IMG/VR virus record: IMGVR_UViG_3300027881_000013
Span: 1-62,438 of that record
DNA: 62,438 nucleotides
Strand: one strand, 5' to 3'
From: a virus
Lineage: Duplodnaviria > Caudoviricetes
Under the pieces are notes generated by a model. That model saw only the letters and a list, made by a program, of their open reading frames with translations, searched no databases and was not told the DNA's origin. Below, piece after piece: positions 1-62,438 of this stretch. The number at the start of each line of letters is the position of its first letter. Positions within the stretch are counted from its first letter, which is position 1. Position numbers and translations under genes: made by a program.

Positions 1-49
1 CTGTAGGTAGAGCCCTGACTGTTTTACCAGCCAGAGCTCACCCAACAGG

Positions 50-466
50 TTAGTAGTTCCACAATGAGTCGTTTGGGTCATCTCTCCCGCCAAACTCATC
101 CTCTTCTTCCTGCCTGTCCCGCGCTATCCGCTTCTGGTGTCTAGGCTCTCCCCAACACTTTCCACAGATGTACAGAGGCTCATCACCTTGAGGGGCATAG
201 AAGTCATACCACCGCCACTGCCGCAAGTCCTTCTCGGGGACTTTCTGTTTGCAGTCGTGGCAGGGGTCGAAGCTCAGAGACTCCTGGCTCTCAGTGTGAC
301 AGGCCTGACAGACAGCCATCCAGCCAACAGGTCCAAAGGTGTCGGTCTCTGTGTGAACCGCTACAGCAGGTTCACCAGCCATGACATGCTTGCACTTCTC
401 GCATCTGTCATCGCCCAAGTACCGATCCATCCCGGACCCAGTGACTATCGTGCAGATGTTCGCCAC
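50..466 (-). CDS. Cys-rich (CxxC x4) hypothetical protein
   Basis: GTG start preceded by AGGAG; four CxxC pairs. Confidence 0.7.
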   Translation of the reverse strand: MANICTIVTGSGMDRYLGDDRCEKCKHVMAGEPAVAVHTETDTFGPVGWMAVCQACHTESQESLSFDPCHDCKQKVPEKDLRQWRWYDFYAPQGDEPLYICGKCWGEPRHQKRIARDRQEEEDEFGGRDDPNDSLWNY

Positions 467-502
467 TGTCTCTACTCCTGTTTAGAGGTAACGCCTTTTG
501 GG

Positions 503-625
503 TGTCTGGATTTCTAGACACTGGCATCAGAGGGGTGTCTACATTTCAAGACACTATCCCTCTCTAACTACCCACTGTCTACAGATCTAGACATATTGTC
601 CTCAGGGTGTCTGCATCTCAAGACA
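503..625. promoter_or_regulatory. Four palindromic TGTCT-N8-AGACA boxes (operator-like)
   Basis: Copies at 503-520, 536-553, 576-593, 608-625, upstream of the 50..466 gene. Confidence 0.7.
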
Positions 626-1017
626 TTCGACCTTAGCACACCTGTACACCTTAAGGAATATCTAGAGCATATACAAGACAAGTTAAGTGGAAACGTTTCC
701 ACCCCTAATTAAGCACCTTAACCTGAGTTCCTGCTATTAAGGTGCTTACCCCATTTTGAAGTGATATGAAGTGCCCCTGAACGCGTTTTAGACAGTTATC
801 CGGAGGACTACGAGACCCCTGGTACATATGTCGGTCTAAAGCTGTTATGAACAAGGACACTTCATATGCATTTCGGCATGAGGCGAAAATCTCAGGTATA
901 TCAAATTCTTCGAGCTCGAGAGCCCACACAAATTACATATGAAGACGCAACTGAACTTGAATACCTGGGTATTATAAGCCACCCCCAGTAGGGGATTTTG
1001 AACACGAACAGAGGGGT

Positions 1018-1061
1018 GTGGTATGAGGCACCCTCCTAACATCTAGAGTGCCTCATACCAC
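1018..1061. repeat. Perfect 14-bp inverted repeat GTGGTATGAGGCAC / GTGCCTCATACCAC, possible terminator of the 1072..1239 gene
   Basis: Arms 1018-1031 and 1048-1061, 16-nt loop. Confidence 0.7.
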
Positions 1062-1071
1062 CACAGAGGGT

Positions 1072-1239
1072 CTAGCCCACCCTCTCCTTCTGCGCGGAGT
1101 CGCGGTTGCGCTTGTTCCAGGCCACCGGATTGCCTCCCCGGATGATCGGGGCGAGCTCATCGGTGCGGAGAGTGGCGTGCTGTTTCGGTCCACTCTTCTT
1201 GCCGGTGTTGTGCATACGCGACCGGTTGGTGTTCGCCAT
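1072..1239 (-). CDS. Small basic hypothetical protein, 55 aa (MANTNRSRMHNTGKKSGPK...), not in ORF track
   Basis: ATG with AGGAGG RBS; open to TAG at 1072-1074. Confidence 0.7.
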   Translation of the reverse strand: MANTNRSRMHNTGKKSGPKQHATLRTDELAPIIRGGNPVAWNKRNRDSAQKERVG

Positions 1240-1822
1240 TGTTGGCCTCCTGTTGAAATTACACCAGTTCCTTGGGGACTATCAAGAACCCCGCTCGAGG
1301 CGGGGCAACTTTGAATTTGGGGGATAGGCACCCTGCCATCAATGCATGTGCAAACAAGCCCGGATGCCTAAGCCCCCTGGTCTATAGGAGAGAGGCATAT
1401 GTTTCCCATACTTCAGGGAACACTCAGTCCTCTCAACATGAAACACCCTGTTAGGGTGGACTTTGAATTGGGGTATAGGCACGTCAATCCTTTTCGAATG
1501 CCAGGCCTTGGCAAATCTACTCCGGTTGCGTGTAGCCCAGTGACCCCCTTTTAAGGAGGAGAGGATAATACAGTCTCTCGGCCAAGATAGACACCCAATT
1601 ATCTGGGCATGAATCTACCTACTCAGAGTGCAAACCTCTACCTTTTTGTTACCCCTGTTAGGGGTTATCAGGACGCGTTGGTAGGCGGTGAACCTACCTA
1701 AGGAAAACCCTCACGCTCCATGCGCGAGAATATGCAGGCGGAGGACCTGCTGGGAATAACCCCACGCTCCGGGCGCGGGGAAACCCTCTCCCCAGGACGG
1801 GGAGAGGGTGTGCACAGATGTG

Positions 1823-2311
1823 CTAGGACTCGCTGGCGGCGACTTCGGCCTTCAGATCTTCGATGCGCTGAAGGGCGACAGCCTTGCGATGGTCAAACAC
1901 CGCGTTGAATCCACCCTTCTTGCGGAGGGTGGCCTCGTGCTCGACATTCTTCTCGCTGTTGGTCACGACACCCTGCTTATTGCACAGCAAGGCGTCGCCA
2001 CCTTTCCCGAGAAGAGCGACGAACATGCGGCAGACGATGCCCGTGTCCTTGAACTGACTGAACTTCGGGGGAGCGTCCTTGAACGCATCACGAAGCTCCG
2101 GCACGCGGTACGCGCATGCCTTTGCCACGCTGTACGAGGACAACATCTTCTTGTCCTCGCAGAAGTGGGCCAGTTCCACGATGGTCATGTCCTTGGCCAT
2201 CTCAGTGGTAACCAGAAAGTCCGGGGTCTTGGTGCTACCGGTCTTCGAAGCGCCTGCGCACTTCTTCAGATCGGCGATCATGGCATTCTTCTGGGCTGCG
2301 GTGAGTTTGAT
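1823..2311 (-). CDS. Lys/Ala-rich hypothetical protein, probable ATC start
   Basis: AGGAGGT 5 nt before in-frame ATC-AAA-CTC; GC-rich codon usage; hairpin downstream at ~1784-1808. Confidence 0.7.
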   Translation of the reverse strand: MKLTAAQKNAMIADLKKCAGASKTGSTKTPDFLVTTEMAKDMTIVELAHFCEDKKMLSSYSVAKACAYRVPELRDAFKDAPPKFSQFKDTGIVCRMFVALLGKGGDALLCNKQGVVTNSEKNVEHEATLRKKGGFNAVFDHRKAVALQRIEDLKAEVAASES

Positions 2312-2549
2312 GGTACACCTCCTAGGTGTTGGTAAAAAGAAAATTTGCAGCCATCTATGGTGAACACCCATCAGCGTTCTGACGGGTGAGAAACACCCGC
2401 CCCGGTGGTGTGGAGGGCTGTGAGCCCTGGTTGGAGTTCTTCACACGCTCTAAGTTCGCGGTACTCTCACGACCTATTACACTGCTATCACTTTTAGACA
2501 TATAATATATTCTCGAGACATACCTATAATTGATCACCTGCACAAACTC

Positions 2550-2842
2550 ATGGGTCCCATCTGGGTAGGTATTATAAATAATATATACTCGAGCTTGATA
2601 TGTTCGGCCTTAATGGGTCCCATCGATATAGTATAGGGTATACTATTCTGAATCTCCTCCTTTTTGATATATGGGTCCCATCTAGGTGGGTTGCTATGCT
2701 GGGTCTTTTAATCTCTATATATTATAAACAACGGATGTCTAGACATGATATCACTTGATATATGTTATAGTCGGAGGGGGTCTGATTTTAACAGGTGGGT
2801 AGGTCGTTAAAGTCCGTTTTATTACTGTGCATGGGTCCCATC
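2550..2842. repeat. Four copies of palindrome ATGGGTCCCATC
   Basis: 2550-2561, 2613-2624, 2671-2682, 2831-2842 in the divergent intergenic region. Confidence 0.85.
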
Positions 2843-2851
2843 CGAGTATTT
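2820..2851 (+). promoter_or_regulatory. Putative late promoter TATTACTG-N16-GAGTATTT
   Basis: Identical boxes and spacing to 46847-46878 upstream of protease/capsid genes. Confidence 0.7.
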
Positions 2852-2867
2852 TTATGGAGGTTCTACC

Positions 2868-3125
2868 ATGAATGCTAATGATGATGCCAGACGACTGCAC
2901 AACAGAACTGAGAAGCGTGTCGCGAATAGACACATCAAAAAATCTCAAATTGAGCAATTACAGCAAGAAGTGTCTACATTAGTAGACAAATTTGAAAGTC
3001 TAGATATGTCTGTTGAAGATTTTATGGCTATATTACAACAACATCAGCAGCAGCAAGTTGAAGAACCACAGCAAGATGCACGACAGCAAGATATAGATGC
3101 ATATAACCAATATAAGGGCATATAA
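2868..3125 (+). CDS. Putative internal head protein, shared-leader paralogue 1
   Basis: GGAGG RBS; N-terminus MNANDDARRLHNRTEKRVANR. Confidence 0.7.
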   Translation: MNANDDARRLHNRTEKRVANRHIKKSQIEQLQQEVSTLVDKFESLDMSVEDFMAILQQHQQQQVEEPQQDARQQDIDAYNQYKGI

Positions 3126-3130
3126 GGGTT

Positions 3131-3415
3131 ATGGGTGCTAATAAAGATGCTAGGCGGCTACACAACCAGACCGAGAGTCGTATAGCCCAACGTAAGGTAG
3201 CTCAAAATGCAGCAGTATATATAATAGAAGTTGATGATTATGAACCAAAACCAATTGCCGCATGTACATCAGAGGCAGAAGCCAATAATATAGTTGAGCA
3301 ATTACATAATGAAGGTGTGGGTTCTTTTCGAGTATCAGGGTATCCAGCAATACCACTTAATCCTAATGGAATTGATTTAGCTAACGCAATTAGAGCAAAG
3401 TGGGATGAGTACTAG
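3131..3415 (+). CDS. Putative internal head protein, shared-leader paralogue 2
   Basis: N-terminus MGANKDARRLHNQTESRIAQR. Confidence 0.7.
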   Translation: MGANKDARRLHNQTESRIAQRKVAQNAAVYIIEVDDYEPKPIAACTSEAEANNIVEQLHNEGVGSFRVSGYPAIPLNPNGIDLANAIRAKWDEY

Positions 3416-3431
3416 ACCACTGAGGTATTTC

Positions 3432-4364
3432 ATGAGTGCCAATAAAGCTGCCCACATACTACACAATGAGGCTAAGAGGCGTGTCGCGGAGCGACAGAAG
3501 AGGGCTAAGACTTGCCCTAGCTGCAAAGGTAGGAAGTATGTAGGGGTTCATGGCACTCCGTGTACCAGGTGTGACGGAAGTGGTGAAGAGATTGAAATGC
3601 CAGAGGAGCATAAAGAAGATTGGGAGATGTCTACTGAGGAATTAGATGATCAGCAGCAAGAACAAGAAGATGCATATAAGAAATACGATAAAGCTCGAGC
3701 CAAACAGGCTGCTGTTACTATCCAGTGTGCTACTTGTGGTGGTAATGGTACTATCGATCCTGGTACTGGTATTCCAGCAGACTGCCCTGACTGTAAGGGT
3801 GCTGGGTTAGTACCAGATGCTGTAGGAGGAGCCAGACAGGCTATGAGGCGTGTCGCGGAACATAAACAGGCTGCTGATGAAAAAATCAATTTAGAATTAT
3901 CAGAAGATGAATTTGCTAAAATGCAACCTATGTTACAGCAAAATGCTATATTATATGATGTTCATGTAAATCATGGTGCTCCTGATGATAAAGCTTTAAC
4001 TATAACAATTAAAGCTAGTGATCAAGAGATAATTAAACAATTTTGGCAGAGTAAACAAGCTGATGCTGGATTAAAAGATGTAATACCTATGGCTGCTATA
4101 CCAATGGCAATGGGTATACCACCTGCTGGTGAAGCCATTCAAGAGTACTTAGATAAAAATAAAGAGCAGACTCAACATGAACAGGTAACAGCTAAGAAAC
4201 CAAGTCTGAATGAAAGAGGACCAGGTATTAGTGCACAAACATTTAGTAGTGAAGAAGAAGCACGTCAACTATATAATCAGTTGAAAGATTCTGATCAGAT
4301 TGCCTCAGGGACAGAGCCAAATATTGGATTTGACAATATGTGGATAGTAGCCTGGTATAATTAG
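3432..4364 (+). CDS. Putative internal head protein with DnaJ-type CxxCxGxG zinc fingers, shared-leader paralogue 3
   Basis: Start moved to MSANKAAHILHNEAKRRVAER (GAGG RBS); four CxxCxG motifs; repeated KQA. Confidence 0.7.
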   Translation: MSANKAAHILHNEAKRRVAERQKRAKTCPSCKGRKYVGVHGTPCTRCDGSGEEIEMPEEHKEDWEMSTEELDDQQQEQEDAYKKYDKARAKQAAVTIQCATCGGNGTIDPGTGIPADCPDCKGAGLVPDAVGGARQAMRRVAEHKQAADEKINLELSEDEFAKMQPMLQQNAILYDVHVNHGAPDDKALTITIKASDQEIIKQFWQSKQADAGLKDVIPMAAIPMAMGIPPAGEAIQEYLDKNKEQTQHEQVTAKKPSLNERGPGISAQTFSSEEEARQLYNQLKDSDQIASGTEPNIGFDNMWIVAWYN

Positions 4365-4603
4365 ATCAGGCGGATCAGTAAACAACCTCCTTATATTATA
4401 TCCCATCGGCCACACCAGATACCCAGGTGTGTCGCGGGAGATAATCTAAATCTCTCGAATCCTTTATAATCCGAGCTCTTTAGCCGTTGTATTAATGGAC
4501 CCCAGCCGGCTGTTATATCCTAAGTGGTTGGTCAGCGACATACTGACTAGGGGGCTTGGTGTGTCGGCCTTCTCCCCGCCCCAGGGTTGATGAAAGTCAG
4601 CCC

Positions 4604-4768
4604 ATGGGGTTGCAGGAGCTGGAGTTTGAGGCGACTCTGCTAGAGAACAGGGTTAAGAGCTATGAGGCTATGTATGAGAGGGCACTAGCAGAGTGGGTGA
4701 ACGTAAAGACTAAGCTGGCGGTTGCGCGCGAATTGCGCGAGAGGGGAAAGGCATCTGATGACAAGTAA
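4604..4768 (+). CDS. Short coiled-coil hypothetical protein
   Basis: Heptad-like ELEFEATLLENRVKSYE; start uncertain. Confidence 0.45.
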   Translation: MGLQELEFEATLLENRVKSYEAMYERALAEWVNVKTKLAVARELRERGKASDDK

Positions 4769-4865
4769 AGACAAGAAGCCGGCCGGGGGCACTTCGCCCT
4801 GTCCCGTCTGTTGCGCAGGGTGCCCGCACTACCAACCAAAGGTGAACGAGGCAGACAATGACTGA
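4758..4865 (+). CDS. 35-aa Cys-rich peptide (MTSKDKKPAGGTSPCPVCCAGCPHY...)
   Basis: Overlap-coupled to neighbours; shares GTSPCP-coding 20-mer with 5377..5808. Confidence 0.5.
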   Translation: MTSKDKKPAGGTSPCPVCCAGCPHYQPKVNEADND

Positions 4866-5124
4866 ATTTACAGACGGGGTGATTGCGATCACCACAACGA
4901 AGGTGGGTCTCTGGGATATCGTTAAGCTGCTGTTTGGCTGGACGCTGCACATCAGGACCGAGACGGGAACCGAGAATCACCCCGGGGCCACACGGCCCGA
5001 CAAGACAGAAATCTTGCTCATTCGCCCCCGATGGTTGCAGCGGAAACACCCGGGAGCCGTGGAAGAGCCGGCCGAACGCACCCAGCTAAAACCGTTCAAC
5101 CAAAAAGGGGATACCAATGAGTGA
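4858..5124 (+). CDS. Hypothetical protein
   Basis: Coupled overlapping ORF in GC-rich block. Confidence 0.6.
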   Translation: MTEFTDGVIAITTTKVGLWDIVKLLFGWTLHIRTETGTENHPGATRPDKTEILLIRPRWLQRKHPGAVEEPAERTQLKPFNQKGDTNE

Positions 5125-5380
5125 AGGGCCGTGTCGTGGATGCATGGGCAATAGCGCCACGCATACATGTGACAGCATGAAGCGGTGGGCCACAGATCTC
5201 TCGGCAAAGAAGCCCATCATCAGCGACCAGTGGCTACAGGAGTGGGAGAACGATCCACACTTCTGTGCGTGGATGGAGCGACAGCCGACCGCGTTTGAGA
5301 ATTTCGTGCGTTCGCTCATTGCCGAGGTGCGGAGCCTGAGGGGCGAACACCTTTCATCCAATTCGACGGAGGAGCCATGA
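5117..5380 (+). CDS. Hypothetical protein
   Basis: AAGGGGG RBS, coupled ORF. Confidence 0.65.
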   Translation: MSEGPCRGCMGNSATHTCDSMKRWATDLSAKKPIISDQWLQEWENDPHFCAWMERQPTAFENFVRSLIAEVRSLRGEHLSSNSTEEP

Positions 5381-5808
5381 TGGGCACTTCGCCCTGTCCC
5401 GACCACCCAGACGGGCACATGTACGAGTCTGGTTGCCCCACGTGCCCCGCCCCGCCCGACCCGGAGCCGGTGAGCGAGGAGGAGCCGATTGAGCATCTGA
5501 TGTCGCGCCTTGATGACGGCATGGGTGCCGCCGAGGACAGCGAGACGCGGGTGTTTCGTCTGCGTGACGTCCGCACCCTCGTCGCCGAGCTGCGGCAGTC
5601 GCGATTGGCAGACACAGAGCACGAGGCTTGGGACGTGCGGTTGCAGAGAGCCCGCGCCCGCATCGCCGAGTTGGAGGCGGAGTTGGTTGTCCTCAACCGA
5701 GAGTGCGACGTTGGCGCGAAGGTTGTAGAGCAGGAAGCAAACCAAATCGCCACCCTCACCCGCGAGCGGGACGAAGCCATCGAAGGGACCACACGTCGTC
5801 GTAGTTGA
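5377..5808 (+). CDS. Mosaic coiled-coil protein with RARIAELE motif (Ead/Ea22-like style)
   Basis: GGAGGAG RBS; RARIAELEAE and QIATLTRER motifs. Confidence 0.65.
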   Translation: MMGTSPCPDHPDGHMYESGCPTCPAPPDPEPVSEEEPIEHLMSRLDDGMGAAEDSETRVFRLRDVRTLVAELRQSRLADTEHEAWDVRLQRARARIAELEAELVVLNRECDVGAKVVEQEANQIATLTRERDEAIEGTTRRRS

Positions 5809-5835
5809 ACATAACCTCCCCAGGCATCCTCGTTG

Positions 5836-5867
5836 CATTTCTAGATGGGGTGTTGATGTGACTATCT
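5836..5867 (+). promoter_or_regulatory. Putative late promoter CATTTCTA-N16-GACTATCT
   Basis: Matches TT(A/T)CT(A/G)-N16-GAnTAT consensus. Confidence 0.55.
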
Positions 5868-5882
5868 AGATAGGAGAGACAT

Positions 5883-6335
5883 ATGACAAAGATTATTGCC
5901 CCATTTGCCGACCTAGGACCTAGAAGAGCAGAAGTATCCGTCGAAGCCGAATATGTCCAAGCAGTTGCCGATGCCTTGATAGGCAAGTTTGCGGGTGCGC
6001 AGGTAGAGGCGAGCCCAAATGGGGCTATCTCTGTGGCCGGTCAGATAGATGAAAATATTAGATATGACTTCACAGTATTCTTGAGTATCACTATTGAGAG
6101 TATGGTTGAAGCAGCTGTCAGTGGTGGGGTATATGGTGATATACTAGTACCAGCTATGGCGTATGAGCCACAGTCTGGCGACACCCATCAGAGCACTGTT
6201 GTCTCTATTCCGTTCAATTTTGCCAAAGATGTCTTCAAGGAAGACGACCCAGCAATTTTGGCCGACTTCATCTATACGACTGTAAGTAGCCACATCAAGC
6301 AAGCCCATACTAAGTTCCTCGAGAAAACTCAGTAA
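5883..6335 (+). CDS. Hypothetical protein, possibly virion-associated
   Basis: AGGAG RBS; preceded by late-type promoter; MTKIIA start like MPKIIA of 35672. Confidence 0.7.
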   Translation: MTKIIAPFADLGPRRAEVSVEAEYVQAVADALIGKFAGAQVEASPNGAISVAGQIDENIRYDFTVFLSITIESMVEAAVSGGVYGDILVPAMAYEPQSGDTHQSTVVSIPFNFAKDVFKEDDPAILADFIYTTVSSHIKQAHTKFLEKTQ

Positions 6336-6361
6336 ATCAGCAGCCCCCTTCTATTATATCC
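6331..6361 (+). promoter_or_regulatory. Phage promoter class 1 AGTAAA-N15-TATTATATCC
   Basis: Exact boxes and spacing repeated at 10221 and 10891. Confidence 0.75.
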
Positions 6362-6366
6362 TGGGT

Positions 6367-6481
6367 GAGTCGATGCGTTCCGCTAAGCGATGCGGACAGG
6401 ATAATGACCTGGCTGGGCGTGGCCTAGGTAACACTAAACCCAGACGGTGGTAAGTTCTAGAGAATAATCCACCATCGACTC
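6367..6481 (+). ncRNA. Cloverleaf (tRNA-like) structured RNA or leader
   Basis: Closing stem GAGTCGAT/ATCGACTC plus hairpins TCCGC/GCGGA, CAGG/CCTG, CTGGG/CCCAG, GGTGG/CCACC, directly after promoter. Confidence 0.55.
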
Positions 6482-6496
6482 CTTAGGAGATTTTAG

Positions 6497-7759
6497 ATGG
6501 CTGATGATGACTTGGAAGGATATGAGGTAGCTCCTTTGGCTCAAGATATCGAGAATGTTAAAAGAAGTGCGGAGAGTAAAGACATCTGCGAATGTGGCAA
6601 GCCTTGTGACGATCATAACGAAGAAGAGGCCGAATGTTGTGCCGCTGGATTATATCCAGTGAATGAGGAAGTTGGCCGTTGTTGCTGTGGTAGATTCACA
6701 AACGATCCGCTACCTGTCATTATTAATGATACTACACATGAATTACTTGGTCCTGAAGGTAATTTCTGTGGACCTATTATCAACCATACAGTACGACAAC
6801 TTCGCGCCCGCATTGTCGAGCTAGAGAAACCAGAAACTGAGGTAGAGATTGACTTGCGGTTTGCCGTGGCAAAACGTGATACTCGTATCGCTGAGCTTGA
6901 GGCGCGCGCCACAGAGCAACAGGCCCACCCGCTCCACCAAATCGCCACCCTCACCCGCGAGCGCGATAACGAACATAGTATGAGATTGAGTGCCGAAACT
7001 GGTAGAGTACGCGACGAAGCCCGTACTGAGGCTTCTAAAGAGAAGAGCCGCAATGCTTCCTATGAAAATGAGTTCAATATTGAGCTCGAAAACATCTTGG
7101 CAGATGGAACAACAGAGGAAGACTGTCTTGATGGTCATGGCTTAGATGAGATTGCCCGTTGTGTCGTCAACAAGCTCACCAAAGCCGAAGCTTGTGTCGC
7201 TGAAATAAAAACTGGTCCATGGCAATGTGGTAAGTGTGGTTGGGTTTTTCCAAAACATTTTTCAGCATGTCCACATTATAAAGAAGATTGTACCCCTGGT
7301 ATAGAAATGACAGCCGGTGGTAATCATTCTTTATCTTATGGAGGTTTTTCGCCTGTAGAGCCTACAATAGAAGAAATGCTTCGTACTCGTATTGCCGAGT
7401 TAGAAGCAGAGATTAACCGACGTGGTGGTGATCCAATTACACGTCTCCATAATATCTGTGAGGGGTTAGAGCAACCACTTGAATGTGGACATGATCTTTC
7501 TATGTGGTGTGATCATTGTGAAACCTGTGGTGATTGTCGTGATGAAGATAGGAGTGATGGAGGTAAGATTACAGCTCTTACTAATCGCATTACTGCATTA
7601 AAAGAATTTGAACCTCATCATAAATCAAAAGATAATAAAACATATGGTCCAGAACCATTCTCAGATGGTTGTGCTGATGATTGTGAAGGTTGTCTCTTTA
7701 TTCGACTAATTCACGTAATTAGCACGCTTCGGTCTTTGCTGGAGAAGTGTCGGTACTGA
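6497..7759 (+). CDS. Mosaic Cys-rich/coiled-coil protein with repeated RIAELE linkers
   Basis: AGGAG RBS; RIVELE, RIAELE x2, RITALK separating Cys clusters. Confidence 0.75.
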   Translation: MADDDLEGYEVAPLAQDIENVKRSAESKDICECGKPCDDHNEEEAECCAAGLYPVNEEVGRCCCGRFTNDPLPVIINDTTHELLGPEGNFCGPIINHTVRQLRARIVELEKPETEVEIDLRFAVAKRDTRIAELEARATEQQAHPLHQIATLTRERDNEHSMRLSAETGRVRDEARTEASKEKSRNASYENEFNIELENILADGTTEEDCLDGHGLDEIARCVVNKLTKAEACVAEIKTGPWQCGKCGWVFPKHFSACPHYKEDCTPGIEMTAGGNHSLSYGGFSPVEPTIEEMLRTRIAELEAEINRRGGDPITRLHNICEGLEQPLECGHDLSMWCDHCETCGDCRDEDRSDGGKITALTNRITALKEFEPHHKSKDNKTYGPEPFSDGCADDCEGCLFIRLIHVISTLRSLLEKCRY

Positions 7760-7786
7760 ATCCGATCCCACACCCCAAAGGAATAG

Positions 7787-8137
7787 ATGGTAAGAAAATT
7801 AAAAGATACTTATATTGGAGCAGCAATTAAAGCATTATATGGTAGGAATGCAGTTGGTTGTTGTCTCCATATAACCTTAGATGATGGAAACATAAGAGAT
7901 ACTGACGTCGATTTTTGTATAATGCAGGCTATTGATAATGATCATAAAGAGTGTGAGAATCTTGCTCGAGCTCTGAGAGCTCTCAATATGCACAAACGAG
8001 CTTATGTTCTGGGTATGTATTGGTGTCCTAGCTGCAAAGACTATACATTATATGATGTCTGTGGTATGGATAACTGTAGTACAAAGTCAGTAGAAATAAC
8101 TAACGACCGAAACGACCTCCTTCCCCATATATTCTGA
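7787..8137 (+). CDS. Hypothetical protein (GCCLHITLDDGN motif)
   Basis: AAGGA RBS; ORF. Confidence 0.7.
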   Translation: MVRKLKDTYIGAAIKALYGRNAVGCCLHITLDDGNIRDTDVDFCIMQAIDNDHKECENLARALRALNMHKRAYVLGMYWCPSCKDYTLYDVCGMDNCSTKSVEITNDRNDLLPHIF

Positions 8138-8144
8138 GGTAGAC

Positions 8145-8330
8145 ATGCGAATTATTAAATTAGGTAAACGACCTATCATCAAGTTCGAGAAAAGAGTGAC
8201 TGGTGGGCCTGAAAACTTGAACTACCACTGGCATCTTATTATCTTTGGATGGCATATCTGTCCACTACCCAAAGATGAAACCTATCCTCAAGGTCCTATT
8301 GCATTGTTTCAGGGCCTCTGTAGAAAATAA
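8145..8330 (+). CDS. Hypothetical protein
   Basis: GAGG RBS, coupled ORF. Confidence 0.55.
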   Translation: MRIIKLGKRPIIKFEKRVTGGPENLNYHWHLIIFGWHICPLPKDETYPQGPIALFQGLCRK

Positions 8331-8551
8331 TGCATAGACGAGACTTTTTAAAGGGTGCTTTGGCGGCTGTAGTGCTAGCATCACCTATAGCTACTGTAGC
8401 TAAATTGGTTGAACCGGTAAAGCGGGTATATGGTATACCTTGGGATGTTGTTGATTCAGCCCATGCTAAAGCAGTTGAAGACATACAGGCCAGGGAAGAT
8501 GCCGATGTCTTTCGTTTATTGAATGCCCATGGTGCTGGGTCCTGGGGATGA
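8330..8551 (+). CDS. Small protein with twin-arginine (Tat) signal
   Basis: MHRRDFLKGALAAVVLA matches RRxFLK consensus. Confidence 0.7.
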   Translation: MHRRDFLKGALAAVVLASPIATVAKLVEPVKRVYGIPWDVVDSAHAKAVEDIQAREDADVFRLLNAHGAGSWG

Positions 8552-8569
8552 ATTTAATCGGAGAGTAAA

Positions 8570-8824
8570 ATGTCACTAGATGTCGATGTTAAAATTGTTA
8601 GCAGTAGTACCATATGTGTTTCTATCAAAGAATTAATTCAATTACTTAAGGGAGAGGGTGTCCCTATACCAAATAATGTTGAGGCTAATGTTCTTAAAGT
8701 ATGTGACGATGAAAATGATAATCATGCAACACCATTATCTGAGAAAGACTTAATAGAGCTCAGTTGGAGATCTGAAGAGGCAAAAGTGCTTTCACCAGTT
8801 CTAGAAGGACCACCACCAGTATAA
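8570..8824 (+). CDS. Hypothetical protein
   Basis: GGAG RBS; ORF. Confidence 0.6.
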   Translation: MSLDVDVKIVSSSTICVSIKELIQLLKGEGVPIPNNVEANVLKVCDDENDNHATPLSEKDLIELSWRSEEAKVLSPVLEGPPPV

Positions 8825-9062
8825 TAAGCTTCCTGATCGGGGGAGCTCAGTTTATAATATTATAGTAAAGCGTGATCAATTTACTTATAATAATTTCTGA
8901 CACATATTAAAATCATACCATAAATTTTTAAAAGTCAATTAAAATATATAGTTGAGCGATATTAAAGATCTTCTTCTGATATTGTTATACCTAATATTAT
9001 GTATTTAGAAATGCATACCTTATACCATTAATGCTATCAGGTCCTCCTATTATATTATTTCT

Positions 9063-9208
9063 ATGGTGGTACCACTTCGTCTGCTTTGCCTTTCTGAAGA
9101 GATGAATCTCCTTCGGCTGGGACTGCTGGGAGTGGCGTATCGGTTTCCGAGCACTTTGGTACCACTATTCTCGATGACAGGTGTGTGTCCACCTAAGCGG
9201 TCCCAGCC
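9063..9208 (+). ncRNA. Pseudoknot-capable structured RNA
   Basis: Interleaved helices 9063-74/9157-68 and 9115-27/9196-9208 plus three local hairpins; follows class-1-like promoter 9027-9056. Confidence 0.5.
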
Positions 9209-9223
9209 ACTAAGGAAATTGTA

Positions 9224-9406
9224 ATGTGTGATTGTGGTAGTAATGCTTGTCCTGATTGTAACGATGAGAAGGTACGTGCCAACTATCTTAAGATACGAGA
9301 GGGATTAATTAAATTAGCAAAGCCTACTTTGCTTGAGAGATTGCTTAGGATTCCTGATTGGCGTGCACGCCTTGCACAAAAAATACTTAACAGTATGGAA
9401 GAATAA
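9224..9406 (+). CDS. Small Cys-rich hypothetical protein
   Basis: AAGGA RBS; ORF. Confidence 0.6.
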   Translation: MCDCGSNACPDCNDEKVRANYLKIREGLIKLAKPTLLERLLRIPDWRARLAQKILNSMEE

Positions 9407-9424
9407 ATCGTGAGGGTATGAAGT

Positions 9425-9682
9425 ATGACTAAAACTAAAGAAGAGATAATAAAAGTAATTAAAGGTATTATTGCAAGGCATTTAGAAGTTAAAGAAGAAC
9501 AAATAAAAGATGAATCTACCATCAGTGATTTGGGTGGAGATTCTTTGGATGGTATTGAAATAATAATGAGCCTAGAAGATGAATTTGGTTTTGAAATACC
9601 AGATCATGAAGCTGAAAATTTTCATACCTTCATGAATTTAGCTAAATATTTGAACGATAGGTATTTAAATGAAGCACATTGA
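9425..9682 (+). CDS. acpP: Acyl carrier protein
   Basis: DLGGDSLDGIEIIMSLEDEFGFEIPD with phosphopantetheine-attachment Ser; typical size and acidity. Confidence 0.92.
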   Translation: MTKTKEEIIKVIKGIIARHLEVKEEQIKDESTISDLGGDSLDGIEIIMSLEDEFGFEIPDHEAENFHTFMNLAKYLNDRYLNEAH

Positions 9683-9800
9683 GATGAAGTTAATACATAG
9701 AATATTCAGAATATTAGGTATACCACGGGATTATACCTGTTCACGATGTGCTAGACATAATTGCTATCTATGGCAATCCACTTGTAAGGGGTGTTTATGA
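9669..9800 (+). CDS. 43-aa Cys-rich peptide
   Basis: Fills gap with overlaps at both ends; CxxC...C...CxxC. Confidence 0.45.
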   Translation: MKHIEMKLIHRIFRILGIPRDYTCSRCARHNCYLWQSTCKGCL

Positions 9801-10039
9801 AGAAAATAATCATTTTATTGATATTATGTAGTGGTTGTGATGATTTTATTGATGCTACTATGCCTGATCAGTGTCTACGAAGGAAAATTTTCCTTGAATG
9901 TATGAATGCTGTGCCAAAAGGTCCTGAAACTGTGGTAGACAACGATTGGGCTGATGTAGTAGATGAATGTCAATCTGCATCTTATTATCAGTCTCTACGT
10001 AGACGCTCTACTATAGAGCCAAAATGCAGAACTAGATAA
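9797..10039 (+). CDS. Putative lipoprotein
   Basis: MKKIIILLILCSGC lipobox-like signal. Confidence 0.65.
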   Translation: MKKIIILLILCSGCDDFIDATMPDQCLRRKIFLECMNAVPKGPETVVDNDWADVVDECQSASYYQSLRRRSTIEPKCRTR

Positions 10040-10040
10040 C

Positions 10041-10072
10041 TATTTCTGATCTTAGTACTCAGATGAATATTT
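10041..10072 (+). promoter_or_regulatory. Putative late promoter TATTTCTG-N16-GAATATTT
   Basis: One mismatch per box versus 2820 and 46847 copies. Confidence 0.6.
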
Positions 10073-10075
10073 AAT

Positions 10076-10225
10076 ATGGTGGATGGTGCAATTGAAATAG
10101 CTGAAAAGATTATGAATCTACTTAAAGTAGGTGGCCCCTATGCCATTATGGTTATTGAGGGTTATGTTATATATAAGCTCTATCAAAGAAATGAAGAGCT
10201 TCACAAGAAGCTTGAAAAGAAGTAA
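10076..10225 (+). CDS. 49-aa single-TM membrane protein (holin-like size)
   Basis: GGPYAIMVIEGYVIY hydrophobic segment, basic C-terminus. Confidence 0.55.
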   Translation: MVDGAIEIAEKIMNLLKVGGPYAIMVIEGYVIYKLYQRNEELHKKLEKK

Positions 10226-10251
10226 ATTCTCTAGCTCAGTATATTATATCC
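10221..10251 (+). promoter_or_regulatory. Phage promoter class 1
   Basis: AGTAAA-N15-TATTATATCC. Confidence 0.75.
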
Positions 10252-10257
10252 ACTAAT

Positions 10258-10581
10258 ATGGGCGAATGGTTCATAGAAGGACATGGATGGGTAATGATCC
10301 TATCTGTCCTTAATTTCGTTCTATTAGCTGTGGTTGTATTACTTACAAAAGACATAAATCGGCGAGCAATAAAAGCTGAACATGTAGCACGTGGTTTGCA
10401 GTCACGCACGATAAGTACGCATAAACATCTTGATCAAGTAACAGGTGAATTGCAGAGATTGACAGGTAAGCAGCAACAGATTGAGATGGAAGATGCTGAT
10501 GACTATGATGATGTCGATCGTGATGCCGATACACAGCCAAAACCGATTAAAAGAAAAAAGAAGAAACGTGGAACTAGCTGA
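10258..10581 (+). CDS. N-terminal TM protein, probably leaderless
   Basis: ATG 6 nt after promoter; hydrophobic N-terminus. Confidence 0.65.
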   Translation: MGEWFIEGHGWVMILSVLNFVLLAVVVLLTKDINRRAIKAEHVARGLQSRTISTHKHLDQVTGELQRLTGKQQQIEMEDADDYDDVDRDADTQPKPIKRKKKKRGTS

Positions 10582-10685
10582 TATAGTTAAAGCATGTGAT
10601 CTTGATTGGACGTGGCCACCTTGGTTTGTTCACTATATGACTGGTGAACCGATGACTGCAATATGGACGTACTACACTCGAGGTT

Positions 10686-10892
10686 ATGAAGGCGATTAAA
10701 GCCATTGCAGAAGGTGAAACTAACATAGTAATAGTGGCAGGTAGTCATGAAATTGCAAGGTGGATACGTAATGAATTATATAAATATCTTAGAAAATTAA
10801 AATTATTAGACGACAATATCAATATTCGTATTGATAGCAATAATTCAATGGCTAGAAGAGGTTGGTACCATCTAAAAGATCATACACTCTAG
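10686..10892 (+). CDS. Hypothetical protein
   Basis: GAGG RBS, ORF. Confidence 0.55.
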   Translation: MKAIKAIAEGETNIVIVAGSHEIARWIRNELYKYLRKLKLLDDNINIRIDSNNSMARRGWYHLKDHTL

Positions 10893-10921
10893 TAAACCTT
10901 ACAATCTGTTCTATTATATCC
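10891..10921 (+). promoter_or_regulatory. Phage promoter class 1
   Basis: AGTAAA-N15-TATTATATCC. Confidence 0.75.
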
Positions 10922-10939
10922 CCTCTATAGGGGACAAAC

Positions 10940-11659
10940 ATGAGTTTAGGCAGAGCTAGGGATTTTCTTAGAGGTGCTGACACTGCAGAGTCAACACATG
11001 GCAAAGTAGTCCAGTTAGTACATGCAATTCGTGCAATTGAAGAATACTTAATTGAATTACATGGTGAGCCAGTTGAAGATGAATGTGATCAACAAGTTAA
11101 ATATAATTGTCCTGAGATTTATCCGAGTGATATAAATTCGTGGTGTCAAAGTTGTAAGGACCATGGGCCCGTTGCGGGGACGGGTGCTGATTCTGGGGCG
11201 ACCGGTCTAACAGAACAGCTAGGCGAGCCGATGAACGTCGCATCGGAAAGAATTTCGTCCCCCGCGCTTAATCTAGCAGAACCAACCAGCCAAACAAACG
11301 TCTCTAATAACTGTTGTCAAAGATGTAGTGACTGGATAAAAGATTGCAAGTGTACTACACTTGATTTACATAATGCTCTTTATGATTCTCATAAGGGTAG
11401 ACAAGAAATGATTGATGCTCTTGCTAATGTGCTTGGATGGACGGGGACGCCTGCACAGCAAACTACTAAACGTTATGAATTAGAAATTACTGCAGTTAAA
11501 GATAGTCATACTGAATTAGAGATGCATGTAGAACAAATATTGAAACCAAATTTTAAAACGTTATTAAAGTATTTCAAAGAAGCGATTGATGATATTCGTC
11601 ATGCAAAGAGGCACGTCCCAACTAAATGGGAAAGATTTGTAAAAGATAATGAAAAATAA
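10940..11659 (+). CDS. Hypothetical Cys-rich mosaic protein
   Basis: AGGGG RBS; ORF. Confidence 0.7.
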   Translation: MSLGRARDFLRGADTAESTHGKVVQLVHAIRAIEEYLIELHGEPVEDECDQQVKYNCPEIYPSDINSWCQSCKDHGPVAGTGADSGATGLTEQLGEPMNVASERISSPALNLAEPTSQTNVSNNCCQRCSDWIKDCKCTTLDLHNALYDSHKGRQEMIDALANVLGWTGTPAQQTTKRYELEITAVKDSHTELEMHVEQILKPNFKTLLKYFKEAIDDIRHAKRHVPTKWERFVKDNEK

Positions 11660-12119
11660 TTGCAAAGGTAAACGTACTGGTGGGGGTCCATGTTTTAATA
11701 ACGCTAATACTAATGGATATTGTTGGGTACATGATGACCAAAAACCAGTTAAAATATGTGAATATTGTGAAGAGCCAGCTGTATTAGTTACTGGTAAAGT
11801 AATTTACCCACATAGGCCAGATTTAGCTAAAAAGAAGATTTGGTATTGTGCACCTTGCAAAGCTTATGTTGGGTGTCATAGGGATGGAATTACTCCATTA
11901 GGTCGTTTAGCTGACGAGGAGTTAAGAAAAGCTAAGATGGCAGCACATGCAGCTTTTGATCCCAAATGGAAAACTGGTAGGCTAACTCGATCGCAGGCAT
12001 ATATCTGGTTGGCAGAAAAATTAAATATACCAGAAGAACATTGTCATATTGGTATGTTTGATAAGACTATGTGTCAAAGAGTTGTAAAACTCTGCAAAAA
12101 GAGAAGACATAGTAGATGA
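11649..12119 (+). CDS. DUF3268-family zinc-finger protein
   Basis: CxYC...IYPHRPDL...WxCxPCxAYVGCH...PLGRLAD...AHAAFDPxW...AYxWLA...CHIGMFD. Confidence 0.85.
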   Translation: MKNNCKGKRTGGGPCFNNANTNGYCWVHDDQKPVKICEYCEEPAVLVTGKVIYPHRPDLAKKKIWYCAPCKAYVGCHRDGITPLGRLADEELRKAKMAAHAAFDPKWKTGRLTRSQAYIWLAEKLNIPEEHCHIGMFDKTMCQRVVKLCKKRRHSR

Positions 12120-12679
12120 TTCACATCACAATTGATAAAAGAGAAGATGATACAATATCAACAACTAAAGTTGAACATGATGGGGAGCATCTTAAGGGTA
12201 TTAAGGGTATGACCCTTGATACTGATGGTGGATATGCAGAAGTTTATGTTCCTGTTGGTGAAGAAACTGCTCGTACTCTTGTAAAACATGGATTTATTGT
12301 TAATCGTATTGATGTTAGTGAAAGGCCAAATATTGTGATTAAAACAGAATTTTTTGATGTTGTACTCGATGATGAAAATCAAACTTTCAATATAAGATTT
12401 AAATTTTTACTTACTAATCCAGAAACTATGCAACCTAGTGAGAATATCACCAACTTTGTATTTTATGATGCAATTAAAAAATTAAATGATACAATGGTAC
12501 ATAGCAATAGGAGAAGTTTTACTGGCGGTTTATTAGAAAAAAGGATAGAACAAGAACTCTATGGCTATATACTAGACCTTATTCATAGAGGTGTTATATT
12601 CAAAACAGGGACTGGTTTTATGCTAGATAGGGAATGGTTGTTTACAGAACTAATGCTTAGAGGTCAACGTGAGTTTTGA
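12116..12679 (+). CDS. Hypothetical protein
   Basis: Coupled ORF. Confidence 0.7.
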   Translation: MIHITIDKREDDTISTTKVEHDGEHLKGIKGMTLDTDGGYAEVYVPVGEETARTLVKHGFIVNRIDVSERPNIVIKTEFFDVVLDDENQTFNIRFKFLLTNPETMQPSENITNFVFYDAIKKLNDTMVHSNRRSFTGGLLEKRIEQELYGYILDLIHRGVIFKTGTGFMLDREWLFTELMLRGQREF

Positions 12680-12920
12680 AACTGTAAAATCAATAGTCAA
12701 GGCGTACCTTGAAAAAGAAGGTTACGATGGTCTTGTACATGGAAATAGATATTGCGCATGTCTAGTAGATGACCTGTTTCCTTGTGAAGATGAAACAGAT
12801 CAATGTGAGGCTGGACATAAAGCGCCATGTGATCCAGAAGATTGCCAAATAGATGGTGAATGTGACTGGCATATTAATGCTGGAAAGAGAGAAGTAAATG
12901 TCAAGCCCAAGGATGATTGA
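12669..12920 (+). CDS. Cys-rich hypothetical protein (GYDGL...CAC)
   Basis: Coupled ORF. Confidence 0.65.
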   Translation: MSFETVKSIVKAYLEKEGYDGLVHGNRYCACLVDDLFPCEDETDQCEAGHKAPCDPEDCQIDGECDWHINAGKREVNVKPKDD

Positions 12921-13122
12921 GGGAGATTCACCAGGTACAAAATTCTGGGCGATCGCTGTTAAAAGAAAAGATGGGGTGCTTCCTCAAGAAGTTAAAATGT
13001 TAAATGATGAATTATATTTTGTACAAGAATCTGCTATAATCAATCTTGGTCTTATTGATGAGAAAATTCGCGATTCCTATGCTATATATGAGGGGACTGT
13101 ATTCTTAGAAAAGCTGGTATGA
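12898..13122 (+). CDS. Hypothetical protein
   Basis: Coupled ORF. Confidence 0.55.
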   Translation: MSSPRMIEGDSPGTKFWAIAVKRKDGVLPQEVKMLNDELYFVQESAIINLGLIDEKIRDSYAIYEGTVFLEKLV

Positions 13123-13463
13123 AATTTACTCTTGGTCCAATTGAAAGATTGATTGTATATCCTGATACAATATCTAATACCGTACAAATAAAATTAGATC
13201 CTCGAGCTCATTTTATGCATCCAAATGGTGGTTATAGTGATGATATTAAGGAGATATTTTTAAATTATGTTAATAATAGATTAAATGATCCAAACACTAT
13301 GAGGAGCATGGTGACCGCTGGGAATGCTTTGTGGGATGAAGTTACATATATAGTAAAAGGTGTTGTTGCAGAAACCGGATTATTGACTATTGGAACTGAC
13401 TATTATAGTCTTAGTAAAGAATTTTTGTTAGTTTACATGATGAAAGGCGAAATTGAAAAATGA
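13119..13463 (+). CDS. Hypothetical protein
   Basis: ATGA overlap coupling. Confidence 0.65.
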   Translation: MKFTLGPIERLIVYPDTISNTVQIKLDPRAHFMHPNGGYSDDIKEIFLNYVNNRLNDPNTMRSMVTAGNALWDEVTYIVKGVVAETGLLTIGTDYYSLSKEFLLVYMMKGEIEK

Positions 13464-13753
13464 GTGAAGTACAAGCTTTTACTCCTACTGGTGTGGAAGT
13501 TACTAAATTTCAAGCTAGATGTCCTGAATGTAAAGAGGGAATTCTAGAAGCTCCCCCATTGCCAGATATATATTTTATTCCTAAGACTATCTCTATTGCT
13601 GAGTTAATGCAAAAGCCTATGTTTGCTGTAACTAGAGAGAATTTCAGTTTACTCTGTAAATCATGTGGTGTTACAGTAAATGTAGTTACATGCGTAGAAG
13701 TTATAGACAAAAAGAATAATAGAAGTTATCTTACTAAGTTGACAGACCTATGA
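13460..13753 (+). CDS. Zinc-ribbon protein
   Basis: CPEC...CKSC. Confidence 0.65.
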   Translation: MSEVQAFTPTGVEVTKFQARCPECKEGILEAPPLPDIYFIPKTISIAELMQKPMFAVTRENFSLLCKSCGVTVNVVTCVEVIDKKNNRSYLTKLTDL

Positions 13754-13947
13754 ATCCATTCAGAAGTTGGTTAGGTCGATTAAACTTTTTACTTCTGCAA
13801 TTCCTTTTTATGAGGCTTGAGCAACATCTTGATGATGAAACTGAAAAGACTGTAGGGTGGGCTATATTGTTCCCTATTATTCCTTTGACTGGTTGGTGGA
13901 ATAGGTATTGGCCCAACTGGTTTTTACGAGTAAAGCTTTATAAATGA
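13750..13947 (+). CDS. Small Trp-rich hydrophobic protein
   Basis: Coupled ORF. Confidence 0.55.
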   Translation: MNPFRSWLGRLNFLLLQFLFMRLEQHLDDETEKTVGWAILFPIIPLTGWWNRYWPNWFLRVKLYK

Positions 13948-14405
13948 AACTAGTTCACTTTAACATAGACACCGAAAAAGAAATTATTCGAGGTACGTTT
14001 AATTTCATTAACGGTATAGTAAAGGATTTAATTATTGATGGAGCAGAATATCGAAACATTATAAATATGCCCATCGAGGATGGGGCTTCCTTTAATAATC
14101 ATATACGTATAATGATTAAAATATCATCTATTGCTGAAGACGCAAAATGGATAGTTATATGTGATTTTAGTAATTTTGCCGTTAGGGCCACTAGTGTAGG
14201 TCATGCCACTAGTGTAGGTCATTTAAAAGGCAGAGCATCGGTTTGGTTTGATTCATATTCCCATGTGACTTCACAAGGCCCCTCAACGCTACCTACGTTT
14301 GGTAAAATTACGGGACCACAACCCATAGGGGTAGTAAAAACTTGGACAATAAGTAAACGTTTCCCTGCATTACCTAAAAAGGCAAAATCAAAAATTAGAC
14401 CATGA
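13944..14405 (+). CDS. Hypothetical protein with 18-bp tandem duplication (ATSVGH x2, 14187-14222)
   Basis: Coupled ORF. Confidence 0.6.
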   Translation: MKLVHFNIDTEKEIIRGTFNFINGIVKDLIIDGAEYRNIINMPIEDGASFNNHIRIMIKISSIAEDAKWIVICDFSNFAVRATSVGHATSVGHLKGRASVWFDSYSHVTSQGPSTLPTFGKITGPQPIGVVKTWTISKRFPALPKKAKSKIRP

Positions 14406-14779
14406 TGAATTTCAAATTTGAATCAATAGCAAAACAACAAGAAGGCACTCGTCTTAAGATAGGCGATACATTTTGTGATGTTTATGATGCAAATTGGGTT
14501 ACAGAACGTGCAATATCACACGTATCTTTGGGAGGAGTTTCAACTCCTGTTCCTGGTCGTAAAACAGAAACATTTACATGTAATGTATTGTTTGACCAAT
14601 TACCAATGAAACTAGAAGATCTTCAAAAAGATATGGTGTTATTTTTTGAAGGTTATTTAATGAAGGGCACAATGTTAGAATTTAAGTATATAAAGAATGA
14701 TGGTGAAAAATTTGCTACAATAACTTTAGGCATACATGAACGAGTCGCATTGTTTAGTGAGTCACCTGACGACCCATGA
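14402..14779 (+). CDS. Hypothetical protein
   Basis: Coupled ORF. Confidence 0.65.
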   Translation: MMNFKFESIAKQQEGTRLKIGDTFCDVYDANWVTERAISHVSLGGVSTPVPGRKTETFTCNVLFDQLPMKLEDLQKDMVLFFEGYLMKGTMLEFKYIKNDGEKFATITLGIHERVALFSESPDDP

Positions 14780-15007
14780 ACTTCGCTTATTTAGGACTAT
14801 ATAGCCCGAAATCCAGAGTGGGTTATCCTTTGAATCATGGTCTGGATGGGCTATGGAAATGTGCCCCAGACCATATTTATGGCTATGAGGTTTCATTCCT
14901 CCGACGATTCTATATCCCATTAAAGCTACAGTAGTGATAACAGTTGGCATATCAGGACATTCATGTATTGCCTGATAGACCTCAATACAGTATTCATCCT
15001 TTTTCAT
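14762..15007 (-). CDS. Hypothetical protein
   Basis: Coupled ORF in minus-strand operon. Confidence 0.55.
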   Translation of the reverse strand: MKKDEYCIEVYQAIHECPDMPTVITTVALMGYRIVGGMKPHSHKYGLGHISIAHPDHDSKDNPLWISGYIVLNKRSSWVVR

Positions 15008-15551
15008 TCAGACCCTGCAATATCTTATTGAACTCTAGCTCACCAACTGCTTTTCTAATTTTGGCCATATCTTCTTCCATGCGATTAAGGACTTCACTTT
15101 TAGCATCTAATTCTGTATGAAGATTGCTATTCGTTTCTGCCAAGTGACCATTTGAGGATCCTAGCCTACCTAATTCATGTCTATCTTTACTCATATCTTT
15201 TTCTAGTTCTTTAAATTTAACATCAGATTCAATAGATTGTAATTTTAATTCTCTAACCTTCTCACGAAGACGTTCAGTAGCAACATCACGATCTAGGCCC
15301 ATTAAAAAGAGCAAAGTACGTACCACAGTATCTCGTTGTGCGGTTATAGATTTCCATTCTTCTGGTTTTTGAGAACCATATTGATCTTCGTGACTAGGCA
15401 CAAATTGAACATGTTCTATATATGCGGGTTCTGTGCATTCATCACCCATTATAGCAATAAGTTTCCAACCTTGTAGAGTTAATTCGTGAACTTTACCACC
15501 ACCAACCACTTGTAATTCTTCATACTTACCATATAAATCGGCTTCAATCAT
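14994..15551 (-). CDS. Coiled-coil hypothetical protein
   Basis: C-terminal heptads. Confidence 0.7.
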   Translation of the reverse strand: MIEADLYGKYEELQVVGGGKVHELTLQGWKLIAIMGDECTEPAYIEHVQFVPSHEDQYGSQKPEEWKSITAQRDTVVRTLLFLMGLDRDVATERLREKVRELKLQSIESDVKFKELEKDMSKDRHELGRLGSSNGHLAETNSNLHTELDAKSEVLNRMEEDMAKIRKAVGELEFNKILQGLNEKG

Positions 15552-16717
15552 TACGCTGCCTTTCTTAATTCTACTAAGTGTTCCTCGAGAATATTCTTCT
15601 TGTTTATCATATTAAACATACCAAGTGCCTGAGTCCATCCGATATTAGCACGTCGCCAAATATCAATTTCGTCAAGCTCACAGATAATCATCTTGGCGAT
15701 AACTTCATCTGTGGGTGGAATGGTATGATCCTGTAAATAGACACAGAGTGTACAGAGTTTCTTCCCCTTGTTCCATACATCGATAATATGTGACTTACGC
15801 TTAATTTGATAGACTAACCCACTTGGACCCTGGATAGTGACAAAACCATGTTTTAAGTATCTCTTGAACTTGTCACGATCATCGTTCAACATGCTCTTTA
15901 GAAGATGGAGTGCTACAATCTCTTCTGGTCGAGCATTATCAAAGCGCTTCTCTTTACCATAAGAACGAGGTGTTTGACCACGATGATTCATGATCGCTGG
16001 AGCTTGTTTTAATCTAAGTTGTTCCTTAAATTTGAGTCTACGTCGTTCTTCTGGCGTATATTGTAGATGTTCGATAATTCCATCACGGTGTGTGATGAGG
16101 TTACCATTATTATCATAGAAATGTAGATTGGTACTAGCAGTAGTTCCAGCATTAATACCGTTGAAATTAATATCAACATTAGCAGTAGTTCCAGTATTAA
16201 CATTGAAACTTATTGCGTTAGAAGTGCTATTATTATCAAAGAAGCAATCATTAAACTTGATTACAGATTCAGTATGTGCCTTGATGATTATATTATCTAT
16301 AGCATCGGTGGTATTATATAGATCTTCATGTGTGACAACTACAGGTTTAGTAAATCGAACTTTATTAAATGTAACATCATGAGTTACAAAATTAGTAACA
16401 CTAGTACTATCATCGGCAATATGGATGCGACCTGTATTACCCCCAGCAGGCCAATTGAAATTATGATATTGATTTATTGTAGGAAATTGTTGACGAGGAG
16501 GAATAACAAAATGAGGACCAGGACCATTAGTCTCTATGTTGAGCACTTCTGGTTGTCTAATAGCTATGTCTTCTACACCAGCAACCATGGTCCTTTGATG
16601 ACCATCTATATTGGCCAATGGGAAGGCCATCGTATTTTCTAGCGGTGTAGCTTCTTCTTTAAGTTTCCTAGCCTGGACAGGTTTAGAGGGCTTTTTTAAA
16701 GCAGTGGTATTAGCCAT
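15551..16717 (-). CDS. Hypothetical protein, Asn/Thr-rich middle and conserved-looking C-terminal domain
   Basis: Start likely MANTTALKK; ALxLLKSML...YLKHGFVTIQGPSG...LCVYL...PPTDEVIAK...DE...RAN. Confidence 0.75.
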   Translation of the reverse strand: MANTTALKKPSKPVQARKLKEEATPLENTMAFPLANIDGHQRTMVAGVEDIAIRQPEVLNIETNGPGPHFVIPPRQQFPTINQYHNFNWPAGGNTGRIHIADDSTSVTNFVTHDVTFNKVRFTKPVVVTHEDLYNTTDAIDNIIIKAHTESVIKFNDCFFDNNSTSNAISFNVNTGTTANVDINFNGINAGTTASTNLHFYDNNGNLITHRDGIIEHLQYTPEERRRLKFKEQLRLKQAPAIMNHRGQTPRSYGKEKRFDNARPEEIVALHLLKSMLNDDRDKFKRYLKHGFVTIQGPSGLVYQIKRKSHIIDVWNKGKKLCTLCVYLQDHTIPPTDEVIAKMIICELDEIDIWRRANIGWTQALGMFNMINKKNILEEHLVELRKAA

Positions 16718-17141
16718 GCTGTTTCTTTCTGTTATAGGTTCTATATCTATGACAGATTGCACAAACTACATCACATTTAGCCAATTCTTTTTCTATTCTT
16801 TTAATAGAGGTAGTTTTATTTGTAATACTAGAAATATTAAATTCCTTTTTACCACGAACATGATCAAAGTCCATGGCAAATGGAATATATTCCTTTTTGC
16901 AATCTGCGCATGGTACTTGTTTCTTTTTATCTAAAATTTTTCTTGCCTCATTACGTAGTTTTTTCTTATTTTTAGCCCTAATAGCATTAACTCTTATTTT
17001 ATTCTTTTTTTGATATTCAGCATCGTATAATTTCTTACATGGGCCACAATAAGTATTGTAACCACCACTTCTATGTTTATTCTTACCAAATTTACTTAAT
17101 GGTTTTCGTTTTTTACATCTGTGACAGTATTTAGTTTTCAT
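16710..17141 (-). CDS. HNH endonuclease (homing-type) with N-terminal zinc finger
   Basis: CADC...MDFDHV...ELAKCDVVCAICHRYRT; N-terminal CHRC...CGPC. Confidence 0.85.
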   Translation of the reverse strand: MKTKYCHRCKKRKPLSKFGKNKHRSGGYNTYCGPCKKLYDAEYQKKNKIRVNAIRAKNKKKLRNEARKILDKKKQVPCADCKKEYIPFAMDFDHVRGKKEFNISSITNKTTSIKRIEKELAKCDVVCAICHRYRTYNRKKQHG

Positions 17142-17147
17142 GATTTG

Positions 17148-17176
17148 AGTATACCATACTGTCTCAAACTAGACAA
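17148..17176 (-). promoter_or_regulatory. Sigma70-type promoter for leaderless HNH mRNA
   Basis: TTGTCT-N17-TATACT with TG extension, 6 nt before ATG. Confidence 0.6.
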
Positions 17177-17605
17177 TTATCCTGGTACAGTTTTTGGTAC
17201 TAATATGGCTTCTTTTGCACCTAGAATAATTTCTTCTAGCCCCGGGTCGAATTCGGTGATTTTGTGACCTTTTTGGCCATCGTTCGTTGAGGCATAGGCT
17301 GTGTATCCCTTTTTCATAAGCTCTTTAAACTTTGAAAATGCTTCCTTCACCTGTTCTTTGATTCGTCTATCCCAAATTACTCTTTCATCACCATTATCTG
17401 ATAGAATGCGGAAGCAGCCAATATTAACATCTTTTGGTGGGGGAAGCAATCGTGCCTCTCCATCATTTTCATATTGTAGAGTAAAACCTTGTTTTGTGAG
17501 AATGCCGATACGCTTTCTAGCTTCGGACGTCTGTTCATAAACATATGGGTCCCAGGTTACTGTCTGAGCCCTAGCGGTTTCGAGTCCACCCATCTGCAAT
17601 GGCAT
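17177..17605 (-). CDS. Hypothetical protein with internal duplication, C-terminus VPKTVPG
   Basis: WDxxxxEQxxEAxxxxxxLxKxG(F/Y)T occurs twice. Confidence 0.75.
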   Translation of the reverse strand: MPLQMGGLETARAQTVTWDPYVYEQTSEARKRIGILTKQGFTLQYENDGEARLLPPPKDVNIGCFRILSDNGDERVIWDRRIKEQVKEAFSKFKELMKKGYTAYASTNDGQKGHKITEFDPGLEEIILGAKEAILVPKTVPG

Positions 17606-18216
17606 TAGATAATCTCCAATTCTTCTGGGTCAAAGAAGTCTTTAAAAGCTTTTTTACCTTCTTCATTAGGATCTAATATCACATTTACAAAACAATGACG
17701 ATTTTGTTCCTTGTTATCTACAACCCCTTCTCTACCTTTGTAAATAGTATAAGAAGAGTCATTTACTCGTATTCTCATTCCTGGTATGAATTTGGCCATC
17801 AATGCTTTTTTCTTAGTCATTAATTCTTTATGACGTTCTTTTCTTTCTTCCTCTTCCTCTTCCTCTTTTTCATGATCAATTTTACGAGTGTCAAAACTAT
17901 AGGTAATATTGATTTCTATCTCGAATTCTTTTTCACAATCACGACAAGTAATTCTAATGGTATCTCCATCAGAATTTAAATTGCCTGCACCAAAATCCCA
18001 CCATTCTGGTTCTTTTTCACCACAATAGGGGCAAACAGGGTCACTAGTATCTTCTACTTCAAGTTTTCCATCGTGGTCATATTTGGATTGGAAATATCCA
18101 TACTTATTACCTGGACACTTACCTATGATATCATGTGCCCGTCGATATTTTCCACACTTGGCACAGAGATTATGATCTCCAGTTAGTGTAATCTCAGTTA
18201 CACTACTAGACATCAT
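17605..18216 (-). CDS. Zinc-ribbon plus SH3/KOW-like hypothetical protein
   Basis: CPYCG...CRDCEKEF; PGMRIRV...YKGREGVV; start uncertain. Confidence 0.65.
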   Translation of the reverse strand: MMSSSVTEITLTGDHNLCAKCGKYRRAHDIIGKCPGNKYGYFQSKYDHDGKLEVEDTSDPVCPYCGEKEPEWWDFGAGNLNSDGDTIRITCRDCEKEFEIEINITYSFDTRKIDHEKEEEEEEERKERHKELMTKKKALMAKFIPGMRIRVNDSSYTIYKGREGVVDNKEQNRHCFVNVILDPNEEGKKAFKDFFDPEELEII

Positions 18217-18463
18217 AGTCCTCGAGCAGTCGCTGTGAAGAAGTAAGTAGGCTATGAACTGCACGAAGTGCGGCAGCTTTTCTTACATTTTCTGCGTAGA
18301 CCTTTTTACCTTCAGATTCTGCATCTTTGTCTTTGATTGTGATAAGGTCACTAACTTCATCACGAAGTGTCTGCATCTGATCAACCAAATTTGAGTCACT
18401 CTTCATACGCTCTTTACGCTTCTTAGGTGGATCGCCTTTAACTGTGTCTTTTACTTCGCCCAT
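18206..18463 (-). CDS. Hypothetical protein
   Basis: Coupled ORF. Confidence 0.6.
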   Translation of the reverse strand: MGEVKDTVKGDPPKKRKERMKSDSNLVDQMQTLRDEVSDLITIKDKDAESEGKKVYAENVRKAAALRAVHSLLTSSQRLLEDYDV

Positions 18464-18716
18464 GTTCTTTCTCCCATCTCCAACGTTTTAAATATGCACT
18501 AAATACAAGCTCTCTAAAAGAACTTTGTCTTACAAAATCTGGATATGAATGCCATACTGTACCAGAACCAATAAATTGAACAATTTTAGTTTCATAATCT
18601 TTACCAAATAATCGATCAATAATTCCCGGTGTAAGTTGTTTTTGTAAAGTTAATAGTTCTTTTTCAGGATCATAACTAACAAATTCGTAGGTATACGTGC
18701 CAAAGAGCCAACTCAT
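18438..18716 (-). CDS. Hypothetical protein
   Basis: Coupled ORF. Confidence 0.65.
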   Translation of the reverse strand: MSWLFGTYTYEFVSYDPEKELLTLQKQLTPGIIDRLFGKDYETKIVQFIGSGTVWHSYPDFVRQSSFRELVFSAYLKRWRWEKEHGRSKRHS

Positions 18717-19042
18717 TTCATAAGTCCAGCAGCTGCCATCTCTCTGATTCTAGCCACCATACCTAGTTTCTTTTCACGTTTCTTTTCAGAACATGCGCTC
18801 TTCATAACGTGAATGGTATCTCCCGCCCAATTATCAACGCCTTTACTCCAACGTGATTGATCGTGTTTTATGTCTGGTTGAGCTCTATCATCAATAACAA
18901 CACCATCTTTAATAACGCGATAGTGAATATGTCCACAGTTCCCGCATTTGATTTCGTAGTTGCCACTCATTGCATCTGACAACATAGGATAATTCCACCA
19001 TTGACAATTGGTACAATAAAATTCGTGAGCATGTCTTGCCAT
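18713..19042 (-). CDS. Zinc-ribbon protein
   Basis: CTNC...CGNCGHIHYR. Confidence 0.7.
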   Translation of the reverse strand: MARHAHEFYCTNCQWWNYPMLSDAMSGNYEIKCGNCGHIHYRVIKDGVVIDDRAQPDIKHDQSRWSKGVDNWAGDTIHVMKSACSEKKREKKLGMVARIREMAAAGLMK

Positions 19043-19366
19043 CTATTGCCTCGCAGTTATGCCGAAGAGAAAACCAAATGACCACATTCCTACCATAAGT
19101 AAACAAATACCTATTAATAGTTCAATAGGATGTTCTGCAATAAAAGTAGCTAATTTAATTTTGGAGACATGTAGGTCTACAGTAAGTCTTGCATATCTTT
19201 CAAGTGCCTCTTTTTGTTCCGGTGTAAGATCGGGATCTTTTATTTCCATACCCTGTCTATAATTGATGTCGGTGCGCGAATATACTATACTCAAAACATG
19301 CTTGTAGATCCTGGCGTGTCTGTACAGCAGGAAGTTTGTAGCTGGATTTCTAATATTAAGACTCAT
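19043..19366 (-). CDS. C-terminal TM protein
   Basis: Hydrophobic C-terminus; start uncertain. Confidence 0.55.
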   Translation of the reverse strand: MSLNIRNPATNFLLYRHARIYKHVLSIVYSRTDINYRQGMEIKDPDLTPEQKEALERYARLTVDLHVSKIKLATFIAEHPIELLIGICLLMVGMWSFGFLFGITARQ

Positions 19367-19390
19367 AAATTTGAAATAGAACGAATATTA

Positions 19391-20203
19391 ATGAGTCCAG
19401 TGAACCTTTCAGATATAATGAAAGAAGCCTCGAAAACTTACACGCATAATATAGTTGAAATTAATATTAAAGATTCAGCTATATATAAAATGATAATGGC
19501 GATACCGGATTTTCCTCAAATATATTACTATGATTTGTTTACTAAGAAGATTGTTGAAAAAGAAGAACAATTAGTTCAGCCTTCTGTTATTGAGTTCACC
19601 TGGCCTACAAATCATGGTTTGTTTTTACTACCTGATCCTTGGGTAGATATGGCTGTAACTAGCTACTTTGACTATTTCTTTCTTTATGATGCTGACGATA
19701 ATATACATATTATAATTAATGATACTGAAAAAGCTTGTGAAGTGATGAATGCTGGTAGGTTTATGGACGCAACCAGAGATTTTATTCAATACCATATTAT
19801 GCTTAATAATGTATTAGAAGTTTCTGGTCTTCAAGTAGTTACAGAAGAAGGCCATAATGTTGATGATATTGAGTTGCGTTATAAAGATTACAAGGATATT
19901 GAACTTAAAGATATGATATATAATATGCTACAAAGTGCTTTAAATAATGGTATACATCTACATGTTGACACTGATAAACTAAAACATTGGTTATTTCCAC
20001 TTTTAGGTGATCATATTGTTGGGATTCAACGACTTCTTAAAGGTGTAAATACTGACATATCTAATTATCCATATTTTCCTGCTGCTAAAACAAATTTAAA
20101 CTTTGATAATTTTAATAGAGCACAAGAAATGTTCGGTGGAATTTCAATAGGTAGTCCTTTTTCAATAGTAAATACTGCTAAGATAGTAGCTATTACTTTA
20201 TAA
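19391..20203 (+). CDS. Hypothetical protein
   Basis: Start moved to MSPVNL to avoid overlap with divergent gene. Confidence 0.7.
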   Translation: MSPVNLSDIMKEASKTYTHNIVEINIKDSAIYKMIMAIPDFPQIYYYDLFTKKIVEKEEQLVQPSVIEFTWPTNHGLFLLPDPWVDMAVTSYFDYFFLYDADDNIHIIINDTEKACEVMNAGRFMDATRDFIQYHIMLNNVLEVSGLQVVTEEGHNVDDIELRYKDYKDIELKDMIYNMLQSALNNGIHLHVDTDKLKHWLFPLLGDHIVGIQRLLKGVNTDISNYPYFPAAKTNLNFDNFNRAQEMFGGISIGSPFSIVNTAKIVAITL

Positions 20204-20234
20204 TTAATCTACCTGATTATGGAAATTATATACA

Positions 20235-20310
20235 GTGTGGTAGCTAGTCTACCCGTGTGGCCAGGAGGGGTCAGAATCCCTCCCCCCCCTACCCCTCCTG
20301 GTCTACACAC
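20235..20310 (+). ncRNA. Candidate small RNA with C-rich loop
   Basis: 13-bp stem 20259-71/20291-303, loop CAGAATCCCTCCCCCCCCT; follows ATTAAT-N15-AATTATATAC. Confidence 0.45.
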
Positions 20311-20470
20311 GTTTATTAATTAAACTCGGTGGAATATAAAGTTATACCAAAAGCTTTATAATAATATTATTATAGTAGTACGTTTATTTAATTGCTTCTC
20401 ATATATAATATCATTACAAGAGTAAAAATAAATAGAGCAGGTAATGAGATAAGTATAGTTAATAAGTTTT

Positions 20471-21043
20471 TCATTTAATCTCATGTTTTTCGATTACGCC
20501 GTCACCATCACCAAAGTCACTATCATCAACGACTCGTTGTATATTATCGAACTCAGGTAATCTAGCAATTCCCTTATATTCAATTTCTGCTGGTATGCCT
20601 TCTATATCTATATCTGTCATTACCATAACAGCAGTTGAACTAGAAGAAGATGCACTATTTATGATTTTGTCTCTAATTTCTGAACTCTTAATTTCTACTC
20701 GTTTTGGTTTACCTTTAATAGTTGGGTGACGACTATGTAATCTATACATGTCATCTCTTAATTCTTTATTTTGCTCTCTTGTATATTTTAATTCTGTCTG
20801 TAAAACAGCAATGTCTACAGCAAATTCTTCAAATCTTTGGGTAAGCATATTATAGACAGATTCTTGTACTTTACCCTGCTTACTTTGATTATTTAATGAA
20901 GCAAATGTGCCACCTGCTGCAGTGAGAAGAGCAGCAATGGCGGCAAGTAATCCGCTTAATTGTTTAAGTTTTTGCCATGTAGTTAATGGTTTGGCTTCAT
21001 CATCACTGTCAACAGTTACTGTTACTTTTGGCGGTGGTGGCAT
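20471..21043 (-). CDS. Membrane-anchored coiled-coil protein
   Basis: AGGAG RBS; LLAAIAALLTAAGG TM segment. Confidence 0.7.
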   Translation of the reverse strand: MPPPPKVTVTVDSDDEAKPLTTWQKLKQLSGLLAAIAALLTAAGGTFASLNNQSKQGKVQESVYNMLTQRFEEFAVDIAVLQTELKYTREQNKELRDDMYRLHSRHPTIKGKPKRVEIKSSEIRDKIINSASSSSSTAVMVMTDIDIEGIPAEIEYKGIARLPEFDNIQRVVDDSDFGDGDGVIEKHEIK

Positions 21044-21090
21044 GTATCTCTCCTATATTTAATAATCAATAATATAATATATTATAGAAA

Positions 21091-21165
21091 TGGTGCCCCT
21101 GAGGAGGATCGAACTCCTGTTCCCGGATCGAAAATCCGGTATCCTAACCACTAGATGACAGGGGC
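21091..21165 (-). tRNA. tRNA-Glu (TTC)
   Basis: GCCCCTG/CAGGGGC acceptor, CCGGA-TTTTCGA-TCCGG anticodon arm, TTCGA T-loop, encoded CCA. Confidence 0.95.
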
Positions 21166-21167
21166 TA

Positions 21168-21254
21168 TGGTGCCGGGAGCGGGAGTCGAACCCGCACACC
21201 CAAATAGATAAGGGATTTTAAGTCCCTTGCGTCTACCAATTCCGCCATCCCGGC
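21168..21254 (-). tRNA. tRNA-Leu (TAA)
   Basis: GCCGGGA acceptor, AGGGA-CTTAAAA-TCCCT anticodon arm, long variable arm, CCA. Confidence 0.95.
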
Positions 21255-21261
21255 TGGTCTA

Positions 21262-21639
21262 TCATTGGTCACCACCACCCATAGCTACGTCAGATAGATT
21301 TTCATCTGTAAGGTATTCATGGTTTTCAGCATTCATAATTCTTCGTGCTCTATCTATAGGCATATCATGCGTGACTCGTTGCCACAATACCGTGTTAATT
21401 AATGGGTATGCGTCTTTATCTAATCCTAATCTAGACATTATATCAATAAATGACTCTTCACATATTTTATTTACTTTAGCGAGTCCCTCGCACCAGGTAT
21501 CTTGTTCAGACGATAGCTTCATTAAGAGCTTATTCTGTTCTGCATATAACTCAATTAATTGAGCCTGATAGGAGAAGGTACTATATGCAAAAAATGAAGT
21601 TAAAAGTACAAATACTGCTAGCCATGCTTTTAAGGTCAT
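21262..21639 (-). CDS. Signal/TM-anchored hypothetical protein
   Basis: Hydrophobic N-terminus. Confidence 0.65.
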   Translation of the reverse strand: MTLKAWLAVFVLLTSFFAYSTFSYQAQLIELYAEQNKLLMKLSSEQDTWCEGLAKVNKICEESFIDIMSRLGLDKDAYPLINTVLWQRVTHDMPIDRARRIMNAENHEYLTDENLSDVAMGGGDQ

Positions 21640-21640
21640 A

Positions 21641-21958
21641 CTACTTATCGCTTTTTTTGAGCAACTTCTCTAAAAATACAGGGGCAGGCGATTTTATATC
21701 TTTTAGCCCCTTACCTAATCTCTTATTTCCTTTGTACATAAAGTCATCAGAGTTCTTACTAATGAATTCATACTTAAATTCATAATTCTCGTTCTCATTT
21801 TTGGGATTCTCATTAAATAATCGAGCCTTTGTCCAGGATGGTATCATTTCTGCCATGCCAGCAGTCAGAAATTCGCACACTACACCACATTCATGACACC
21901 AGTATATTTTATAGCCCTCTGATGGCTCTTTGAGTAGTACTAACTTATGGACGTGCAT
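21641..21958 (-). CDS. Hypothetical protein
   Basis: ORF with CxxC. Confidence 0.55.
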   Translation of the reverse strand: MHVHKLVLLKEPSEGYKIYWCHECGVVCEFLTAGMAEMIPSWTKARLFNENPKNENENYEFKYEFISKNSDDFMYKGNKRLGKGLKDIKSPAPVFLEKLLKKSDK

Positions 21959-22012
21959 ATTTATTTATAAGAATAATTGACTGTCTGTTTATTATGTGTT
22001 AAGGTGTTTAAT

Positions 22013-22378
22013 ATGGCAAATAGATCACCACTAACAGACGGGCAACAAGCAATTTTTAAATTTGTTGTTGCATTCATTAGAGAAAATGGCTTTGGGCCAA
22101 CAATTAGGGAGATCCAGGGGGAATTTAATTACAGGTCATCTAATTCTGTTGTGATTCATCTTAATAATTTGAGGTCAAAAGGTTATATAACTAAATCAAG
22201 TACAAAAGATAAAATGAAAACCAGAACTATTAGATTGGTTGATGACATTATTGGTAACTATACTATTGATACCGGCTTCTTGAATAAAGCAATTAAAAAT
22301 TTAAAAGAACGTGGTTATGAGATTGAAGCTAACCTCGCGGTTGAATTCCTTAAAGAATTAAAAGTAAACATAGTTTAA
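22013..22378 (+). CDS. LexA-type winged-helix DNA-binding protein lacking the peptidase domain
   Basis: LTxxQxxIFxFxxxFIxENGFGPTIREI...SSNSVxxHLxxLxxKGYI; TTGACT-N17-TAAGGT promoter just upstream (leaderless). Confidence 0.85.
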   Translation: MANRSPLTDGQQAIFKFVVAFIRENGFGPTIREIQGEFNYRSSNSVVIHLNNLRSKGYITKSSTKDKMKTRTIRLVDDIIGNYTIDTGFLNKAIKNLKERGYEIEANLAVEFLKELKVNIV

Positions 22379-22455
22379 TGGTGGACCCTGTAGGAGTCGA
22401 ACCTACGACCAATCGGTTATGAGCCGATAGCTCTAACCAACTGAGCTAAGGGTCC
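22379..22455 (-). tRNA. tRNA-Ile2 (CAT, lysidine-type) rather than Met
   Basis: GGACCCTTAGCTCAGTTGGTTAGAGC...CTCATAA...GGTTCGACTCC...GGGTCCACCA resembles bacterial Ile2 tRNAs. Confidence 0.9.
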
Positions 22456-22505
22456 ACTATTAATATTATAATACAAATATTGATAGCATCAACTATCCCC
22501 TAAGG

Positions 22506-22537
22506 GGTTACTAGAAACGTGTTTACTGTGACTATTA
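22506..22537 (+). promoter_or_regulatory. Putative late promoter GGTTACTA-N16-GACTATTA at head of structural region
   Basis: Consensus match and position. Confidence 0.6.
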
Positions 22538-22571
22538 AGCGCGCATACGTGTATCCCTCCGGAGATTAAAT

Positions 22572-23558
22572 ATGTTAACTGAAAAGCAGGCAGCTGGTTT
22601 ATTAAATAAAATCACTGCTTGGTATTTTATTAATGGGGTAGATGAGAATGCTAGACGCGATGCGTTACCAGTATTAAAAGATGCTCAAAAGCAGCCCAAC
22701 TATACTAGTGATATGTGGGCTAAGTTGATGACAGATGCACTAGTCGCTTTTAGTGAAGGTCTTGACGATAAATTAGAGCCTGAAAATCGAAGGGCAAGTT
22801 TCGATGCTGCTGTAGAGATGATTGGTACTGAGGCGTTTAATACAGTCTCCTTTATACTTGCCACTGCTGCTACTCAGCTTCCTATACCTAAAAATGCTGC
22901 CACTTGTCCTAGCTGCAAGGGTTATGGCTATGCTGGTCCACCAAGAGATCCTGATCCTGATGATCCTGAAGAAGGTGGATTTGGTCCTGGTGGTGGTGTT
23001 TATACTGTACATGATCCAGGAATTGAAACTGATCCTTCTAAGCCAGCGGCTCCAGAAGATTATACCGATCCATTAGCAGATGAACCAGAACACGAAGATG
23101 TTGTACAAGAACGAAGTCAGCAGCTATTGGAGAGAGGCGTTAAACCAGAAGATCTTGATGAGGTTCTACAAAAAGAATTTCCTACAGATGAAAAAACTAC
23201 AGACGATGTAGTAACAAATATTAGAGAAAGAATGGAAAGAGGAGAAAATTTAAACATAGAAGATACTAGAGAAATACGATTTCATGAATTAAGAGAAGAA
23301 GGTATTCAAGAAGATAAGATTAAAGAAGAATATGAAAAAAGATTTCCAGAGGACGATTTAGAAGCAGTGGAATACGTACCAAGTGCTAGCCCATCTCTTG
23401 TTGAAGAAGATCCCTACCACACTCCATGTTCTGAATGTGAGGGAATGGGATTTGTAGAAGAAGAAGAAATTAATAAACCACTTGGTGAGCCTTCTATGGC
23501 AGAGTTACAGCAATCAAAAGAACTAGACAAATGGACGAGAGAAAGACTCGGCCTTTAA
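22572..23558 (+). CDS. Acidic putative head protein with split CxxCxGxG zinc finger
   Basis: CPSCKGYG and CSECEGMG separated by long acidic insert; KQA/KNA motifs. Confidence 0.7.
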   Translation: MLTEKQAAGLLNKITAWYFINGVDENARRDALPVLKDAQKQPNYTSDMWAKLMTDALVAFSEGLDDKLEPENRRASFDAAVEMIGTEAFNTVSFILATAATQLPIPKNAATCPSCKGYGYAGPPRDPDPDDPEEGGFGPGGGVYTVHDPGIETDPSKPAAPEDYTDPLADEPEHEDVVQERSQQLLERGVKPEDLDEVLQKEFPTDEKTTDDVVTNIRERMERGENLNIEDTREIRFHELREEGIQEDKIKEEYEKRFPEDDLEAVEYVPSASPSLVEEDPYHTPCSECEGMGFVEEEEINKPLGEPSMAELQQSKELDKWTRERLGL

Positions 23559-24193
23559 TGAGTAGAATTGCTCAAACAGGTAGAGACTTTATTGATTATG
23601 TGAAAGTTGTATTAGAAAATTATCCTGAGAGTGAAGAAGATCCTGAGTATAGTGAAGCAAAAGAATATATTAAGGCAGTAATAGAAAGAGATATAGTACC
23701 ATTATATGAAGCATATAAATCAGGTGATGATTCAAGAAGATATAACCTTGAAGAATTAAAATGGTACTATGAAATACTAAAAACTATGGATGATCGTGAT
23801 TGGAAGTACGCATACGAAGAAGCAAGACATTCATATCTTGATTCAGGCCCCATATATGAGGAAGAAGAACAAGTAGGTTTTGAAGATATTTGGAAAAATG
23901 TTGAACAGATGGGTCCTTTACCAGAAGATATGGACGTAGAGGAAAAGACGACGGTAGCACCCAAACAAGAGTCACCTAGAAGACCTGTTGAAAAGATAAT
24001 GGTTAAGCCAACACAGGGTAACATTAAGGAACCCGCAAGTGTTGGATCTTTCGTATATAGTAGAGATGAAGGTTCTGAAGGTCAAATTAAGGAAATCTTG
24101 TCAGAAGACAAGATTAAGGTTATAAATTCTAAGAACAACAAAGAAGAAGTTTGGTCTACAGAAAATTTACACTTGTCTAACAAGACTCGTTAA
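23558..24193 (+). CDS. Acidic putative head protein with C-terminal SH3-like domain
   Basis: Start MSRIAQ; VGSFVY...GQIKEI...IKV. Confidence 0.65.
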   Translation: MSRIAQTGRDFIDYVKVVLENYPESEEDPEYSEAKEYIKAVIERDIVPLYEAYKSGDDSRRYNLEELKWYYEILKTMDDRDWKYAYEEARHSYLDSGPIYEEEEQVGFEDIWKNVEQMGPLPEDMDVEEKTTVAPKQESPRRPVEKIMVKPTQGNIKEPASVGSFVYSRDEGSEGQIKEILSEDKIKVINSKNNKEEVWSTENLHLSNKTR

Positions 24194-24504
24194 TGGAGAA
24201 CAAAATGCAGAAGACCGCACTCGATCAAGCAGCTAAGAGCTACTGGGGTGATTACTTTAAAGAGTATGGCCAGATGTGGGTAAGAGATATTCCACGTCGA
24301 ATCAAGCAGGCTGCCGCTCGACAATTAAAGGCAGAAATTGAAGGCGAATTCGCTCCTATCGCCGGCAATGTCAACGAGGGAACGCTTTCTGTTGAAGCTT
24401 CCTTTGTTGGTAAGATAGGTGATCAGAGTGGTAAGATTCTGGTTACTGCTAGCTTTAATGCAGAAGGCAAGATTAGCGAATTTATTTGTAATCGCGTTGC
24501 GTAA
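24193..24504 (+). CDS. Putative head protein with AKSYWxxYFKxYG motif
   Basis: Motif repeated within 28154..34345. Confidence 0.7.
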   Translation: MENKMQKTALDQAAKSYWGDYFKEYGQMWVRDIPRRIKQAAARQLKAEIEGEFAPIAGNVNEGTLSVEASFVGKIGDQSGKILVTASFNAEGKISEFICNRVA

Positions 24505-24995
24505 TGAATATATATCTTGCATGTGAGGTATTAGATATTTGGCCCGTTGTGAAGGCAAGGGCTGAGGTGTGGTCTGTATCTAATACCGTCAACAATAAGC
24601 CTATTAATAATTTAAAGGCTATATGCAAGAATAAATATAAGAAATTAGCTGCTATTCATCATCCAGATAAGGGTGGCGATCAAGCAAAATTTATAGAGCT
24701 ACAAAAAGCACATGACACTATAAAAGATGCAACAGTAGAACAAATTATTGATTCATTGAAAGATGAGCAGGAATGTAATAGGGTCTTTCATGAATCTGGT
24801 TCCTTACAATGTAAAGATTGTACTAAATGGAGTGATATTGTTGGTTTATGTATAACAGTATCTTGTACTGGTTTTAAATCCCCAAAGGACACCAATGTTC
24901 TGGGTTTTAATAATATTCGAAGACAGCGAACGCAGGTTCAAAGTAGTAGCCACTACAAAAGAAGAAGCAGAAGAGTGGGCCAAACAGCAGGCTAA
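24504..24995 (+). CDS. J-domain (DnaJ-like) protein with C-terminal Cys cluster
   Basis: YKKLAAIHHPDKGGDQAKFIELQKAH. Confidence 0.85.
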   Translation: MNIYLACEVLDIWPVVKARAEVWSVSNTVNNKPINNLKAICKNKYKKLAAIHHPDKGGDQAKFIELQKAHDTIKDATVEQIIDSLKDEQECNRVFHESGSLQCKDCTKWSDIVGLCITVSCTGFKSPKDTNVLGFNNIRRQRTQVQSSSHYKRRSRRVGQTAG

Positions 24996-25065
24996 AAGAT
25001 ATAAAAAGCTTGTTAAAGAGATAAAAATCTCTAGGATTTTGGAGACAAACAATGCAGACTCGTAA
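24895..25065 (+). CDS. 56-aa hypothetical protein overlapping the J-domain gene tail
   Basis: AAGGA RBS; MFWVLIIFEDSERRFKVVATTKEEAEEWAK. Confidence 0.5.
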   Translation: MFWVLIIFEDSERRFKVVATTKEEAEEWAKQQAKRYKKLVKEIKISRILETNNADS

Positions 25066-28000
25066 AGCGCTTAAAGCACTGAGCAAGGGTGACGTTGATT
25101 ATAACACTATGAATGCTACAGGACCTCTTGCGGGTCATGCAGATAAGCTATTGCAGTCTCACGAGAATCGTCAGGCTGGTATTAAGGCTGAGCAGGGTCG
25201 TCATGATTTTGCTGCCGCAATGCCGGTTCTACAGGCCGCTCGAGCGAAGATTGATAAGATAGTTGGTGAGCGTGTCTTACCAGATGATACCCCCATTGTC
25301 TCTCGTTTTGATGCCTTTAGTATTATGAAGGATGCATCGAAACACATCGCTGATGACAATGGTCTTAAGCGATTTACGACCCATCTTGAGCGGCTTTGGC
25401 ATCAAGAGCCTTTGGGGTCTATTTCTGCTGGTACGCTGACTCGCTTACGCGATCACTATCAGTATACCAATCCTCACTCTAAGGTTGCTGAGGTTATTGA
25501 TACTATTATTCCCAGTGTAGCATATAATACGCTTCCCGTTGTGAAGCTTGTACGTATCGCCTCTGAGATTAAGAGTCAGGAAGACTACGATATCGCTGTA
25601 GTTCGTAATGGCCTTCAGAGTGACACGCCGGTTAATGTTAGGGCTCGTACCTTCATTCGCGCTCTATTAAATAGAAAAGATGCTGCCGAGACGATGGAAG
25701 AGCATCTTGACGAGTCGCATAAAAAGGAGGAGGGCCAATTTGACGAGATGAAGGAAATCAATGACGTCAAGCCTCCTCTCATGGCCAGTAGAGGTAGCGA
25801 TGTCGCTACTCGTGTAGCTAATAGAATTAATAAGAAGGCTCAGCAGTCAATTAAGGATACTGCAGTTGCTGTTGAAGGCCTAACAGATAAATTTGATAAA
25901 TTACAACAAAGTGGAACTTCAGTAGAAGATATTACTAATAAGTTGCAACAGGCTAAGGAACAACAGGCTAAGGAACAAGGTGGTTTAGTAGCAGATTCTG
26001 ATACCACAGCAGAGACACCAAAGCAAGATCTAGGTATTGATGGTACTGGTGTTTTATCTACTGTTGCTCAGGTATATGAGGAAGAGGAAACACCATATAT
26101 GCAGATTCCTGGCATCGCCACAGATCCAGAAGTGCGATCGATGGCAGCCGATGCAGTTCAATATGCTATGAGTGATCCTACTATTGCTAACTTGTTAAAT
26201 CAACTGGGTGTTGATCCAAATATGCCAGATGCGGCAGCCCAGATTGAGCAGATAGTGGCGACTAATCCAGAAACGATGCAAATCTTAGAGAAGATTACTC
26301 AACTTGTTGGTAAGACTGTACAAAGAGAAGAGTCACAGCAGGTTGCCGCATCTGTAAGAGTAGCCCAGGAAGAGATGCAAGAGTACGTTGATAGCCAAGA
26401 AGGGCAAGATTTCTTCCAGCAGATGGGTCAGGAATTAGAAAGTTACATGAGCGGTGAAGGCGAAGGCGAAGAGGCTATGGAAATGGCTGCTGCCAAGAAA
26501 AAGAAGAAGAAGACGAAAAAGAAGGAAAAGTCGACTAAGACTTTTAATCCTAAGATTAATGAACAGCAGCCAGGTCAGATTACTCCTCCGCAGTCCTTAA
26601 AAGCTGCTATCTTATCTGATAATCCTATGGTAGATGATGGTAAACATCACCTTCCTATTTATAATAACAAGGCTGCTCATGCTTCTCTTGATTATGTTAA
26701 TGCTCTTCAAGCTTCACCTTCTTGGTGGCTTGGTAGTGTAGCTGAGTTAAAGTCTAACTTAAGAGAAGCAATTAAGGCAGGTAAAATTCCTCCTCAGTTC
26801 GAAAAGCATGTAAAGGGCAAGGGGAAGGATGACGATAAGGATGACGATAAGGATGACGATAAGGACGATGATAAGAAAGATGATGGAAAGTTCCCAGAGA
26901 ATTTGAAGAAAAAGAAGAGTGAAATCGAGCATATATTACTGAATGATAAGACCTATAGAGCAAGTGGATATGCCATTGCTATAAATGGCGACCAGGTTGC
27001 TATTCAGAGTAAACGAGGAAGTAAGAGTTATCCATTGTTAGAGGTTGATGCCGCTATTGATGACTTCATCTATCTCGCTAGTACTGCTAAGCATCCTGCT
27101 GGTGGTCCACCTCCGCCAGTATTTACTATTAGAGAAGGTCTTAGACTCAATTGTCCGGGCTGTGGCGAATCTAATAGTTATGAGATGCCAAAAACTGCTT
27201 CTGACTTAAGCTGTGGTCGCTGTAGTGGTATTATTCCCTCTAAGGCCATTGCTTCTGCCCTCGAGGTTGGTGGTGCTGCTGAAGAGACCACGTTGACCGC
27301 TTTTGTTGCTGATGCTCATCTTGAGACGTTTGGTGATGCTTTTGGTAAAGCTGCAGAGAAGCTGGGCGCTCAGGAAGTTGGGGTTGAAGGGAATAACGCT
27401 GAAGCCTATGCATTTAATGTTCCTGTTGAGCGTAAAGCTGAAGTTTGGGACATGATGGTAGAAGCGGGCTTTAAGCCAATCGCCTTAGATATGGAAGATA
27501 TTGAAATTCCAGAAGGCGGTCTTGAAGAAGAAGGACTGCCAATGGAAATGCAACCTCTTGGCGGTGAGGGGGATGCAAAAATTGATAATGCGATGCAGCA
27601 TTATAATGAAAAAGGCGATATGAGTATCCTTGATGCAATTACTCAATTTAAAACTGATTATTCTAAAGAATTAGAAACTGAACCACCACAAATTGATCCA
27701 CAGGCTGTAGTTGATATTGCGCAAAGAATTTTTGGTGGTTCCCCTATGGAAATAGCAGGTGCATTAGAGAAGTTGGCTGGTGATCTTCCGGCCGCTACTG
27801 TAAATCAGCAACAGCCAGATGCAGTGGCTCAAGGGAAAGGGAATAAGGTACTTGGCCCGGACTCCGAAACCCATGGTGACCTTAAAACCCCAAGTATAAA
27901 GTCTCAGTCAAAACCACAGGGAAATTTCTCTGATACGAGTACTGAACCAGATTCTGATAATAGAGATCCTGGCGACTTTGGTGCTGGGAAGCCGAAAACT

Positions 28001-28141
28001 CAGCATCCAGCGACTGATCAGCAAGGTACTGGTCTGTCTGATACCGATCTTGGCAAGGATTCTGATCATCAGGAGAACAAGCTTACTCGTAAGATGGACC
28101 AAATGAGTAAGGCTGCACCATCTGCACTGCGATCCAAGTAA
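25052..28141 (+). CDS. Large acidic internal head (poly)protein with zinc ribbon and KDDD repeats
   Basis: Many (K/R)xA motifs; CPGC...CGRC; low-complexity segments. Confidence 0.7.
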   Translation: MQTRKALKALSKGDVDYNTMNATGPLAGHADKLLQSHENRQAGIKAEQGRHDFAAAMPVLQAARAKIDKIVGERVLPDDTPIVSRFDAFSIMKDASKHIADDNGLKRFTTHLERLWHQEPLGSISAGTLTRLRDHYQYTNPHSKVAEVIDTIIPSVAYNTLPVVKLVRIASEIKSQEDYDIAVVRNGLQSDTPVNVRARTFIRALLNRKDAAETMEEHLDESHKKEEGQFDEMKEINDVKPPLMASRGSDVATRVANRINKKAQQSIKDTAVAVEGLTDKFDKLQQSGTSVEDITNKLQQAKEQQAKEQGGLVADSDTTAETPKQDLGIDGTGVLSTVAQVYEEEETPYMQIPGIATDPEVRSMAADAVQYAMSDPTIANLLNQLGVDPNMPDAAAQIEQIVATNPETMQILEKITQLVGKTVQREESQQVAASVRVAQEEMQEYVDSQEGQDFFQQMGQELESYMSGEGEGEEAMEMAAAKKKKKKTKKKEKSTKTFNPKINEQQPGQITPPQSLKAAILSDNPMVDDGKHHLPIYNNKAAHASLDYVNALQASPSWWLGSVAELKSNLREAIKAGKIPPQFEKHVKGKGKDDDKDDDKDDDKDDDKKDDGKFPENLKKKKSEIEHILLNDKTYRASGYAIAINGDQVAIQSKRGSKSYPLLEVDAAIDDFIYLASTAKHPAGGPPPPVFTIREGLRLNCPGCGESNSYEMPKTASDLSCGRCSGIIPSKAIASALEVGGAAEETTLTAFVADAHLETFGDAFGKAAEKLGAQEVGVEGNNAEAYAFNVPVERKAEVWDMMVEAGFKPIALDMEDIEIPEGGLEEEGLPMEMQPLGGEGDAKIDNAMQHYNEKGDMSILDAITQFKTDYSKELETEPPQIDPQAVVDIAQRIFGGSPMEIAGALEKLAGDLPAATVNQQQPDAVAQGKGNKVLGPDSETHGDLKTPSIKSQSKPQGNFSDTSTEPDSDNRDPGDFGAGKPKTQHPATDQQGTGLSDTDLGKDSDHQENKLTRKMDQMSKAAPSALRSK

Positions 28142-28153
28142 AGAGGTTTTGCT

Positions 28154-31100
28154 ATGGGCATTACCGATAATAAATTTATAGGGCAAGAAACGCCCATATC
28201 CAATCTGGATGATCATGCTTTTACGGGTATTGCAGATCCTAATAAGTGGTCTATCGAAAAGGTAGCTGAACTTATTGGCTCTCGTGAAACACCGGCAGAA
28301 GATGATCCGCTACCTGCAGGAACTCGTGTTGAGTTCAGTATGCCGAATTCTAATGAAATTCGGTGTGGAGTAGTAGCTTCTAAATGTGGTAATGAATATG
28401 TTGTTCAGATTAATGAAGGGGAATCATGTCTTGTTCCTCCTGGCAGATTAGCTAAGATTGATAACGCTAGTAAAATAGCAGAGGTTCTTAAGCATGAGCT
28501 TATGCCTCGTCTTGAGCTCCAATCTGAGATTTCTAAAAACGGTAATCATGTTGCCACAGTAGAATTTAAAGATAGATATCCTTCTGACAATCAGATTATT
28601 AAGTGGTCACTCGAGCACTTTCCTGATCTTAAGTTAGTAGATGCTATTCAAAGAAAAGCTAGACGTATTGATTTGATTTTTGAGGTTCAAGCTGCTGAGG
28701 ATGTGAAACCTCAAGGTGGCGATAGCTTTACTCGTGCTCCTGGTCTTATGAGTCAGGAAATTGATGGTACTGGTGTTATTGGGGAAGCCAGTCCTCTTAC
28801 TGGCATTGAGGATGCAGATATTGATAAGGGTATAGAAGTAGAAAAAGAGCATACTGAGGATGAGGAATTAGCTAGACAAATCGCTGTTGATCACTTAGCA
28901 GAAGATCCTGATTATTATAATAAATTAGAAAAGATGGAAAAACATCATAATAAGAAATTTGCTCTAAAGGACATAACAGTCCCTAGTGTAATTAGTCTTG
29001 TTGATGTTACTCCTAAACAAGCTCAAGCAGAAGAAAAGATTGAGAATTTAACTGAATCTGATAGATCATTAAGATATCAAGAGCTTCATAAGGCAGCTGA
29101 ATGGACTCTTGGTAGATTTAATGATAGTAATCCTGGATATTATGCCGCACCACAAGAAATTGGGATGATTGGTTCTGGTGGTGAGCAAATTTTACAATTA
29201 TTTTTCTCTTTAAAGAAAAAGGGTAAGAACGAAGAATTAGGCAATCTTTATTTTGATAATAAGGGTATAATTGTAACAGCAGAAGAAGCAGAAGAAGGTT
29301 TTGAACCTGTAAATGGCTATGTACAGGTAGACTCTGATGCCAATCTTCCTATTGTAATGTTATCTACTCCACATGGTATGGAGTCTGCACAAAAGTATAG
29401 TTTTAATTTCACTGCTACTATGGAATATTCTGACGATGAAATAGAAACTATGACTGCTGCAAGACAAATAACAGCAGATGTTTGTGCTTGTCTTGCAGAT
29501 ACTGTATTATCAGAGCATGGTGGTTATTCTGCAAAGGCACAGGCTGATTTTGAGGCTCGTTTAACTAAACTTGCAGTTGATCCAAGCGCTAAAAGCTATT
29601 GGTCTGGCTATTTTAAAGATTATGGTAAGATGCTTACGCGTGATATTCCGCGTAAGATTAAAAAGAAGAAAGCAGATAGTGATTATACTGCCTATGTTGA
29701 TAAGGTAGATGGTGGATATGAAGTAAAGAGCAAGAAAAATCCAAAATGGTCTGGTGGTACATATAAGAGTAAGTCTAAGGCTGAAGAACGTCTCGGTGAA
29801 GTAGAGATGTTCAAGCACATGAAAGATGGTAGTAAGTATTTAGAAAATATTAGCGAAGTTGATTGGATTGATCTTGCTACTTCTGCTTTTACTGATAAAA
29901 GTGCAGCCTGGTGGAATAGAAAAAGACCAAAGAGTAGAAGACCTAAAGATAAGAGAAAAGATTATCCGAAACAGGGGCCAGATTTAAGTTCAGTAACCAA
30001 TGTTGTTAAGTGGTCATTGGAACAAGCCTTAGACGAAAAAGATTATGCTTTAAAAGATATAATTATTAGATTAGGCACAAAGTGGATTAATGATAATCCA
30101 GGGTATTTTGACAGTATTAATGATAGTACTATCGGTGAAGCATACGCCTATGAATTAAGAGATAATGAGAAGAGTTATAATCTTATAGTCAAATTTTTAA
30201 AGGATTGGGATAAGAGGCGTACTAATTGGGAACATAAAGAATTAGGTAAACAACGAAAACAAGAGAAATTAGATAAATTACGTGGTGTTGATCCTAAAAA
30301 AGAAAAAGAAACCTGGGAACAGCAAAAAGATAAAGAAAAGAAGGAAAAAGGTGGTCCGATAGAAATGGGGGGTGCAACTCCCCAGATACAAGAGGAAGGA
30401 CCAGTAGAGATGGGGAAAGCCCCAAAGGAAGATGTCGCACAACAATATCGTATACAACCGCCACAACCGCCACAACCAACTCCTGAGCAGATTGAAGAAT
30501 CAATGCAATATGGTCAACAATATAAACCACCGTTTAGACCAGTGGCAAAGACAGCTGCGGGTTTAGCTGATCTAACTGATTTAGAATGGAAAGAATTAAC
30601 TAAAAAATTAAAAGGTAAAGAAGAGGCTTCACAGGCTCTTGAGCAATTAAAGCAAGAAACTAGTGAGCTCGAGAAGGCAAAGGGGGAAGAAGAACCCGAA
30701 TATACTATTCCTGAGGGGGCAAAGGTACATAAAGCTCCGAGGGGTGTAGATTTCACTTCTTGGGAAGTTGAACCTGAAAGACCAGAGTCTAGATTAACTA
30801 CTCCTAATATTCCAGAGCCATATGGTCCTACTCGAGGACCAGATTATGCTCCTCCTGAAATGAACTATGTTAAAACCATGGAGCAGATGAAGGACATATT
30901 AAGAATATTAGAAGAAAAAGTAGAGATTAAATTTCCTAGTATTGGTATTCTTAAAGACAAAATTCCTATTATTAATCCAGATCAGATAAAAGAAGGTGAC
31001 GATTTAGAAGCAATTAATGAGTATGCTGGTGCAGAATTATGGCTTGCGTTGTTTTTATCAGGTAAAGAAGGTCCTGAAAAATATAAACAATACCAAGATA

Positions 31101-34100
31101 TTTTAAAGGAATATCATCCTGAATTATTTATTACATATAAATATCAAACCCTGGGTACACGGTCTGATGAAGCGTTAGAAATACATGATAATATTGAAAA
31201 ATCTTTAGGTAGAAAGGTTAAACCTATTGAGGGGTTTCCTTTAGATGAAACGCCACCAAATCCCATTGCACAGCCAGACGCATTAGAGAAGTTGGATAGA
31301 GAATATAAAGAAAAAACAAGACAAGTAGATCCTGAATTAGTTGATCTATTTATGAAAAAAGTCAAAAGAGAACATGATCCTCAAGCAGCTTTGGATGATG
31401 AGTATCTTAAGATATTAACTGATTATCTAAATAAAAACATGGAAGGTGGATTTGAAGCTTATTTAAGTGAGATGAGTATCACTAATGATCAATTTGCTAA
31501 TTTGCCCATAAAAAAACAAACCTCATTATTACGAGAAAGGGTACAAGAGCTTGCGAGAAAACAACAACCTTTAAAATCTGAACCTAAGGTTGTTAAAGAG
31601 CCTAGTATGGAAGAATATATTGAGAGTACTAAATATAAGAGACCTTCAGGAGAAATACCTGAGGTTGATGAAATGGAAGAATTAATTAGAATTTTGGAAA
31701 ACTATGAAAGTTTAGACGATCTCTTAAAACGTCATGGTTTACGTCCGGAACTTTGGGAACGATTAAGTAAAGAAGAGCAAATTTCTTATTTAGAAGGTGC
31801 AATTAACAAGCATATGGAAAAGGGAGATCCTGGAGCAGCGCCTGGTGTTTTAAGAGGTCCTCCCACTATATGGGAAGAATCACCGGGTGGGCGTGGACGT
31901 CCAGCACTTCCTTCTGGTGGAGAAGACCCAATACAAAGAACTACTCTGCCTAAAAAATCACAAAAGATTGCTGATGAGCCAGAGATGGAATATGAAGTAG
32001 ACTCAGAAGAGACAGCTGATCTACCAGAAGAAGATGTAGATGTTGCTGGTGGGCCATGTCCAAATTGTGGCAAGCAAATTGAGACTTTGGTTGGCGGGTG
32101 TCCAGAATGTGGAATAACTAATAAGCAGGTTGAAGAAAATAGAAAGATAGAACTCGATCAAAAACTATCAGTATATGATGATGCTAATAGTCTAATAGGC
32201 TTTTTAACTGAAAAACAATTTCAAGATTTATTAACTCAAGAAGGTATAGATAAAGAACAATTTGGGATGATAGAGCCTGACCTTCAGGCTGATTTAATTA
32301 ATGATTATATCACCGGACAATATGGCGATATTGATCCAAGAAAATGGAAAAATAAGGTATCTGAATTTGATTTACAATTAGCACTTGATTTCTTAGATCC
32401 CCAATCTGATGTTAGAGTGGCATATGATAAATTCTTAAATTGGGTTCCTACAACGTGGGGGAAAGTATCTAAAGATCCTGTTAATCATGCTTTGGCAAAG
32501 GCTTTTGCTGGAGCTCCAATCAAAGAGATAATTAATAATAAACAATGGGGACATCAGGCAATTCAAGCTTTAACGCCAACCCTTACTAAGGGAAATGCTA
32601 AGTTAGCTTACTTTGCATTAAAGGCGCATGATACTGATATTTTTGAAGTTGAAAAGGAAAAGAGAAGAAAGACAAGAAGAGATTTAAAGACTGTTAAGCC
32701 TGAGGGTACTTTCTTAGGCGAGCCAATGGCTGACATTCCATTAAAGGATAAGAAGAAAAAAGTTGAACCACATCCTGGTGCTCCAATGGGTAAGCGCGAT
32801 GTTACCCTTGTTAAAAAGCCTAGTAAAGAAGAAGCCCAAAATATACCTGTTGTAGACGCTTTTTGGATGCATGAAGTTCCAGAAGGCGCATACAAAGGCG
32901 AGATGATTATTAATGCCTTACAAAAGGCTGAAGGCGATGAATTTTTAGATTTACAAAATATAATGAGACTAAAGTCTGGTGGAGTTTGGGCCCAGATTAT
33001 AGAGCATAGATTGGGTCCAGAGGCTGCAAGAAGTGAACGAGCCTTTATCCAAGATTTACAGGCAATGGCTAAAGAAGATGTTAAAGCTGTCTTTAGTATG
33101 AACCTAAAAACAGATGAATATTTACGTGGTATGGAGCTATTGAAGAAGATAAATGCCGAAGATAAACCATTATTAATTCAAGATGCAATTGATATTGCAC
33201 TTGATTTTAAAGAAAATGATGAGCCTGGTGTATTATCCTACTTAATGCATTCTCTTAAGCAGGCTAAGGGTGAGGATGCTGAAGAAAAATTAGCTGTTGC
33301 TAATGACTATTTAAGAACTAAGGGAATTAGTACTGAAGAGAAAACAAAGACAGAAGAAGAAAAGAGACAGTTAGTTAAGAGAAAGCATCCAACTGAAGTA
33401 CAAATAACACAAGGACCTCCTGGCTCTCCCTGGTTTAAGAGTGAAGAACATGAAGGAGCTATGGGGATAGATGAAGCATTTAATGCATCTGTAAATTGGC
33501 CGGAAGATAAAAGAGTATCCTTTTTTAATATTCTACAGAGATGGTATCCAATACAATTAGCTACTTATCAAAAATGGATAAGTGGAGAAGAGAAGAGAGA
33601 GGAAGAAGAAGCCAGAACACGTAAGGAAGAAGAAGCTGGTGAAAAACGTACAGAAGAAGAAAAGGCTGAAGAGAAGATACAGAAAGAACGTGAAGAGTTA
33701 AAGTCTCCTGAAGAGATCGAAAAAGCTAAGAAGAGAATGGAAGAGGAAGAAGTAGAAACTAAAACTCCTGGGAAGGCTGAGGAAGTACCTGGTAAGGTAT
33801 ACGAACAGAAAGAGCCATCTGTAGATAAGATACAAAAGGCTAAAGAACGCCAAGAAGACCTTAACAGAATATTAAAAGACTTAGAGAAAAAGGGAGCGGT
33901 TATGCAAAAGCATAGTGATGCCGGTCCAGGACCGCAATCTTACAACGCTCCTGGTAAAGATGATAAAAAGGATTATGACCATCAGGAAATGAATAAGCAA
34001 CCTGCTCGTAGTCATAATAAGTTTATCATTAATCGTATGTTCTCGACCACTTCGTCAGATGATAACGGTTATGTGATGATGGATATTGGGTGGGATCCAG

Positions 34101-34345
34101 AGCTATTCAAGAATATGAGCCCACAGAATATTCAACATCAGATTATCTCCTTTATCAAGGGACTTGAGAGTGATAAGTACTTCCATGATTTCGGTATCAT
34201 GGGTAAACCGAAGATTATTGACTTTGATGAAGATGCTGGGGTTGCCCAGATTAAAGTACGTTGTAGCGAGTCTCGAGGAATTATGACCTTGACCTATGGT
34301 GGTGAACTGAAAGATGACGTTTTACCACTTACAGGTATTAGATAG
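28154..34345 (+). CDS. 2063-aa internal head polyprotein incl. DUF5661-like module
   Basis: GIEVEKEHT...ARQIAVDHLAEDPDYYNKL; modules separated by KxA motifs. Confidence 0.7.
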   Translation: MGITDNKFIGQETPISNLDDHAFTGIADPNKWSIEKVAELIGSRETPAEDDPLPAGTRVEFSMPNSNEIRCGVVASKCGNEYVVQINEGESCLVPPGRLAKIDNASKIAEVLKHELMPRLELQSEISKNGNHVATVEFKDRYPSDNQIIKWSLEHFPDLKLVDAIQRKARRIDLIFEVQAAEDVKPQGGDSFTRAPGLMSQEIDGTGVIGEASPLTGIEDADIDKGIEVEKEHTEDEELARQIAVDHLAEDPDYYNKLEKMEKHHNKKFALKDITVPSVISLVDVTPKQAQAEEKIENLTESDRSLRYQELHKAAEWTLGRFNDSNPGYYAAPQEIGMIGSGGEQILQLFFSLKKKGKNEELGNLYFDNKGIIVTAEEAEEGFEPVNGYVQVDSDANLPIVMLSTPHGMESAQKYSFNFTATMEYSDDEIETMTAARQITADVCACLADTVLSEHGGYSAKAQADFEARLTKLAVDPSAKSYWSGYFKDYGKMLTRDIPRKIKKKKADSDYTAYVDKVDGGYEVKSKKNPKWSGGTYKSKSKAEERLGEVEMFKHMKDGSKYLENISEVDWIDLATSAFTDKSAAWWNRKRPKSRRPKDKRKDYPKQGPDLSSVTNVVKWSLEQALDEKDYALKDIIIRLGTKWINDNPGYFDSINDSTIGEAYAYELRDNEKSYNLIVKFLKDWDKRRTNWEHKELGKQRKQEKLDKLRGVDPKKEKETWEQQKDKEKKEKGGPIEMGGATPQIQEEGPVEMGKAPKEDVAQQYRIQPPQPPQPTPEQIEESMQYGQQYKPPFRPVAKTAAGLADLTDLEWKELTKKLKGKEEASQALEQLKQETSELEKAKGEEEPEYTIPEGAKVHKAPRGVDFTSWEVEPERPESRLTTPNIPEPYGPTRGPDYAPPEMNYVKTMEQMKDILRILEEKVEIKFPSIGILKDKIPIINPDQIKEGDDLEAINEYAGAELWLALFLSGKEGPEKYKQYQDILKEYHPELFITYKYQTLGTRSDEALEIHDNIEKSLGRKVKPIEGFPLDETPPNPIAQPDALEKLDREYKEKTRQVDPELVDLFMKKVKREHDPQAALDDEYLKILTDYLNKNMEGGFEAYLSEMSITNDQFANLPIKKQTSLLRERVQELARKQQPLKSEPKVVKEPSMEEYIESTKYKRPSGEIPEVDEMEELIRILENYESLDDLLKRHGLRPELWERLSKEEQISYLEGAINKHMEKGDPGAAPGVLRGPPTIWEESPGGRGRPALPSGGEDPIQRTTLPKKSQKIADEPEMEYEVDSEETADLPEEDVDVAGGPCPNCGKQIETLVGGCPECGITNKQVEENRKIELDQKLSVYDDANSLIGFLTEKQFQDLLTQEGIDKEQFGMIEPDLQADLINDYITGQYGDIDPRKWKNKVSEFDLQLALDFLDPQSDVRVAYDKFLNWVPTTWGKVSKDPVNHALAKAFAGAPIKEIINNKQWGHQAIQALTPTLTKGNAKLAYFALKAHDTDIFEVEKEKRRKTRRDLKTVKPEGTFLGEPMADIPLKDKKKKVEPHPGAPMGKRDVTLVKKPSKEEAQNIPVVDAFWMHEVPEGAYKGEMIINALQKAEGDEFLDLQNIMRLKSGGVWAQIIEHRLGPEAARSERAFIQDLQAMAKEDVKAVFSMNLKTDEYLRGMELLKKINAEDKPLLIQDAIDIALDFKENDEPGVLSYLMHSLKQAKGEDAEEKLAVANDYLRTKGISTEEKTKTEEEKRQLVKRKHPTEVQITQGPPGSPWFKSEEHEGAMGIDEAFNASVNWPEDKRVSFFNILQRWYPIQLATYQKWISGEEKREEEEARTRKEEEAGEKRTEEEKAEEKIQKEREELKSPEEIEKAKKRMEEEEVETKTPGKAEEVPGKVYEQKEPSVDKIQKAKERQEDLNRILKDLEKKGAVMQKHSDAGPGPQSYNAPGKDDKKDYDHQEMNKQPARSHNKFIINRMFSTTSSDDNGYVMMDIGWDPELFKNMSPQNIQHQIISFIKGLESDKYFHDFGIMGKPKIIDFDEDAGVAQIKVRCSESRGIMTLTYGGELKDDVLPLTGIR

Positions 34346-34354
34346 GAGAAACTA

Positions 34355-34858
34355 ATGAAGTATTTATTAATGAATCAGAGCCAGGGCAATTTACAGGTCG
34401 ATTTGTTTAGTCCTACTACGACCTATAAGAACCGAAACCTTCATAGGATGGCACCTGTAGTCTCACTTAACCTTAAGAAGGGGACTAGTACTGACCTTCT
34501 CCCCCATTTTGGTGGCTCTCTTGAAAAGACTCACGAATGTGTAAAGCATAGTCGTGATGTTTTGCGTCTTTTACGTCCAGATAGGTTGATTGTTCTGGTA
34601 TGTGATGACGATAGTAATGAAATCGACGTAGATGCCCTACTTGGTAAAATTCCTGAAAAACCAGAAGCAGTTCCAGAGTCTAGACCTGCTGAAAAATCTC
34701 GTCTTGGTGATGAGACTAAGCCAGATATGGGTGAGGGTGCTTTATTGGCAGCAGTTGATCATCATGAGGCTGAGGCGGCTGCTCCAGTTGAGATGGAAGA
34801 AGAGGATTCTAAGAGCAAGAAGAAGAAAAGCAAGAAATCTAAGACTAGTAAGAAGTAG
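34355..34858 (+). CDS. Putative virion protein with shared N-terminal domain
   Basis: AGGAG RBS; pattern similar to N-termini of 38739, 52274, 56900. Confidence 0.6.
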   Translation: MKYLLMNQSQGNLQVDLFSPTTTYKNRNLHRMAPVVSLNLKKGTSTDLLPHFGGSLEKTHECVKHSRDVLRLLRPDRLIVLVCDDDSNEIDVDALLGKIPEKPEAVPESRPAEKSRLGDETKPDMGEGALLAAVDHHEAEAAAPVEMEEEDSKSKKKKSKKSKTSKK

Positions 34859-34860
34859 TT

Positions 34861-35670
34861 ATGTCTGAAGAAGAAACTGCAGCAGAGAGTTTTGAGCTTT
34901 TACTGAAACCTGAATTTCAGTATCAGTGTAAACTTTGCATCTGGTCAAAAGAGCACCCAGAGTTGTATAACTGGGTTTGTAAGCATGCACTAGATGGCTA
35001 TCCGCCTGGTAGGATAGCCTCTATGCTAATTGACTACATACCTACTAAATATCCAGATTTAGATTTAAAGGCACCAACTAAGAAAAGTATCTGGAATCAT
35101 TTTAATAAGCATACTAATCCAAAAGATGGTGTCGAGATACAAAGTGCAAAAGATAAGTTTATTAAGAATCCCAATAATAAGTTAATTTCTGAATCTGCTT
35201 TAGAAGAGATTAAACAGGTTAGAGAAGGTACTTTTGACGAGCATGAAGAGCTCTGTAAATTGTATGTAAAATTTAGAGAGGTGCACGATCAGATTTATGA
35301 ATTAGCAGACTCTCTTAAGGCTTTAAATAGTGCTAATGGTGATGTCTGGTCACAAAATAAGATCCAGACATTTACCTCTATGATTAATACTCAGAAGGGA
35401 ATCTTAGCAGAGATAGCTAAAATGCGTCAAGGTAATAAGCTCATTACTGTAGCCACTCAATACATTATTGAAACGTTTACAAAGAGTATTGTTGCCAAGT
35501 TATCTGAGGAATTTTCATCCTTAGTTTCAGTAATGAAGCGTCAAGATGTTGATAGAGATATTATTGAGGCTATTGAAGATCTTGTGGGTATGAAATTGGC
35601 TAATATCTTAGTCAATGAAGCCGAAGTTGCAATGGGTAGAACCAGACAAGAATTTAGGTTACCGAACTAA
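34861..35670 (+). CDS. Candidate terminase small subunit
   Basis: CKLC...HTH-like...NHFNKH zinc/HTH N-terminus followed by long helices; upstream of terminase. Confidence 0.5.
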   Translation: MSEEETAAESFELLLKPEFQYQCKLCIWSKEHPELYNWVCKHALDGYPPGRIASMLIDYIPTKYPDLDLKAPTKKSIWNHFNKHTNPKDGVEIQSAKDKFIKNPNNKLISESALEEIKQVREGTFDEHEELCKLYVKFREVHDQIYELADSLKALNSANGDVWSQNKIQTFTSMINTQKGILAEIAKMRQGNKLITVATQYIIETFTKSIVAKLSEEFSSLVSVMKRQDVDRDIIEAIEDLVGMKLANILVNEAEVAMGRTRQEFRLPN

Positions 35671-35671
35671 A

Positions 35672-37156
35672 ATGCCTAAAATAATTGCGCAATATGGTAT
35701 CCCGACTTCGACTACACCGGCACCAGAGCCTAATGTGACGGATACGCCTACTACTGAGGACTTATCTCAAAAAGAAGAAAAAGATAAGCAGCTTAGACAA
35801 CAAGAAAAGCGCGTATTAAATCAGCAGATGCGTTTAATGCGTGACAAATTACAGATGTTACAGGCACAATTAACACCCATCAAGCAAAATGAAGATCAAT
35901 TTGACGATCTTAATCGTCAAGAAGAGGCAGAACAAGAAGAGCTAGCACGTCAAAAAGATACTGATGTTATGAATAAGATGATTCAACAGAATCAGCAGAA
36001 TCAGCAGAATATGAGCACGCAGGTAATGACCATGCAAAGCTCAAGATGGGTAAGGTCTGAAAAAGCTGATGCTAAAATCTTATTCAATAATAAGATCGCC
36101 ATAATCTGTGATGTAGCTGCTACACCTAGACAGCAGGCTAGTGGCCTTCAGGCGTATGCTGTTCTTCCTAAAGATAGAGGATTGTGGTTTCCACAAAATG
36201 GCAGTCGTGTAGCAGCATTCCATATGGGTGATGTTAAATTTCCTATCGATATCATCTTTGCGAATGATGGACGGATAAATAAGATTATCGCAAATGTGAC
36301 ACCAGGTAGATTTGGTACATGGTCTTCTATTTGTACTGATGTTATTGAAGCTAATGCTGGATGGTGTAGAGAAAATGATATTATGGTGGGCGATGAGTTA
36401 CAAACCCCACTAAATAAGGCTGGCAATAAGCATACGTATGAACCTTTAAGAGGTATAACTGAGGCAGAAACCGAAGATAACTTTGAAGAGGAATTGTTAC
36501 AAACGTTCCCCTTTTTACGACAAGCTAAAGAAAATCGTTTACCTGGTGGTGTTGATAACGATCAGACTGTTAGAACTAGTCCACTAGTACGATTTGAACA
36601 TAATACTCTTCCAGATGAATCTAGTCCATTTGGTGATGGGGATAGTGCAGATGTAGATCCCTTTACTGGCATGGGTAATCCCAATGGTAGTGATGGCGGT
36701 GGTGGATTTAGTAGTAAACATTTCGATTATACTCGAGGGTTTGATCCCTCACTAGCAGAACCAGAAAGAAAAAGTGTTACACCTATTTCTCCAAGATCTG
36801 ATGGGTTATTGGCCCCCATTAGACCTGCTGCGGCGAAAATGGGTATTAAAATTGATCCTAAGAAGTTGATAGATGGATCAGTACAATTATATAAAGACCA
36901 TACACCAGACTGGGTTAAAGAAGAAGAAAATGGCGGAATTACAGCAGAGGCTGTGCACGAAGAGATGGCTGTAATTACAGCAGATACTATACAAAATTGG
37001 ATTGACGCGCTTGGATTTGAAGAAAGAAATGCTGAGGCTCTTCAGCAGGTTATGTTTACTGATAGCTATAAATCCGATTTAGGTGAAGAATTACAAGATC
37101 AAGGATTAATAAAAGATTTCAAGCTATTTGACTCTGACCTTTTGATCTACCGGTAG
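35672..37156 (+). CDS. Head-associated protein with DUF192 domain
   Basis: DVAATPRQQASGL...RGLWFP...FHMGDVKFPIDIIF...VIEANAG. Confidence 0.75.
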   Translation: MPKIIAQYGIPTSTTPAPEPNVTDTPTTEDLSQKEEKDKQLRQQEKRVLNQQMRLMRDKLQMLQAQLTPIKQNEDQFDDLNRQEEAEQEELARQKDTDVMNKMIQQNQQNQQNMSTQVMTMQSSRWVRSEKADAKILFNNKIAIICDVAATPRQQASGLQAYAVLPKDRGLWFPQNGSRVAAFHMGDVKFPIDIIFANDGRINKIIANVTPGRFGTWSSICTDVIEANAGWCRENDIMVGDELQTPLNKAGNKHTYEPLRGITEAETEDNFEEELLQTFPFLRQAKENRLPGGVDNDQTVRTSPLVRFEHNTLPDESSPFGDGDSADVDPFTGMGNPNGSDGGGGFSSKHFDYTRGFDPSLAEPERKSVTPISPRSDGLLAPIRPAAAKMGIKIDPKKLIDGSVQLYKDHTPDWVKEEENGGITAEAVHEEMAVITADTIQNWIDALGFEERNAEALQQVMFTDSYKSDLGEELQDQGLIKDFKLFDSDLLIYR

Positions 37157-37165
37157 GAGAGATAA

Positions 37166-38725
37166 ATGAGCAGCTACAATAAATTTGCTAAAGTACGCGC
37201 TGAAGAACGAAAAGAAGTTAATCAGAAAGTATCTGGAGCTCTTAGTAATTTAAGCCCTAGGACTGCTCAACTAAAATTTGATTTGAGTGAAAAGCGTGAA
37301 ACTAAGTTAGATACTAATAAGAATGCAACTGTTAAGGCACTTGAGTTAGTAGCTACTCTACTTTCTAATTTTACTCTACCTTCGAAACCTGTTTTACAAT
37401 ATCATGGTGTTATAAAGAATGCATCAGATAAAAATGGCGTTATTGCCGATGGTATTATTAAAATAGGTGCCCAATTTCGTACTCTCATGGGTCACAGGGC
37501 CAACATTGATATTCCTGTTATTGTTAGAGAAAAGTCTTTGTTAGAACCAGCACTATTTTTCTTTGATGGTGCGCCCTATGTAATGTGCGGGCCAGCGCTT
37601 GATGATCTTATTAAACGTGGTACCTTAATGAAGGACATGCAGCATCGTCAAATGTTATCTCCGCCATCTGATGAGAAGGTATCTGGTGCTGACTTACCTA
37701 GAGTACCAGTAAGCAATACGCAACACATGTATAACATTGGTCCAAGAAATCCCTGGACTATGAGACGTCATTCTGAAAAGAAACAAGCACAAGCAGAACA
37801 ATTTATGCCCTTTTTAGAAGGAATTGATCGTGTTAGGGGTATGATAGAACAAAGTACGCAAGGAATAAATACTGTAGTTAGTCAATTACAGCAAGCATAT
37901 GATACTGTTAGTTATAATGGTGATGTGGGTACAGCCATTACTATACTTCAACAAGTAATGGAGAATCCAGCAGCAGCAAGTGTAAAACCAAATATTGAAT
38001 CTCTTATTAATTGGGGCCAAAAACAAGCTCAGGCAGGTCCTGTTCCTCCTTCTAGTGCTGAGGTTGCTGCTGGTATTGAAGATGTTAATCTTAAACAATT
38101 TTCTGATGAAGATTTAGAAGCATTAAGACTAGATGCTCAAGAAAGATCAGATGAACTCGGGGCTGGTGGGAATGGAGTAGCTCCAATTGATGCTAGTGGT
38201 GCTTGGGATGCTGTTGCAGATGCGCGCAATATAAGTAAAGAATTATTTTCTAGGGGCACAAAAGCAGCTAAGGACCAGCGTAAACGTACTAATATAGACG
38301 TTCCCACTGAAATTCCTGAAGTATGGGAAGATGAGCCACAACAGTATTTAGACCCAGCTGAACGTGAACGTGATACATTTGGTGTAGGTTCCAATGTTAA
38401 ACTCATTAAGGACTATGAAGTACGCGATCGTGGTGGTTCTACCATCATAGTACCTAGTGGTGAACAGGGTCGTGTTGTTAGAGACGAAAAAGCTGATGGC
38501 CTTTGTCTTTATGTTGAATTTCCGGCATTAGGATTAATGGACGTAGTTCCAAAGAAATGTTTAAAACCAGGTAAAAAATCAAAGAAAAAGGCTGCTGTAG
38601 TACAAGAGCAAGTAGATCATCTCGTACAAGAAATGTTAAGGGAGGGATACCAGACAGTAGATATAAAAGCTGCAATCAAAGAGCATTACCCAGAACACGC
38701 CAATGAGGCACTAAGCAAGTTATAA
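37166..38725 (+). CDS. Putative head protein
   Basis: AGGAG RBS; RTA, KQAQA x2, KAA motifs; SH3-like segment. Confidence 0.65.
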   Translation: MSSYNKFAKVRAEERKEVNQKVSGALSNLSPRTAQLKFDLSEKRETKLDTNKNATVKALELVATLLSNFTLPSKPVLQYHGVIKNASDKNGVIADGIIKIGAQFRTLMGHRANIDIPVIVREKSLLEPALFFFDGAPYVMCGPALDDLIKRGTLMKDMQHRQMLSPPSDEKVSGADLPRVPVSNTQHMYNIGPRNPWTMRRHSEKKQAQAEQFMPFLEGIDRVRGMIEQSTQGINTVVSQLQQAYDTVSYNGDVGTAITILQQVMENPAAASVKPNIESLINWGQKQAQAGPVPPSSAEVAAGIEDVNLKQFSDEDLEALRLDAQERSDELGAGGNGVAPIDASGAWDAVADARNISKELFSRGTKAAKDQRKRTNIDVPTEIPEVWEDEPQQYLDPAERERDTFGVGSNVKLIKDYEVRDRGGSTIIVPSGEQGRVVRDEKADGLCLYVEFPALGLMDVVPKKCLKPGKKSKKKAAVVQEQVDHLVQEMLREGYQTVDIKAAIKEHYPEHANEALSKL

Positions 38726-38738
38726 CTAGGAGTGTAAA

Positions 38739-39488
38739 ATGCAGGTAAACATTACCAATTTAGGAAGTGGGAAGCTGTCGTTAGACGTCACTGTAGGTGA
38801 GGTCACTGTACGTGAGAATTTCGATATCGGTGAGACTATCGATGTTGGTGATAAGATCACTGTCGATGAGTTGAATCAGAGTCCTGAGATTCAGGCATTG
38901 GTCGCTGCTGGCACTATTTCTGTTGCTTCGCAGGCTGAGGCTGTTGACGTTGCTGAGTCTATCAAGCTCATGCAATCGGTAATTCTTGGTGCGCCGATTC
39001 TTGCTGATGTTGATCGTATTGTCACCACGATTGATATTGCAGCTATTGCGCAGACCATTGCTGCTCAGCCAGATGTACCACGTAACCTTACCTGTACGTT
39101 GACCGATGGTGACGATTCGGTAACTGCTACTATCACCTATATTGGTGTAGACCCGGCTGGTAGAGCAGTTACTGAGATTCAAAACATCGCGCTTGGTACT
39201 GGTAAGGCTTTTGTCGGTACTAAGATCTTCGCCTCTGTCACTAGTATTACTGTTTCTGGTCTTTCTGGTGAAGCTGGCGGCGATGCTATCGTAGTTGGTG
39301 TTGGTGATGTTATTGGTCTTCCGTCCGATATTGTTGCTACTACCGCTGTTAAGCACACCTATCTTGGTGGCGTGCTTGTTACGCCGGATGCCATTGCTGT
39401 TGGTGCCTCGTTAAGTGGTGTTGACGCCAATGGTGGAACCTATGATGGTTCCAAGCTCATGCACGTGTTTTACAATACTGGTGAGTAA
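38739..39488 (+). CDS. Beta-rich virion structural (decoration-like) protein
   Basis: A/V/T/G-rich; QPDVPRNL motif; strong RBS; hairpin downstream. Confidence 0.65.
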   Translation: MQVNITNLGSGKLSLDVTVGEVTVRENFDIGETIDVGDKITVDELNQSPEIQALVAAGTISVASQAEAVDVAESIKLMQSVILGAPILADVDRIVTTIDIAAIAQTIAAQPDVPRNLTCTLTDGDDSVTATITYIGVDPAGRAVTEIQNIALGTGKAFVGTKIFASVTSITVSGLSGEAGGDAIVVGVGDVIGLPSDIVATTAVKHTYLGGVLVTPDAIAVGASLSGVDANGGTYDGSKLMHVFYNTGE

Positions 39489-39494
39489 GTAAAC

Positions 39495-39527
39495 TGAGAT
39501 GAGGAGGGGTCACACCCTCCTCACTCA
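39495..39527 (+). terminator. Hairpin after 38739..39488
   Basis: TGAGGAGGG/CCCTCCTCA stem; weak U-tract. Confidence 0.45.
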
Positions 39528-39559
39528 TTACCCTCGAAAGAGGAGGCCAAGGGCTTAAC

Positions 39560-39895
39560 ATGTCTAACAGATTCATTGTCGTACTCGTTGATTACGTAGG
39601 CCGCAGAATTATTGGTGAAGCTATATCTGATACTGCTTTACCTATAATTAAAGTTAAGAACCCATTGATACTTAAGGAAGTAGTGGATCAGACTAATAAG
39701 TCTGTGCATTTAAGTATCTCTCCTATTTTTCATACTTTTGAAGTAACAGAGAAAGAAATTAAGTGGACTACTAAATTTATTGCAGATGAAGATCTTTCTA
39801 GTAGCTATGATCAGTTTGTTGAGCGTATCAGAGCTAAAAGAAATACAAATATAGAGGTGGTTGGGCAAATGCCAACTCCACAGGTAATCGGTTGA
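39560..39895 (+). CDS. Small beta protein, possible Sm-like fold
   Basis: GRRIIGE...IKVKNPLIL pattern. Confidence 0.55.
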   Translation: MSNRFIVVLVDYVGRRIIGEAISDTALPIIKVKNPLILKEVVDQTNKSVHLSISPIFHTFEVTEKEIKWTTKFIADEDLSSSYDQFVERIRAKRNTNIEVVGQMPTPQVIG

Positions 39896-41928
39896 CATCA
39901 GGGGTAAATAGTGGGGCTAGTAGCCTTAGAAATTCGATGGAGGCACTAGTTTCGCCCCTAACTACTACCCATAAGAAAAACAAGAAAGATATTGATAGAG
40001 ATTATTTAGTTCAACCTGCTCCTAATATCATTGAGTTTGTAGCCTCTCCACAATTTTTAAATGTTCCATCTGTCTATGAATATACTAGACAGTATCAGGT
40101 ACTAAGAGATTTCTTTCAATATCGATGTCCTATCTGTAATCCACTTAAACCAGAAGCTATTGATTGTTGGGATAAACCACGTTCATACTTAGAAGATGAA
40201 GTATTATTAATATGGTCAAAGAAGTATAATGAAGATGTCTGTCCTAAGTGTGGTTTAACTAGGACAGAGATGTTAACAGATAAAGCAATTGAGAGATATA
40301 ATCAGCTTCATGGTATTGTAGGAATGCGTTCTGGTAAGACCGCAACTGTTGGTCTTATGGGAGCATATTTAGAGCATCGACTTATTACTATTTCTCTTAA
40401 TCAACCAGATAGAAGATTGTCTTCTTATTTTGGTCTGTTACCCAAGCAGCCCTTTGAAGTAACATATATTGCATCAACTGAAGTCCAGTCTAATGATACT
40501 ATTTGGGCTTATTATAAGAATTTTAGATCAGATTCACCTTGGTTTAAACGCTATGTGGTCTGGGTAAAAACTCAAGAGAAAGAACAAGATACTCCAGTTG
40601 GTATGGAAAGATGGAAATATCAGGAGACAATTAGAGAAATTGAAAATGGTCATATGGGTGTAAAGTTCAACTCAAAGAACTCTAACTCATCTGGTCTTGC
40701 TGGTCGTACTCGTATTGGATCATTTATTGATGAATTAAGTCGCTTTAAGCAAACTGATTCGTCTATGGGTGCTGAAGAGTCCTATCGTGTTATGGAGAAC
40801 TCTTTACGTACTGTTCGCTCAGCAGTCTTAAATAAGACCTTGCTTGAGTGGTTTGGCTTGATGGTATCAATTTCATCTCCCATATCGATTGATGATAAGG
40901 GAATGGAATTACTTTATACGTCTACTAACATTAAAAGTATGTACTCATTCCATTATGCTACCTGGGAATTTAATCCCATGGAGAAGCGTGAATATTATGA
41001 TGAGGCTTACGAAAAGGATCCAGTAGGTACAGAACGTGACTTTGGTGCTAAGCCGCCATTATCTGCTAATCCACTAATTATTGATCCTACTCGATTTGAA
41101 AATGTTGCAGTAATGGACTCGTTGGAACCAACTGCTAGATTAGAAATTATTCCATTTATAGATAAAACTAATCAGCGCTATCATCGAGCCCATATGGTTG
41201 AATGTCAGCTGAAAAGAGATATGCCACGGTATATTTGTTTTGATGCTGGTCAAAATTTCGATTCATTTGCTGGTGCATGTGGTCATTTAGAAATTAGACA
41301 ATTACCTGATGATAAGATGGAGTATGTAACTATAGTAGATTGGGTAATGCGTGTTTTACCATCAAAAGATATGGATGTTTGGTTTGATTCTTGTATCGAT
41401 ATTATTGATTATCAAAAATCATACCAAAAAATAGCACAGGTTGAATTTGATAGATGGAATAGTGTTACTCTTATTCAGCAAATCAGAAATCTTGGAGTAA
41501 GAGCAGAACAAAAGACCATTAAAGCGGAAGATTATATTAAGTTTGTTTCGGATTCTCTTATGGGTAGAGTGCGATTACTACCTAAGGAACCTGACGATGA
41601 TAGTCTTGACCCGCCCTTTAAATCCGCTCAAGGTGTAGGCATATATGAAATTGAACGTCTCGAGAGGTCTATTGACGATAAGAAAGTATATAATCCGCAA
41701 AAGGGTAAAAGACGCGGCTATAATTCGGACGATGTTGCGGTTGTCTTAGTACACTTACATAAGATGTGTCAAGATTCACAAATTATGCCCACAGGTGTTA
41801 AATTACGTTCTAGAGAAGCAAGACTAAAACGTGAAGAGGTTGGTGGACAGCAGTATCAAATGGGTGGTCAGGGTAGACTTTTTAATCCGAATAGAGCAAT
41901 CGGTAATAATAGCAAGAGACGCTGGTGA
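39892..41928 (+). CDS. terL: Terminase large subunit
   Basis: Walker A GMRSGKT, Walker B SFIDE, ISSP coupling motif, nuclease ICFDAG / EFDRWNS / SDD; start uncertain. Confidence 0.92.
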   Translation: MTSGVNSGASSLRNSMEALVSPLTTTHKKNKKDIDRDYLVQPAPNIIEFVASPQFLNVPSVYEYTRQYQVLRDFFQYRCPICNPLKPEAIDCWDKPRSYLEDEVLLIWSKKYNEDVCPKCGLTRTEMLTDKAIERYNQLHGIVGMRSGKTATVGLMGAYLEHRLITISLNQPDRRLSSYFGLLPKQPFEVTYIASTEVQSNDTIWAYYKNFRSDSPWFKRYVVWVKTQEKEQDTPVGMERWKYQETIREIENGHMGVKFNSKNSNSSGLAGRTRIGSFIDELSRFKQTDSSMGAEESYRVMENSLRTVRSAVLNKTLLEWFGLMVSISSPISIDDKGMELLYTSTNIKSMYSFHYATWEFNPMEKREYYDEAYEKDPVGTERDFGAKPPLSANPLIIDPTRFENVAVMDSLEPTARLEIIPFIDKTNQRYHRAHMVECQLKRDMPRYICFDAGQNFDSFAGACGHLEIRQLPDDKMEYVTIVDWVMRVLPSKDMDVWFDSCIDIIDYQKSYQKIAQVEFDRWNSVTLIQQIRNLGVRAEQKTIKAEDYIKFVSDSLMGRVRLLPKEPDDDSLDPPFKSAQGVGIYEIERLERSIDDKKVYNPQKGKRRGYNSDDVAVVLVHLHKMCQDSQIMPTGVKLRSREARLKREEVGGQQYQMGGQGRLFNPNRAIGNNSKRRW

Positions 41929-41931
41929 TAC

Positions 41932-44376
41932 ATGGCTAAAGATTCTGCTGTAAATGTCGTCGACCATCCTGAGGATGGCGACGTTGGTGGTCGTGATCAA
42001 GTATCTTTCCCATCAGAGTTTCCTGCTGGTGAATTACCTGACGCAGAAGAAGCTGCTGCTGAAACTTTATATAAACGCCCACGACAAGCCAAAGTTTGGT
42101 TTATACGTGGTGATCTAGTAAAAATTAAAGATACTCCTGAAATGGGTGTGGGTTTTATTACTAAATATTTGCCTCGTGGCGACGAAAATAATACATACTG
42201 GCAAGTAGTATTTAATAATGAATTTTATAGAGTAGAAGACAGAAATTTAGAATTAGCAGGAGAAGATGAAACATATCAAGATGATAATTTTTATGGTAAA
42301 CATGCAACTAAAGAAAGTGAATCAAGACAAGCTAGTAGATTTCGTGAACTTTCTAAAGATTTAGCTCTTACTACTGTATATGAAGTAGATAAACTTTTTG
42401 ATTTACCATCTGGTTTTATAACTGGTGGATTATATTCTTATTATCTTAAGGGTTCGATGCCACATGCTGTAGATGTCATAAGACGTACTGTACAGAATGT
42501 TGATCATATTAGTGATGAACAGATATTAAGTATATTAAATGATGCATTACTTCAGATAGATAAAGTATTATATGGTAATCCACAATTTATAGAATATTTT
42601 GAAAAGAATAAAACAGCAGAATTAGGTCAAGGGCTTACACAGTTGACAACTGAACGTGAGCATGGTAAACCAAATTTAAATTTAACTGAACCTGCACGCT
42701 GGAATCAGTCATATACTGATGAAAATAGATTTGAAGATGCAGATGGTAAATTAGGTGACTCAGATGAAGATCATGGTACCCTCTCAGAAGATGTATACCC
42801 ACCATACACTGACGGAATTGGACAGCCCAATCCCAGATACGAAGACACAGACAAGAAGCGATTTGACATTGTGTTACATGCTTCCGAAGAAGAAAAAATC
42901 GACCCAAATGCGGGACCTGATTATATCTGGATCGCGGTAGATCTTGATGGCACTATTTTAGAGCCACCACCAGATAATCAGTATGAGTCAGAAACTGGTG
43001 AACACGTATTTGGTCAACCAATTGATGGTGCTAGAGAGGCACTACAAGAAATGGTTGATAGTGGTGCAGTAATATCAATTTATACTGCTAGACAATATTT
43101 TGCTGATGGTGATGATAAAGAAAATAAGCTAATTGAAGCTGTTCAAAATACGTTAGATGAGCATGAAATTCCGTTTACCGATGTTTATGTCGGTAAAAAA
43201 CCACCAGCTCATTATTTTATTGATGATAAGGGAGTCTCTTTTACTGGTGATTGGGGTATGGTAATGGACACCATACGAGACCAATTAGAAAAGACTGCTA
43301 ATGATCCTACTAAGGCGATTAAAGATTATCAAGGTATAAAGATGGATGTGGAGTGGCCGAAAGGTTCAATTCGGTCATATGAGGGTAGTGATACCTATGC
43401 TACCCATATGAAATGCGACTATGGTTATGCTGCCGGTGTTGAAGGTAGCGATGGTGAAGAACTTGATATTTATCTAGGTCCTGAAGATACCGAAATTGCC
43501 TATGTTATTGAGCAGATGAAAGATGATGGTTCATACGACGAAGATAAAGTAATGCTTGGTTTCGCATCTGAAGAGGATGCGACTGAGATGTTTTTACAAC
43601 ATATGCCAGCCTATATGCTAGGTGAAATACGTGCTGTTCCAATTGAAACATTATACAATGCCTTATATGGAGAGCCTGAAGATCGTCGCGGTCAAGATGA
43701 TATAGTGCCTAGTGAAGAAAAGACTGCTGAAGATAAAGCTAAAAGGCGCAAGAAAAAGAAAACAGTTAAGACTAAATCTGATTATGTTGGCCCACAAAGT
43801 TCTCAGAGTGGTGGTATAGGTTTAGGTGGTGGGCCAGCAGGAGATATTGAAGCTGATAGTGATAAAGAATCTGCACAACAAAATTTAGCATGGAAAGCAA
43901 TAAATTCTCTTAATAATCCTGAGATGGTTTTACTATTAAGTGATCCACAATATGTAAAAATTGACATAACCAAAATGGATAAGGGTCCTGAAGAGGTGCA
44001 AAGTTTAATTGATGGTATCTCAAGTACAATGGTTGCTGATCCAGAATTTGAAGAGAAGATAGAATCAATTGTTGGATCAGATCCAGGTATTACTATGAGT
44101 GTCCATCCCAAATCAGATTTAACTTTTAATGAGCAAAGATTATTTTCTTCACCAGCAGAAGAAATACAATTATTAGAAGAAAGATCACTTGAACTTAAAA
44201 ATCAACAGAAAAAAGAAGAAGAAATGCCTCTTGTAAGTCCAGAAGAATTCGAACAAATAGCTACTAAGACATGGCCTGAAGACGATCCTATGGAGAATGA
44301 ATTTACTGATGGGACTGAGGATAGAGAAAATAGAGATATACCTCGTCCACCAGAAACAGAAAAAGCGAAGTATTAG
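41932..44376 (+). CDS. Polyvalent head protein: SH3-like + HAD phosphatase + inorganic-pyrophosphatase-like domain
   Basis: IAVDLDGT...IYTAR...KPPAHYFIDDK; EWPKGSIRS...DYGY...GSDGEELDIYLGP...DEDKVMLGF. Confidence 0.8.
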   Translation: MAKDSAVNVVDHPEDGDVGGRDQVSFPSEFPAGELPDAEEAAAETLYKRPRQAKVWFIRGDLVKIKDTPEMGVGFITKYLPRGDENNTYWQVVFNNEFYRVEDRNLELAGEDETYQDDNFYGKHATKESESRQASRFRELSKDLALTTVYEVDKLFDLPSGFITGGLYSYYLKGSMPHAVDVIRRTVQNVDHISDEQILSILNDALLQIDKVLYGNPQFIEYFEKNKTAELGQGLTQLTTEREHGKPNLNLTEPARWNQSYTDENRFEDADGKLGDSDEDHGTLSEDVYPPYTDGIGQPNPRYEDTDKKRFDIVLHASEEEKIDPNAGPDYIWIAVDLDGTILEPPPDNQYESETGEHVFGQPIDGAREALQEMVDSGAVISIYTARQYFADGDDKENKLIEAVQNTLDEHEIPFTDVYVGKKPPAHYFIDDKGVSFTGDWGMVMDTIRDQLEKTANDPTKAIKDYQGIKMDVEWPKGSIRSYEGSDTYATHMKCDYGYAAGVEGSDGEELDIYLGPEDTEIAYVIEQMKDDGSYDEDKVMLGFASEEDATEMFLQHMPAYMLGEIRAVPIETLYNALYGEPEDRRGQDDIVPSEEKTAEDKAKRRKKKKTVKTKSDYVGPQSSQSGGIGLGGGPAGDIEADSDKESAQQNLAWKAINSLNNPEMVLLLSDPQYVKIDITKMDKGPEEVQSLIDGISSTMVADPEFEEKIESIVGSDPGITMSVHPKSDLTFNEQRLFSSPAEEIQLLEERSLELKNQQKKEEEMPLVSPEEFEQIATKTWPEDDPMENEFTDGTEDRENRDIPRPPETEKAKY

Positions 44377-44385
44377 GGGAAATAA

Positions 44386-46803
44386 ATGGCCATCGTACCT
44401 GGTAAAAAATATGGTGATGTGAGGAAACAAGCTGATATGCCTCATGGTCTCACAGTTAATACCATTGAGGCACTTGGTGACAGGATGGAAGAATTCCTTC
44501 CTGGTCTATCAAGTAGTCAGGGGCAAGCATCTAGTCAATTCTTTAATGGTCTATTGCCAGATGGGGCTGAATTAGATCCGCGATTACAGAGAACTGCCAA
44601 TATTACTAAGCAAGCTAACTGTCCTACAGGTACAACTTTCCCAGGATTTTCTAATAATCAAAATACGCAGATGACGCCACAGCGTCCCTATCAACCTGAA
44701 TTTGAATCACCAGATAGGCAACAGTATCCTGTACACAGAATCCTCGCTAATAGATATTGGAGATTATTTTATAAACTCGATCCTGTAATTGGTAATTGTA
44801 CTGATATGTTCGCTACAATGCCCTGGTCTAATTTCCAGCTTACAGGAGAGGGGGTATCAGGCGAGATCAAAGAGGCGTTTGAAACGATGTGCCAAGAAAC
44901 GCAAGTCTTGCGTATTCTTGAGTATATGGTACGTGAGTTTTTGGTCATTGGAGAGGCTGTACCACATTGCTTCTTTGATGAAACTAAGGGTATCTGGTCT
45001 TATATTGCTCTGCATAATCCTGATCAATTAGAAGTAATAGATGCCCCATTTATAAAAATGGACCCAGTAGTTGAATTTATCCCCGATGATAGGCTACGGT
45101 CTGTATTAACGTCAAATAATAGCCTATTAAGACGTGTTCGTGACCAGATGCCTCCAGAGTTAATCTCGAGGCTAGTTGCACGTCAAAATATTCCACTTAG
45201 TCCCATAAATATGACCTTCATTCCACGAAGGCTCCATCCATATGATACCAGAGGCACATCTATTATTAGTCGTATGTGGCGCATCTTAATGTATGAGGAT
45301 GGAATTTATAATGCCAGCATAGCTACTGCTCGTCGGCATGCTGGACCAATCAAGGTAGCCAAACTTGGTAACCCCCAGACTGGTTGGATTCCTTCACAGG
45401 AACATGAACGCCGCTTACTCCAACTTCTTGCTCAGGCTGAGCTCGATGTCAATGCATGGTTAGTATACCACTATGGTATTAATTTTGAGATGGTTGGTAC
45501 TACTGACCGGATTATGAATATAGCCCAGCATCATGATGTAATTGAACGTATTAAACTTGTAGCCATGGGAATTAGCAAATCTTTCCTTCATGGTGAAGTT
45601 ACTTATGCATCTTCAGTTACCGGTCTTTCAGTCTTCTTACAAAGACTGCGGGCTATGCGTGATTTCTTTGTTAATACCTGGTTATTACCTAAATTCTTTA
45701 AACCGATCGCTCAGATTAATGGTTGGGTAAAACGAGATAAGGGTGAAATTAATCATAGATATAGAATTAAGAGATCCCAGAAGCAGATAGAAGCAGAGAA
45801 TCGTTGGATTATTCCTAAGATTGAGTGGGAAAAACAATTAGACCATACTATTAACTCAGAGCTAGTAACTGCCATGCAGTCGCTCGAGCAAATGGGAATT
45901 AAGTTCTCTAAGACAACTAAGTATGCTGCTGTTGGTAAAAAATTTGAAGATGAGATTAATAAGATTGCTGAAGAGCAAGAATTAGAAAATACAATGAAGC
46001 ATTATGTTAAAGATGAACCACCTTCTGGTGATGAGGCAGGTGGAGCAAAACCACCCATACCTGGTGGTGGTGGGATGGGTGTAAAACCGACTGCACCAAG
46101 ATCTCCGCCTGCTGGTATGCCTGGTGGCGGTGGTATGCCTGGTACTACTCCTGGCAACACAGGTCCAACCCCCGGTGGGCCTGGTGGTATGGGTACACCA
46201 CCTCCTGGTGGTGGAATGATGGGAAATTCTGATAAGGATGCTGATGGTGGTGGTACAGGACCATCTGGTAGGAAAGATCCAGCAATTATAGATGCCGACT
46301 CTGATATTTATGATCAAAAGGGAAGACTTAATAAAGGAACACAACCTATTTGGGGTGCATCAGAAATTGAAGAATTAAAAGAATTATTATTAAATGGTAA
46401 CACTAAATCACCATTCTGGGAAGAAATAAATGGTCCGGAATTAAGTTCTGCCATTGCAGCCTCTGATACAGATGAGGTAATGGAAATCATAGCTAGACAT
46501 GCAATGGACTATGGCTATGTTATGTCTGATATTAAACTTTTAGAAAAAGCATTGGAAAAGGAGGGAATATTTGCTCAAATAGCTACAGGTGATACTGCTT
46601 TAATTAAAATAGAAGAGCAGATGCCTGATGATACTGGTTCGCTTAACGATGCTACCATGATGGATAGAATGTCTTCTTACATCGATGGCAGTACGCCTGA
46701 AATAGTAACATTAAACAAGTCAAGTAATCTACTGGTAGGTCATGGTAATGAGAGTGGTGAGAGTGCATTAAACGGTGATATTAGTGGTATTCTAGATAAA
46801 TAG
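44386..46803 (+). CDS. Portal protein
   Basis: Position between terminase and protease; DPVIGNCTD, REFLVIGEA, RGTSII, IKVAKLG; Gly/Pro-rich tail. Confidence 0.88.
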   Translation: MAIVPGKKYGDVRKQADMPHGLTVNTIEALGDRMEEFLPGLSSSQGQASSQFFNGLLPDGAELDPRLQRTANITKQANCPTGTTFPGFSNNQNTQMTPQRPYQPEFESPDRQQYPVHRILANRYWRLFYKLDPVIGNCTDMFATMPWSNFQLTGEGVSGEIKEAFETMCQETQVLRILEYMVREFLVIGEAVPHCFFDETKGIWSYIALHNPDQLEVIDAPFIKMDPVVEFIPDDRLRSVLTSNNSLLRRVRDQMPPELISRLVARQNIPLSPINMTFIPRRLHPYDTRGTSIISRMWRILMYEDGIYNASIATARRHAGPIKVAKLGNPQTGWIPSQEHERRLLQLLAQAELDVNAWLVYHYGINFEMVGTTDRIMNIAQHHDVIERIKLVAMGISKSFLHGEVTYASSVTGLSVFLQRLRAMRDFFVNTWLLPKFFKPIAQINGWVKRDKGEINHRYRIKRSQKQIEAENRWIIPKIEWEKQLDHTINSELVTAMQSLEQMGIKFSKTTKYAAVGKKFEDEINKIAEEQELENTMKHYVKDEPPSGDEAGGAKPPIPGGGGMGVKPTAPRSPPAGMPGGGGMPGTTPGNTGPTPGGPGGMGTPPPGGGMMGNSDKDADGGGTGPSGRKDPAIIDADSDIYDQKGRLNKGTQPIWGASEIEELKELLLNGNTKSPFWEEINGPELSSAIAASDTDEVMEIIARHAMDYGYVMSDIKLLEKALEKEGIFAQIATGDTALIKIEEQMPDDTGSLNDATMMDRMSSYIDGSTPEIVTLNKSSNLLVGHGNESGESALNGDISGILDK

Positions 46804-46846
46804 GATATATTGTAAACAGGTACAATGTTCGTTGTTAACCTTAAGC

Positions 46847-46878
46847 TATTACTGACAAAACCTTAACTATGAGTATTT
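46847..46878 (+). promoter_or_regulatory. Putative late promoter TATTACTG-N16-GAGTATTT
   Basis: Upstream of protease-capsid operon; identical boxes to 2820. Confidence 0.7.
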
Positions 46879-46898
46879 AAGCATGTGAGGTAGTAAAT

Positions 46899-47027
46899 AT
46901 GTTTCATAAAACAGGTAAAACCACTACCTTAGGGGTATTGAAAAAAGACAAAGACAAAGATAAAACTGATAAAAAGCCAAAAGATAAAACTGATAATAAA
47001 GATAAGAAAGATCAAGTAAAACAATGA
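46899..47027 (+). CDS. 42-aa Lys/Asp-rich peptide (MFHKTGKTTTLGVLKKDKDK...)
   Basis: GAGG RBS; ATGA overlap with protease. Confidence 0.6.
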   Translation: MFHKTGKTTTLGVLKKDKDKDKTDKKPKDKTDNKDKKDQVKQ

Positions 47028-49744
47028 CGTTTATTAAGACTGCAGCAGTCCAGACTATTGCTGTCGCTGTGTTTGAGGACAACAGACTAACAAAGTCTGC
47101 TGCCTATGACGAAGATAGCACTAGTGAGTTTCTTAATGAACGTAAACCCATTGATATTAAAGCCGCGTTAGAGATCGTAGCTTCTGAATACGATATCTCA
47201 AGTAATCCCTCAGATTATATTTTTGAAGCAATTAGAGGGAACACAGCTAATGTACCTAATGAAAATAAAGACGCTTTCCATAAACATGAATTATTAAGAT
47301 TTGATGGTCGTTTAGGTAAGCAAGTCTATCGTACCTACGAAAACAAGCCCCACCACATTAACCATAGAGCGGAAAACCCCAAGAATGCTAGGGGTTTTAT
47401 TGTTGATGCTCATTATAATGACTCAACTCCTGCACTCGATGAATGTTCAAATCCAAATTGTGGCAATAAAACTGCTTCTGAAGAGGAACGAGATCCTGAA
47501 ACTGGCATTCACTGCAGAAAGTGTGGTGAGGTAGTTAAAGATGAATTCGTTGAGCTTCTTGTTGCAATAGATACTAAGAAAGATCCGACATTCGCTCGAG
47601 GCGTACAGGCTGGGATCCTTAAACATGGATCTATGGGCTGTTCATGCCTACGTACGAGATGTAATGTTTGTAATAAAGTTGCCTATAGTAGAAACGAATT
47701 TTGTGATCATATTAAAAATAAAGGTAAAGCTTACGATGAATCCGAACCTGGATTCAATCCTATTGCCTTTGTAATTGAGTATGGGAAAGACAAAACTGCT
47801 AAGGTAGCTAAGAAGATCGCCAAAGCCTATGAGTGGTGTGAAGGTGTCATCTACGACGAATATAGTCGTGTACATGACCCAGCAGATACAAAAGCTGAGC
47901 AATATGAAATTCTTCAGCTAAGTGCGAAGGTTGCTCAGTTAACTAGCGAAGATCAGCTGCAAAATGAATCTGACATACTAATACTTAGTCAAAAGGTAGC
48001 CGATCTCGAGAGGCGGGTGGGGGAGAAACTAAGCAAGGTAGCTCAGGCTACGCCTGAAATACCTGCCATGCCTCCCCCACCGCCTGGCTTACCTGGTCCA
48101 GGTTCTGCTGCACCAGGTCCCGTTGCGCCAGGTTTAGAGGATCCAACGTTAGGCTTAGAGGGTCCTCCACCTGAAGAAGATAAGAGTGAGGGTGGAGTAA
48201 CCGTCATTATAAATGCTGGGCCAGAAGGTGTAGAAGTCGAATCTCCCCAGCTTGAAGAAACAGCACTTGATAATAAGTCTATTGATGACTTACTGCCGGA
48301 AGATGTGAACGCCACACCTGCTGGTGTTGGTGAGATGATGTCACCAGCTGCTATGGGGCTTGAAGAGGGTCCTAAGGCTGTTCCGCCTAAACTTGGAAAT
48401 AAAGAAACCTCTGGAGGTTCCCCGATGCTTCGTTTTGCAGAGTCATACAAGCATTTAAAGGCGGAGATTACTAGCGCTGGTAATGTTCGCGTTTTTGATG
48501 CTGACGGTACCTTATTTGTTGTTAAGCCCGATAGTGTTGATACTAGCAAGGTTGCCAGTGTTGAGCCAGAGGATCTGGCTAAGAACGTTCTTACCACAAT
48601 CGCTCAGTATGGTGTTGGTACCGCTATCAATATGACCAGGGCTATTGTTGGTCCGCGTCTTGCTCAAGTCTTACAGTATTATCATGACGATATGACCGGT
48701 GTTGATCGTGGTGAGCCCACCGCACCAGTTTCTGGTGACGGCGATACAGATGCTAAGGATAAGCCTGCATCGCCTGACGATTCAGTTACTGCTGGTGGTG
48801 CTGACTCTGATCGTAAAGATGAATATGATAATACTGTCACGCTCAAGGACGATGCACTAAGTGATCGTGACTCCGATCTTGAAGATGAGCAAAACGATCG
48901 AGATCCTAATAGTCTGTCTACTGGTGATGATGAGGATTCTGACATGAAAGAAAAGCGTAAGGACTGGAGTTTGAGTCAGAGCGCTGTTGATGATGTCAGT
49001 ACCGATATGAAGAATGCTGCTAAGGACAAGAAGGACAAGAAGGACAAGGATTGTAAGAAATGCAAGTGTGATCCTTGCAAGTGTGATAAAGAGAAGAAGG
49101 CTGAAGCTTACGATATCAAGCAGCATGCTTCTAGAATCGAAACTCTCTATAAGGGTCGATTAGCTCAGAAGGTTGCAGAGCTTGAGGATGAGAAGAAGCA
49201 GTTCGTTAGTAATATGGCTGACAGGTTCGCCAGAGCCATCAAGCTCGTAGCTAAGCGGCAAGCTCTCAATCTCGAGTATTCTCCGATGAAGACTGCGATG
49301 GGTATTGCTCTCTGTAATCCTATGCCACTTGGTGAGGGTTATGAATACGCACCCATGGATCAGAAAACTGCAGTTTCTGTTGTAGAGGCCGCATTTACTA
49401 GTCCAATTATCGAGGGTACTGATAAGCCAGCTTGGGAAGCTTTTGTTGATGGTCTTATCGAACGTGCTGGTTCGGTTATGGAGTGGAATGATGAGACCTT
49501 AATGCAGGTTGAGGCAGACTTAGGTAATATTAAGACTGCTGCGGTTCCTTTGGATGAGTCCGCTATCGCAGTAGAAACTACTGGTAATGTGCAACTTCGG
49601 CAGGCTATGGCCAATGGTAATCTTCAGTTGAATCCGACTGAAGATGCTGGGCCAAAGACTGAGGCTGCTGGTGATAAACGAACAGCCATCAGAGATGCTG
49701 TAGGTGTAACGAAGGTGGCTGGTTTAGCCAATCTTGGGAGATAG
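47024..49744 (+). CDS. Prohead protease fused to scaffold, with zinc-ribbon inserts
   Basis: NENKDAF...EL, INH, ARGFIVDA, VELL, GSMGC; acidic and coiled-coil C-terminal half; precedes capsid genes. Confidence 0.85.
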   Translation: MTFIKTAAVQTIAVAVFEDNRLTKSAAYDEDSTSEFLNERKPIDIKAALEIVASEYDISSNPSDYIFEAIRGNTANVPNENKDAFHKHELLRFDGRLGKQVYRTYENKPHHINHRAENPKNARGFIVDAHYNDSTPALDECSNPNCGNKTASEEERDPETGIHCRKCGEVVKDEFVELLVAIDTKKDPTFARGVQAGILKHGSMGCSCLRTRCNVCNKVAYSRNEFCDHIKNKGKAYDESEPGFNPIAFVIEYGKDKTAKVAKKIAKAYEWCEGVIYDEYSRVHDPADTKAEQYEILQLSAKVAQLTSEDQLQNESDILILSQKVADLERRVGEKLSKVAQATPEIPAMPPPPPGLPGPGSAAPGPVAPGLEDPTLGLEGPPPEEDKSEGGVTVIINAGPEGVEVESPQLEETALDNKSIDDLLPEDVNATPAGVGEMMSPAAMGLEEGPKAVPPKLGNKETSGGSPMLRFAESYKHLKAEITSAGNVRVFDADGTLFVVKPDSVDTSKVASVEPEDLAKNVLTTIAQYGVGTAINMTRAIVGPRLAQVLQYYHDDMTGVDRGEPTAPVSGDGDTDAKDKPASPDDSVTAGGADSDRKDEYDNTVTLKDDALSDRDSDLEDEQNDRDPNSLSTGDDEDSDMKEKRKDWSLSQSAVDDVSTDMKNAAKDKKDKKDKDCKKCKCDPCKCDKEKKAEAYDIKQHASRIETLYKGRLAQKVAELEDEKKQFVSNMADRFARAIKLVAKRQALNLEYSPMKTAMGIALCNPMPLGEGYEYAPMDQKTAVSVVEAAFTSPIIEGTDKPAWEAFVDGLIERAGSVMEWNDETLMQVEADLGNIKTAAVPLDESAIAVETTGNVQLRQAMANGNLQLNPTEDAGPKTEAAGDKRTAIRDAVGVTKVAGLANLGR

Positions 49745-49792
49745 GGACGGGGGCGTTCCCCCCCACAACAAACTACCAATTGGAGGTAGAAA

Positions 49793-50587
49793 ATGGGTTC
49801 TGTAGGTTTAGATAGCCCCCGTCTTGGGGCGTTCCAGTCGGATGTTTTTCCGCGAGGAATGGATCTCGGTCGTTGTGTTATTCTTCAAGATGTCGGCGTC
49901 TATCGTGCAGCTGATGCTGCCGATTTTGAGCAGGGCATGTTGGTGGCACAGGATGCAACTGGTAACTTGATCAAGGCTGTAAGTAAGCATGTACTTGGCG
50001 TTGCTAAGTGGAACAAGACTAGTGTCTATACTGCTGCGGTGGTTGATGAAGTTATCAGCTTCCCCACGGTTACTGCCACTGTAGAACTTGCTCACGCGAC
50101 GGTAAGTAATCTCAAGGCTAATACCGCTGCCGATCAGGGTGGTTCTGCGTTAGCAGTAACCACTGATTATACGCTGAACGCTACCAATGGTACGATGACG
50201 CGTGTTGATCCCGGTGGTGGTGGTCTCATAGTTGGCGCGGCCACCTATGTTTCTTACACCTACGATCTGGCTACCAGAGATCTGGATTTCCAGGGTCGTA
50301 ACTTCTTCAATTTCACGGATGATGTTAGTATCGCCGATGGCAGAATCACGGTTGTTACCGACGCCTCGATTCTGTTTACGTCGATGTATGACACTTCCCA
50401 AAACAATTACGCTCTTACTGGTACTGGTAAGAACCTGTATTGTGGTGGTAACACCGCAGCGCTCGCAGGTCTTTTCACTACCGATAGTGGCGAGGGTGAT
50501 TTTGTCGGTCACGTGATGCAGCTGCCAACCGCTGATGACCCGTTCCTCGGCGTACGTCTTGGTGGCGATCCTGTTGCCGTAACCTGA
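49793..50587 (+). CDS. Head decoration / cement protein
   Basis: Between scaffold and MCP; GRITV...T.MYDTS, C-terminal PTADDPFLGV. Confidence 0.75.
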   Translation: MGSVGLDSPRLGAFQSDVFPRGMDLGRCVILQDVGVYRAADAADFEQGMLVAQDATGNLIKAVSKHVLGVAKWNKTSVYTAAVVDEVISFPTVTATVELAHATVSNLKANTAADQGGSALAVTTDYTLNATNGTMTRVDPGGGGLIVGAATYVSYTYDLATRDLDFQGRNFFNFTDDVSIADGRITVVTDASILFTSMYDTSQNNYALTGTGKNLYCGGNTAALAGLFTTDSGEGDFVGHVMQLPTADDPFLGVRLGGDPVAVT

Positions 50588-50600
50588 TAGCCCAGCAATG

Positions 50601-50626
50601 AGGGGCGGGGAAACTCGCCCCTCTTT
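50601..50626 (+). terminator. GC-rich hairpin between decoration and capsid genes
   Basis: GAGGGGCGGG-AAA-CTCGCCCCTC-TTT. Confidence 0.5.
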
Positions 50627-50663
50627 AAGGTAGATAAAAGAAACGTTAAATTAGGAGAAAAGA

Positions 50664-51872
50664 ATGAGCGTAGTCAACCCTTATAAGCGCCTTGCTGCGG
50701 CTGGGGCCGAGACGCCTCCGCCTAAGGGCGTGGAAACCCCAACCATCGAGCGTCATGCTAGCAAGCAAGATGAGCAGCACTTTGATGCTGATGGTAAGTT
50801 TAACCCCACCGCATATGCTGGTGAGGTTACTCGTGACGGCGTACGTCAGGCAGTGGGTAACACCAATCTGTCGAATCGTATGTTCGATAAGACCGGCGAA
50901 GTCAACGCCTATGACGACAAGGATGCTTTGCAGCAGGTAGCGTATCTGCTTCAAAATGTCACTCGTAAGGCGTCTCCGGGCACCTTCTATCGTGAAGCTT
51001 CGAATCAGATGGATGCGGAAGATCGCCGCAAGGTTCTCGCTGCGGCGATGACCGATCCTACTGGTGAAGGTTTCGCGATTGTTGGCCAGGAGCTCTTGCT
51101 TCCGATCAAGGACATCGTGGATTACGAGGGCTGGGCTCGTAAGCTTTACCGCGTACGTCCCTTGGCTCAGGGTGAGCTTTTCCGCATCGCGAAGGACGTC
51201 CGCGCTACCGCATGGGTAGTCGGTCAGGATGGTCAGTCCATTGAGTCCAGACTCCATGGTCGGTTCATTCAGCCTTCGGAGTTCAAGGTAACCGCATTCC
51301 CCACCGTGGACATCGAGGACATCTATCAGATGAACTACGATGTTCTCGATCGCGCTCAGGACACTGCTCGGCAGGAGATTGAGCTCGAAGAGGACAAGCG
51401 TGGCCTCGCGCTTCTGGATAGAGCGGCGCAGACTGTCAATGCGGAAACCATCTTCACTACGCTGGGCATCTCGGCGTTTGAGGATGTTCGCTTCCAGGTT
51501 GAGCGTCATCGCCTCATGGTTGAGAAGTTCTTTATCAACCGTGCCGAGCTTTCTGATGTCGTGAAGACGATGAGTGCGGCTGTTGATCCGGTAACCGAGC
51601 GCGAGTTAATCCTCGCCGGTTATATCGGCAACATCCTCAATGCTCAGATCATCACTGCGGCTGGTACCGGTGTTGAGGAAGTCGTACCTGCGGGTACCTT
51701 CTACGCCGTCACCGGCAGTGAGTACCTCGGCGAGATGGGCGTACGTGTTGAGCTCTTCAGTGAGCCCTTCAACATGTTCAGCCATCGTCGCCTGGTCAAG
51801 GGATGGGCATTTGGCGAGATCATCGGCTTCGGTATTCCGAACCCGAGAGCGGCAGCCAAGGGCCGGAAGTAG
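50664..51872 (+). CDS. Major capsid protein (HK97 fold)
   Basis: Synteny; PIKDIVDYEGWARKL...LAQGEL...DIYQMNYDVLDRAQD...EED; ends EIIGFGIPNPRAAAKG; strongly biased codons. Confidence 0.9.
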   Translation: MSVVNPYKRLAAAGAETPPPKGVETPTIERHASKQDEQHFDADGKFNPTAYAGEVTRDGVRQAVGNTNLSNRMFDKTGEVNAYDDKDALQQVAYLLQNVTRKASPGTFYREASNQMDAEDRRKVLAAAMTDPTGEGFAIVGQELLLPIKDIVDYEGWARKLYRVRPLAQGELFRIAKDVRATAWVVGQDGQSIESRLHGRFIQPSEFKVTAFPTVDIEDIYQMNYDVLDRAQDTARQEIELEEDKRGLALLDRAAQTVNAETIFTTLGISAFEDVRFQVERHRLMVEKFFINRAELSDVVKTMSAAVDPVTERELILAGYIGNILNAQIITAAGTGVEEVVPAGTFYAVTGSEYLGEMGVRVELFSEPFNMFSHRRLVKGWAFGEIIGFGIPNPRAAAKGRK

Positions 51873-51893
51873 TAACTAGCCTTCTAGGCATCT

Positions 51894-51933
51894 AGCCCGG
51901 TAGATCAGTTCCACCACTGGTCTACCGGGCTTT
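51894..51933 (+). terminator. Intrinsic terminator after MCP
   Basis: AGCCCGGTAGATCAG/CTGGTCTACCGGGCT stem then TTT. Confidence 0.7.
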
Positions 51934-52075
51934 ACCTCTGTTTAACAGATTTACCTCTGTTTAACAGAGAGGTCGCAAATGCGGCAAATAAACTGTTCCT
52001 TCTAACATGGTGTTAGAACAGAACATGGTGGGTTAAATTCCCGCATCCTCGGCAAGGATGCAAATGGATTGAGGG
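51931..52075 (+). ncRNA. Multi-hairpin RNA upstream of RRXRR-domain gene
   Basis: 19-nt tandem duplication 51931-51968, then hairpins GTCGC/GCGGC, TTCTAACA/TGTTAGAA, GTGGG-TTAAATT-CCCGC, GCATCCT/AGGATGC. Confidence 0.45.
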
Positions 52076-52087
52076 ACTGCTCTGTGT

Positions 52088-53038
52088 ATGGGCAAGCCAT
52101 CTCAGGATGTGGTATTGGTAGTAGATTCCGAGAAGAGATTCTTGGAGTACATCCATCCTGGAAGGGCGCGAAGGCTGTTAAGAGAGAAGAAAGCCAAAAT
52201 TCACTCGAGGCGACCCTTTGCAATTATGCTCTTCAAGACAGTATCGGCCTCCTCAATCAGGAGAAGAAAAGTTATGCCAATTCCTAGAAACTTCACTGAA
52301 TTCTTCAAAGAAGAGCGAGACATTTACGTACAGAATCTCGCAAATGCACAAGTCTCGTGCGAATTTCCGATAGCTCCAAATCGGAATGAAGGGTTTCTGT
52401 TTTCAAATAACAGAGATCCGGTAAACCTCACACAGTTCATACCCTTTGACGCCATCAAAGCATCCATGGACTTCAGAAAGATGTTGAGTCGCCGCCCGCC
52501 GGCACTCCAACTTCTTACTGAAGAAGAGTACAATGCATATTTTGCCGGTAAGGCAAAAAATTCCAATATGATGGATACTGATGGTAAGCCGGATGTTGAT
52601 GCAGCTATTGATGCTTCTGAGGAGCGTCGTCGTCGTACCTCTGATAGAAACATGCGGGAGCCAGTTGCTGCTAGTGCCCCAGAACCCATTCATGAGGTTA
52701 TTGAGAAGGGTTCTGGTCCTGGTGGTGCTGCTCGTTTTGGTGAAAGAAATCGCGTAGCGCATAATGACGTTGTTGGTGAGGATGAGGTTATTAATCCTCG
52801 AGTGCTTCACTTCTGTAATCAGGTTAAGGCTGAGATTGAAGAATCTGAGCGTATGCCTGCTGCTGAACTGTTAGAATCGCTGCAGGACATTCCTGATCTG
52901 GGTCTTGATGATTTTGAGCATATTCGAGCTCATGCGTATTACAAGACTGTAAAGAAGTGGGCCCAAAAGCAAGCGGCAGAGTTGGTCTCTCATGAGATGG
53001 ATGATGAAGCTGAAGAGGCGTCTATCGCACAGGACTAA
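52088..53038 (+). CDS. RRXRR (IscB PLMP-type) domain fused to virion-type protein; internal start at 52274
   Basis: VLVVDSEKRFLEYIHPGRARRLLREKKAKIHSRRPFAIML; second RBS AGGAG before MPIPRNF. Confidence 0.75.
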   Translation: MGKPSQDVVLVVDSEKRFLEYIHPGRARRLLREKKAKIHSRRPFAIMLFKTVSASSIRRRKVMPIPRNFTEFFKEERDIYVQNLANAQVSCEFPIAPNRNEGFLFSNNRDPVNLTQFIPFDAIKASMDFRKMLSRRPPALQLLTEEEYNAYFAGKAKNSNMMDTDGKPDVDAAIDASEERRRRTSDRNMREPVAASAPEPIHEVIEKGSGPGGAARFGERNRVAHNDVVGEDEVINPRVLHFCNQVKAEIEESERMPAAELLESLQDIPDLGLDDFEHIRAHAYYKTVKKWAQKQAAELVSHEMDDEAEEASIAQD

Positions 53039-53042
53039 ATGA

Positions 53043-53450
53043 ATGAACGTTGAACATCTATTAGTAGCTAGGAAACTAGTATTAGCTGCAAATGGTGGTA
53101 CAGCCACTCTTGCATTAGAGGCTGGAACACCATACCGCCATTATTGTGCGTGGCTAGTTGTTGATGCTTTTGGTCTTACTACTGATACACCAGATGTAGA
53201 TGTTCAACCAAAATTCGGTGGCGAAGTCGATGGTGCTGTCGTTAACGTTACTGATAGAGTTCCAACTAAAGTTTTTCAGGTAATAGTGGAAGAGATTAGA
53301 CCTCCTACGAGGGGATACGTTAAGCATCCCAATGACGCATCCCCTCCTCTTCCTCTTAAGTCTGAACTTGAAATTACTAATAGTCATCTTACCATAGAAG
53401 TACAATTAACTGTATATATGATGGCAACAGCTACTATAGGTGGTGCATAA
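53043..53450 (+). CDS. Beta-rich virion protein, tandem paralogue A
   Basis: Shares MNVEHLLVAR, GTPYRHY, EEIRPPT, LKSEL with next gene. Confidence 0.75.
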   Translation: MNVEHLLVARKLVLAANGGTATLALEAGTPYRHYCAWLVVDAFGLTTDTPDVDVQPKFGGEVDGAVVNVTDRVPTKVFQVIVEEIRPPTRGYVKHPNDASPPLPLKSELEITNSHLTIEVQLTVYMMATATIGGA

Positions 53451-53451
53451 T

Positions 53452-53847
53452 ATGAACGTTGAACATCTATTAGTAGCTAGAAGAGTAGTTTTAGAGGCAA
53501 CTGGTGGCGCAGACATTGTGACTGTAGCAGTAGAATCTGGTACTCCATATAGACACTACATGGCGTGGGTAAAGGTTTATGCTACTACTATCAATGTTAG
53601 TGTCCAACCCCTATTTGGTGGTCAAAATGATGGCGCTGCGGTAGTAGTTAATACTGCACCACCAAATAAGGTTATCCAGGTACCAATTGAAGAAATCAGA
53701 CCTCCTACCAATAATATTCAAAAACATCCAGATGATATGTCACCACCTATAGTTCTTAAGAGTGAACTTCAAATAACTAATAGTGCGGCAGTTCCTGCAG
53801 TTGTAGATGTTTGGATGATTGCAGCTGCCACACCAGGAGGCGCATAA
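53452..53847 (+). CDS. Beta-rich virion protein, tandem paralogue B
   Basis: First 29 nt identical to paralogue A. Confidence 0.75.
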   Translation: MNVEHLLVARRVVLEATGGADIVTVAVESGTPYRHYMAWVKVYATTINVSVQPLFGGQNDGAAVVVNTAPPNKVIQVPIEEIRPPTNNIQKHPDDMSPPIVLKSELQITNSAAVPAVVDVWMIAAATPGGA

Positions 53848-54263
53848 TGTCCGCTAAAGAAATAGTAGCTGCAGGATGGAAAAAGGCAAGTTTAGCTTTT
53901 CTAAAGAGCTTTCGTGGCCTCATCTGTGAAAAGAAAGATGGCGGTTGGGAACTCTCTCTTGGTCGTGTTGCTTTTTGGTTTGTGTTTTCCCACTGCATGT
54001 TTATCTGGAACAAAGTTGGTGACGTGACCAAAACGGTACTTGAGCCAGTTGAAGATACTGCAGCTGCGGCTGCAACAGCTGCTACTGAGACCGGCGTCAC
54101 AGAACGGGTTGTAGAAGTAGCTGAAAGTGTTATTAAGTTTGCCGATGTTAGTCAGAGCGAACTTTATGTTCTCTTTGCACTACTTGGCTATGCTGGTGTT
54201 AAGATTACCTCTGAAATGATACAAGGTTTTGCCTCAGCTTGGAAGAATGGTAAACCTACGTGA
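53847..54263 (+). CDS. Two-TM holin-like protein
   Basis: SLGRVAFWFVF and LYVLFALLGYAG segments; AGGAGG RBS. Confidence 0.55.
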   Translation: MSAKEIVAAGWKKASLAFLKSFRGLICEKKDGGWELSLGRVAFWFVFSHCMFIWNKVGDVTKTVLEPVEDTAAAAATAATETGVTERVVEVAESVIKFADVSQSELYVLFALLGYAGVKITSEMIQGFASAWKNGKPT

Positions 54264-54598
54264 AGAAATACTGGAGATGGATTGTCTTCGGCGTAGTAGC
54301 AATTGTGGTAATTGCCCTATTGGTACTCGTTGGAGCTAATAAAAATCTCCGACAGAAATTAACTGCTCTGTTGCTGGAAAGACAAGTTAAGAACAAAATC
54401 GCGGACACTAAAGAAAAGGCTGCGGCTGCTAAAGCAAAAGCAGAGGCCAACACAATTAGTGCAGAAGAGGCAGAGACAGAAGCGAAGGCAGCAGAGGAGG
54501 CAATCTCTAAGCAAAAGAAGATCCTGCAAGAGGGTCTAGAAAAGAGAGGGTTAGATGCTGATGAGATTGCTAATCGTATGGGGAATCTTAGCGTTTAG
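54260..54598 (+). CDS. i-spanin-like protein
   Basis: N-terminal TM then Ala/Lys/Glu coiled coil. Confidence 0.55.
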   Translation: MKKYWRWIVFGVVAIVVIALLVLVGANKNLRQKLTALLLERQVKNKIADTKEKAAAAKAKAEANTISAEEAETEAKAAEEAISKQKKILQEGLEKRGLDADEIANRMGNLSV

Positions 54599-55031
54599 TA
54601 TCGATGCTAGCGCTGAGAAATTAAATCGATCAGAACTTAATAAAGTATTAGAAAACCTTCATCCTGTTAAAGTAAAACATCAGGGTAAAAATGGTATATG
54701 GTTTTCTGAAGAAGAAGCCGAAGGAATATTAGGTATACTTGATGAAAAACTTCCTCTAGCTCTAGATATTATAGATAACCAAGATATACAAATTAAGGCT
54801 CTTGGTGCTGCAATATCCTCATATAAAGAAGCAGCCACCTCATATAAAGACACAGCTAATTTTTATCAACAGAGTCTGAATACTGCACTCGAGGCTTTCC
54901 CAAAGCTGAATCTACCAAAATATTCATGGTATGAAGGTAGAACTGCCATGTATATGTATGGGGTGTTATCTGGTGCGGGATTGGTCATAGGTTCTGCCTG
55001 GGTATTAGATAAGGCACAAGAGAACAAATGA
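54555..55031 (+). CDS. Spanin-like protein (signal peptide, coiled coil, C-terminal TM)
   Basis: Overlaps previous gene; ASA cleavage site; C-terminal hydrophobic helix. Confidence 0.5.
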   Translation: MLMRLLIVWGILAFSIDASAEKLNRSELNKVLENLHPVKVKHQGKNGIWFSEEEAEGILGILDEKLPLALDIIDNQDIQIKALGAAISSYKEAATSYKDTANFYQQSLNTALEAFPKLNLPKYSWYEGRTAMYMYGVLSGAGLVIGSAWVLDKAQENK

Positions 55032-55402
55032 TCAAAAAGGTAGTAAAATGGTTTACAATAACCACGTTTATAGTGATCGTGGTTACAGATATTATTTTTG
55101 AGATACTTGGATATACCATAAGTGAGTATTATACAGATCTTGTTTGGATAGATGAGCTTTGGATACTTCCATTTTATACAGCTATAATATTAGGTCACTG
55201 TGGTATAAATCTATTTAAGAAGATCACTTTTAGTTGGTGGCGATATATTGTCTTGGGTAGTCTAGTAGTGCTAACATTAATTCTTGATTTGACTATTTCA
55301 ATACACATACCCTGGTATATTACAATACCAGGAGGGCTAACAGTAGGAGCCTTATTATGGCCTCAGAAGAGAAAGAAGAAGCACCCCAGCACTTTAAGTT
55401 AG
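55028..55402 (+). CDS. Four-TM membrane protein
   Basis: Four hydrophobic segments, basic tail. Confidence 0.65.
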   Translation: MIKKVVKWFTITTFIVIVVTDIIFEILGYTISEYYTDLVWIDELWILPFYTAIILGHCGINLFKKITFSWWRYIVLGSLVVLTLILDLTISIHIPWYITIPGGLTVGALLWPQKRKKKHPSTLS

Positions 55403-55644
55403 AAGAGCTCGAGCAACTTAAGTTGCAAAACTTGATGTTAAAGTTGAGCGTGGAGCAAGAAAGAGTTGAAAAACATAAAGCCATGATTGCTGAAGCGCAA
55501 GCAAGTGCTGAGTTAGTAAAATTTCATATGGAGACATGGAAGAACAATTACGATAAAACACTTAGCGAGCACGGATTAAGCATCAAAAACGTTGAAATTG
55601 ATGCTGAATCTGGTATGGTAATACCAGTAGGGAATACAGGCTAA
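55357..55644 (+). CDS. Coiled-coil hypothetical protein
   Basis: AGGAG RBS. Confidence 0.65.
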   Translation: MASEEKEEAPQHFKLEELEQLKLQNLMLKLSVEQERVEKHKAMIAEAQASAELVKFHMETWKNNYDKTLSEHGLSIKNVEIDAESGMVIPVGNTG

Positions 55645-56897
55645 TGACTTTACTTCCGGATGTTGGGCAACAAGATGCTGAATTGGTAGTTGTTGAATCT
55701 ACCAAGAATATAGGTATATCATTCAAAAATGCTAATGGTGTACTGTCTGATCCAGAAGATTTGTCATTAGAGATTACTGATGTCTGCGGTACTCTTATAT
55801 TAGAAGATACATATTCTCCATCAACAGATAGAGATCCAAATCCACCGCGAATTCTTAATAGTAGCATTGGTAGATATGAATTTCCTCTAGGACTTGATAA
55901 TGCTTTTGTATCTACTGCCTCTAAAAAGAATAAAACATTAACTAGACAAGACCTATTATTTACATGGCGTGCTAAGTCTGTAGCTTCAGTAGCTGCATCT
56001 AGAACTATTGATCCTGGTACTGGTATTCATTCTGTATTGGATTGGACTGCTGCTATTGCTGGTACTCCCGGTAATTTTATATCTATTGAGTATATTGACC
56101 CACTTACGCCAAATCAAACCCTATCAATAGTTAGAGATGGAGCAAAAGTTCAAGTTAATTTGGCAACGGATGGTGGTTCTGTAATTACCACTATTGCGAA
56201 TAATATTATTGCCGAGCTAGCAGTAGTTGCTAGTGAAGATTCTGCAGAAATAGTTACTGTTGCATTAAGCGCTGGTAGTCTAGGTACAGACTTAGTAGCT
56301 AGTGTAGCAGAAACTTTATTTACCGGTGGCTCTGATGGCACAGAAGAAGAGACAGTCTGTATAAACGTCAGAGTTATTACTCATAAGATGTGTTCTTTAA
56401 TTGGTAAGCTTAGACTACAGATTGATAAGGCAGTTAAATTAGTTACCCCCTCTGGTGATCCTGAAGAAAGTTGCTATCTTGGGTATAGTAATGGACAGTT
56501 AATTACCTTTTTAGAGGGTGGTTTACAAGTTATTAATGCATATCAGCCATCCGGCTGTTTTGGTTTTGAGAATTATCCATATAGTTGTTTTGAATTCACA
56601 CTTCTCGAGTCAGCATTAATGGTTGGCGTTATGAGCCAGCAGGTTTTTGCTATTGATACTGACATTCCGAGTTGGAATGATCAGGGTAATGCATTTGTTA
56701 TTCAACATCAGCCTCAACTAGTAGCCTATTTGAACTGGTTATCTACTAGACTTGATAAGATGATTCCACAACTCAAGCTCAACTTTGTGAGTAGTGGAAG
56801 TCTGCATATTGAAGCTGGGCCAAACTTCCGCTTGGCTGCATTAGTAACTGCTGCACCTAGTGGCGCTCTATTTAGAAATGTTTTCTTTAGGGCATAA
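55644..56897 (+). CDS. Putative neck / head-tail adaptor with inserted beta domain
   Basis: Ig-like N-terminus, TAxxxGTPGNxISI insert, helical adaptor-like C-terminus (LRLQID...QLITFL...WNDQG). Confidence 0.55.
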   Translation: MTLLPDVGQQDAELVVVESTKNIGISFKNANGVLSDPEDLSLEITDVCGTLILEDTYSPSTDRDPNPPRILNSSIGRYEFPLGLDNAFVSTASKKNKTLTRQDLLFTWRAKSVASVAASRTIDPGTGIHSVLDWTAAIAGTPGNFISIEYIDPLTPNQTLSIVRDGAKVQVNLATDGGSVITTIANNIIAELAVVASEDSAEIVTVALSAGSLGTDLVASVAETLFTGGSDGTEEETVCINVRVITHKMCSLIGKLRLQIDKAVKLVTPSGDPEESCYLGYSNGQLITFLEGGLQVINAYQPSGCFGFENYPYSCFEFTLLESALMVGVMSQQVFAIDTDIPSWNDQGNAFVIQHQPQLVAYLNWLSTRLDKMIPQLKLNFVSSGSLHIEAGPNFRLAALVTAAPSGALFRNVFFRA

Positions 56898-56899
56898 CT

Positions 56900-58765
56900 A
56901 TGGCTATTATAGAAATTACAAATAATCTTGCCCAGCAAATCTCTACTACTATAGGTACAGTTCCTAAGGGTAGAGGTCGTGTATTATCTGTTCAGACAGA
57001 TGCTATTCCAATTGCTAAGGCGTTATATGAAGAACTAGAGACTTTAAAAACAAGAGGTAGTATTAGTTATCAATTATTAGAAGATCCAGAAATTAGAGAT
57101 GCTATAGAAGCAGCACCGTTCTTTACAGATACTACTGGTACTATTCCTATTGGTATTCCGACTGATGGAGATTATAGTGATGGTAAATTGCCTCTTGTGT
57201 CCACAGACAAATTACCTGATGCGATCGATGCAATCAATGTAGAGCTATTAAATGGTGGTACTATTGCTGGTCAAATTGGTGACCCTACTGTTGGTGATTA
57301 TACTACTGGTTTTTTTGATGAGTGGATCTCGACTACATTAATATCTGATGCCTTCCAGGATGTTGGTGAATCCTTTCTTGATTTAGCTCCTGCAAAGGCT
57401 GGTACTCTCGTTGGTCAAGCGCTTGTTTTATCTGGTACTGCCCAATATTCTGCAAAGATACCATCTGGATTAGTGGCAGCATGGAGCCCATTAAGTCCTG
57501 GTGATACGATTACCAATCTTATTGTTGATGGAACTTATGTTTTAACATCCCCCGACCAATCTAATAGGTTTAGAGCAGGTAAAGATTCAGATCCAACTAC
57601 CGCTGGTATTCTTACCCATATACTGAATGGTGCAAGTGTTAGTGCTCATAATATTGGAGTTTCAGGGGTTGGTACTACTGGTACAGTCACAGTAGATAAT
57701 TTAGACACATATAACACCTTCTGGTTAAAAGCAACTGGATTCATAACATATGCTCAAGTAGCAGAGGGTAGAATTCTTCATGCTCTAGAGCATACAGAAG
57801 CAGGAATAACTTCTACTATTGAGTTTTATTTTGATGATGTAAATACTACACCATCATTTAGTGTGGCCATGGCTGCCGTATTAAATACTATTTCTAATAA
57901 ATGGTTATCTGGTATTTTAGCTTGGGGTTTTGGTACTACTATAGATATAAGTTATACTGCGGCCTCTGGTATCTTTGAAAAAGCCTATCATCCATCAGCA
58001 GTGGGGTCGGTTTCTGGTACTGGACATAACACAACTAATGATAATCCAGGTGCTACACCAGCAGTTGCTGATATTTTTGCTGTAAGTAGAACTTTAACAT
58101 TAGATAATGCTAATCAAGCATCATTAACTCCATCTTTGACCGCTACAATTAGAAAGCCTAATGGCGATAATACAATTTCAGCAGATAATTTAGCTGCTCC
58201 TGTAAATACTTATAGTACTATTTCTACTACCAAGATAGATGATTTCTTTGATGAAGTACGCCGAATTATTATTGATAGCGGTACTAGTTCAGGGACTGCG
58301 ACACCATTTAATTCAACAATATCTCTTGTTAATGGGAACGCACAACAGCGACATAACGGAGTACTTCAATTTCCGGACTCAGGAGATTATCCAGGAGCTT
58401 CAGGTGACCAGGAATATCAGCGATTTATTGCTAAGGCTACCTCTTCAGTTGGTGCTCTTACACTCACAGGCATAAATTATACAGATATAGATTCATATGG
58501 TACTGGTGATTTAAATGTTCTTCTTCATCTCACGACTGACGATAAATATTTCGATTTTGGACGCTCTATCGGTGATAATAATGGTACTGGTACAGGCGAT
58601 TCTAGGGCGAATTCTATTGGCGCTAGAAATGATGGAAGTTCCTCAGGCTCAATATTAGTATGGAGTATTGGTACAGATACAACTGCAAGTAATGGTAATG
58701 AATATCGCCTTATTATCATTTTTAGAAACAATAATCACTCGCTTTCTAGAATTATGGAAGCATAA
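56900..58765 (+). CDS. Virion structural / fibre-associated protein
   Basis: T/G/S-rich; repeated IGxPTxGDY; DAIDAIN motif. Confidence 0.65.
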   Translation: MAIIEITNNLAQQISTTIGTVPKGRGRVLSVQTDAIPIAKALYEELETLKTRGSISYQLLEDPEIRDAIEAAPFFTDTTGTIPIGIPTDGDYSDGKLPLVSTDKLPDAIDAINVELLNGGTIAGQIGDPTVGDYTTGFFDEWISTTLISDAFQDVGESFLDLAPAKAGTLVGQALVLSGTAQYSAKIPSGLVAAWSPLSPGDTITNLIVDGTYVLTSPDQSNRFRAGKDSDPTTAGILTHILNGASVSAHNIGVSGVGTTGTVTVDNLDTYNTFWLKATGFITYAQVAEGRILHALEHTEAGITSTIEFYFDDVNTTPSFSVAMAAVLNTISNKWLSGILAWGFGTTIDISYTAASGIFEKAYHPSAVGSVSGTGHNTTNDNPGATPAVADIFAVSRTLTLDNANQASLTPSLTATIRKPNGDNTISADNLAAPVNTYSTISTTKIDDFFDEVRRIIIDSGTSSGTATPFNSTISLVNGNAQQRHNGVLQFPDSGDYPGASGDQEYQRFIAKATSSVGALTLTGINYTDIDSYGTGDLNVLLHLTTDDKYFDFGRSIGDNNGTGTGDSRANSIGARNDGSSSGSILVWSIGTDTTASNGNEYRLIIIFRNNNHSLSRIMEA

Positions 58766-61344
<2,579 letters not shown>

Positions 61345-61345
<1 letters not shown>

Positions 61346-62438
61346 TGGCCGTTGAAAGTTATACCATATCTACCGATTTTGTTGCACTGGTTGCAGATAT
61401 ACCAGATGCATCTATCCTTACGCAACAGTGGGCAGATAGCGCAATCACAGAACCACTACAGAATATCTGGATTGATGAAGATACTGACACTTGTGAATTT
61501 CGTGTTGCTATTGCCTTGGGTGGAGGTGATTCTACAATCCTCGATGCCATTGTAGCTGCACATACCGGTGTTGAGACAGATTATCCACCGGATTTGGTGA
61601 CCGGCAATGTGCTTACCGTCGCTTTAGATGGTTCGGCGATGTTCACAACAATCCAGGCTGCCATCGATGCTGCGAGCAGTGGTGATGCGATCCATGTTAG
61701 CCCCGGAGAGTACCTAGAGAAACTTCTCATCGATGGCGAAGGCGGCGGAGTCAAGCACATCGCCATCATAGGAATGGGTGGTGGAGCCCAACAGTCAGAG
61801 TTTGGAGGACCGGACGAAGGCATAGTTGTAATCAACCCGGATATGACGACCACAGGGGACATCTGCGTCGAGCTGGACGGCAATCTTGCCTTCTACATGT
61901 CTAATATCGACATTCGGCCACGGATCGATAATTCCGGTAGCTACACCGGGATCGACATCGGCAGTTCGTCTGGTCACAAGGTATTTCACAACTGCGTGAT
62001 TCAACCGATTGCGGGAGCTAGTGCAACGGGTGCGACGATTGCTGGGGTATTTGCATGGTCCACCGTCAACACGCATTTCTGGGGTTGCCATTTCCGCATT
62101 ATTGACACCACATCGCGCTTCACGTTCGCCCGCAACTTTGATCAGACAGGCGGAGTCGTTCACCTTCACAATTGTTTCTCCGAGGCTGGTGGTGGAACTG
62201 CGGCGCTCGGTGATGTGCGTGTGGGAAGTGCCGCAGACATGCACCTGCATAGCGTGTCGGTTGAAGGGGATTTGATTCGTAACGCAGGCGGGACCATCAC
62301 CGTCTACGGCGGCACCACTTGGGGCGGGTTGTCAGGTTTCACCGATGACGACACCGAGGCGAATCTGATCAAAGCCGATAGCGGGATGCTGCGGACCGAT
62401 GGCCAGAACGATGCCTACAAAGTCAACTACCGAGATCT
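61345..62438 (+). CDS. Tailspike / pectin-lyase-like beta-helix protein, truncated by window end (absent from ORF track)
   Basis: ATG overlaps TAA; LTVALDGSAMFTTIQAAIDAASSGDAIHVSPGEYLE; open to the end. Confidence 0.8.

Follow-up and report, generated by a model that had tools for sequence, protein, structure and literature searches.

The tRNA-shaped element at positions 6367-6481 (+ strand) of the window, by which we mean the whole stretch of 62,438 bases of viral DNA that was analysed, is best explained, if tentatively, as part of a cis-acting folded 5' leader of the mRNA of the downstream 420-aa open reading frame (ORF), as judged from modelling of the fold. We infer that the most probable start of transcription is at the motif AGTAAA-N15-TATTATATCC or directly downstream of it, and that the first bases of the transcript would then pair with those immediately preceding the start codon, giving a long helix of 8 perfect pairs that can be extended to 15 with one bulge. 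This helix would close off a 99-nt insert, and the insert would collapse into four ordinary hairpins. The terminal helix would be the working part of the element and would provide the mRNA with a base-paired 5' end. In general, a paired 5' end is known to make the 5'-end-dependent decay of an mRNA slower. Should the transcript include the TCC of the promoter-like box, the helix would in addition cover the AGGA of the ribosome-binding site (RBS) and may damp the initiation of translation. The four inner hairpins would produce the tRNA-like outline and would need no function of their own.

Genomic setting and predicted fold

The window is an IMG/VR record with an estimated completeness of 38%. 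It carries the terminase, portal, protease, major capsid and tail-fibre genes of a large tailed phage. Its major capsid protein has 41 relatives in IMG/VR, including those of complete genomes of 160-178 kb, and the nearest named record by capsid is Virus Rctr197k, with 72.8% identity. Three tRNA genes were located by ARAGORN at 21-22.5 kb. The stretch around the element is contained in three public seawater metagenome DNA runs, one of which may be where it came from, and no RNA run is listed among the runs containing it. Comparison of contigs from these 3 runs with 6200-6700 revealed no differing letters over the part that they cover.

The element lies in the left part of the window, where the GC content, about 0.37 over most of the record, rises to 0.44-0.54 and where the small + strand ORFs belong to no Pfam or PHROG family. 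It fills, on the coding strand, the 161-nt spacer that separates the + strand ORFs 5883-6335 and 6497-7759, both part of a run of genes on the same strand. This combination of spacer position and strand favours the leader reading. The upstream ORF encodes a 150-aa protein that was found only as itself among 5.8 billion clustered proteins. The downstream ORF encodes a Cys-rich, coiled-coil protein of 420 aa that is nearly orphan, with no Pfam or PHROG match; of 8,000 candidates scored, only 3 proved to be partial relatives. Neither flanking protein has a relative in IMG/VR. P0004, a partial relative of the 420-aa protein, is the only one to share its leader-adjacent N-terminus, and searches for records of P0004 returned C-terminal relatives only. 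For another of these relatives, P0002 (L060), the contig has before the RBS a closed hairpin that is shorter and differs from the present one. In the closest relative phage, whose capsid protein is 97% identical, positions 5786-11540 of the window correspond to about 950 nt. An island of about 5.7 kb that includes the element is absent from this relative, and the role of the element, whatever it is, is dispensable for the lineage. The absence of the island weakens the leader reading.

The predicted structure consists of a closing stem and four arms. The closing stem is formed by 8 perfect base pairs between 6367-6374, with the sequence GAGUCGAU, and 6474-6481, and appears in the MFE structure with pair probabilities of 0.88-1.0. 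A linker of 4 nt leads to arm 1, which is similar to a D arm and has a 5-bp stem and an 8-nt loop (6379-6396, with 6379-6383 paired to 6392-6396; probability 0.84-0.99). Arm 2 follows with a linker of 0 nt and consists of a 4-bp stem with a 7-nt loop, AUAAUGA (6397-6411, with 6397-6400 paired to 6408-6411; probability 0.95-0.97). Arm 3, which takes the place of a variable arm, has a 5-bp outer stem and a 21-nt loop (6413-6443, with 6413-6417 paired to 6439-6443; probability 0.81-0.82), and its inner hairpin is weak and ill-defined, the version in the MFE structure having a probability of 0.48. Arm 4, at the T position, has a 5-bp stem (6446-6473, with 6446-6450 paired to 6469-6473; probability 0.88-1.0) and an 18-nt loop that contains an inner 4-bp hairpin, and it abuts the closing stem with a 0-nt gap. 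No CCA is found after 6481. All these features are on the + strand. The pair probability of all the main helices is at least 0.8 and the MFE structure represents 8.9% of the ensemble; that the fold is so well defined favours the leader reading.

An earlier note on this DNA had described most of this architecture. The gapless stacking of an 8-bp closing stem on a 5-bp arm is present in the sequence, in the MFE structure and in the pair probabilities, and the D-like arm, the 4-bp arm with the 7-nt loop ATAATGA, the expanded loop at the T position and the absence of CCA are all as it reported. Its long variable arm stands as far as the outer stem is concerned (0.81-0.82), but the inner TAG/CTA hairpin that it drew is a weak alternative, equal to the MFE version. 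The position given for the element is also correct, since it starts 5 nt after the end of TATTATATCC (6361) and stops just before AGGAG (6485-6489).

We then compared the stability of the fold with several backgrounds. The 115-mer has on the + strand a z-score of -3.39 relative to dinucleotide shuffles, none of which was as stable (0 of 200). The reverse complement reached -3.44, and since it is as stable as the + strand, folding energy does not select a strand. With single-stranded DNA parameters the same outline was obtained, with a z-score of -2.66. Because both strands and single-stranded DNA fold alike, an RNA is not proven over a DNA inverted repeat, which weakens the leader reading. Relative to sequence of the same phage, the 115-mer lies at -1.75 SD in a composition regression on 8,310 windows. 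An RNALfold z-scan of both strands ranked it 44th out of 491 non-overlapping local folds of at least 80 nt, directly above the tRNA-Glu/Leu locus of the phage (45 of 491), leaving 43 better-scoring local folds in the window, many of them within genes. Out of 298 random 115-nt windows drawn from the high-GC parts, the frames of which were not optimised, 9% were as stable and 7-9% as well defined. By these three measures the whole fold is ordinary for this phage, and this also speaks against a leader. The same holds for the 99-nt interior with all four arms, which is at chance level (z -1.57, 13 of 200 shuffles being as stable). The tRNA shape is four ordinary hairpins inside a closing helix. 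As a prediction the fold is real, and its position is suggestive.

The repeated box and the terminal helix

The element is preceded by two short boxes on the + strand. The upstream box, AGTAAA (6331-6336), overlaps the TAA stop codon (6333-6335) of the 150-aa ORF. The promoter-like box, TATTATATCC (6352-6361), has 4 exact copies in the window, at 4394, 6352, 10242 and 10912, all of them on the + strand and none on the - strand. Each copy is located in a spacer, with a stop codon immediately before it and a + strand ORF after it. A first-order Markov model predicts 0.2 copies, and the maximum in 200 simulations was 2. AGTAAA stands 15 nt before TATTATATCC at 6352, 10242 and 10912 and 11 nt before it at 4394. 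The repetition of TATTATATCC before ORFs, with AGTAAA at a fixed 15 nt in three cases out of four, favours the leader reading. When one mismatch was allowed, 8 copies were found in the window for 7.6 expected, which is no enrichment. No enrichment of the exact box was seen in five related records either, with 0-1 copies per genome, and one-mismatch copies in the closest relative numbered 13, versus 16 for a reversed control. The exact copies, with their placement and their AGTAAA, are good evidence that TATTATATCC is a repeated signal in the window, which would most simply be a phage-specific promoter. The earlier note had placed a class-1 promoter here. A repeated box is indeed present at that place, but a sigma-70 consensus scan does not call it, and its role as a promoter is one that we infer.

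The closing stem can be prolonged on its outer side. UCCUGGG (6359-6365, + strand), which includes the TCC of the promoter-like box, pairs with CUUAGGA (6482-6488) across one bulged U in the MFE structure of 6337-6520. The resulting helix comprises 15 pairs between 6359-6374 and 6474-6488, with a single bulge. Its 3' arm (6474-6488, + strand), composed of the closing stem (6474-6481) and the extension (6482-6488) in both the fold and the duplex analysis, covers the AGGA of the Shine-Dalgarno (SD) sequence AGGAG (6485-6489, + strand), situated 7 nt before the ATG at 6497. The terminal helix spans from the TCC of the box to the AGGA of the RBS of the 420-aa ORF. As a duplex between 20-nt arms 138 nt apart it is worth -21.1 kcal/mol, and only 12 out of 24,920 windows of the same geometry scored as well (top 0.05%), a figure that is generous because the span was picked post hoc. 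The GC content of its arms is 45%, as compared to 55-88% in the other top windows listed. The rarity of such a helix with arms of 45% GC favours the leader reading, and the post hoc choice of the span and of the arm limits in this test weakens it. Pairing of the 5' end and/or the RBS beyond chance was observed for the terminal helix, with a geometry chosen post hoc. The closing helix alone exceeds chance, and the four arms do not.

We next examined the leaders behind the four TATTATATCC sites, two of which are short and two long. The other long leader (4401-4574) is strongly folded (z -3.32), and its start pairs with the region of the candidate start codons at -16.6 kcal/mol, 119 out of 24,906 windows being as good. 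The two long leaders have no sequence likeness (score 15, shuffle mean 15.1) and the covariance model of the element does not match leader 4401-4574. At site 10912, which has a short leader, the box UCC begins a 6-bp stem (UCCCCU with AGGGGA) whose other strand is the purine-rich sequence preceding the start codon. In the closest relative, where a single site is comparable, UCCUCU can likewise pair with AGAGGA. Pairing of the UCC of the box plus three bases with the ribosome-binding stretch would in this way be kept at three sites with differing bases, a covariation-like pattern that is small and was noticed post hoc. The recurrence of the layout at other box sites without sequence likeness favours the leader reading.

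The point at which the RNA starts decides the predicted partner of the SD sequence. In start-point modelling, RNAs that start at or before 6359 would have their SD sequence paired with the 5' end (probability 0.87-1.0). For starts at 6362-6368 the predicted partner is an alternative anti-SD sequence, CUCCUU, inside the ORF (6531-6536, + strand), with a mean pairing of 0.80-0.95. At sigma-70 promoters transcription starts 6-8 nt after a -10-like TATTAT. With such a spacing the start would fall at about 6364-6368 and the RNA would lack the UCC; nor would the short hairpins of site 10912 and of the relative then exist as RNA. A sigma-70-like start would therefore weaken the leader reading. Occlusion of the SD sequence was also considered as a special feature of the 420-aa ORF and rejected, as pairing ranks 21 out of 71 ORFs for the SD window and 38 out of 71 for the initiation region. 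This ordinary level of occlusion is a further point against a leader.

Similarity to tRNAs and search for homologues

The earlier note had suggested that the element is a tRNA mimic, and had proposed ARAGORN and Rfam searches. Both were run and neither gave a match to a known family. ARAGORN with default settings reports no tRNA at the element (it finds 3 elsewhere in the window), nor does it when introns are allowed and the threshold is set at 80, 60, 50 or 30%. The metazoan-mitochondrial mode was the sole mode with any call at the element, namely three overlapping low-grade ones. The 4,227 families of Rfam 15 were searched at gathering scores, at E<=10 on 451 nt and 141 nt, and at E<=0.1 on the whole window. 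No match was obtained at the element at gathering score, and the whole-window search added nothing further there. The searches at E<=10 on 451 nt and 141 nt retrieved no member of the tRNA clan, tRNA-Sec, tmRNA, viral tRNA-like structure, riboswitch or ribozyme. What they returned was noise: STnc220 (19.2 bits for a gathering score of 60), NEAT1_1, two snoRNAs, U1 (7.3 bits) and FMN, the last being a meaningless partial alignment (8.7 bits, E 9.1).

Identity with tRNA or tRNA-Sec was rejected on the basis of the ARAGORN and Rfam results, of the linkers of 4 and 0 nt, of the 4-bp stem of arm 2, of the 18-nt loop at the T position and of the absence of CCA. The corresponding connectors of tRNAs are 2 and 1 nt long. 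The 3' end of the element runs on into AGGAG and the ORF, so that there is no free end for a CCA. No sequence likeness to the three tRNAs of the phage was detected. With no Rfam or ARAGORN match, a deviant geometry, no resemblance to the phage tRNAs and arms at the stability of shuffles, the proposal of a tRNA mimic did not hold up. An intrinsic terminator was also sought and rejected: a scan of 5500-7500 predicted none in 6337-6496, and only four U come after the extended helix.

To identify homologues we searched several collections. A blastn search in distant mode with 6000-7000 against 50,697 phage records gave no match, and an exact 34-mer had 0 matches in IMG/VR. BLAST of 6330-6500 against 22 capsid-related phage records produced one 15-nt match with an E of 0.09, as expected by chance. 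When 1-16000 was compared with 17 related records, only the closest relative matched, outside the region of the element. We also built a covariance model from the single sequence, entered twice for the aligner. In the window this model found only the element itself, which is consequently present in single copy. It found nothing in 27 whole phage records (the 22 plus 5 that include Virus Rctr197k) and nothing in 9 further loci, including 5 around relatives of the downstream protein. Exact 21-mer and 28-mer searches of JGI metagenome contigs returned 0 and 0 matches. Four matches of a 20-mer in GTDB were rejected as chance hits, the likeness ending at the 20-mer. In all, the element is single-copy and has no homologue in any collection searched, and this outcome of the comparative searches weakens the leader reading. 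It also bears on the other proposal of the earlier note, an undescribed cis-regulatory motif, which is plausible in view of the spacer position, the strand and the outlier closing helix, but a single copy with no homologue found gives no sign of a recurring family. Literature listings on phage tRNA-like decoys and on Rctr197k included no described element of this kind.

Alternative explanations and known systems

A fold without function is nearly as likely as a cis-acting leader. The element would then be a leftover or fast-evolving spacer that lies in a hypervariable island of higher GC and that, with a GC content of 53%, folds by accident, and its 8-bp inverted repeat would have arisen by chance or by replication slippage. 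Several of the above observations are in agreement with this, namely the interior no more stable than shuffles (13 of 200), the 43 other places in 62 kb with a better local z-score, many of them in genes, and the 9% of random high-GC windows that are as stable, though their frames were not optimised. Moreover, both flanking ORFs are orphan or nearly so, and the closest relative has some 950 nt in place of the island 5786-11540. Leader A also has a stretch similar to a repeat (family D12) in the coding sequence of the neighbouring ORF, a similarity which suggests that the spacers may be decayed genes. Chance does not easily account, however, for a terminal helix in the top 0.05% of windows of the same geometry, for helix ends that coincide with the end of the repeated box and with the RBS, or for a like arrangement at the other long leader and, in a short form, at two more sites with different bases. 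Under another reading the element would be a sensing domain, i.e. an orphan riboswitch-like RNA or protein-bound operator. Its junction would bind a ligand, or else a protein of the phage or the host, and thereby set whether the closing helix and the RBS are open. Translational riboswitches and operators usually have a closed multi-helix junction upstream of the RBS, sharing a helix with it. The layout of the element corresponds to this, its fold is well defined and an alternative anti-SD sequence lies downstream (6531-6536). We nevertheless regard a sensing domain as unlikely, given that no Rfam family was matched even at E<=10, that the interior has chance-level stability, that the element is a single copy without conservation whereas aptamers normally recur widely, and that the covariance model drew a blank in the 27 whole phage records and 9 loci. 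Similarly improbable is a selected five-helix junction (an orphan sensor or a tRNA-shaped decoy) that would be coupled through the closing helix to the RBS, with the TCC of the box acting as a transcribed, built-in anti-SD sequence common to the class. Such an arrangement would amount to a promoter-linked translational clamp with optional sensing inserts, and we know of none of this type described for phages.

A separate small RNA, transcribed from the box at 6352 and cut out of the mRNA, for instance by a nuclease that is specific for double strands or that processes tRNAs, is quite unlikely. The compact closed domain does start within a few nt of the presumed start site, and its closing stem stacks on arm 4, the extension, closing stem and arm 4 together making a quasi-continuous stack of 20 bp; but there is no terminator between the element and the ORF, only four U come after the helix, no known sRNA family was matched and no homologue was found. 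An element acting at the DNA level, such as an inverted repeat around some 100 bp to which a protein binds or at which recombination takes place, or what is left of a miniature mobile element, would fit with the similar folding of both strands, with the same outline given by single-stranded DNA and with the presence or absence of the island between close relatives. We consider it very unlikely, as the window contains one copy and no other was found by BLAST in the 22 related records, in IMG/VR (34-mer) or in JGI metagenomes (21-mer and 28-mer), no flanking direct repeat is visible, and the ends of the helix match transcription and translation signals and not the island borders at about 5786 and 11540. 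A MITE-like element was rejected for this single copy, the lack of copies in the relatives and collections searched and the lack of a flanking direct repeat. The least probable of all is the tRNA mimic, either a decoy for anticodon nucleases or a tRNA-type processing signal. It would account for the four arms and for the closing stem stacked directly on the last of them (8+5 bp), and the 7-nt loop of arm 2 has a U at the second and a purine at the sixth position, in a phage that carries real tRNA genes and engages with tRNA biology. Against it stand the silence of ARAGORN down to 30%, save for the low-grade metazoan-mitochondrial calls, the lack of a match to the Rfam tRNA clan or viral tRNA-like families at E<=10 on 141 nt, the linkers, the 4-bp 'anticodon' stem, the 18-nt loop at the T position, the missing CCA and a 3' end that continues into the RBS, as well as the absence of likeness to the phage tRNAs and arms of chance stability.

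Leaders of bacterial and phage mRNAs that stabilise the mRNA by a 5'-terminal stem-loop or sequester its SD sequence include the E. coli ompA leader and the translational operators of T4 and RNA phages. The element is similar to these in that it lies in cis between a presumed transcription start and a start codon, and in that its helix starts near the presumed 5' end and reaches the SD sequence with its 3' arm. It differs from them because its helix is long-range, encloses a 99-nt insert of four hairpins and has predicted effects only; in contrast to SD-sequestering leaders, its SD occlusion is not above that of the average gene of the phage. With the lysine, FMN and cobalamin riboswitches it shares a closed multi-helix junction just upstream of the RBS and a helix in common with it, but it matches none of them, is single-copy and unconserved, and has an interior at chance stability. 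The likeness to tRNA and tRNA-Sec consists of the four arms and closing stem, the 8+5 bp stack, the 7-nt loop of arm 2 and the long extra arm. Unlike them, the element fails every detector, has the wrong linkers, arm 2 stem, T-position loop and 3' end, and lies within an mRNA leader. The 3' tRNA-like structures (TLS) of plant viruses, tmRNA and bacterial Y-RNA-like RNAs likewise present a tRNA-like outline inside a larger RNA. These RNAs keep tRNA-type T-loop and acceptor features and are recognised by tRNA enzymes. In the element, by contrast, no 7-nt loop similar to a T loop is seen, the position is 5' and not 3', and Rfam 15 gave no match at E<=10.

Structured leaders of phage mRNAs are already known, and the element is a new, single example. 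If the leader reading is true, it would add one more phage mRNA with a link between 5' end and RBS, which is not surprising. Greater importance would come only if the inner junction binds something, and nothing that we found supports binding. A small class of transcripts behind AGTAAA-N15-TATTATATCC may, on the leader reading, share the arrangement in uncultured marine phages of about 160-180 kb, and this would be useful for annotating the genomes of such phages. Within the leader described here, a putative ORF of 26 codons is found at 6373-6453.

Box-associated and other leaders

A bipartite promoter-like signal, AGTAAA-N15-TATTATATCC with a spacer of N11 at the first site, is found on the + strand at 4377-4403, 6331-6361, 10221-10251 and 10891-10921. 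At every site it lies directly after a stop codon and directly before an ORF. The signal was not called in the sigma-70 scan, and no enrichment of it was found in the related genomes.

Another long, strongly folded leader (4365-4610; MFE -82 kcal/mol, z -3.32) lies behind the same box, with TATTATATCC at 4394. In its predicted fold, the 5' bases 4408-4418 are paired with 4555-4570, a segment in which a 70-aa ORF has its candidate start codons (TTG/GTG). Within this leader TTATATCC occurs a second time, at 4513, and part of the leader is similar to a repeat in the coding sequence of the ORF next to it.

Within the main folded leader, which precedes the 420-aa ORF, we observed a putative 26-codon ORF with an ATG start (6373-6453). 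It lies entirely inside the leader, and its start codon falls on the 5' side of the closing stem. Upstream of the gene for P0002, which is related in part to the 420-aa protein, we also observed a closed hairpin domain, about 62 nt long, at 330-405 of contig L060, which is binned with a Gemmatimonadota MAG. This domain ends just 5' of the ribosome-binding site of the gene. It is unrelated in sequence to the main leader and gave no match to the covariance model built from that leader.

Shared modules, a hypervariable island and GC blocks

The 143-aa ORF (5377-5808) and the 420-aa ORF (6497-7759) have modules in common, among them a 31-nt stretch that is 97% identical between the two (5741-5771 versus 6936-6966). 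The closest relative phage, L051, keeps the first module but has only about 950 nt at the position of the window's 5786-11540, a difference that marks a hypervariable island. Along the record, GC switches between about 0.36-0.39 and 0.44-0.54, as noted for 1-8000, 48000-52000 and 58000-62000. The main leader lies within one of the higher-GC blocks, where the base composition inflates raw folding energies.

Repeats and other ORFs

A 19-nt near-palindromic repeat, GTGTCT..AT.TC.AGACA, occurs in five copies at 502-625 and 2970-2988. Four of the five are arrayed at 32-40 nt spacing in a non-coding stretch, in a manner that resembles a set of operators or iterons. Further on, at 2550-2851, where no ORF is convincing, a direct repeat of 21 nt (ATGGGTCCCATCTGGGTAGGT or a variant of it) is present in three copies, which follow one another at distances of 121 and 160 nt. 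Between 2868 and 4364, ORFs of 85, 94 and 319 aa follow in succession and have a common N-terminal motif, ..DARRLHN.TE.R.A.R, which also recurs internally in the 319-aa ORF. This last ORF gave sub-threshold matches to DnaJ-type CxxCxGxG and Anti-TRAP zinc fingers. Two ORFs are very large (1,029 aa, 25052-28141, and 2,063 aa, 28154-34345), and neither matched any family except for a DUF5661 segment in the 2,063-aa ORF.

The fold behind the major capsid gene

No other local fold in the window is as strong as the one at 51868-52095 (RNALfold z -9.25; z -6.79 for the 228-nt fold), in the 215-nt gap 3' of the major capsid gene. It comprises a hairpin with a perfect 16-bp stem and UUU after it, which is probably the terminator of the capsid gene, together with several more hairpins. 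The next ORF after this gap (52088-53038) has an HNH-endonuclease-like N-terminus.

What the first reader, a model, noticed from the sequence alone, without database searches (positions are those of the whole stretch)
41932..44376. Polyvalent enzyme between terminase and portal with domains flanked by the putative cleavage motif
Seen: VLHA|HAD phosphatase (DLDGT...TAR...K...IDD)|EKTA|pyrophosphatase-like domain (PKGS.R, DYGY, DG..LD, DE.K.MLGF)|EKTA. Known: this pyrophosphatase-like domain occurs in polyvalent proteins of phages and plasmids thought to be delivered into the host. Inference: two phospho-hydrolases are released in the head and injected, possibly acting on nucleotide signals or RNA/DNA ends.
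Basis: partly seen in the sequence, partly recalled or inferred. Interest (0 to 1): 0.7.

Follow-up and report, generated by a model that had tools for sequence, protein, structure and literature searches.

The report
Phage head-gene multi-enzyme cargo polyprotein
A phage gene lying between the DNA-packaging and portal genes encodes one long protein that strings a phosphatase and a pyrophosphatase-like enzyme together through short conserved Lys-x-Ala joints, so it is probably loaded into the virus head, cut into separate enzymes and injected, although neither cutting nor packaging has been shown.

Summary
The ORF is real (41932..44376, +, 814 aa) and lies between the large terminase and the portal. 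Both enzyme domains are confirmed. The InPase domain matches Pfam PF18823 (E 7e-26). The capless HAD phosphatase has all four catalytic motifs invariant in 24 relatives and a HAD fold (Z 11.4 to BT0820).

The two EKTA motifs sit in the low-confidence linkers on either side of InPase. 'VLHA' is conserved but is not the same motif.

About 30 metagenomic relatives share one chassis: a conserved leader, mid-segment, HAD, InPase and C-tail. Variable cassettes (2H phosphoesterase, GGACT, DUF5661, kinase, pentapeptide, GNAT) sit in fixed slots. [KR]-x-[A/S/G] precedes the first conserved block in 27 of 27 and InPase in 25 of 30. TerL-polyprotein-portal order holds in 9 of 9 contigs.

Cutting by the prohead protease, packaging and ejection are inferred, not shown. 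The unbiased tripeptide scan did not survive multiple-test correction.

It is a new variant of Iyer's polyvalent proteins. The scan holds notes on similar polyproteins in other phage genomes, none on this DNA.

The parts
41932..44376 (+). Whole polyvalent ORF, 814 aa
   Evidence: P0001
41932..42090 (+). Conserved acidic N-terminal leader, aa 1-53, ending R51-Q-A53; predicted disordered
   Evidence: consensus and invariant N8, D11, P31, R51; pLDDT <50 for aa 1-60; [KR]x[ASG] at the leader end in 27 of 27 relatives
42091..42618 (+). Orphan insert cassette in slot A, aa 54-229: small beta domain (aa 61-110) plus helices (aa 127-229), ending N-K-T-A
   Evidence: no match in 36 family proteins. Among 1.84 billion representatives the only other hit is a repetitive surface protein, judged spurious. 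No Pfam hit. Model
42610..42618 (+). Junction motif K227-T-A229
   Evidence: block pLDDT 43
42619..42918 (+). Conserved, predicted-disordered acidic mid-segment, aa 230-329; includes V-L-H-A at aa 314-317 (nt 42871-42882)
   Evidence: 34-87% identical in 27 of 36 family proteins; pLDDT <50 for aa 225-329
42919..43290 (+). Capless HAD-type phosphatase domain, aa 330-453
43291..43299 (+). Junction motif K454-T-A456 between HAD and InPase
43300..43680 (+). InPase (PF18823) pyrophosphatase-like OB-fold domain, aa 457-583
43720..43728 (+). Junction motif K597-T-A599 after InPase
43729..43854 (+). Lys-rich then Gly-rich linker, aa 600-641; its middle block recurs in 11 further proteins of the 37 scanned; predicted disordered
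43855..44220 (+). Helical C-terminal module, aa 642-763; no family assigned
   Evidence: model. Partial similarity in the relatives listed. The weak STI1 DP hit is below its cut-off
44221..44373 (+). Conserved acidic C-terminal tail, aa 764-814; predicted disordered
   Evidence: a similar C-terminal end in Rctr197k_045
39892..41928 (+). Large terminase (upstream neighbour)
   Evidence: phrog_17415, 2e-57
44386..46803 (+). Portal (downstream neighbour); R-T-A at aa 69-71
   Evidence: phrog_16240, 1.4e-77
47024..49744 (+). Prohead protease fused to a scaffold-like region, 906 aa, with 7 [KR]TA and 8 KVA motifs: the proposed processing enzyme
   Evidence: phrog_18299, 6.8e-25 at aa 35-131. No PDB or Pfam protease match by sequence
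50664..51872 (+). Major capsid protein
   Evidence: phrog_2522, 1.3e-56

Best explanation
The gene encodes a cargo polyprotein of the phage head.

Shown: the chain holds four folded modules, namely an orphan beta-plus-helical insert, a capless HAD phosphatase with an intact catalytic set, an InPase pyrophosphatase-like domain and a helical module. These are joined by disordered segments. Three of the joints carry K-T-A. The chain belongs to a family built on one chassis (leader, mid-segment, HAD, InPase, tail) with fixed slots that take different enzyme cassettes. The gene always lies between TerL and the portal.

Inferred: the conserved leader and/or tail bring the chain into the procapsid. 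The phage's prohead protease, whose own scaffold-fused ORF is crowded with the same motif, cuts at [KR]-x-[A/S] joints and frees the enzymes. The enzymes leave the head with the DNA. Early in infection the HAD and InPase domains remove phosphate and pyrophosphate groups from a nucleotide-like signal, a sugar or nucleotide phosphate, or damaged RNA ends.
For: Domains: InPase E 7.1e-26. HAD by PHROG 1.4e-15, profile-to-PDB 5.5e-4 and fold Z 11.4. The catalytic residues of both domains are invariant or at least 90% conserved in 24 relatives.

Linkers: in the aa 321-600 model the segments under pLDDT 50 are aa 451-457, 480-491 (a loop inside InPase) and 592-600; the first and last hold the two EKTA sites. 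The whole-chain model puts all three KTA sites in or at low-confidence linkers.

Motif excess: 3 against 0.27 in this ORF (P 0.0014). The protease-scaffold ORF has 7 against 0.68 (0 of 5000 shuffles). In the Rctr197k counterpart, which shares only the HAD domain (48% identity) and short end segments, the count is 7 against 1.6 (0 of 5000). One of those sites lies directly before its HAD domain and one lies about 15 residues before the start of its GNAT match (aa 1765). The codons at the sites vary, so this is a protein-level motif.

Junction grammar across relatives: [KR]x[ASG] directly precedes the first conserved block in 27 of 27. It directly precedes InPase in 25 of 30. It follows HAD in 19 of 19 and follows InPase in 24 of 29. 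Background is 2.25% per position. The middle residue varies while K/R and A/S/G are kept. Inserted cassettes carry the motif at both ends.

Head context: the order o519-TerL-polyprotein-portal holds in 9 of 9 distinct contigs carrying the family.

Precedents: InPase lies in the unmodelled C-terminal part of the Pa193 portal. Iyer 2017 predicts packaging and processing of polyvalent proteins. Processing by the prohead protease is documented at several sites in SPN3US, and multi-site proteolysis of virion proteins is reported in PaBG, a relative by capsid and terminase trees.
Against: No cleavage product, virion proteome or transcript was examined, so packaging, cutting and ejection are all unobserved.

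The motif was defined after looking at the data. The unbiased tripeptide scan gives only P 8.5e-5 before correction, at rank 18. The loose form [KR]xA occurs 7 times in the ORF, 5 of them in or touching linkers that make up 41% of the chain, which is not significant.

The relatives are homologous, so the counts of 27 of 27 and similar are not independent events.

The Rctr197k protease-scaffold has only 2 [KR]TA. The middle residue at the junctions does not visibly track the one favoured in each phage's own scaffold.

The protease assignment rests on one PHROG match; nothing was found in PDB or Pfam.

HAD has no motif at its N-terminal side, only the unrelated V-L-H-A.

In PB1-like phages InPase is part of the portal chain, which could mean a role inside the head rather than in the host.

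Residue-by-residue equivalence of the InPase acidic residues with cellular PPases was not checked.
Confidence: 0.5

Rival explanations
1. It is an unprocessed minor head or portal-accessory protein. The chain stays whole in the virion, like the PB1-type portal-InPase fusion or a MuF-type anchor. On this reading the [KR]-x-A joints are only conserved linker ends, or the seams at which cassettes recombine.
For: InPase is covalently part of the portal chain in Pa193, at residues 640-730 within the unmodelled stretch 529-765. Iyer 2017 notes that some polyvalent proteins, such as the N4 virion RNA polymerase, are packaged unprocessed. Both ends of every cassette carry the motif, which recombination at short shared seams would also produce. 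The loose motif is not significantly linker-biased.
Against: The strict motif is crowded in the protease-scaffold ORF (7 against 0.68) and occurs near the portal N-terminus, both typical places for maturation cuts. K/R and A/S/G are kept while the middle residue and the codons drift, which points to selection on the peptide rather than on a DNA seam. No MuF or portal domain is detected in the chain.
Confidence: 0.25
2. It is a non-virion late enzyme. The HAD and InPase domains would work in the infected cell during head assembly, for example clearing pyrophosphate or sugar or nucleotide phosphates for DNA synthesis or modification. The gene would sit in the head block only by co-expression.
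For: The nearest HAD folds include nucleotidases and a phage sugar-diphosphate phosphatase that the PDB title assigns to phage HY126 (AfhF, 9iqw, Z 10.2). Iyer 2017 lists clearing of PPi as one possible InPase role. No direct virion evidence exists.
Against: The TerL-polyprotein-portal position is conserved in 9 of 9 contigs. Long conserved disordered leader, mid and tail segments are not needed by a soluble enzyme. Cassette content typical of injected polyvalent proteins (2H, pentapeptide, GNAT, kinase) fits conflict effectors better than metabolism. PHROGs label InPase-bearing relatives as minor head or virion proteins.
Confidence: 0.15
3. The junction motif is a chance or compositional pattern without function, and the protein is simply a two-enzyme fusion.
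For: The unbiased tripeptide scan is not significant after correction. The motif was chosen after seeing the data.
Against: There is independent excess in the Rctr197k counterpart. There is position-specific conservation at four junctions across about 30 relatives. All three KTA sites coincide with predicted linkers.
Confidence: 0.05

Closest known systems
Polyvalent proteins of phages and conjugative elements, InPase-bearing phage type (Iyer, Burroughs, Anand, de Souza, Aravind 2017, PMC5512222)
   Same: Several unrelated enzyme domains lie in one chain of a terminase-portal phage, encoded among virion genes. The same InPase domain (PF18823) is present. Relatives carry 2H, GNAT, kinase and pentapeptide modules. 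Packaging, processing and delivery are predicted for that class.
   Different: No peptidase domain lies in the chain, whereas Iyer proposes in-chain zincin-like or C-terminal assemblin-like peptidases. Processing would be in trans at a short junction motif. A fixed chassis with a conserved disordered leader, mid-segment and tail has defined cassette slots. The words phosphatase, haloacid and polynucleotide kinase do not occur in the main text of that paper (supplements not seen). No MuF, LPD or PBECR domain was found.
Virus Rctr197k gene Rctr197k_045 (KX853510.1), the closest deposited phage
   Same: It holds the same place between terminase and portal (portal 56% identical). The HAD domain is 48% identical. 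The leader and C-terminal end are similar. [KR]TA is in excess, 7 against 1.6.
   Different: It is 2175 aa with no InPase hit, and it carries a GNAT plus many unassigned modules. The record annotates it only as a misc_feature although the frame is open.
PB1-like phage portal with C-terminal InPase (Pa193 gp19, PDB 9b41; BcepF1.124 cited by Iyer 2017)
   Same: The InPase domain is homologous (E 1e-11 alone, 1.4e-19 with the family profile). It is tied to the portal vertex.
   Different: There InPase is fused to the portal chain and was not seen in density (residues 529-765). Here it is in a separate gene upstream of the portal, paired with HAD.
Head cargo processed by the prohead protease: T4 internal proteins and Alt (gp21, Leu/Ile-x-Glu), phiKZ and SPN3US ejection proteins (gp175 and gp245, Ala-x-Glu-type)
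   Same: A short motif is shared by scaffold, protease and cargo. Leader-like propeptides are present. Several cuts fall in one chain, as in SPN3US gp53 with at least three sites (the T4 and phiKZ motifs are recalled).
   Different: The motif is different, with Lys/Arg at P3 and a small residue at the proposed P1. The cuts would free whole enzymes from one chain rather than only trim propeptides. Nothing is shown experimentally. Recalled, not tested: herpesvirus assemblin, a distant relative of prohead proteases, also cuts after Ala.
Capless HAD phosphatases: BT0820 (2obb), 1xpj, 5'(3')-deoxyribonucleotidases, T4 Pnkp 3'-phosphatase, GmhB, phage AfhF
   Same: The fold matches (Z 11.4 to 8.5) and all four HAD motifs are present.
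   Different: Scores are far below every NCBIfam equivalog cut-off, for example 21 bits against 165 for BT0820. The substrate class cannot be assigned, because Z values of nucleotidase, RNA/DNA-end and sugar-phosphate enzymes are tied.

Membership tests
Pfam PF18823 InPase (polyvalent-protein pyrophosphatase) | Score above the Pfam gathering threshold | tested here: met
   91.1 bits against 26.8, aa 461-574; 24 of 24 relatives also match
Pfam PF18823 InPase (polyvalent-protein pyrophosphatase) | Family I PPase-like OB fold | tested here: met
   Foldseek hits to family I PPases (3ld3, 3sw5, 3emj, 4z70, 1qez and others), E about 1e-3, prob 0.9-1.0. TM-scores are low because the query held two domains. 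The VIA list was filled by HAD, so it gave no second look
Pfam PF18823 InPase (polyvalent-protein pyrophosphatase) | Conserved acidic metal-binding residues (four, per Iyer 2017) | tested here: inconclusive
   D512, D536 and E537 are invariant, and D507 and D538 are at least 90% conserved in 24 relatives. Equivalence to PPase catalytic residues was not aligned residue by residue, because no PPase was hit by sequence
Pfam PF18823 InPase (polyvalent-protein pyrophosphatase) | Lacks the beta-hairpin between strands 1 and 2 (Iyer 2017) | not tested
   The model has a low-confidence loop at aa 480-491. No explicit comparison was made
HAD superfamily phosphatase | Motif I DxDx(T/V), motif II S/T, motif III K, motif IV acidic pair | tested here: met
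   D337, D339, T341, S382, K423, D431 and D432 are invariant, and T385 is at least 90% conserved
HAD superfamily phosphatase | Rossmann-like HAD fold | tested here: met
   2obb Z 11.4 (rmsd 3.0, 111 aligned); 3bwv Z 10.8; 1ltq Z 9.7; Foldseek prob 1.0
NCBIfam BT0820 family (NF046079), EcbF-BcbF (TIGR01689), HAD-IIIA (TIGR01662), DNA 3'-phosphatase (TIGR01664) | Score above the curated cut-off | tested here: not met
   21.0 against 165; 21.4 against 162; 17.4 against 44.6; 12.5 against 107.65
Polyvalent protein in the sense of Iyer et al. 2017 | Two or more unrelated effector-type domains in one chain of a terminase-portal phage, among virion genes | tested here: met
   HAD plus InPase plus two unassigned folded modules, between TerL and the portal
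Polyvalent protein in the sense of Iyer et al. 2017 | In-chain processing peptidase (zincin-like or assemblin-like); common but not obligatory | tested here: not met
   No peptidase family in Pfam or PHROGs for this chain
MuF / SPP1 gp7 minor head protein | MuF domain | tested here: inconclusive
   No Pfam MuF hit in the chain or in the 24 relatives. The unassigned helical module was not folded alone
Prohead-protease substrate (head cargo polyprotein) | Shares a short motif with the phage's own protease or scaffold, placed in linkers | tested here: met
Prohead-protease substrate (head cargo polyprotein) | Observed cleavage and presence in virions | not testable with these tools
   Uncultured phage; no proteome available

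The most novel reading that the evidence does not exclude
The family is a natural plug-in delivery chassis. A conserved disordered leader, mid-segment and tail carry the signals for loading into the procapsid and for exit through the tail. Three or four fixed slots, each bounded by a [KR]-x-A protease site, accept any enzyme cassette, including orphans such as the 176-aa insert here. One gene next to the portal would thus let this phage lineage swap its injected arsenal by cassette exchange. The HAD-InPase pair would be the constant core that disarms a phosphorylated host signal.
Probability: 0.3. Interest if true: 0.7.

Novelty: new variant of a known kind. Interest (0 to 1): 0.5.

Why it matters
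If the joints are cut and the pieces injected, this family shows a simple rule for how phages load and release several enzymes from one gene: a conserved leader and tail plus Lys-x-Ala joints. That rule can be tested directly by virion mass spectrometry. It would give a constant HAD-InPase pair whose substrate could point to a host signal or repair step that phages must neutralise at entry. It would offer a natural template for loading foreign proteins into phage heads. It also adds a HAD phosphatase, and several modules with no known family, to the repertoire of polyvalent proteins. If the chain is not processed, it is an ordinary new member of the polyvalent proteins.

Tried and rejected
1. 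Identity of the 176-aa insert. There was no match in the 36 other family proteins and no Pfam hit. A HMMER scan of 1.84 billion representatives gave only the protein itself and one repetitive surface protein (E 2e-6, four stretches), which I judge spurious. The ESM Atlas gave scores of 0.80 or less with only a DUF4314 lead at 0.78, which I did not use.

2. C-terminal module. The only hit was a weak STI1 DP match (22.9 bits against 29.1), which I did not use.

3. Protease class. The first 340 aa of the protease ORF hit nothing relevant in PDB, only a zinc-ribbon likeness to eS31, and only zinc-ribbon families in Pfam. The protease's fold class and specificity therefore could not be tied to a studied enzyme.

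4. Co-variation of the junction's middle residue with the residue favoured in each phage's own scaffold. No clear pattern appeared.

5. Experimental support from Leptospira phage LE1, whose gene LE1-0025 has HAD plus InPase and is labelled 'tail protein'. The LE3/LE4 proteomics paper (PMC6078989, passages read) says nothing about it.

6. The PaBG paper (PMC7412058, passages read) reports multi-site proteolysis of virion proteins but gives no motif.

7. A sequence route from InPase to cellular PPases found no PDB PPase even at E 10.

8. The VIA second look covered only the HAD domain. The BFVD search of the whole model gave only InPase and HAD relatives and nothing for the insert or the C-module.

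9. Complex prediction was not used, because I had no single well-founded partner for the leader or the tail.

10. Searches for print on the junction motif turned up no description of a Lys-x-Ala prohead-protease motif or of this family. The searches were made, plus passages from PMC5512222 and PMC10052503.
Full report
OBSERVATION

It starts 4 nt after the stop of the large terminase gene (39892..41928; phrog_17415, E 2e-57). It ends 9 nt before the portal gene (44386..46803; phrog_16240, E 1.4e-77). Downstream lie a 906-aa ORF whose N-terminal part matches a head-maturation protease PHROG (phrog_18299, 6.8e-25) and the major capsid protein (50664..51872; phrog_2522, 1.3e-56). The whole assembly held for this window is the window itself, one contig of 62,438 bases. 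It is a piece of an uncultured tailed phage. The closest deposited relative is Virus Rctr197k (portal 56% identical). An IMG/VR contig has a portal whose best segment is 83-94% identical.

THE TWO ENZYME DOMAINS

The pyrophosphatase-like domain is Pfam PF18823 InPase, aa 461-574, E 7.1e-26, 91.1 bits against a cut-off of 26.8. It also matches the C-terminal part (residues 640-730) of the portal gp19 of Pseudomonas phage Pa193, PDB 9b41. That match has E 1e-11 for the single sequence and 1.4e-19 for a family profile.

The HAD domain (aa 330-453) matches phrog_1238 (1.4e-15) and, weakly, phrog_415, labelled polynucleotide kinase. NCBIfam HAD models hit far below their cut-offs. A profile of 24 relatives hits the HAD structures 1xpj (5.5e-4) and 2obb.

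An AlphaFold model of aa 321-600, built on 15 aligned sequences, has mean pLDDT 75.9. Foldseek matches its first half to BT0820 (2obb), 1xpj, GmhB and the phage sugar-diphosphate phosphatase AfhF. It matches the second half to a long list of family I inorganic pyrophosphatases. VIA-align gives HAD Z 11.4 for 2obb (rmsd 3.0, 111 aligned), 10.8 for a deoxyribonucleotidase-like protein, about 10 for 5'(3')-deoxyribonucleotidases and 9.7 for T4 polynucleotide kinase/phosphatase. These values are tied, so the substrate class is open.

In the alignment of 24 relatives, the HAD motif residues D337, D339, T341, S382, K423, D431 and D432 are invariant. The InPase residues E474, R481, Y497, D512, D536, E537 and K539 are invariant, and D507 and D538 are at least 90% conserved. 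Both domains therefore look catalytically competent. I did not align the InPase residues one by one with a cellular PPase.

A whole-chain model (mean pLDDT 60.8) divides the protein as follows:
- a disordered leader (aa 1-60);
- a small beta domain (aa 61-110) and a helical part (aa 127-229);
- a long disordered stretch (aa 225-329);
- HAD (aa 330-453);
- InPase (aa 457-583);
- a disordered Lys-rich and Gly-rich linker (aa 606-641);
- a helical module (aa 642-717, plus a helix at aa 741-763);
- a disordered tail (aa 765-814).

Residues 54-229 are an insert. It is absent from all 36 other family proteins. It has no Pfam family. Its only other hit among 1.84 billion representative proteins is a repetitive surface protein, which I judge spurious.

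THE MOTIF

[KR]-T-A occurs three times in the ORF: K227, K454 and K597. All three lie in or at low-confidence linkers at domain borders. It is conserved, since the pattern is present at the matching place in 24 of 24 aligned relatives, and it lies in the disordered stretch before HAD, but nothing else supports a cut there. HAD therefore has a motif only on its C-terminal side. The nearest upstream site is K227-T-A229, about 100 residues earlier.

Shuffle tests give 3 against 0.27 expected (P 0.0014) for this ORF and 7 against 0.68 (0 of 5000 shuffles) for the protease-scaffold ORF. The portal, terminase and four other large ORFs show no excess, and the terminase hit is its Walker A motif. Across the window there are 17 hits in 12,541 aa of ORFs from 24193 onward, and none in 7,040 aa of ORFs before that. 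About 2 would be expected in the early block, so the zero is not significant by itself. The codons at the 17 sites differ, so this is a peptide motif and not a DNA word.

A caution applies: the motif was picked after seeing the data. In an unbiased scan of all tripeptides in the structural block, KTA (13 against 3.5, P 8.5e-5) ranks 18th. It comes behind 15 Gly-x-Thr repeat words, KKK and PSG, and it would not survive correction for about 8000 words.

RELATIVES GIVE THE STRONGER ARGUMENT

A word-indexed search returned 37 proteins, the query included. About 30 share long stretches with the query. All 24 that I aligned have InPase. Four have a 2H/LigT phosphoesterase, three have DUF5661 and two have GGACT. 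Others carry an AAA_33 kinase or pentapeptide repeats, and the Rctr197k counterpart has a GNAT.

The shared order is:
1. leader;
2. slot A;
3. conserved mid-segment;
4. HAD;
5. slot B;
6. InPase;
7. slot C;
8. often a Lys-rich and Gly-rich block;
9. slot D;
10. conserved tail.

At the junctions:
- The three residues directly before the first conserved block are [KR]-x-[A/S/G] in 27 of 27.
- The three residues directly before the InPase start fit in 25 of 30 by my strict rule. Of the five misses, P0013 has K-I-A before a variant start that my pattern missed. P0009 and P0011 have the motif one residue off. P0010 and P0027 lack K/R in the printed triplet.
- A motif follows HAD within a 15-residue window in 19 of 19.
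- A motif follows InPase in 24 of 29.

The last two are loose tests, because chance alone would give roughly 3 in 10. The background is 2.25% per position. The middle residue varies (T, Q, K, E, S, V, I, N, L, R, H) while the flanks are kept. Where a cassette is inserted, the motif stands at both of its ends. These proteins are homologous, so the counts are not independent events. Even so, keeping K/R and a small residue while the middle position drifts is what selection on a recognition site would give.

The 2175-aa counterpart in Rctr197k shares only the HAD domain (48% identity) and short end segments with the window protein. It has 7 [KR]TA against 1.6 expected (0 of 5000 shuffles). Three sit in one low-complexity linker. 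One lies directly before its HAD domain. One lies about 15 residues before the start of its GNAT match at aa 1765.

Against this, its protease-scaffold has only two such sites. I also saw no co-variation between a phage's junction residues and those of its scaffold.

CONTEXT

The order o519-TerL-polyprotein-portal holds in all 9 distinct contigs that carry a family member and enough flank: L001, L002/L005, L003, L004 and L006-L010. L012 carries a HAD-InPase pair at the end of a different polyvalent protein (PBECR3, DdrB-ParB), and Leptospira phage LE1 gene 0025 starts with the same pair. BFVD also holds phage proteins of 429 and 445 aa that align over more than 300 columns. The pair is thus a recurrent unit. 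It is also separable, because Rctr197k_045 has HAD without InPase and my HAD motif I pattern was not found in a few relatives.

A search among longer proteins found one more family member (1539 aa) and many classical giant polyvalent proteins with InPase. None carried a portal Pfam domain.

WHAT IS KNOWN

Iyer et al. 2017 (PMC5512222; passages read) defined polyvalent proteins and the InPase domain. They noted its lack of the beta-hairpin of cellular PPases, its restriction to phage-type polyvalent proteins and its fusion to portals. They proposed hydrolysis of a nucleotide-like signal or of PPi, and argued that such proteins are packaged and processed into units. The processing they proposed is by in-chain zincin-like peptidases or, rarely, C-terminal assemblin-like peptidases. 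The words phosphatase, haloacid and polynucleotide kinase do not occur in their main text; I could not see their supplementary files.

The Pa193 paper (PMC11456595; passages read) modelled portal residues 94-528 and saw no density for 529-765, which holds InPase.

SPN3US work (PMC10052503; passages read) documents 14 prohead-protease sites in nine head proteins, with at least three in one propeptide.

PaBG is placed near Rctr197k by capsid and terminase trees. It shows multi-site proteolysis of virion proteins (PMC7412058; passages read).

That herpesvirus assemblin cuts after Ala, and the T4 and phiKZ motifs, are recalled and not tested here.

EXPLANATION AND ODDS

I take the domain composition as settled (about 0.95). 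I put head association at about 0.7, cutting at the joints by the prohead protease at about 0.55, and ejection with action in the host at about 0.45. The whole chain of inference stands at 0.5.

The main rival is an unprocessed head or portal-accessory protein whose joints are only linker or recombination seams (0.25). Next comes a non-virion late enzyme (0.15), and then a meaningless motif (0.05).

NOVELTY

The kind is known: polyvalent proteins, and head cargo trimmed by the prohead protease. The new elements are:
- the fixed chassis with a conserved disordered leader, mid-segment and tail;
- the defined cassette slots bounded by a Lys/Arg-x-small-residue joint;
- the absence of an in-chain peptidase;
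- the constant HAD-InPase core;
- the position between terminase and portal.

My few word searches found no description of these.

The scan's own notes list eight similar 'effector polyprotein with cut-site linkers' findings on other phage genomes. One of them has a [KRHV]-[TQE]-A-[AS] linker. None are on this genome or on look-alike sequence. These are unchecked notes, and I did not test them.

Noticed in passing
window 58766..61345 (+): An 859-aa ORF consists largely of collagen-like Gly-x-Thr triplets (TGP, TGQ, TGL and similar). These are the 15 most over-represented tripeptides in the structural block and explain the GC-rich stretch at 58-62 kb. It is probably a fibre protein.
   Followed up: partly
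L003 8798-14728; L007 11957-15415; L008 3098-6883 and 10582-14085; L010 3534-6731: In four related contigs the portal and/or terminase reading frames match the window's proteins in pieces separated by about 1.1-1.6 kb. This suggests introns, inteins or homing-endonuclease insertions in these head genes. The window's own genes are uninterrupted.
   Followed up: no
window 47024..49744 (+): The protease-scaffold ORF has a Cys4 zinc-ribbon insert at about aa 140-170, with one K-T-A inside it. It has 8 K-V-A in addition to 7 [KR]-T-A. Its first 340 residues match no PDB or Pfam protease by sequence.
   Followed up: partly
window 48001..52000: The end of the scaffold gene, the 264-aa ORF and the capsid gene are GC-rich (0.48-0.53 against about 0.37-0.39 in flanking head genes). 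The capsid protein is 97% identical to that of contig L002, while neighbouring proteins are 75-88% identical.
   Followed up: no
window 52088..53038 (+): A 316-aa ORF directly after the capsid gene has an N-terminal HNH endonuclease match (phrog_2214, 6.8e-7).
   Followed up: no
window 21091..22455 (-): Three tRNA genes (Glu-TTC, Leu-TAA, Met-CAT) lie at the switch between the minus-strand and plus-strand gene blocks.
   Followed up: no
L001 2971..9498 (KX853510.1 46139..52666): Rctr197k_045 is annotated only as a misc_feature 'similar to hypothetical protein', but it is an uninterrupted 2175-aa ORF with GNAT and HAD domains. The terminase (044) and the protease-scaffold (047) are likewise open frames annotated as misc_features.
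   Followed up: partly
window 50664..51872 (+), aa 1-102: The capsid protein's PHROG match starts at aa 76. An R-K-A triplet lies at about aa 100-102, which could be a maturation site of the same loose type. PaBG's capsid protein is reported to lose about 20% of its mass.
   Followed up: no

What the first reader, a model, noticed from the sequence alone, without database searches (positions are those of the whole stretch)
52088..53038. IscB-type PLMP/RRXRR domain fused to a virion-type protein immediately after the capsid gene
Seen: the first ~50 aa (VLVVD-x4-L-x3-HPGRARRLLREKKA-x5-PFAIML) follow the RRXRR/PLMP pattern, then an internal AGGAG + ATG (52274) begins a domain resembling other virion proteins in this window; no RuvC or HNH motifs follow. 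Known: PLMP is the N-terminal omega-RNA-contacting domain of IscB/IsrB, whose ncRNA is encoded directly upstream. Inference: a domesticated OMEGA-derived RNA-binding module, made as long and short isoforms, that may autoregulate translation or tether an RNA to the virion.
Basis: partly seen in the sequence, partly recalled or inferred. Interest (0 to 1): 0.85.

Follow-up and report, generated by a model that had tools for sequence, protein, structure and literature searches.

The report
Nuclease-free PLMP domain with leader RNA
A gene next to the capsid gene of an uncultivated large phage carries the small RNA-gripping domain of the CRISPR-ancestor enzymes IscB/IsrB but no nuclease. It appears to be made in a long and a short form, and it sits behind a previously undescribed folded RNA, so an RNA-protein pair may have been reused for a new job.

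Summary
ORF 52088-53038 starts with a true PLMP domain. Pfam RRXRR scores 35.6 bits and covers profile positions 1-49 of 174. The predicted fold superposes on solved IscB/IsrB PLMP domains (Z 8.6-7.1). No RuvC or HNH follows.

The fusion is conserved: 54 of 68 distinct relatives are fused, 3 carry PLMP as a separate upstream ORF, and 11 lack it. The gene nearly always follows the major capsid gene.

All 54 fused loci keep an in-frame ATG at the domain junction behind a strong Shine-Dalgarno. PLMP-less relatives start at that Met. The PLMP codons are under purifying selection (dN/dS 0.02-0.24). A rare long and an abundant short isoform are therefore well supported by comparison.

New here: the ~195 nt upstream (51894-52087) form a multi-hairpin, pseudoknotted leader RNA. 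Its covariation is strong (54 pairs, 95% paired, 41 with compensatory changes) and no Rfam family matches it. A shorter related element occurs in a second clade, and no PLMP-less locus has either.

RNA binding by PLMP, autoregulation and virion association are inferred, not shown. One PLMP-bearing clade has no detectable leader. The C-terminal domain has no known function and resembles no other protein in the window.

The parts
50664..51872 (+). Major capsid protein gene, the upstream neighbour
   Evidence: PHROG 2522 'major head protein', E 1.3e-56. A homologue lies directly upstream of the PLMP gene in 34 of 36 viral loci.
51894..51931 (+). Leader hairpin H1. Its loop holds the invariant CCACC (51911-51915), one arm of the proposed pseudoknot.
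   Evidence: 15 pairs, 14 with compensatory changes. Single-sequence fold. The terminator scan does not call it a terminator.
51931..51973 (+). Conserved UUUACC followed by hairpin H2 and GAGGU. In this window a 19-nt unit is tandemly duplicated (51931-51949 and 51950-51968).
   Evidence: H2 has 6 pairs, 5 with compensatory changes. The insertion is seen only in the window row of alignments A3 and A10.
51972..51985 (+). Small hairpin H3
   Evidence: 5 pairs, all with compensatory changes, 81% of cells paired.
51994..52025 (+). Hairpin H4, preceded by the conserved AUAAACUGU
   Evidence: 9 pairs, 8 with compensatory changes, 98.6% paired.
52027..52042 (+). Invariant GGUGGG...CCCG element. GGUGG (52027-52031) is complementary to the H1 loop (pseudoknot), or GGG/CCC form a small hairpin Y. 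It contains the SD-like AGGUG.
   Evidence: The pseudoknot is paired in all 14 distinct sequences that have letters there. One sequence (L039 = L062) has CAACC with GGUUG, a compensatory double change.
52043..52061 (+). Terminal hairpin H5 (Z), followed by AAA and a GAGGG 13 nt before the long-form ATG
   Evidence: 7 pairs, 6 with compensatory changes, 99% paired. Also recovered on the MAFFT alignment of 20 sequences from two clades.
52088..53038 (+). Long isoform ORF, 316 aa (PLMP + linker + C-terminal domains)
   Evidence: The frame is open and PLMP is in frame in 54 of 68 distinct relatives.
52112..52258 (+). PLMP domain (residues 9-57)
   Evidence: Pfam PF14239 (and on the DNA). Fold Z 8.6-7.1 to IscB/IsrB PLMP. 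dN/dS 0.035 against L001.
52259..52276 (+). Internal Shine-Dalgarno AGGAG (52259-52263) and ATG 52274, the start of the short isoform
   Evidence: An ATG is present in all 54 distinct fused loci. Median SD-antiSD energy is -7.4 kcal/mol against a background of -2.4. PLMP-less relatives start at this Met.
52274..53038 (+). Short isoform, 254 aa: mixed alpha/beta domain (about residues 69-230) plus a C-terminal helical part (230-315) and an acidic tail. Function unknown.
   Evidence: AlphaFold2 models. No PDB fold at Z 5 or more for residues 64-232. Foldseek matches uncharacterized proteins of the large phages PaBG, Motura and BcepSaruman.

Best explanation
The gene makes two proteins from one reading frame.

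The ancestral product is a 254-aa protein of unknown function. All relatives encode it, and it starts at the strong SD + ATG at 52274.

A weaker start at 52088 adds a 62-residue N-terminal extension. This extension is a PLMP domain homologous to that of the RNA-guided nucleases IscB/IsrB, with no nuclease domain behind it.

Directly upstream, the mRNA leader (51894-52087) folds into a conserved, pseudoknotted set of hairpins. These end in terminal hairpins and an SD-like AGGUG just before the long-form start.

I propose that PLMP does here what it does in IsrB/IscB: it clamps the 3'-terminal hairpins and the SD-proximal strand of the RNA encoded right upstream of its own start codon. Because that RNA is the leader of its own mRNA, binding would have two effects:
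1. It would damp further initiation at the upstream start. This feedback would keep the long form rare relative to the short form.
2. It would leave a ribonucleoprotein in which the leader RNA is coupled to the C-terminal domain that the long form shares with the short form.

Shown: domain homology, conserved fusion, conserved dual starts, purifying selection on PLMP, and RNA structure by covariation.

Inferred: PLMP-leader binding, feedback, and any role of the RNP.
For: PLMP identity:
- Pfam hit, 35.6 bits.
- The PDB profile search finds IscB/IsrB at E below 1e-3.
- Fold Z 8.6-7.1. The nine best Foldseek rows are all IscB/IsrB, followed by IF3 N-domains among the next rows.

Conservation:
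- Of 113 loci, 86 have PLMP fused in frame, 3 have it as a separate upstream ORF, 17 lack it or are odd, and 7 are cut by a contig end.
- After removing duplicates and partial sequences: 54 fused, 3 split and 11 none, of 68.

PLMP is translated:
- dN/dS is 0.02-0.24 in the 9 informative pairs. For example, window against L001 shows 2.5 non-synonymous and 13.5 synonymous differences in 42 codons.

Dual starts:
- The internal ATG is present in 54 of 54 loci.
- Its SD is stronger than that of the best long-start candidate in 41 of 54.
- The long start is ATG in only 35 of 54; elsewhere it is GTG or TTG.
- Gene callers usually pick the short form. For example, P0001 is called at 252 aa, yet a locus with the same 90% identity (L001) encodes residues 1-315 in frame.

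Leader RNA:
- RNAalifold on a plain MAFFT alignment of 8 sequences gives 46 pairs, 33 with compensatory changes.
- Model R1 finds 7 further untrained loci at full length, at 72-152 bits.
- On 16 distinct sequences there are 54 pairs, 95.3% paired. Shuffled controls give 75.5% and slid controls about 41%. Compensatory changes occur in 41 pairs, and 0 of 500 shuffles reach the observed values.
- The pseudoknot has one compensatory event.
- The window RNA folds at -90.5 kcal/mol, z = -6.7.
- A second clade has a shorter element: 16 pairs, 90.6% paired, 13 with compensatory changes.

Coupling of RNA and PLMP gene:
- In L001 and L002 an extra 192-aa ORF lies between the capsid gene and the RNA. The RNA therefore stays with the PLMP gene.
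- No PLMP-less locus is hit by models R2 or R3. Their leaders are a hairpin plus a plain SD.

Precedent (passages read in PMC9581776 and PMC9640706):
- PLMP binds the tandem 3' hairpins of the omega RNA.
- It contacts the SD just upstream of the isrB ORF.
- The authors suggest this may regulate expression.
- A hairpin loop pairs with the single strand next to the terminal hairpin. The H1-loop:GGUGG pairing here has the same topology.
Against: - No binding or expression data exist. No RNA-seq run holds the sequence.
- The leader matches no Rfam family, HEARO included, so homology to omega RNA is unproven.
- Clade C (L052, L055, L061, L064, L082 and the split forms L067, L076, L079) keeps PLMP but shows no structured leader. 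It has instead a short leader with a good SD and, by my reading, a promoter-like TTGCYA-17/18-ATTATT. The scan called such a site in 1 of 2 loci tried, no more often than in shuffles.
- Many PLMP-bearing loci are not hit by R2 or R3: L008, L010, L011, L022, L026, L057, L060, L070, L078, L107, L115, L118. The models therefore see only the clades they were trained on, and the absence of hits in PLMP-less loci is weak evidence.
- PLMP exists as a free-standing ORF of 63-71 aa. Fusion to the C-domain is therefore not obligatory.
- PLMP was lost at least three times. L048 keeps the RNA although its PLMP is broken.
- The eponymous P-L-M-P prolines are replaced by F-L-E-Y in the window.
- In IscB, PLMP also packs against RuvC and TI, which are absent here.
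- A consensus hairpin around the long-form start has only 3 pairs.
Confidence: 0.45

Rival explanations
1. Leader RNA and PLMP are independent. The RNA would be a cis element of the late transcript, for example an attenuator, processing site or stability element between the very highly expressed capsid gene and the downstream genes, or a translational operator for another factor. PLMP would bind something else: another phage or host RNA (perhaps the ribosome or initiator tRNA, given its likeness to the IF3 N-domain) or a protein partner.
For: - H1 begins 5-25 nt after the stop of whichever gene lies upstream.
- Clade C and the free-standing PLMP ORFs keep PLMP without a detectable structured leader.
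- L048 keeps the RNA without an intact PLMP.
- Foldseek lists IF3 N-domains among the rows just below IscB/IsrB, and the IsrB paper notes the same likeness.
- In L009 a tRNA-Met gene lies between the capsid gene and the PLMP gene.
Against: - The RNA stays with the PLMP gene when another ORF is inserted after the capsid gene.
- PLMP-less relatives have plain leaders.
- H1 does not meet the terminator pattern, and its loop is invariant and complementary to an invariant downstream strand.
- The only documented PLMP ligand is the RNA encoded directly upstream of its own gene.
Confidence: 0.3
2. The PLMP segment is a leftover of an old IscB/IsrB insertion that fused in frame to the leader of the downstream gene. 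Only the short protein matters, and the extension is tolerated rather than used.
For: - The internal SD + ATG looks like the original start, and PLMP-less relatives use it.
- There were at least 3 independent losses and one visibly decaying copy, L048.
- Long-form starts are weak or non-ATG.
- Gene callers choose the short form.
Against: - dN/dS is 0.02-0.24 on the PLMP codons, with many synonymous changes.
- The frame is kept in 54 of 68 distinct relatives, down to about 30% identity of the C-domain.
- PLMP is retained even where it is split off as its own ORF, and it is duplicated in P0129.
Confidence: 0.07
3. The RNA is a working guide-type omega RNA, or another trans-acting small RNA, that serves a nuclease encoded elsewhere in the phage genome. 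The PLMP fusion would be an accessory that loads or stabilises it.
For: - Only about 38% of the genome is in the record, so a nuclease could lie outside it.
- The RNA has the size and pseudoknotted multi-hairpin build of omega RNA scaffolds.
Against: - PF14239 has a single hit in the 62 kb record.
- There is no HEARO or other Rfam hit.
- The RNA begins with a conserved hairpin directly after the upstream stop codon and shows no variable guide-like 5' segment.
Confidence: 0.05

Closest known systems
PLMP domain of IscB/IsrB (OMEGA RNA-guided nucleases) with the 3' hairpins of their omega RNA
   Same: - Homologous domain by HMM and fold.
- It sits at the N-terminus.
- A structured, pseudoknotted RNA is encoded directly upstream of the ORF and ends in hairpins next to the SD.
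   Different: - There is no RuvC, bridge helix, HNH, WED or TI domain. PLMP is fused instead to an unrelated 250-aa phage domain that has its own start.
- The RNA is not recognisably an omega RNA (no HEARO hit, no guide segment).
- The setting is a phage head-gene block, not an IS200/IS605 element.
- The P-L-M-P prolines are not kept.
TldR, the nuclease-dead TnpB derivatives reused as RNA-guided repressors
   Same: An OMEGA-family component kept after loss of nuclease activity and put to a new use.
   Different: TldR keeps the whole (inactive) effector and its guide RNA. Here only the roughly 55-aa PLMP domain survives, and no guide is evident.
[quoted passage not shown]
   Same: The small beta-sheet-plus-helix fold is similar. 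Foldseek lists 6rw4_8, 6neq_z, 6o6d and 1tif after the IscB/IsrB chains, and the IsrB paper notes the same likeness.
   Different: The matches are weak (E 0.3-2), there is no sequence match, and no IF3 C-domain is present.
In-frame nested phage genes with an internal start, such as lambda C/Nu3 (recalled)
   Same: One frame has two starts and gives long and short products that share a C-terminus, within a head-gene block.
   Different: Here the added N-terminal part is an RNA-binding-type domain rather than a protease. No protein data exist.
Rfam HEARO (RF02033), the omega RNA of many IscB genes
   Same: It lies directly upstream of a PLMP-encoding ORF and has several hairpins.
   Different: It gives no match in the window even at E up to 10. 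The control phage IscB locus L117 scores 120 bits.

Membership tests
PLMP domain / Pfam RRXRR (PF14239) N-terminal part | HMM match above the curated cut-off | tested here: met
   35.6 bits against a cut-off of 25, residues 9-57 = profile 1-49; 36 bits on the DNA.
PLMP domain / Pfam RRXRR (PF14239) N-terminal part | Small beta-sheet plus one helix that superposes on solved PLMP domains | tested here: met
   Model strands 9-12, 18-22, 36-40, 45-48 and helix 24-32. Z 8.6 / rmsd 1.8 A / 52 aa to 9k30_A. Z 7.6 to DtIsrB 8dmb_P, model 7-59 against chain 6-59.
PLMP domain / Pfam RRXRR (PF14239) N-terminal part | The eponymous P-L-M-P motif | tested here: not met
   The window has F-L-E-Y at the aligned place and most relatives have (F/I)-L-(E/S)-Y. 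Only L and, in some relatives (L009, L053, L058), the second P are kept.
IscB / IsrB effector (OMEGA) | RuvC-like nuclease domain split by a bridge helix | tested here: not met
   The Pfam match stops at profile position 49 of 174. True IscBs match 1-174. Beyond residue 62 the fold searches align only generic helical chains (residues 199-316), and no RNase H-like chain is among the listed rows.
IscB / IsrB effector (OMEGA) | HNH domain (IscB) | tested here: not met
   No HNH family at E up to 1. Controls P0189 and P0212 hit HNH.
IscB / IsrB effector (OMEGA) | Cognate omega RNA encoded upstream | tested here: inconclusive
   A covarying structured RNA is there, but it matches no Rfam model. Collections of omega RNA models in paper supplements could not be seen.
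IscB / IsrB effector (OMEGA) | IS200/IS605-type transposon context (TnpA, element ends) | not tested
   The neighbours are head genes. No search for element ends was made.
HEARO RNA (RF02033) | Covariance-model match | tested here: not met
   No hit at E up to 10 in 51500-53500, nor at the gathering score in the window and 12 related loci. The positive control scores 120 bits in L117.
Dual-start (nested in-frame) phage gene | Conserved internal SD + start codon, with relatives that begin there | tested here: met
   54 of 54 fused loci keep the ATG. Median SD energy is -7.4 against a background of -2.4 kcal/mol. PLMP-less loci start at the same Met.
Dual-start (nested in-frame) phage gene | Both products detected | not testable with these tools
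   No RNA run holds the sequence and there are no proteomic data.
Virion / head-associated protein | Similarity to a known structural protein, or detection in particles | tested here: inconclusive
   Only the position after the capsid gene points that way. There is no PHROG or Pfam hit for residues 63-316, no PDB fold, and the BFVD relatives are uncharacterized.

The most novel reading that the evidence does not exclude
A nuclease-free remnant of an OMEGA system has become a structural or assembly ribonucleoprotein of large phages. A trimmed omega-RNA-like scaffold (the leader) would be gripped by the PLMP of the rare long isoform. Through the C-terminal domain shared with the abundant short isoform, the RNA would be brought into a head-associated assembly, giving an RNA component of capsid morphogenesis comparable in spirit to the phi29 packaging RNA.
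Probability: 0.12. Interest if true: 0.92.

Novelty: new variant of a known kind. Interest (0 to 1): 0.78.

Why it matters
PLMP is so far known only as an integral part of the IscB/IsrB nucleases, where it holds the 3' end of the omega RNA.

Here it appears without any nuclease, under purifying selection, in dozens of diverged uncultivated large phages. It occurs fused, free-standing or duplicated, and is usually preceded by a covarying structured RNA that no RNA library contains.

- This would make PLMP an autonomous, portable RNA-binding module. It gives a natural test case for what PLMP recognises.
- It adds an IscB-side counterpart to the known reuse of TnpB.
- It defines a new phage RNA motif of about 190 nt with a pseudoknot.
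- It warns that automatic annotation systematically misses the long isoform, because gene callers start at the internal ATG.
- If the RNA-protein pair regulates isoform ratio or enters the capsid assembly line, it would be a new kind of control in phage head gene blocks.

Tried and rejected
- **Known RNA families.** Rfam at the gathering score on the window gave only three tRNAs at 21-22 kb. At E up to 10 on 51500-53500 there were only chance-level rows. On 12 related loci there was nothing. A known ribozyme, riboswitch or HEARO is therefore not supported.
- **H1 as a plain intrinsic terminator.** The pattern scan does not call it. Attenuation is not excluded.
- **Hairpin around the long-form start.** It is predicted in the window alone, but the 15-sequence consensus keeps only 3 pairs. 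I left it out of the claims.
- **Function of the C-domain.**
  - Pfam and PHROGs gave nothing beyond PLMP.
  - The ESM Atlas gave only unnamed viral clusters at scores of 0.80 or less.
  - Foldseek against the PDB returned only PLMP-driven rows.
  - VIA-wide on the whole model gave only generic helical matches for residues 230-315.
  - VIA-wide on residues 64-232 alone gave a best Z of 4.9.
  - hhalign against PaBG gp078 found nothing.
  - I could not map the BFVD hits S5VV81 and A0A514CSK6 to gene numbers. The genes after the capsid gene in PaBG and Motura have other lengths.
- **Homo-oligomer of the C-domain.** Complex prediction with 2 copies returned 'no answer'. This is not evidence either way.
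- **Expression.** No RNA holder is listed among 5 runs.
- **Fetching IscB loci with the nearest PLMP from genome contigs.** This returned only two further members of the phage family (L114, L115). The only omega RNA comparison was therefore the Ralstonia phage Adzire locus, whose terminal hairpins showed no evident similarity by eye.
- **Models R2 and R3.** They recognise only their own clades. A family-wide RNA model was not achieved.
- **Clade C promoter reading.** It rests on my own pattern comparison. The scan flagged 1 of 2 loci, no more than in shuffles.
- **dN/dS (18 pairs).** Seven had saturated dS in the PLMP segment. One (L046-L054) was misregistered by one residue and was dropped. 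One (L016-L019) had only a single difference.
- **Tree.** It is the quick search because the careful one did not finish. It is midpoint-rooted, so gain against loss of PLMP is not decided. Sixteen partial or contig-cut loci were left out before the tree: L047, L050, L051, L062, L066, L068, L082, L086, L096, L103, L106, L109, L110, L111, L112, L113.
- **Literature.** Searches for 'PLMP domain'+IscB, PLMP+phage+IscB, RRXRR and TbaIscB listed no paper that describes a nuclease-free PLMP fusion or this RNA, judging by listings and abstracts only.
Full report
**What is there.**
ORF 52088..53038 (+, 316 aa) follows the major capsid gene 50664..51872 (PHROG 2522, E 1.3e-56) after a 215-nt gap. Its residues 9-57 match Pfam RRXRR PF14239 at 35.6 bits (cut-off 25). 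The match covers only the first 49 of 174 profile positions, which is the PLMP part and not the RuvC part. No HNH or RuvC family is hit.

The AlphaFold2 model built on a 59-sequence alignment (pLDDT 84.7) gives four strands and one helix for residues 9-48. A low-confidence linker (50-68) follows, then a confident alpha/beta domain and a C-terminal helical part. An all-against-all structural search puts five IscB/IsrB chains first, all aligned to model residues 6-62:
- 9k30_A: Z 8.6, rmsd 1.8 A over 52 residues, 35% identity
- 9k2z_A: Z 8.4
- DtIsrB 8dmb_P: Z 7.6
- 9nvu_P: Z 7.1
- 9liq_A: Z 7.1

Foldseek lists nine IscB/IsrB entries first, with IF3 N-domains among the rows that follow. A profile of 24 phage PLMP segments finds IscB/IsrB chains at E below 1e-3 among all PDB sequences (TbaIscB 2e-15). 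The eponymous P-L-M-P is F-L-E-Y here. The window record holds a single PF14239 match and is estimated to be 38% of a genome.

**The fusion is conserved, not an accident of this genome.**
A protein search returned 122 relatives. The 285-370-aa ones carry PF14239 and the 180-280-aa ones do not. The DNA shows that most 'short' proteins are gene-caller choices. In 34 of 36 viral loci the PLMP codons lie in frame upstream; L001, for example, is 90% identical over residues 1-315.

I searched all six frames of 113 loci (112 fetched plus the window) with a PLMP HMM:

| PLMP state | loci |
|---|---|
| fused in frame | 86 |
| separate ORF just upstream (L067, L076, L079) | 3 |
| none, or odd | 17 |
| cut by a contig end | 7 |

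In L076 the stop of the separate PLMP ORF overlaps the ATG of the C-domain gene.

After I dropped 16 partial loci and merged identical sequences, 68 distinct C-domains remained: 54 fused, 3 split and 11 without PLMP. On a quick maximum-likelihood tree the PLMP-less state needs at least three changes:
- L048 sits inside the window's own clade and shows a visibly decayed remnant.
- L012 sits inside the clade that also holds the split forms.
- A group of nine is sister to the fused L010/L011.

The root is unknown, so I do not decide between one gain with several losses and other histories. A capsid-gene homologue lies directly upstream in 34 of 36 viral loci.

A profile search of 1.84 billion representatives found 2447 PLMP-bearing proteins at E up to 1e-3 and 198 at E up to 1e-10. 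From the sequences and Pfam hits of a sample of them, these include:
- free-standing 63-71-aa PLMP proteins (P0122, P0123, P0125; P0127 is the L067 ORF)
- a member with two PLMP domains before the C-domain (P0129)
- small proteins with tandem PLMP domains (P0133, P0134)
- ordinary IscBs

**Two starts.**
In all 54 distinct fused loci an in-frame ATG lies 3-14 codons before the first conserved block of the C-domain. PLMP-less relatives begin at that Met. It is preceded by AGGAG, GGAGG or GGGAGG even where the linker peptide differs (IRRRK in one clade, DPRE in another).

| Site | Median SD-antiSD energy (kcal/mol) |
|---|---|
| internal ATG | -7.4 |
| best long-form start candidate | -5.6 |
| random positions | -2.4 (5th percentile -7.0) |

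The internal site is the stronger one in 41 of 54 loci. The long form has an in-frame ATG in only 35 of 54 and otherwise GTG or TTG. In the window the nearest SD-like GAGGG lies 13 nt from ATG 52088.

The PLMP codons are nevertheless translated. dN/dS over 42 codons is 0.024-0.235 in the nine informative pairs; window against L001 shows 2.5 non-synonymous and 13.5 synonymous differences. Seven pairs were saturated, one was misregistered and dropped, and one had a single difference. The comparative evidence thus supports a rare long and an abundant short isoform. No protein or RNA data exist.

**A structured leader RNA.**
I aligned the sequence between the upstream stop and the long-form ATG in the window and seven relatives that share 63-90% protein identity. 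This revealed a series of hairpins with compensatory changes: 46 pairs, 33 with double changes, on a plain MAFFT alignment.

A covariance model of it (R1) matched only this place in the 62-kb window. It also found seven further untrained loci at full length (72-152 bits) and the 5'-cut L048.

On the 16 distinct sequences:
- 54 pairs are 95.3% paired. Shuffled controls give 75.5% and slid controls 38-47%.
- 41 pairs have changes on both sides.
- The covariation score is 0.612 against 0.248, reached by 0 of 500 shuffles.
- The alignment was fitted to the model, which favours the structure. The MAFFT result and the slid controls argue that the signal is real.

In the window the elements are:
- H1, 51894-51931
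- UUUACC plus H2, with a window-specific 19-nt tandem duplication at 51931-51968
- H3, 51972-51985
- AUAAACUGU plus H4, 51994-52025
- the invariant GGUGGG...CCCG, 52027-52042
- the terminal hairpin H5, 52043-52061
- about 26 nt up to the ATG

The RNA folds at -90.5 kcal/mol, z = -6.7. The invariant H1 loop CCACC is complementary to the invariant GGUGG. One lineage (L039 = L062) has CAACC with GGUUG, a compensatory double change that breaks the alternative small hairpin but keeps this pseudoknot. L054 lacks the CCACC loop.

More distant PLMP-bearing clades carry related but shorter leaders:
- Five intermediates keep 'hairpin - AGGU - GGGAUCAAxCCC - hairpin - AAAC - start'.
- A large clade of about 35% identity has 'GC hairpin - ACCCCGC..GCGGGAGG hairpin - GGGU..ACCC hairpin - UGGCACACC - start'. 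It shows 16 pairs, 90.6% paired, 13 with double changes, and 0 of 500 shuffles for four of the five measures.

In L001 and L002 a 192-aa ORF is inserted after the capsid gene, and the RNA begins 5 nt after that ORF's stop. The RNA therefore travels with the PLMP gene.

PLMP-less loci have short leaders: one hairpin, an A/T-rich spacer and a canonical SD. Neither model hits them.

Counter-evidence: the models also miss many PLMP-bearing loci. The clade that contains the split forms has no evident structured leader at all; it has instead what I read as a promoter-like TTGCYA-17/18-ATTATT with a good SD. The scan supports this only weakly.

**Relation to omega RNA.**
I read passages of two structure papers.
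[quoted passage not shown] The authors suggest that this may regulate expression. A hairpin loop pairs with the single strand next to SL7 (PMC9581776).
- In IscB, PLMP recognises the terminal hairpins, mostly without sequence specificity (PMC9640706).

The phage leader has the same position and the same topology: a loop-to-strand pseudoknot next to terminal hairpins, with an SD-like AGGUG. It does not, however, match Rfam HEARO or any other family. As a control, the IscB-like gene of Ralstonia phage Adzire has a PLMP 54% identical to that of L016, and HEARO lies about 80 nt upstream of it at 120 bits. Homology of the leader to omega RNA therefore remains a hypothesis.

**The C-terminal domain.**
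Its function is unknown.
- No Pfam or PHROG family matches.
- No PDB fold reaches Z 5 for residues 64-232.
- Residues 230-315 give only generic helical matches.
- Foldseek relatives are uncharacterized 200-245-aa proteins of large phages: PaBG, Motura, BcepSaruman. The capsid proteins of these phages are also the window's distant relatives, at about 27% identity; Virus Rctr197k is at 73%.
- It resembles no other ORF of the window.

'Virion-type' therefore rests on position alone.

**How it most likely works.**
I favour (0.45) the following: the long isoform's PLMP binds the terminal hairpins and SD-proximal strand of its own leader. This would limit initiation at the upstream start and produce an RNP that shares its C-domain with the abundant short form.

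- The main rival (0.30) treats RNA and PLMP as independent. It is supported by the leader-less clade, the free-standing PLMP ORFs and L048.
- A neutral-remnant reading (0.07) is contradicted by purifying selection.
- A guide-type RNA for a nuclease encoded elsewhere (0.05) cannot be excluded from a 38% genome.

**Novelty.**
Four literature searches (listings and abstracts only, plus the passages cited above) showed no description of a nuclease-free PLMP fusion or of this RNA. Supplements were closed. I file this as a new variant of a known kind: a known domain and a known type of RNA-protein arrangement, in a new architecture and setting, with a new RNA motif.

Noticed in passing
window 53043-53450 and 53440-53847: Two adjacent 135-aa ORFs directly downstream are paralogues (57% identity, E 2.7e-48). 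Neither has a Pfam or PHROG match.
   Followed up: partly
window 51931-51968: A 19-nt unit (UUUACC plus half of hairpin H2) is tandemly duplicated. None of the other 15 distinct clade-A leaders has this insertion.
   Followed up: partly
window 47024-49744: A 906-aa ORF whose N-terminus matches a head maturation protease (PHROG 18299, 6.8e-25). A Cys-rich stretch and long proline- or acid-rich low-complexity regions follow, so it is probably a protease-scaffold fusion.
   Followed up: no
L009 1442-1518: In this relative a tRNA-Met (CAT) gene lies between the capsid gene and the leader of the PLMP gene. Rfam at the gathering score did not list it.
   Followed up: no
L001 3243-3824; L002 3232-3807: A 191-193-aa ORF is inserted between the capsid gene and the leader RNA in two close relatives but is absent from the window.
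   Followed up: no
proteins P0129, P0133, P0134, P0169, P0126: Other PLMP architectures turned up: two PLMP domains before the C-domain (P0129, 402 aa), small tandem-PLMP proteins (P0133, P0134), and PLMP with a different tail (P0169). A 1123-aa protein has 11 partial matches to the basic helix of the profile (P0126).
   Followed up: partly
L114, L115: Two members of the phage family lie on contigs that are binned in an Archaeoglobales MAG and a Thermotogae MAG. This may reflect mis-binning or may hint at the host.
   Followed up: no
L099-L105, upstream of the C-domain gene: In the PLMP-less clade another ORF ends just before the C-domain gene, where a capsid gene plus leader would be expected. 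I did not identify it.
   Followed up: no
window 21091-22455 (- strand): Three tRNA genes: Glu-TTC, Leu-TAA, Met-CAT.
   Followed up: no
window 50664-53038: Two DNA runs hold half or more of the sampled words, and both are labelled seawater metagenome. One of them may be the source of the window. No RNA run is listed.
   Followed up: no
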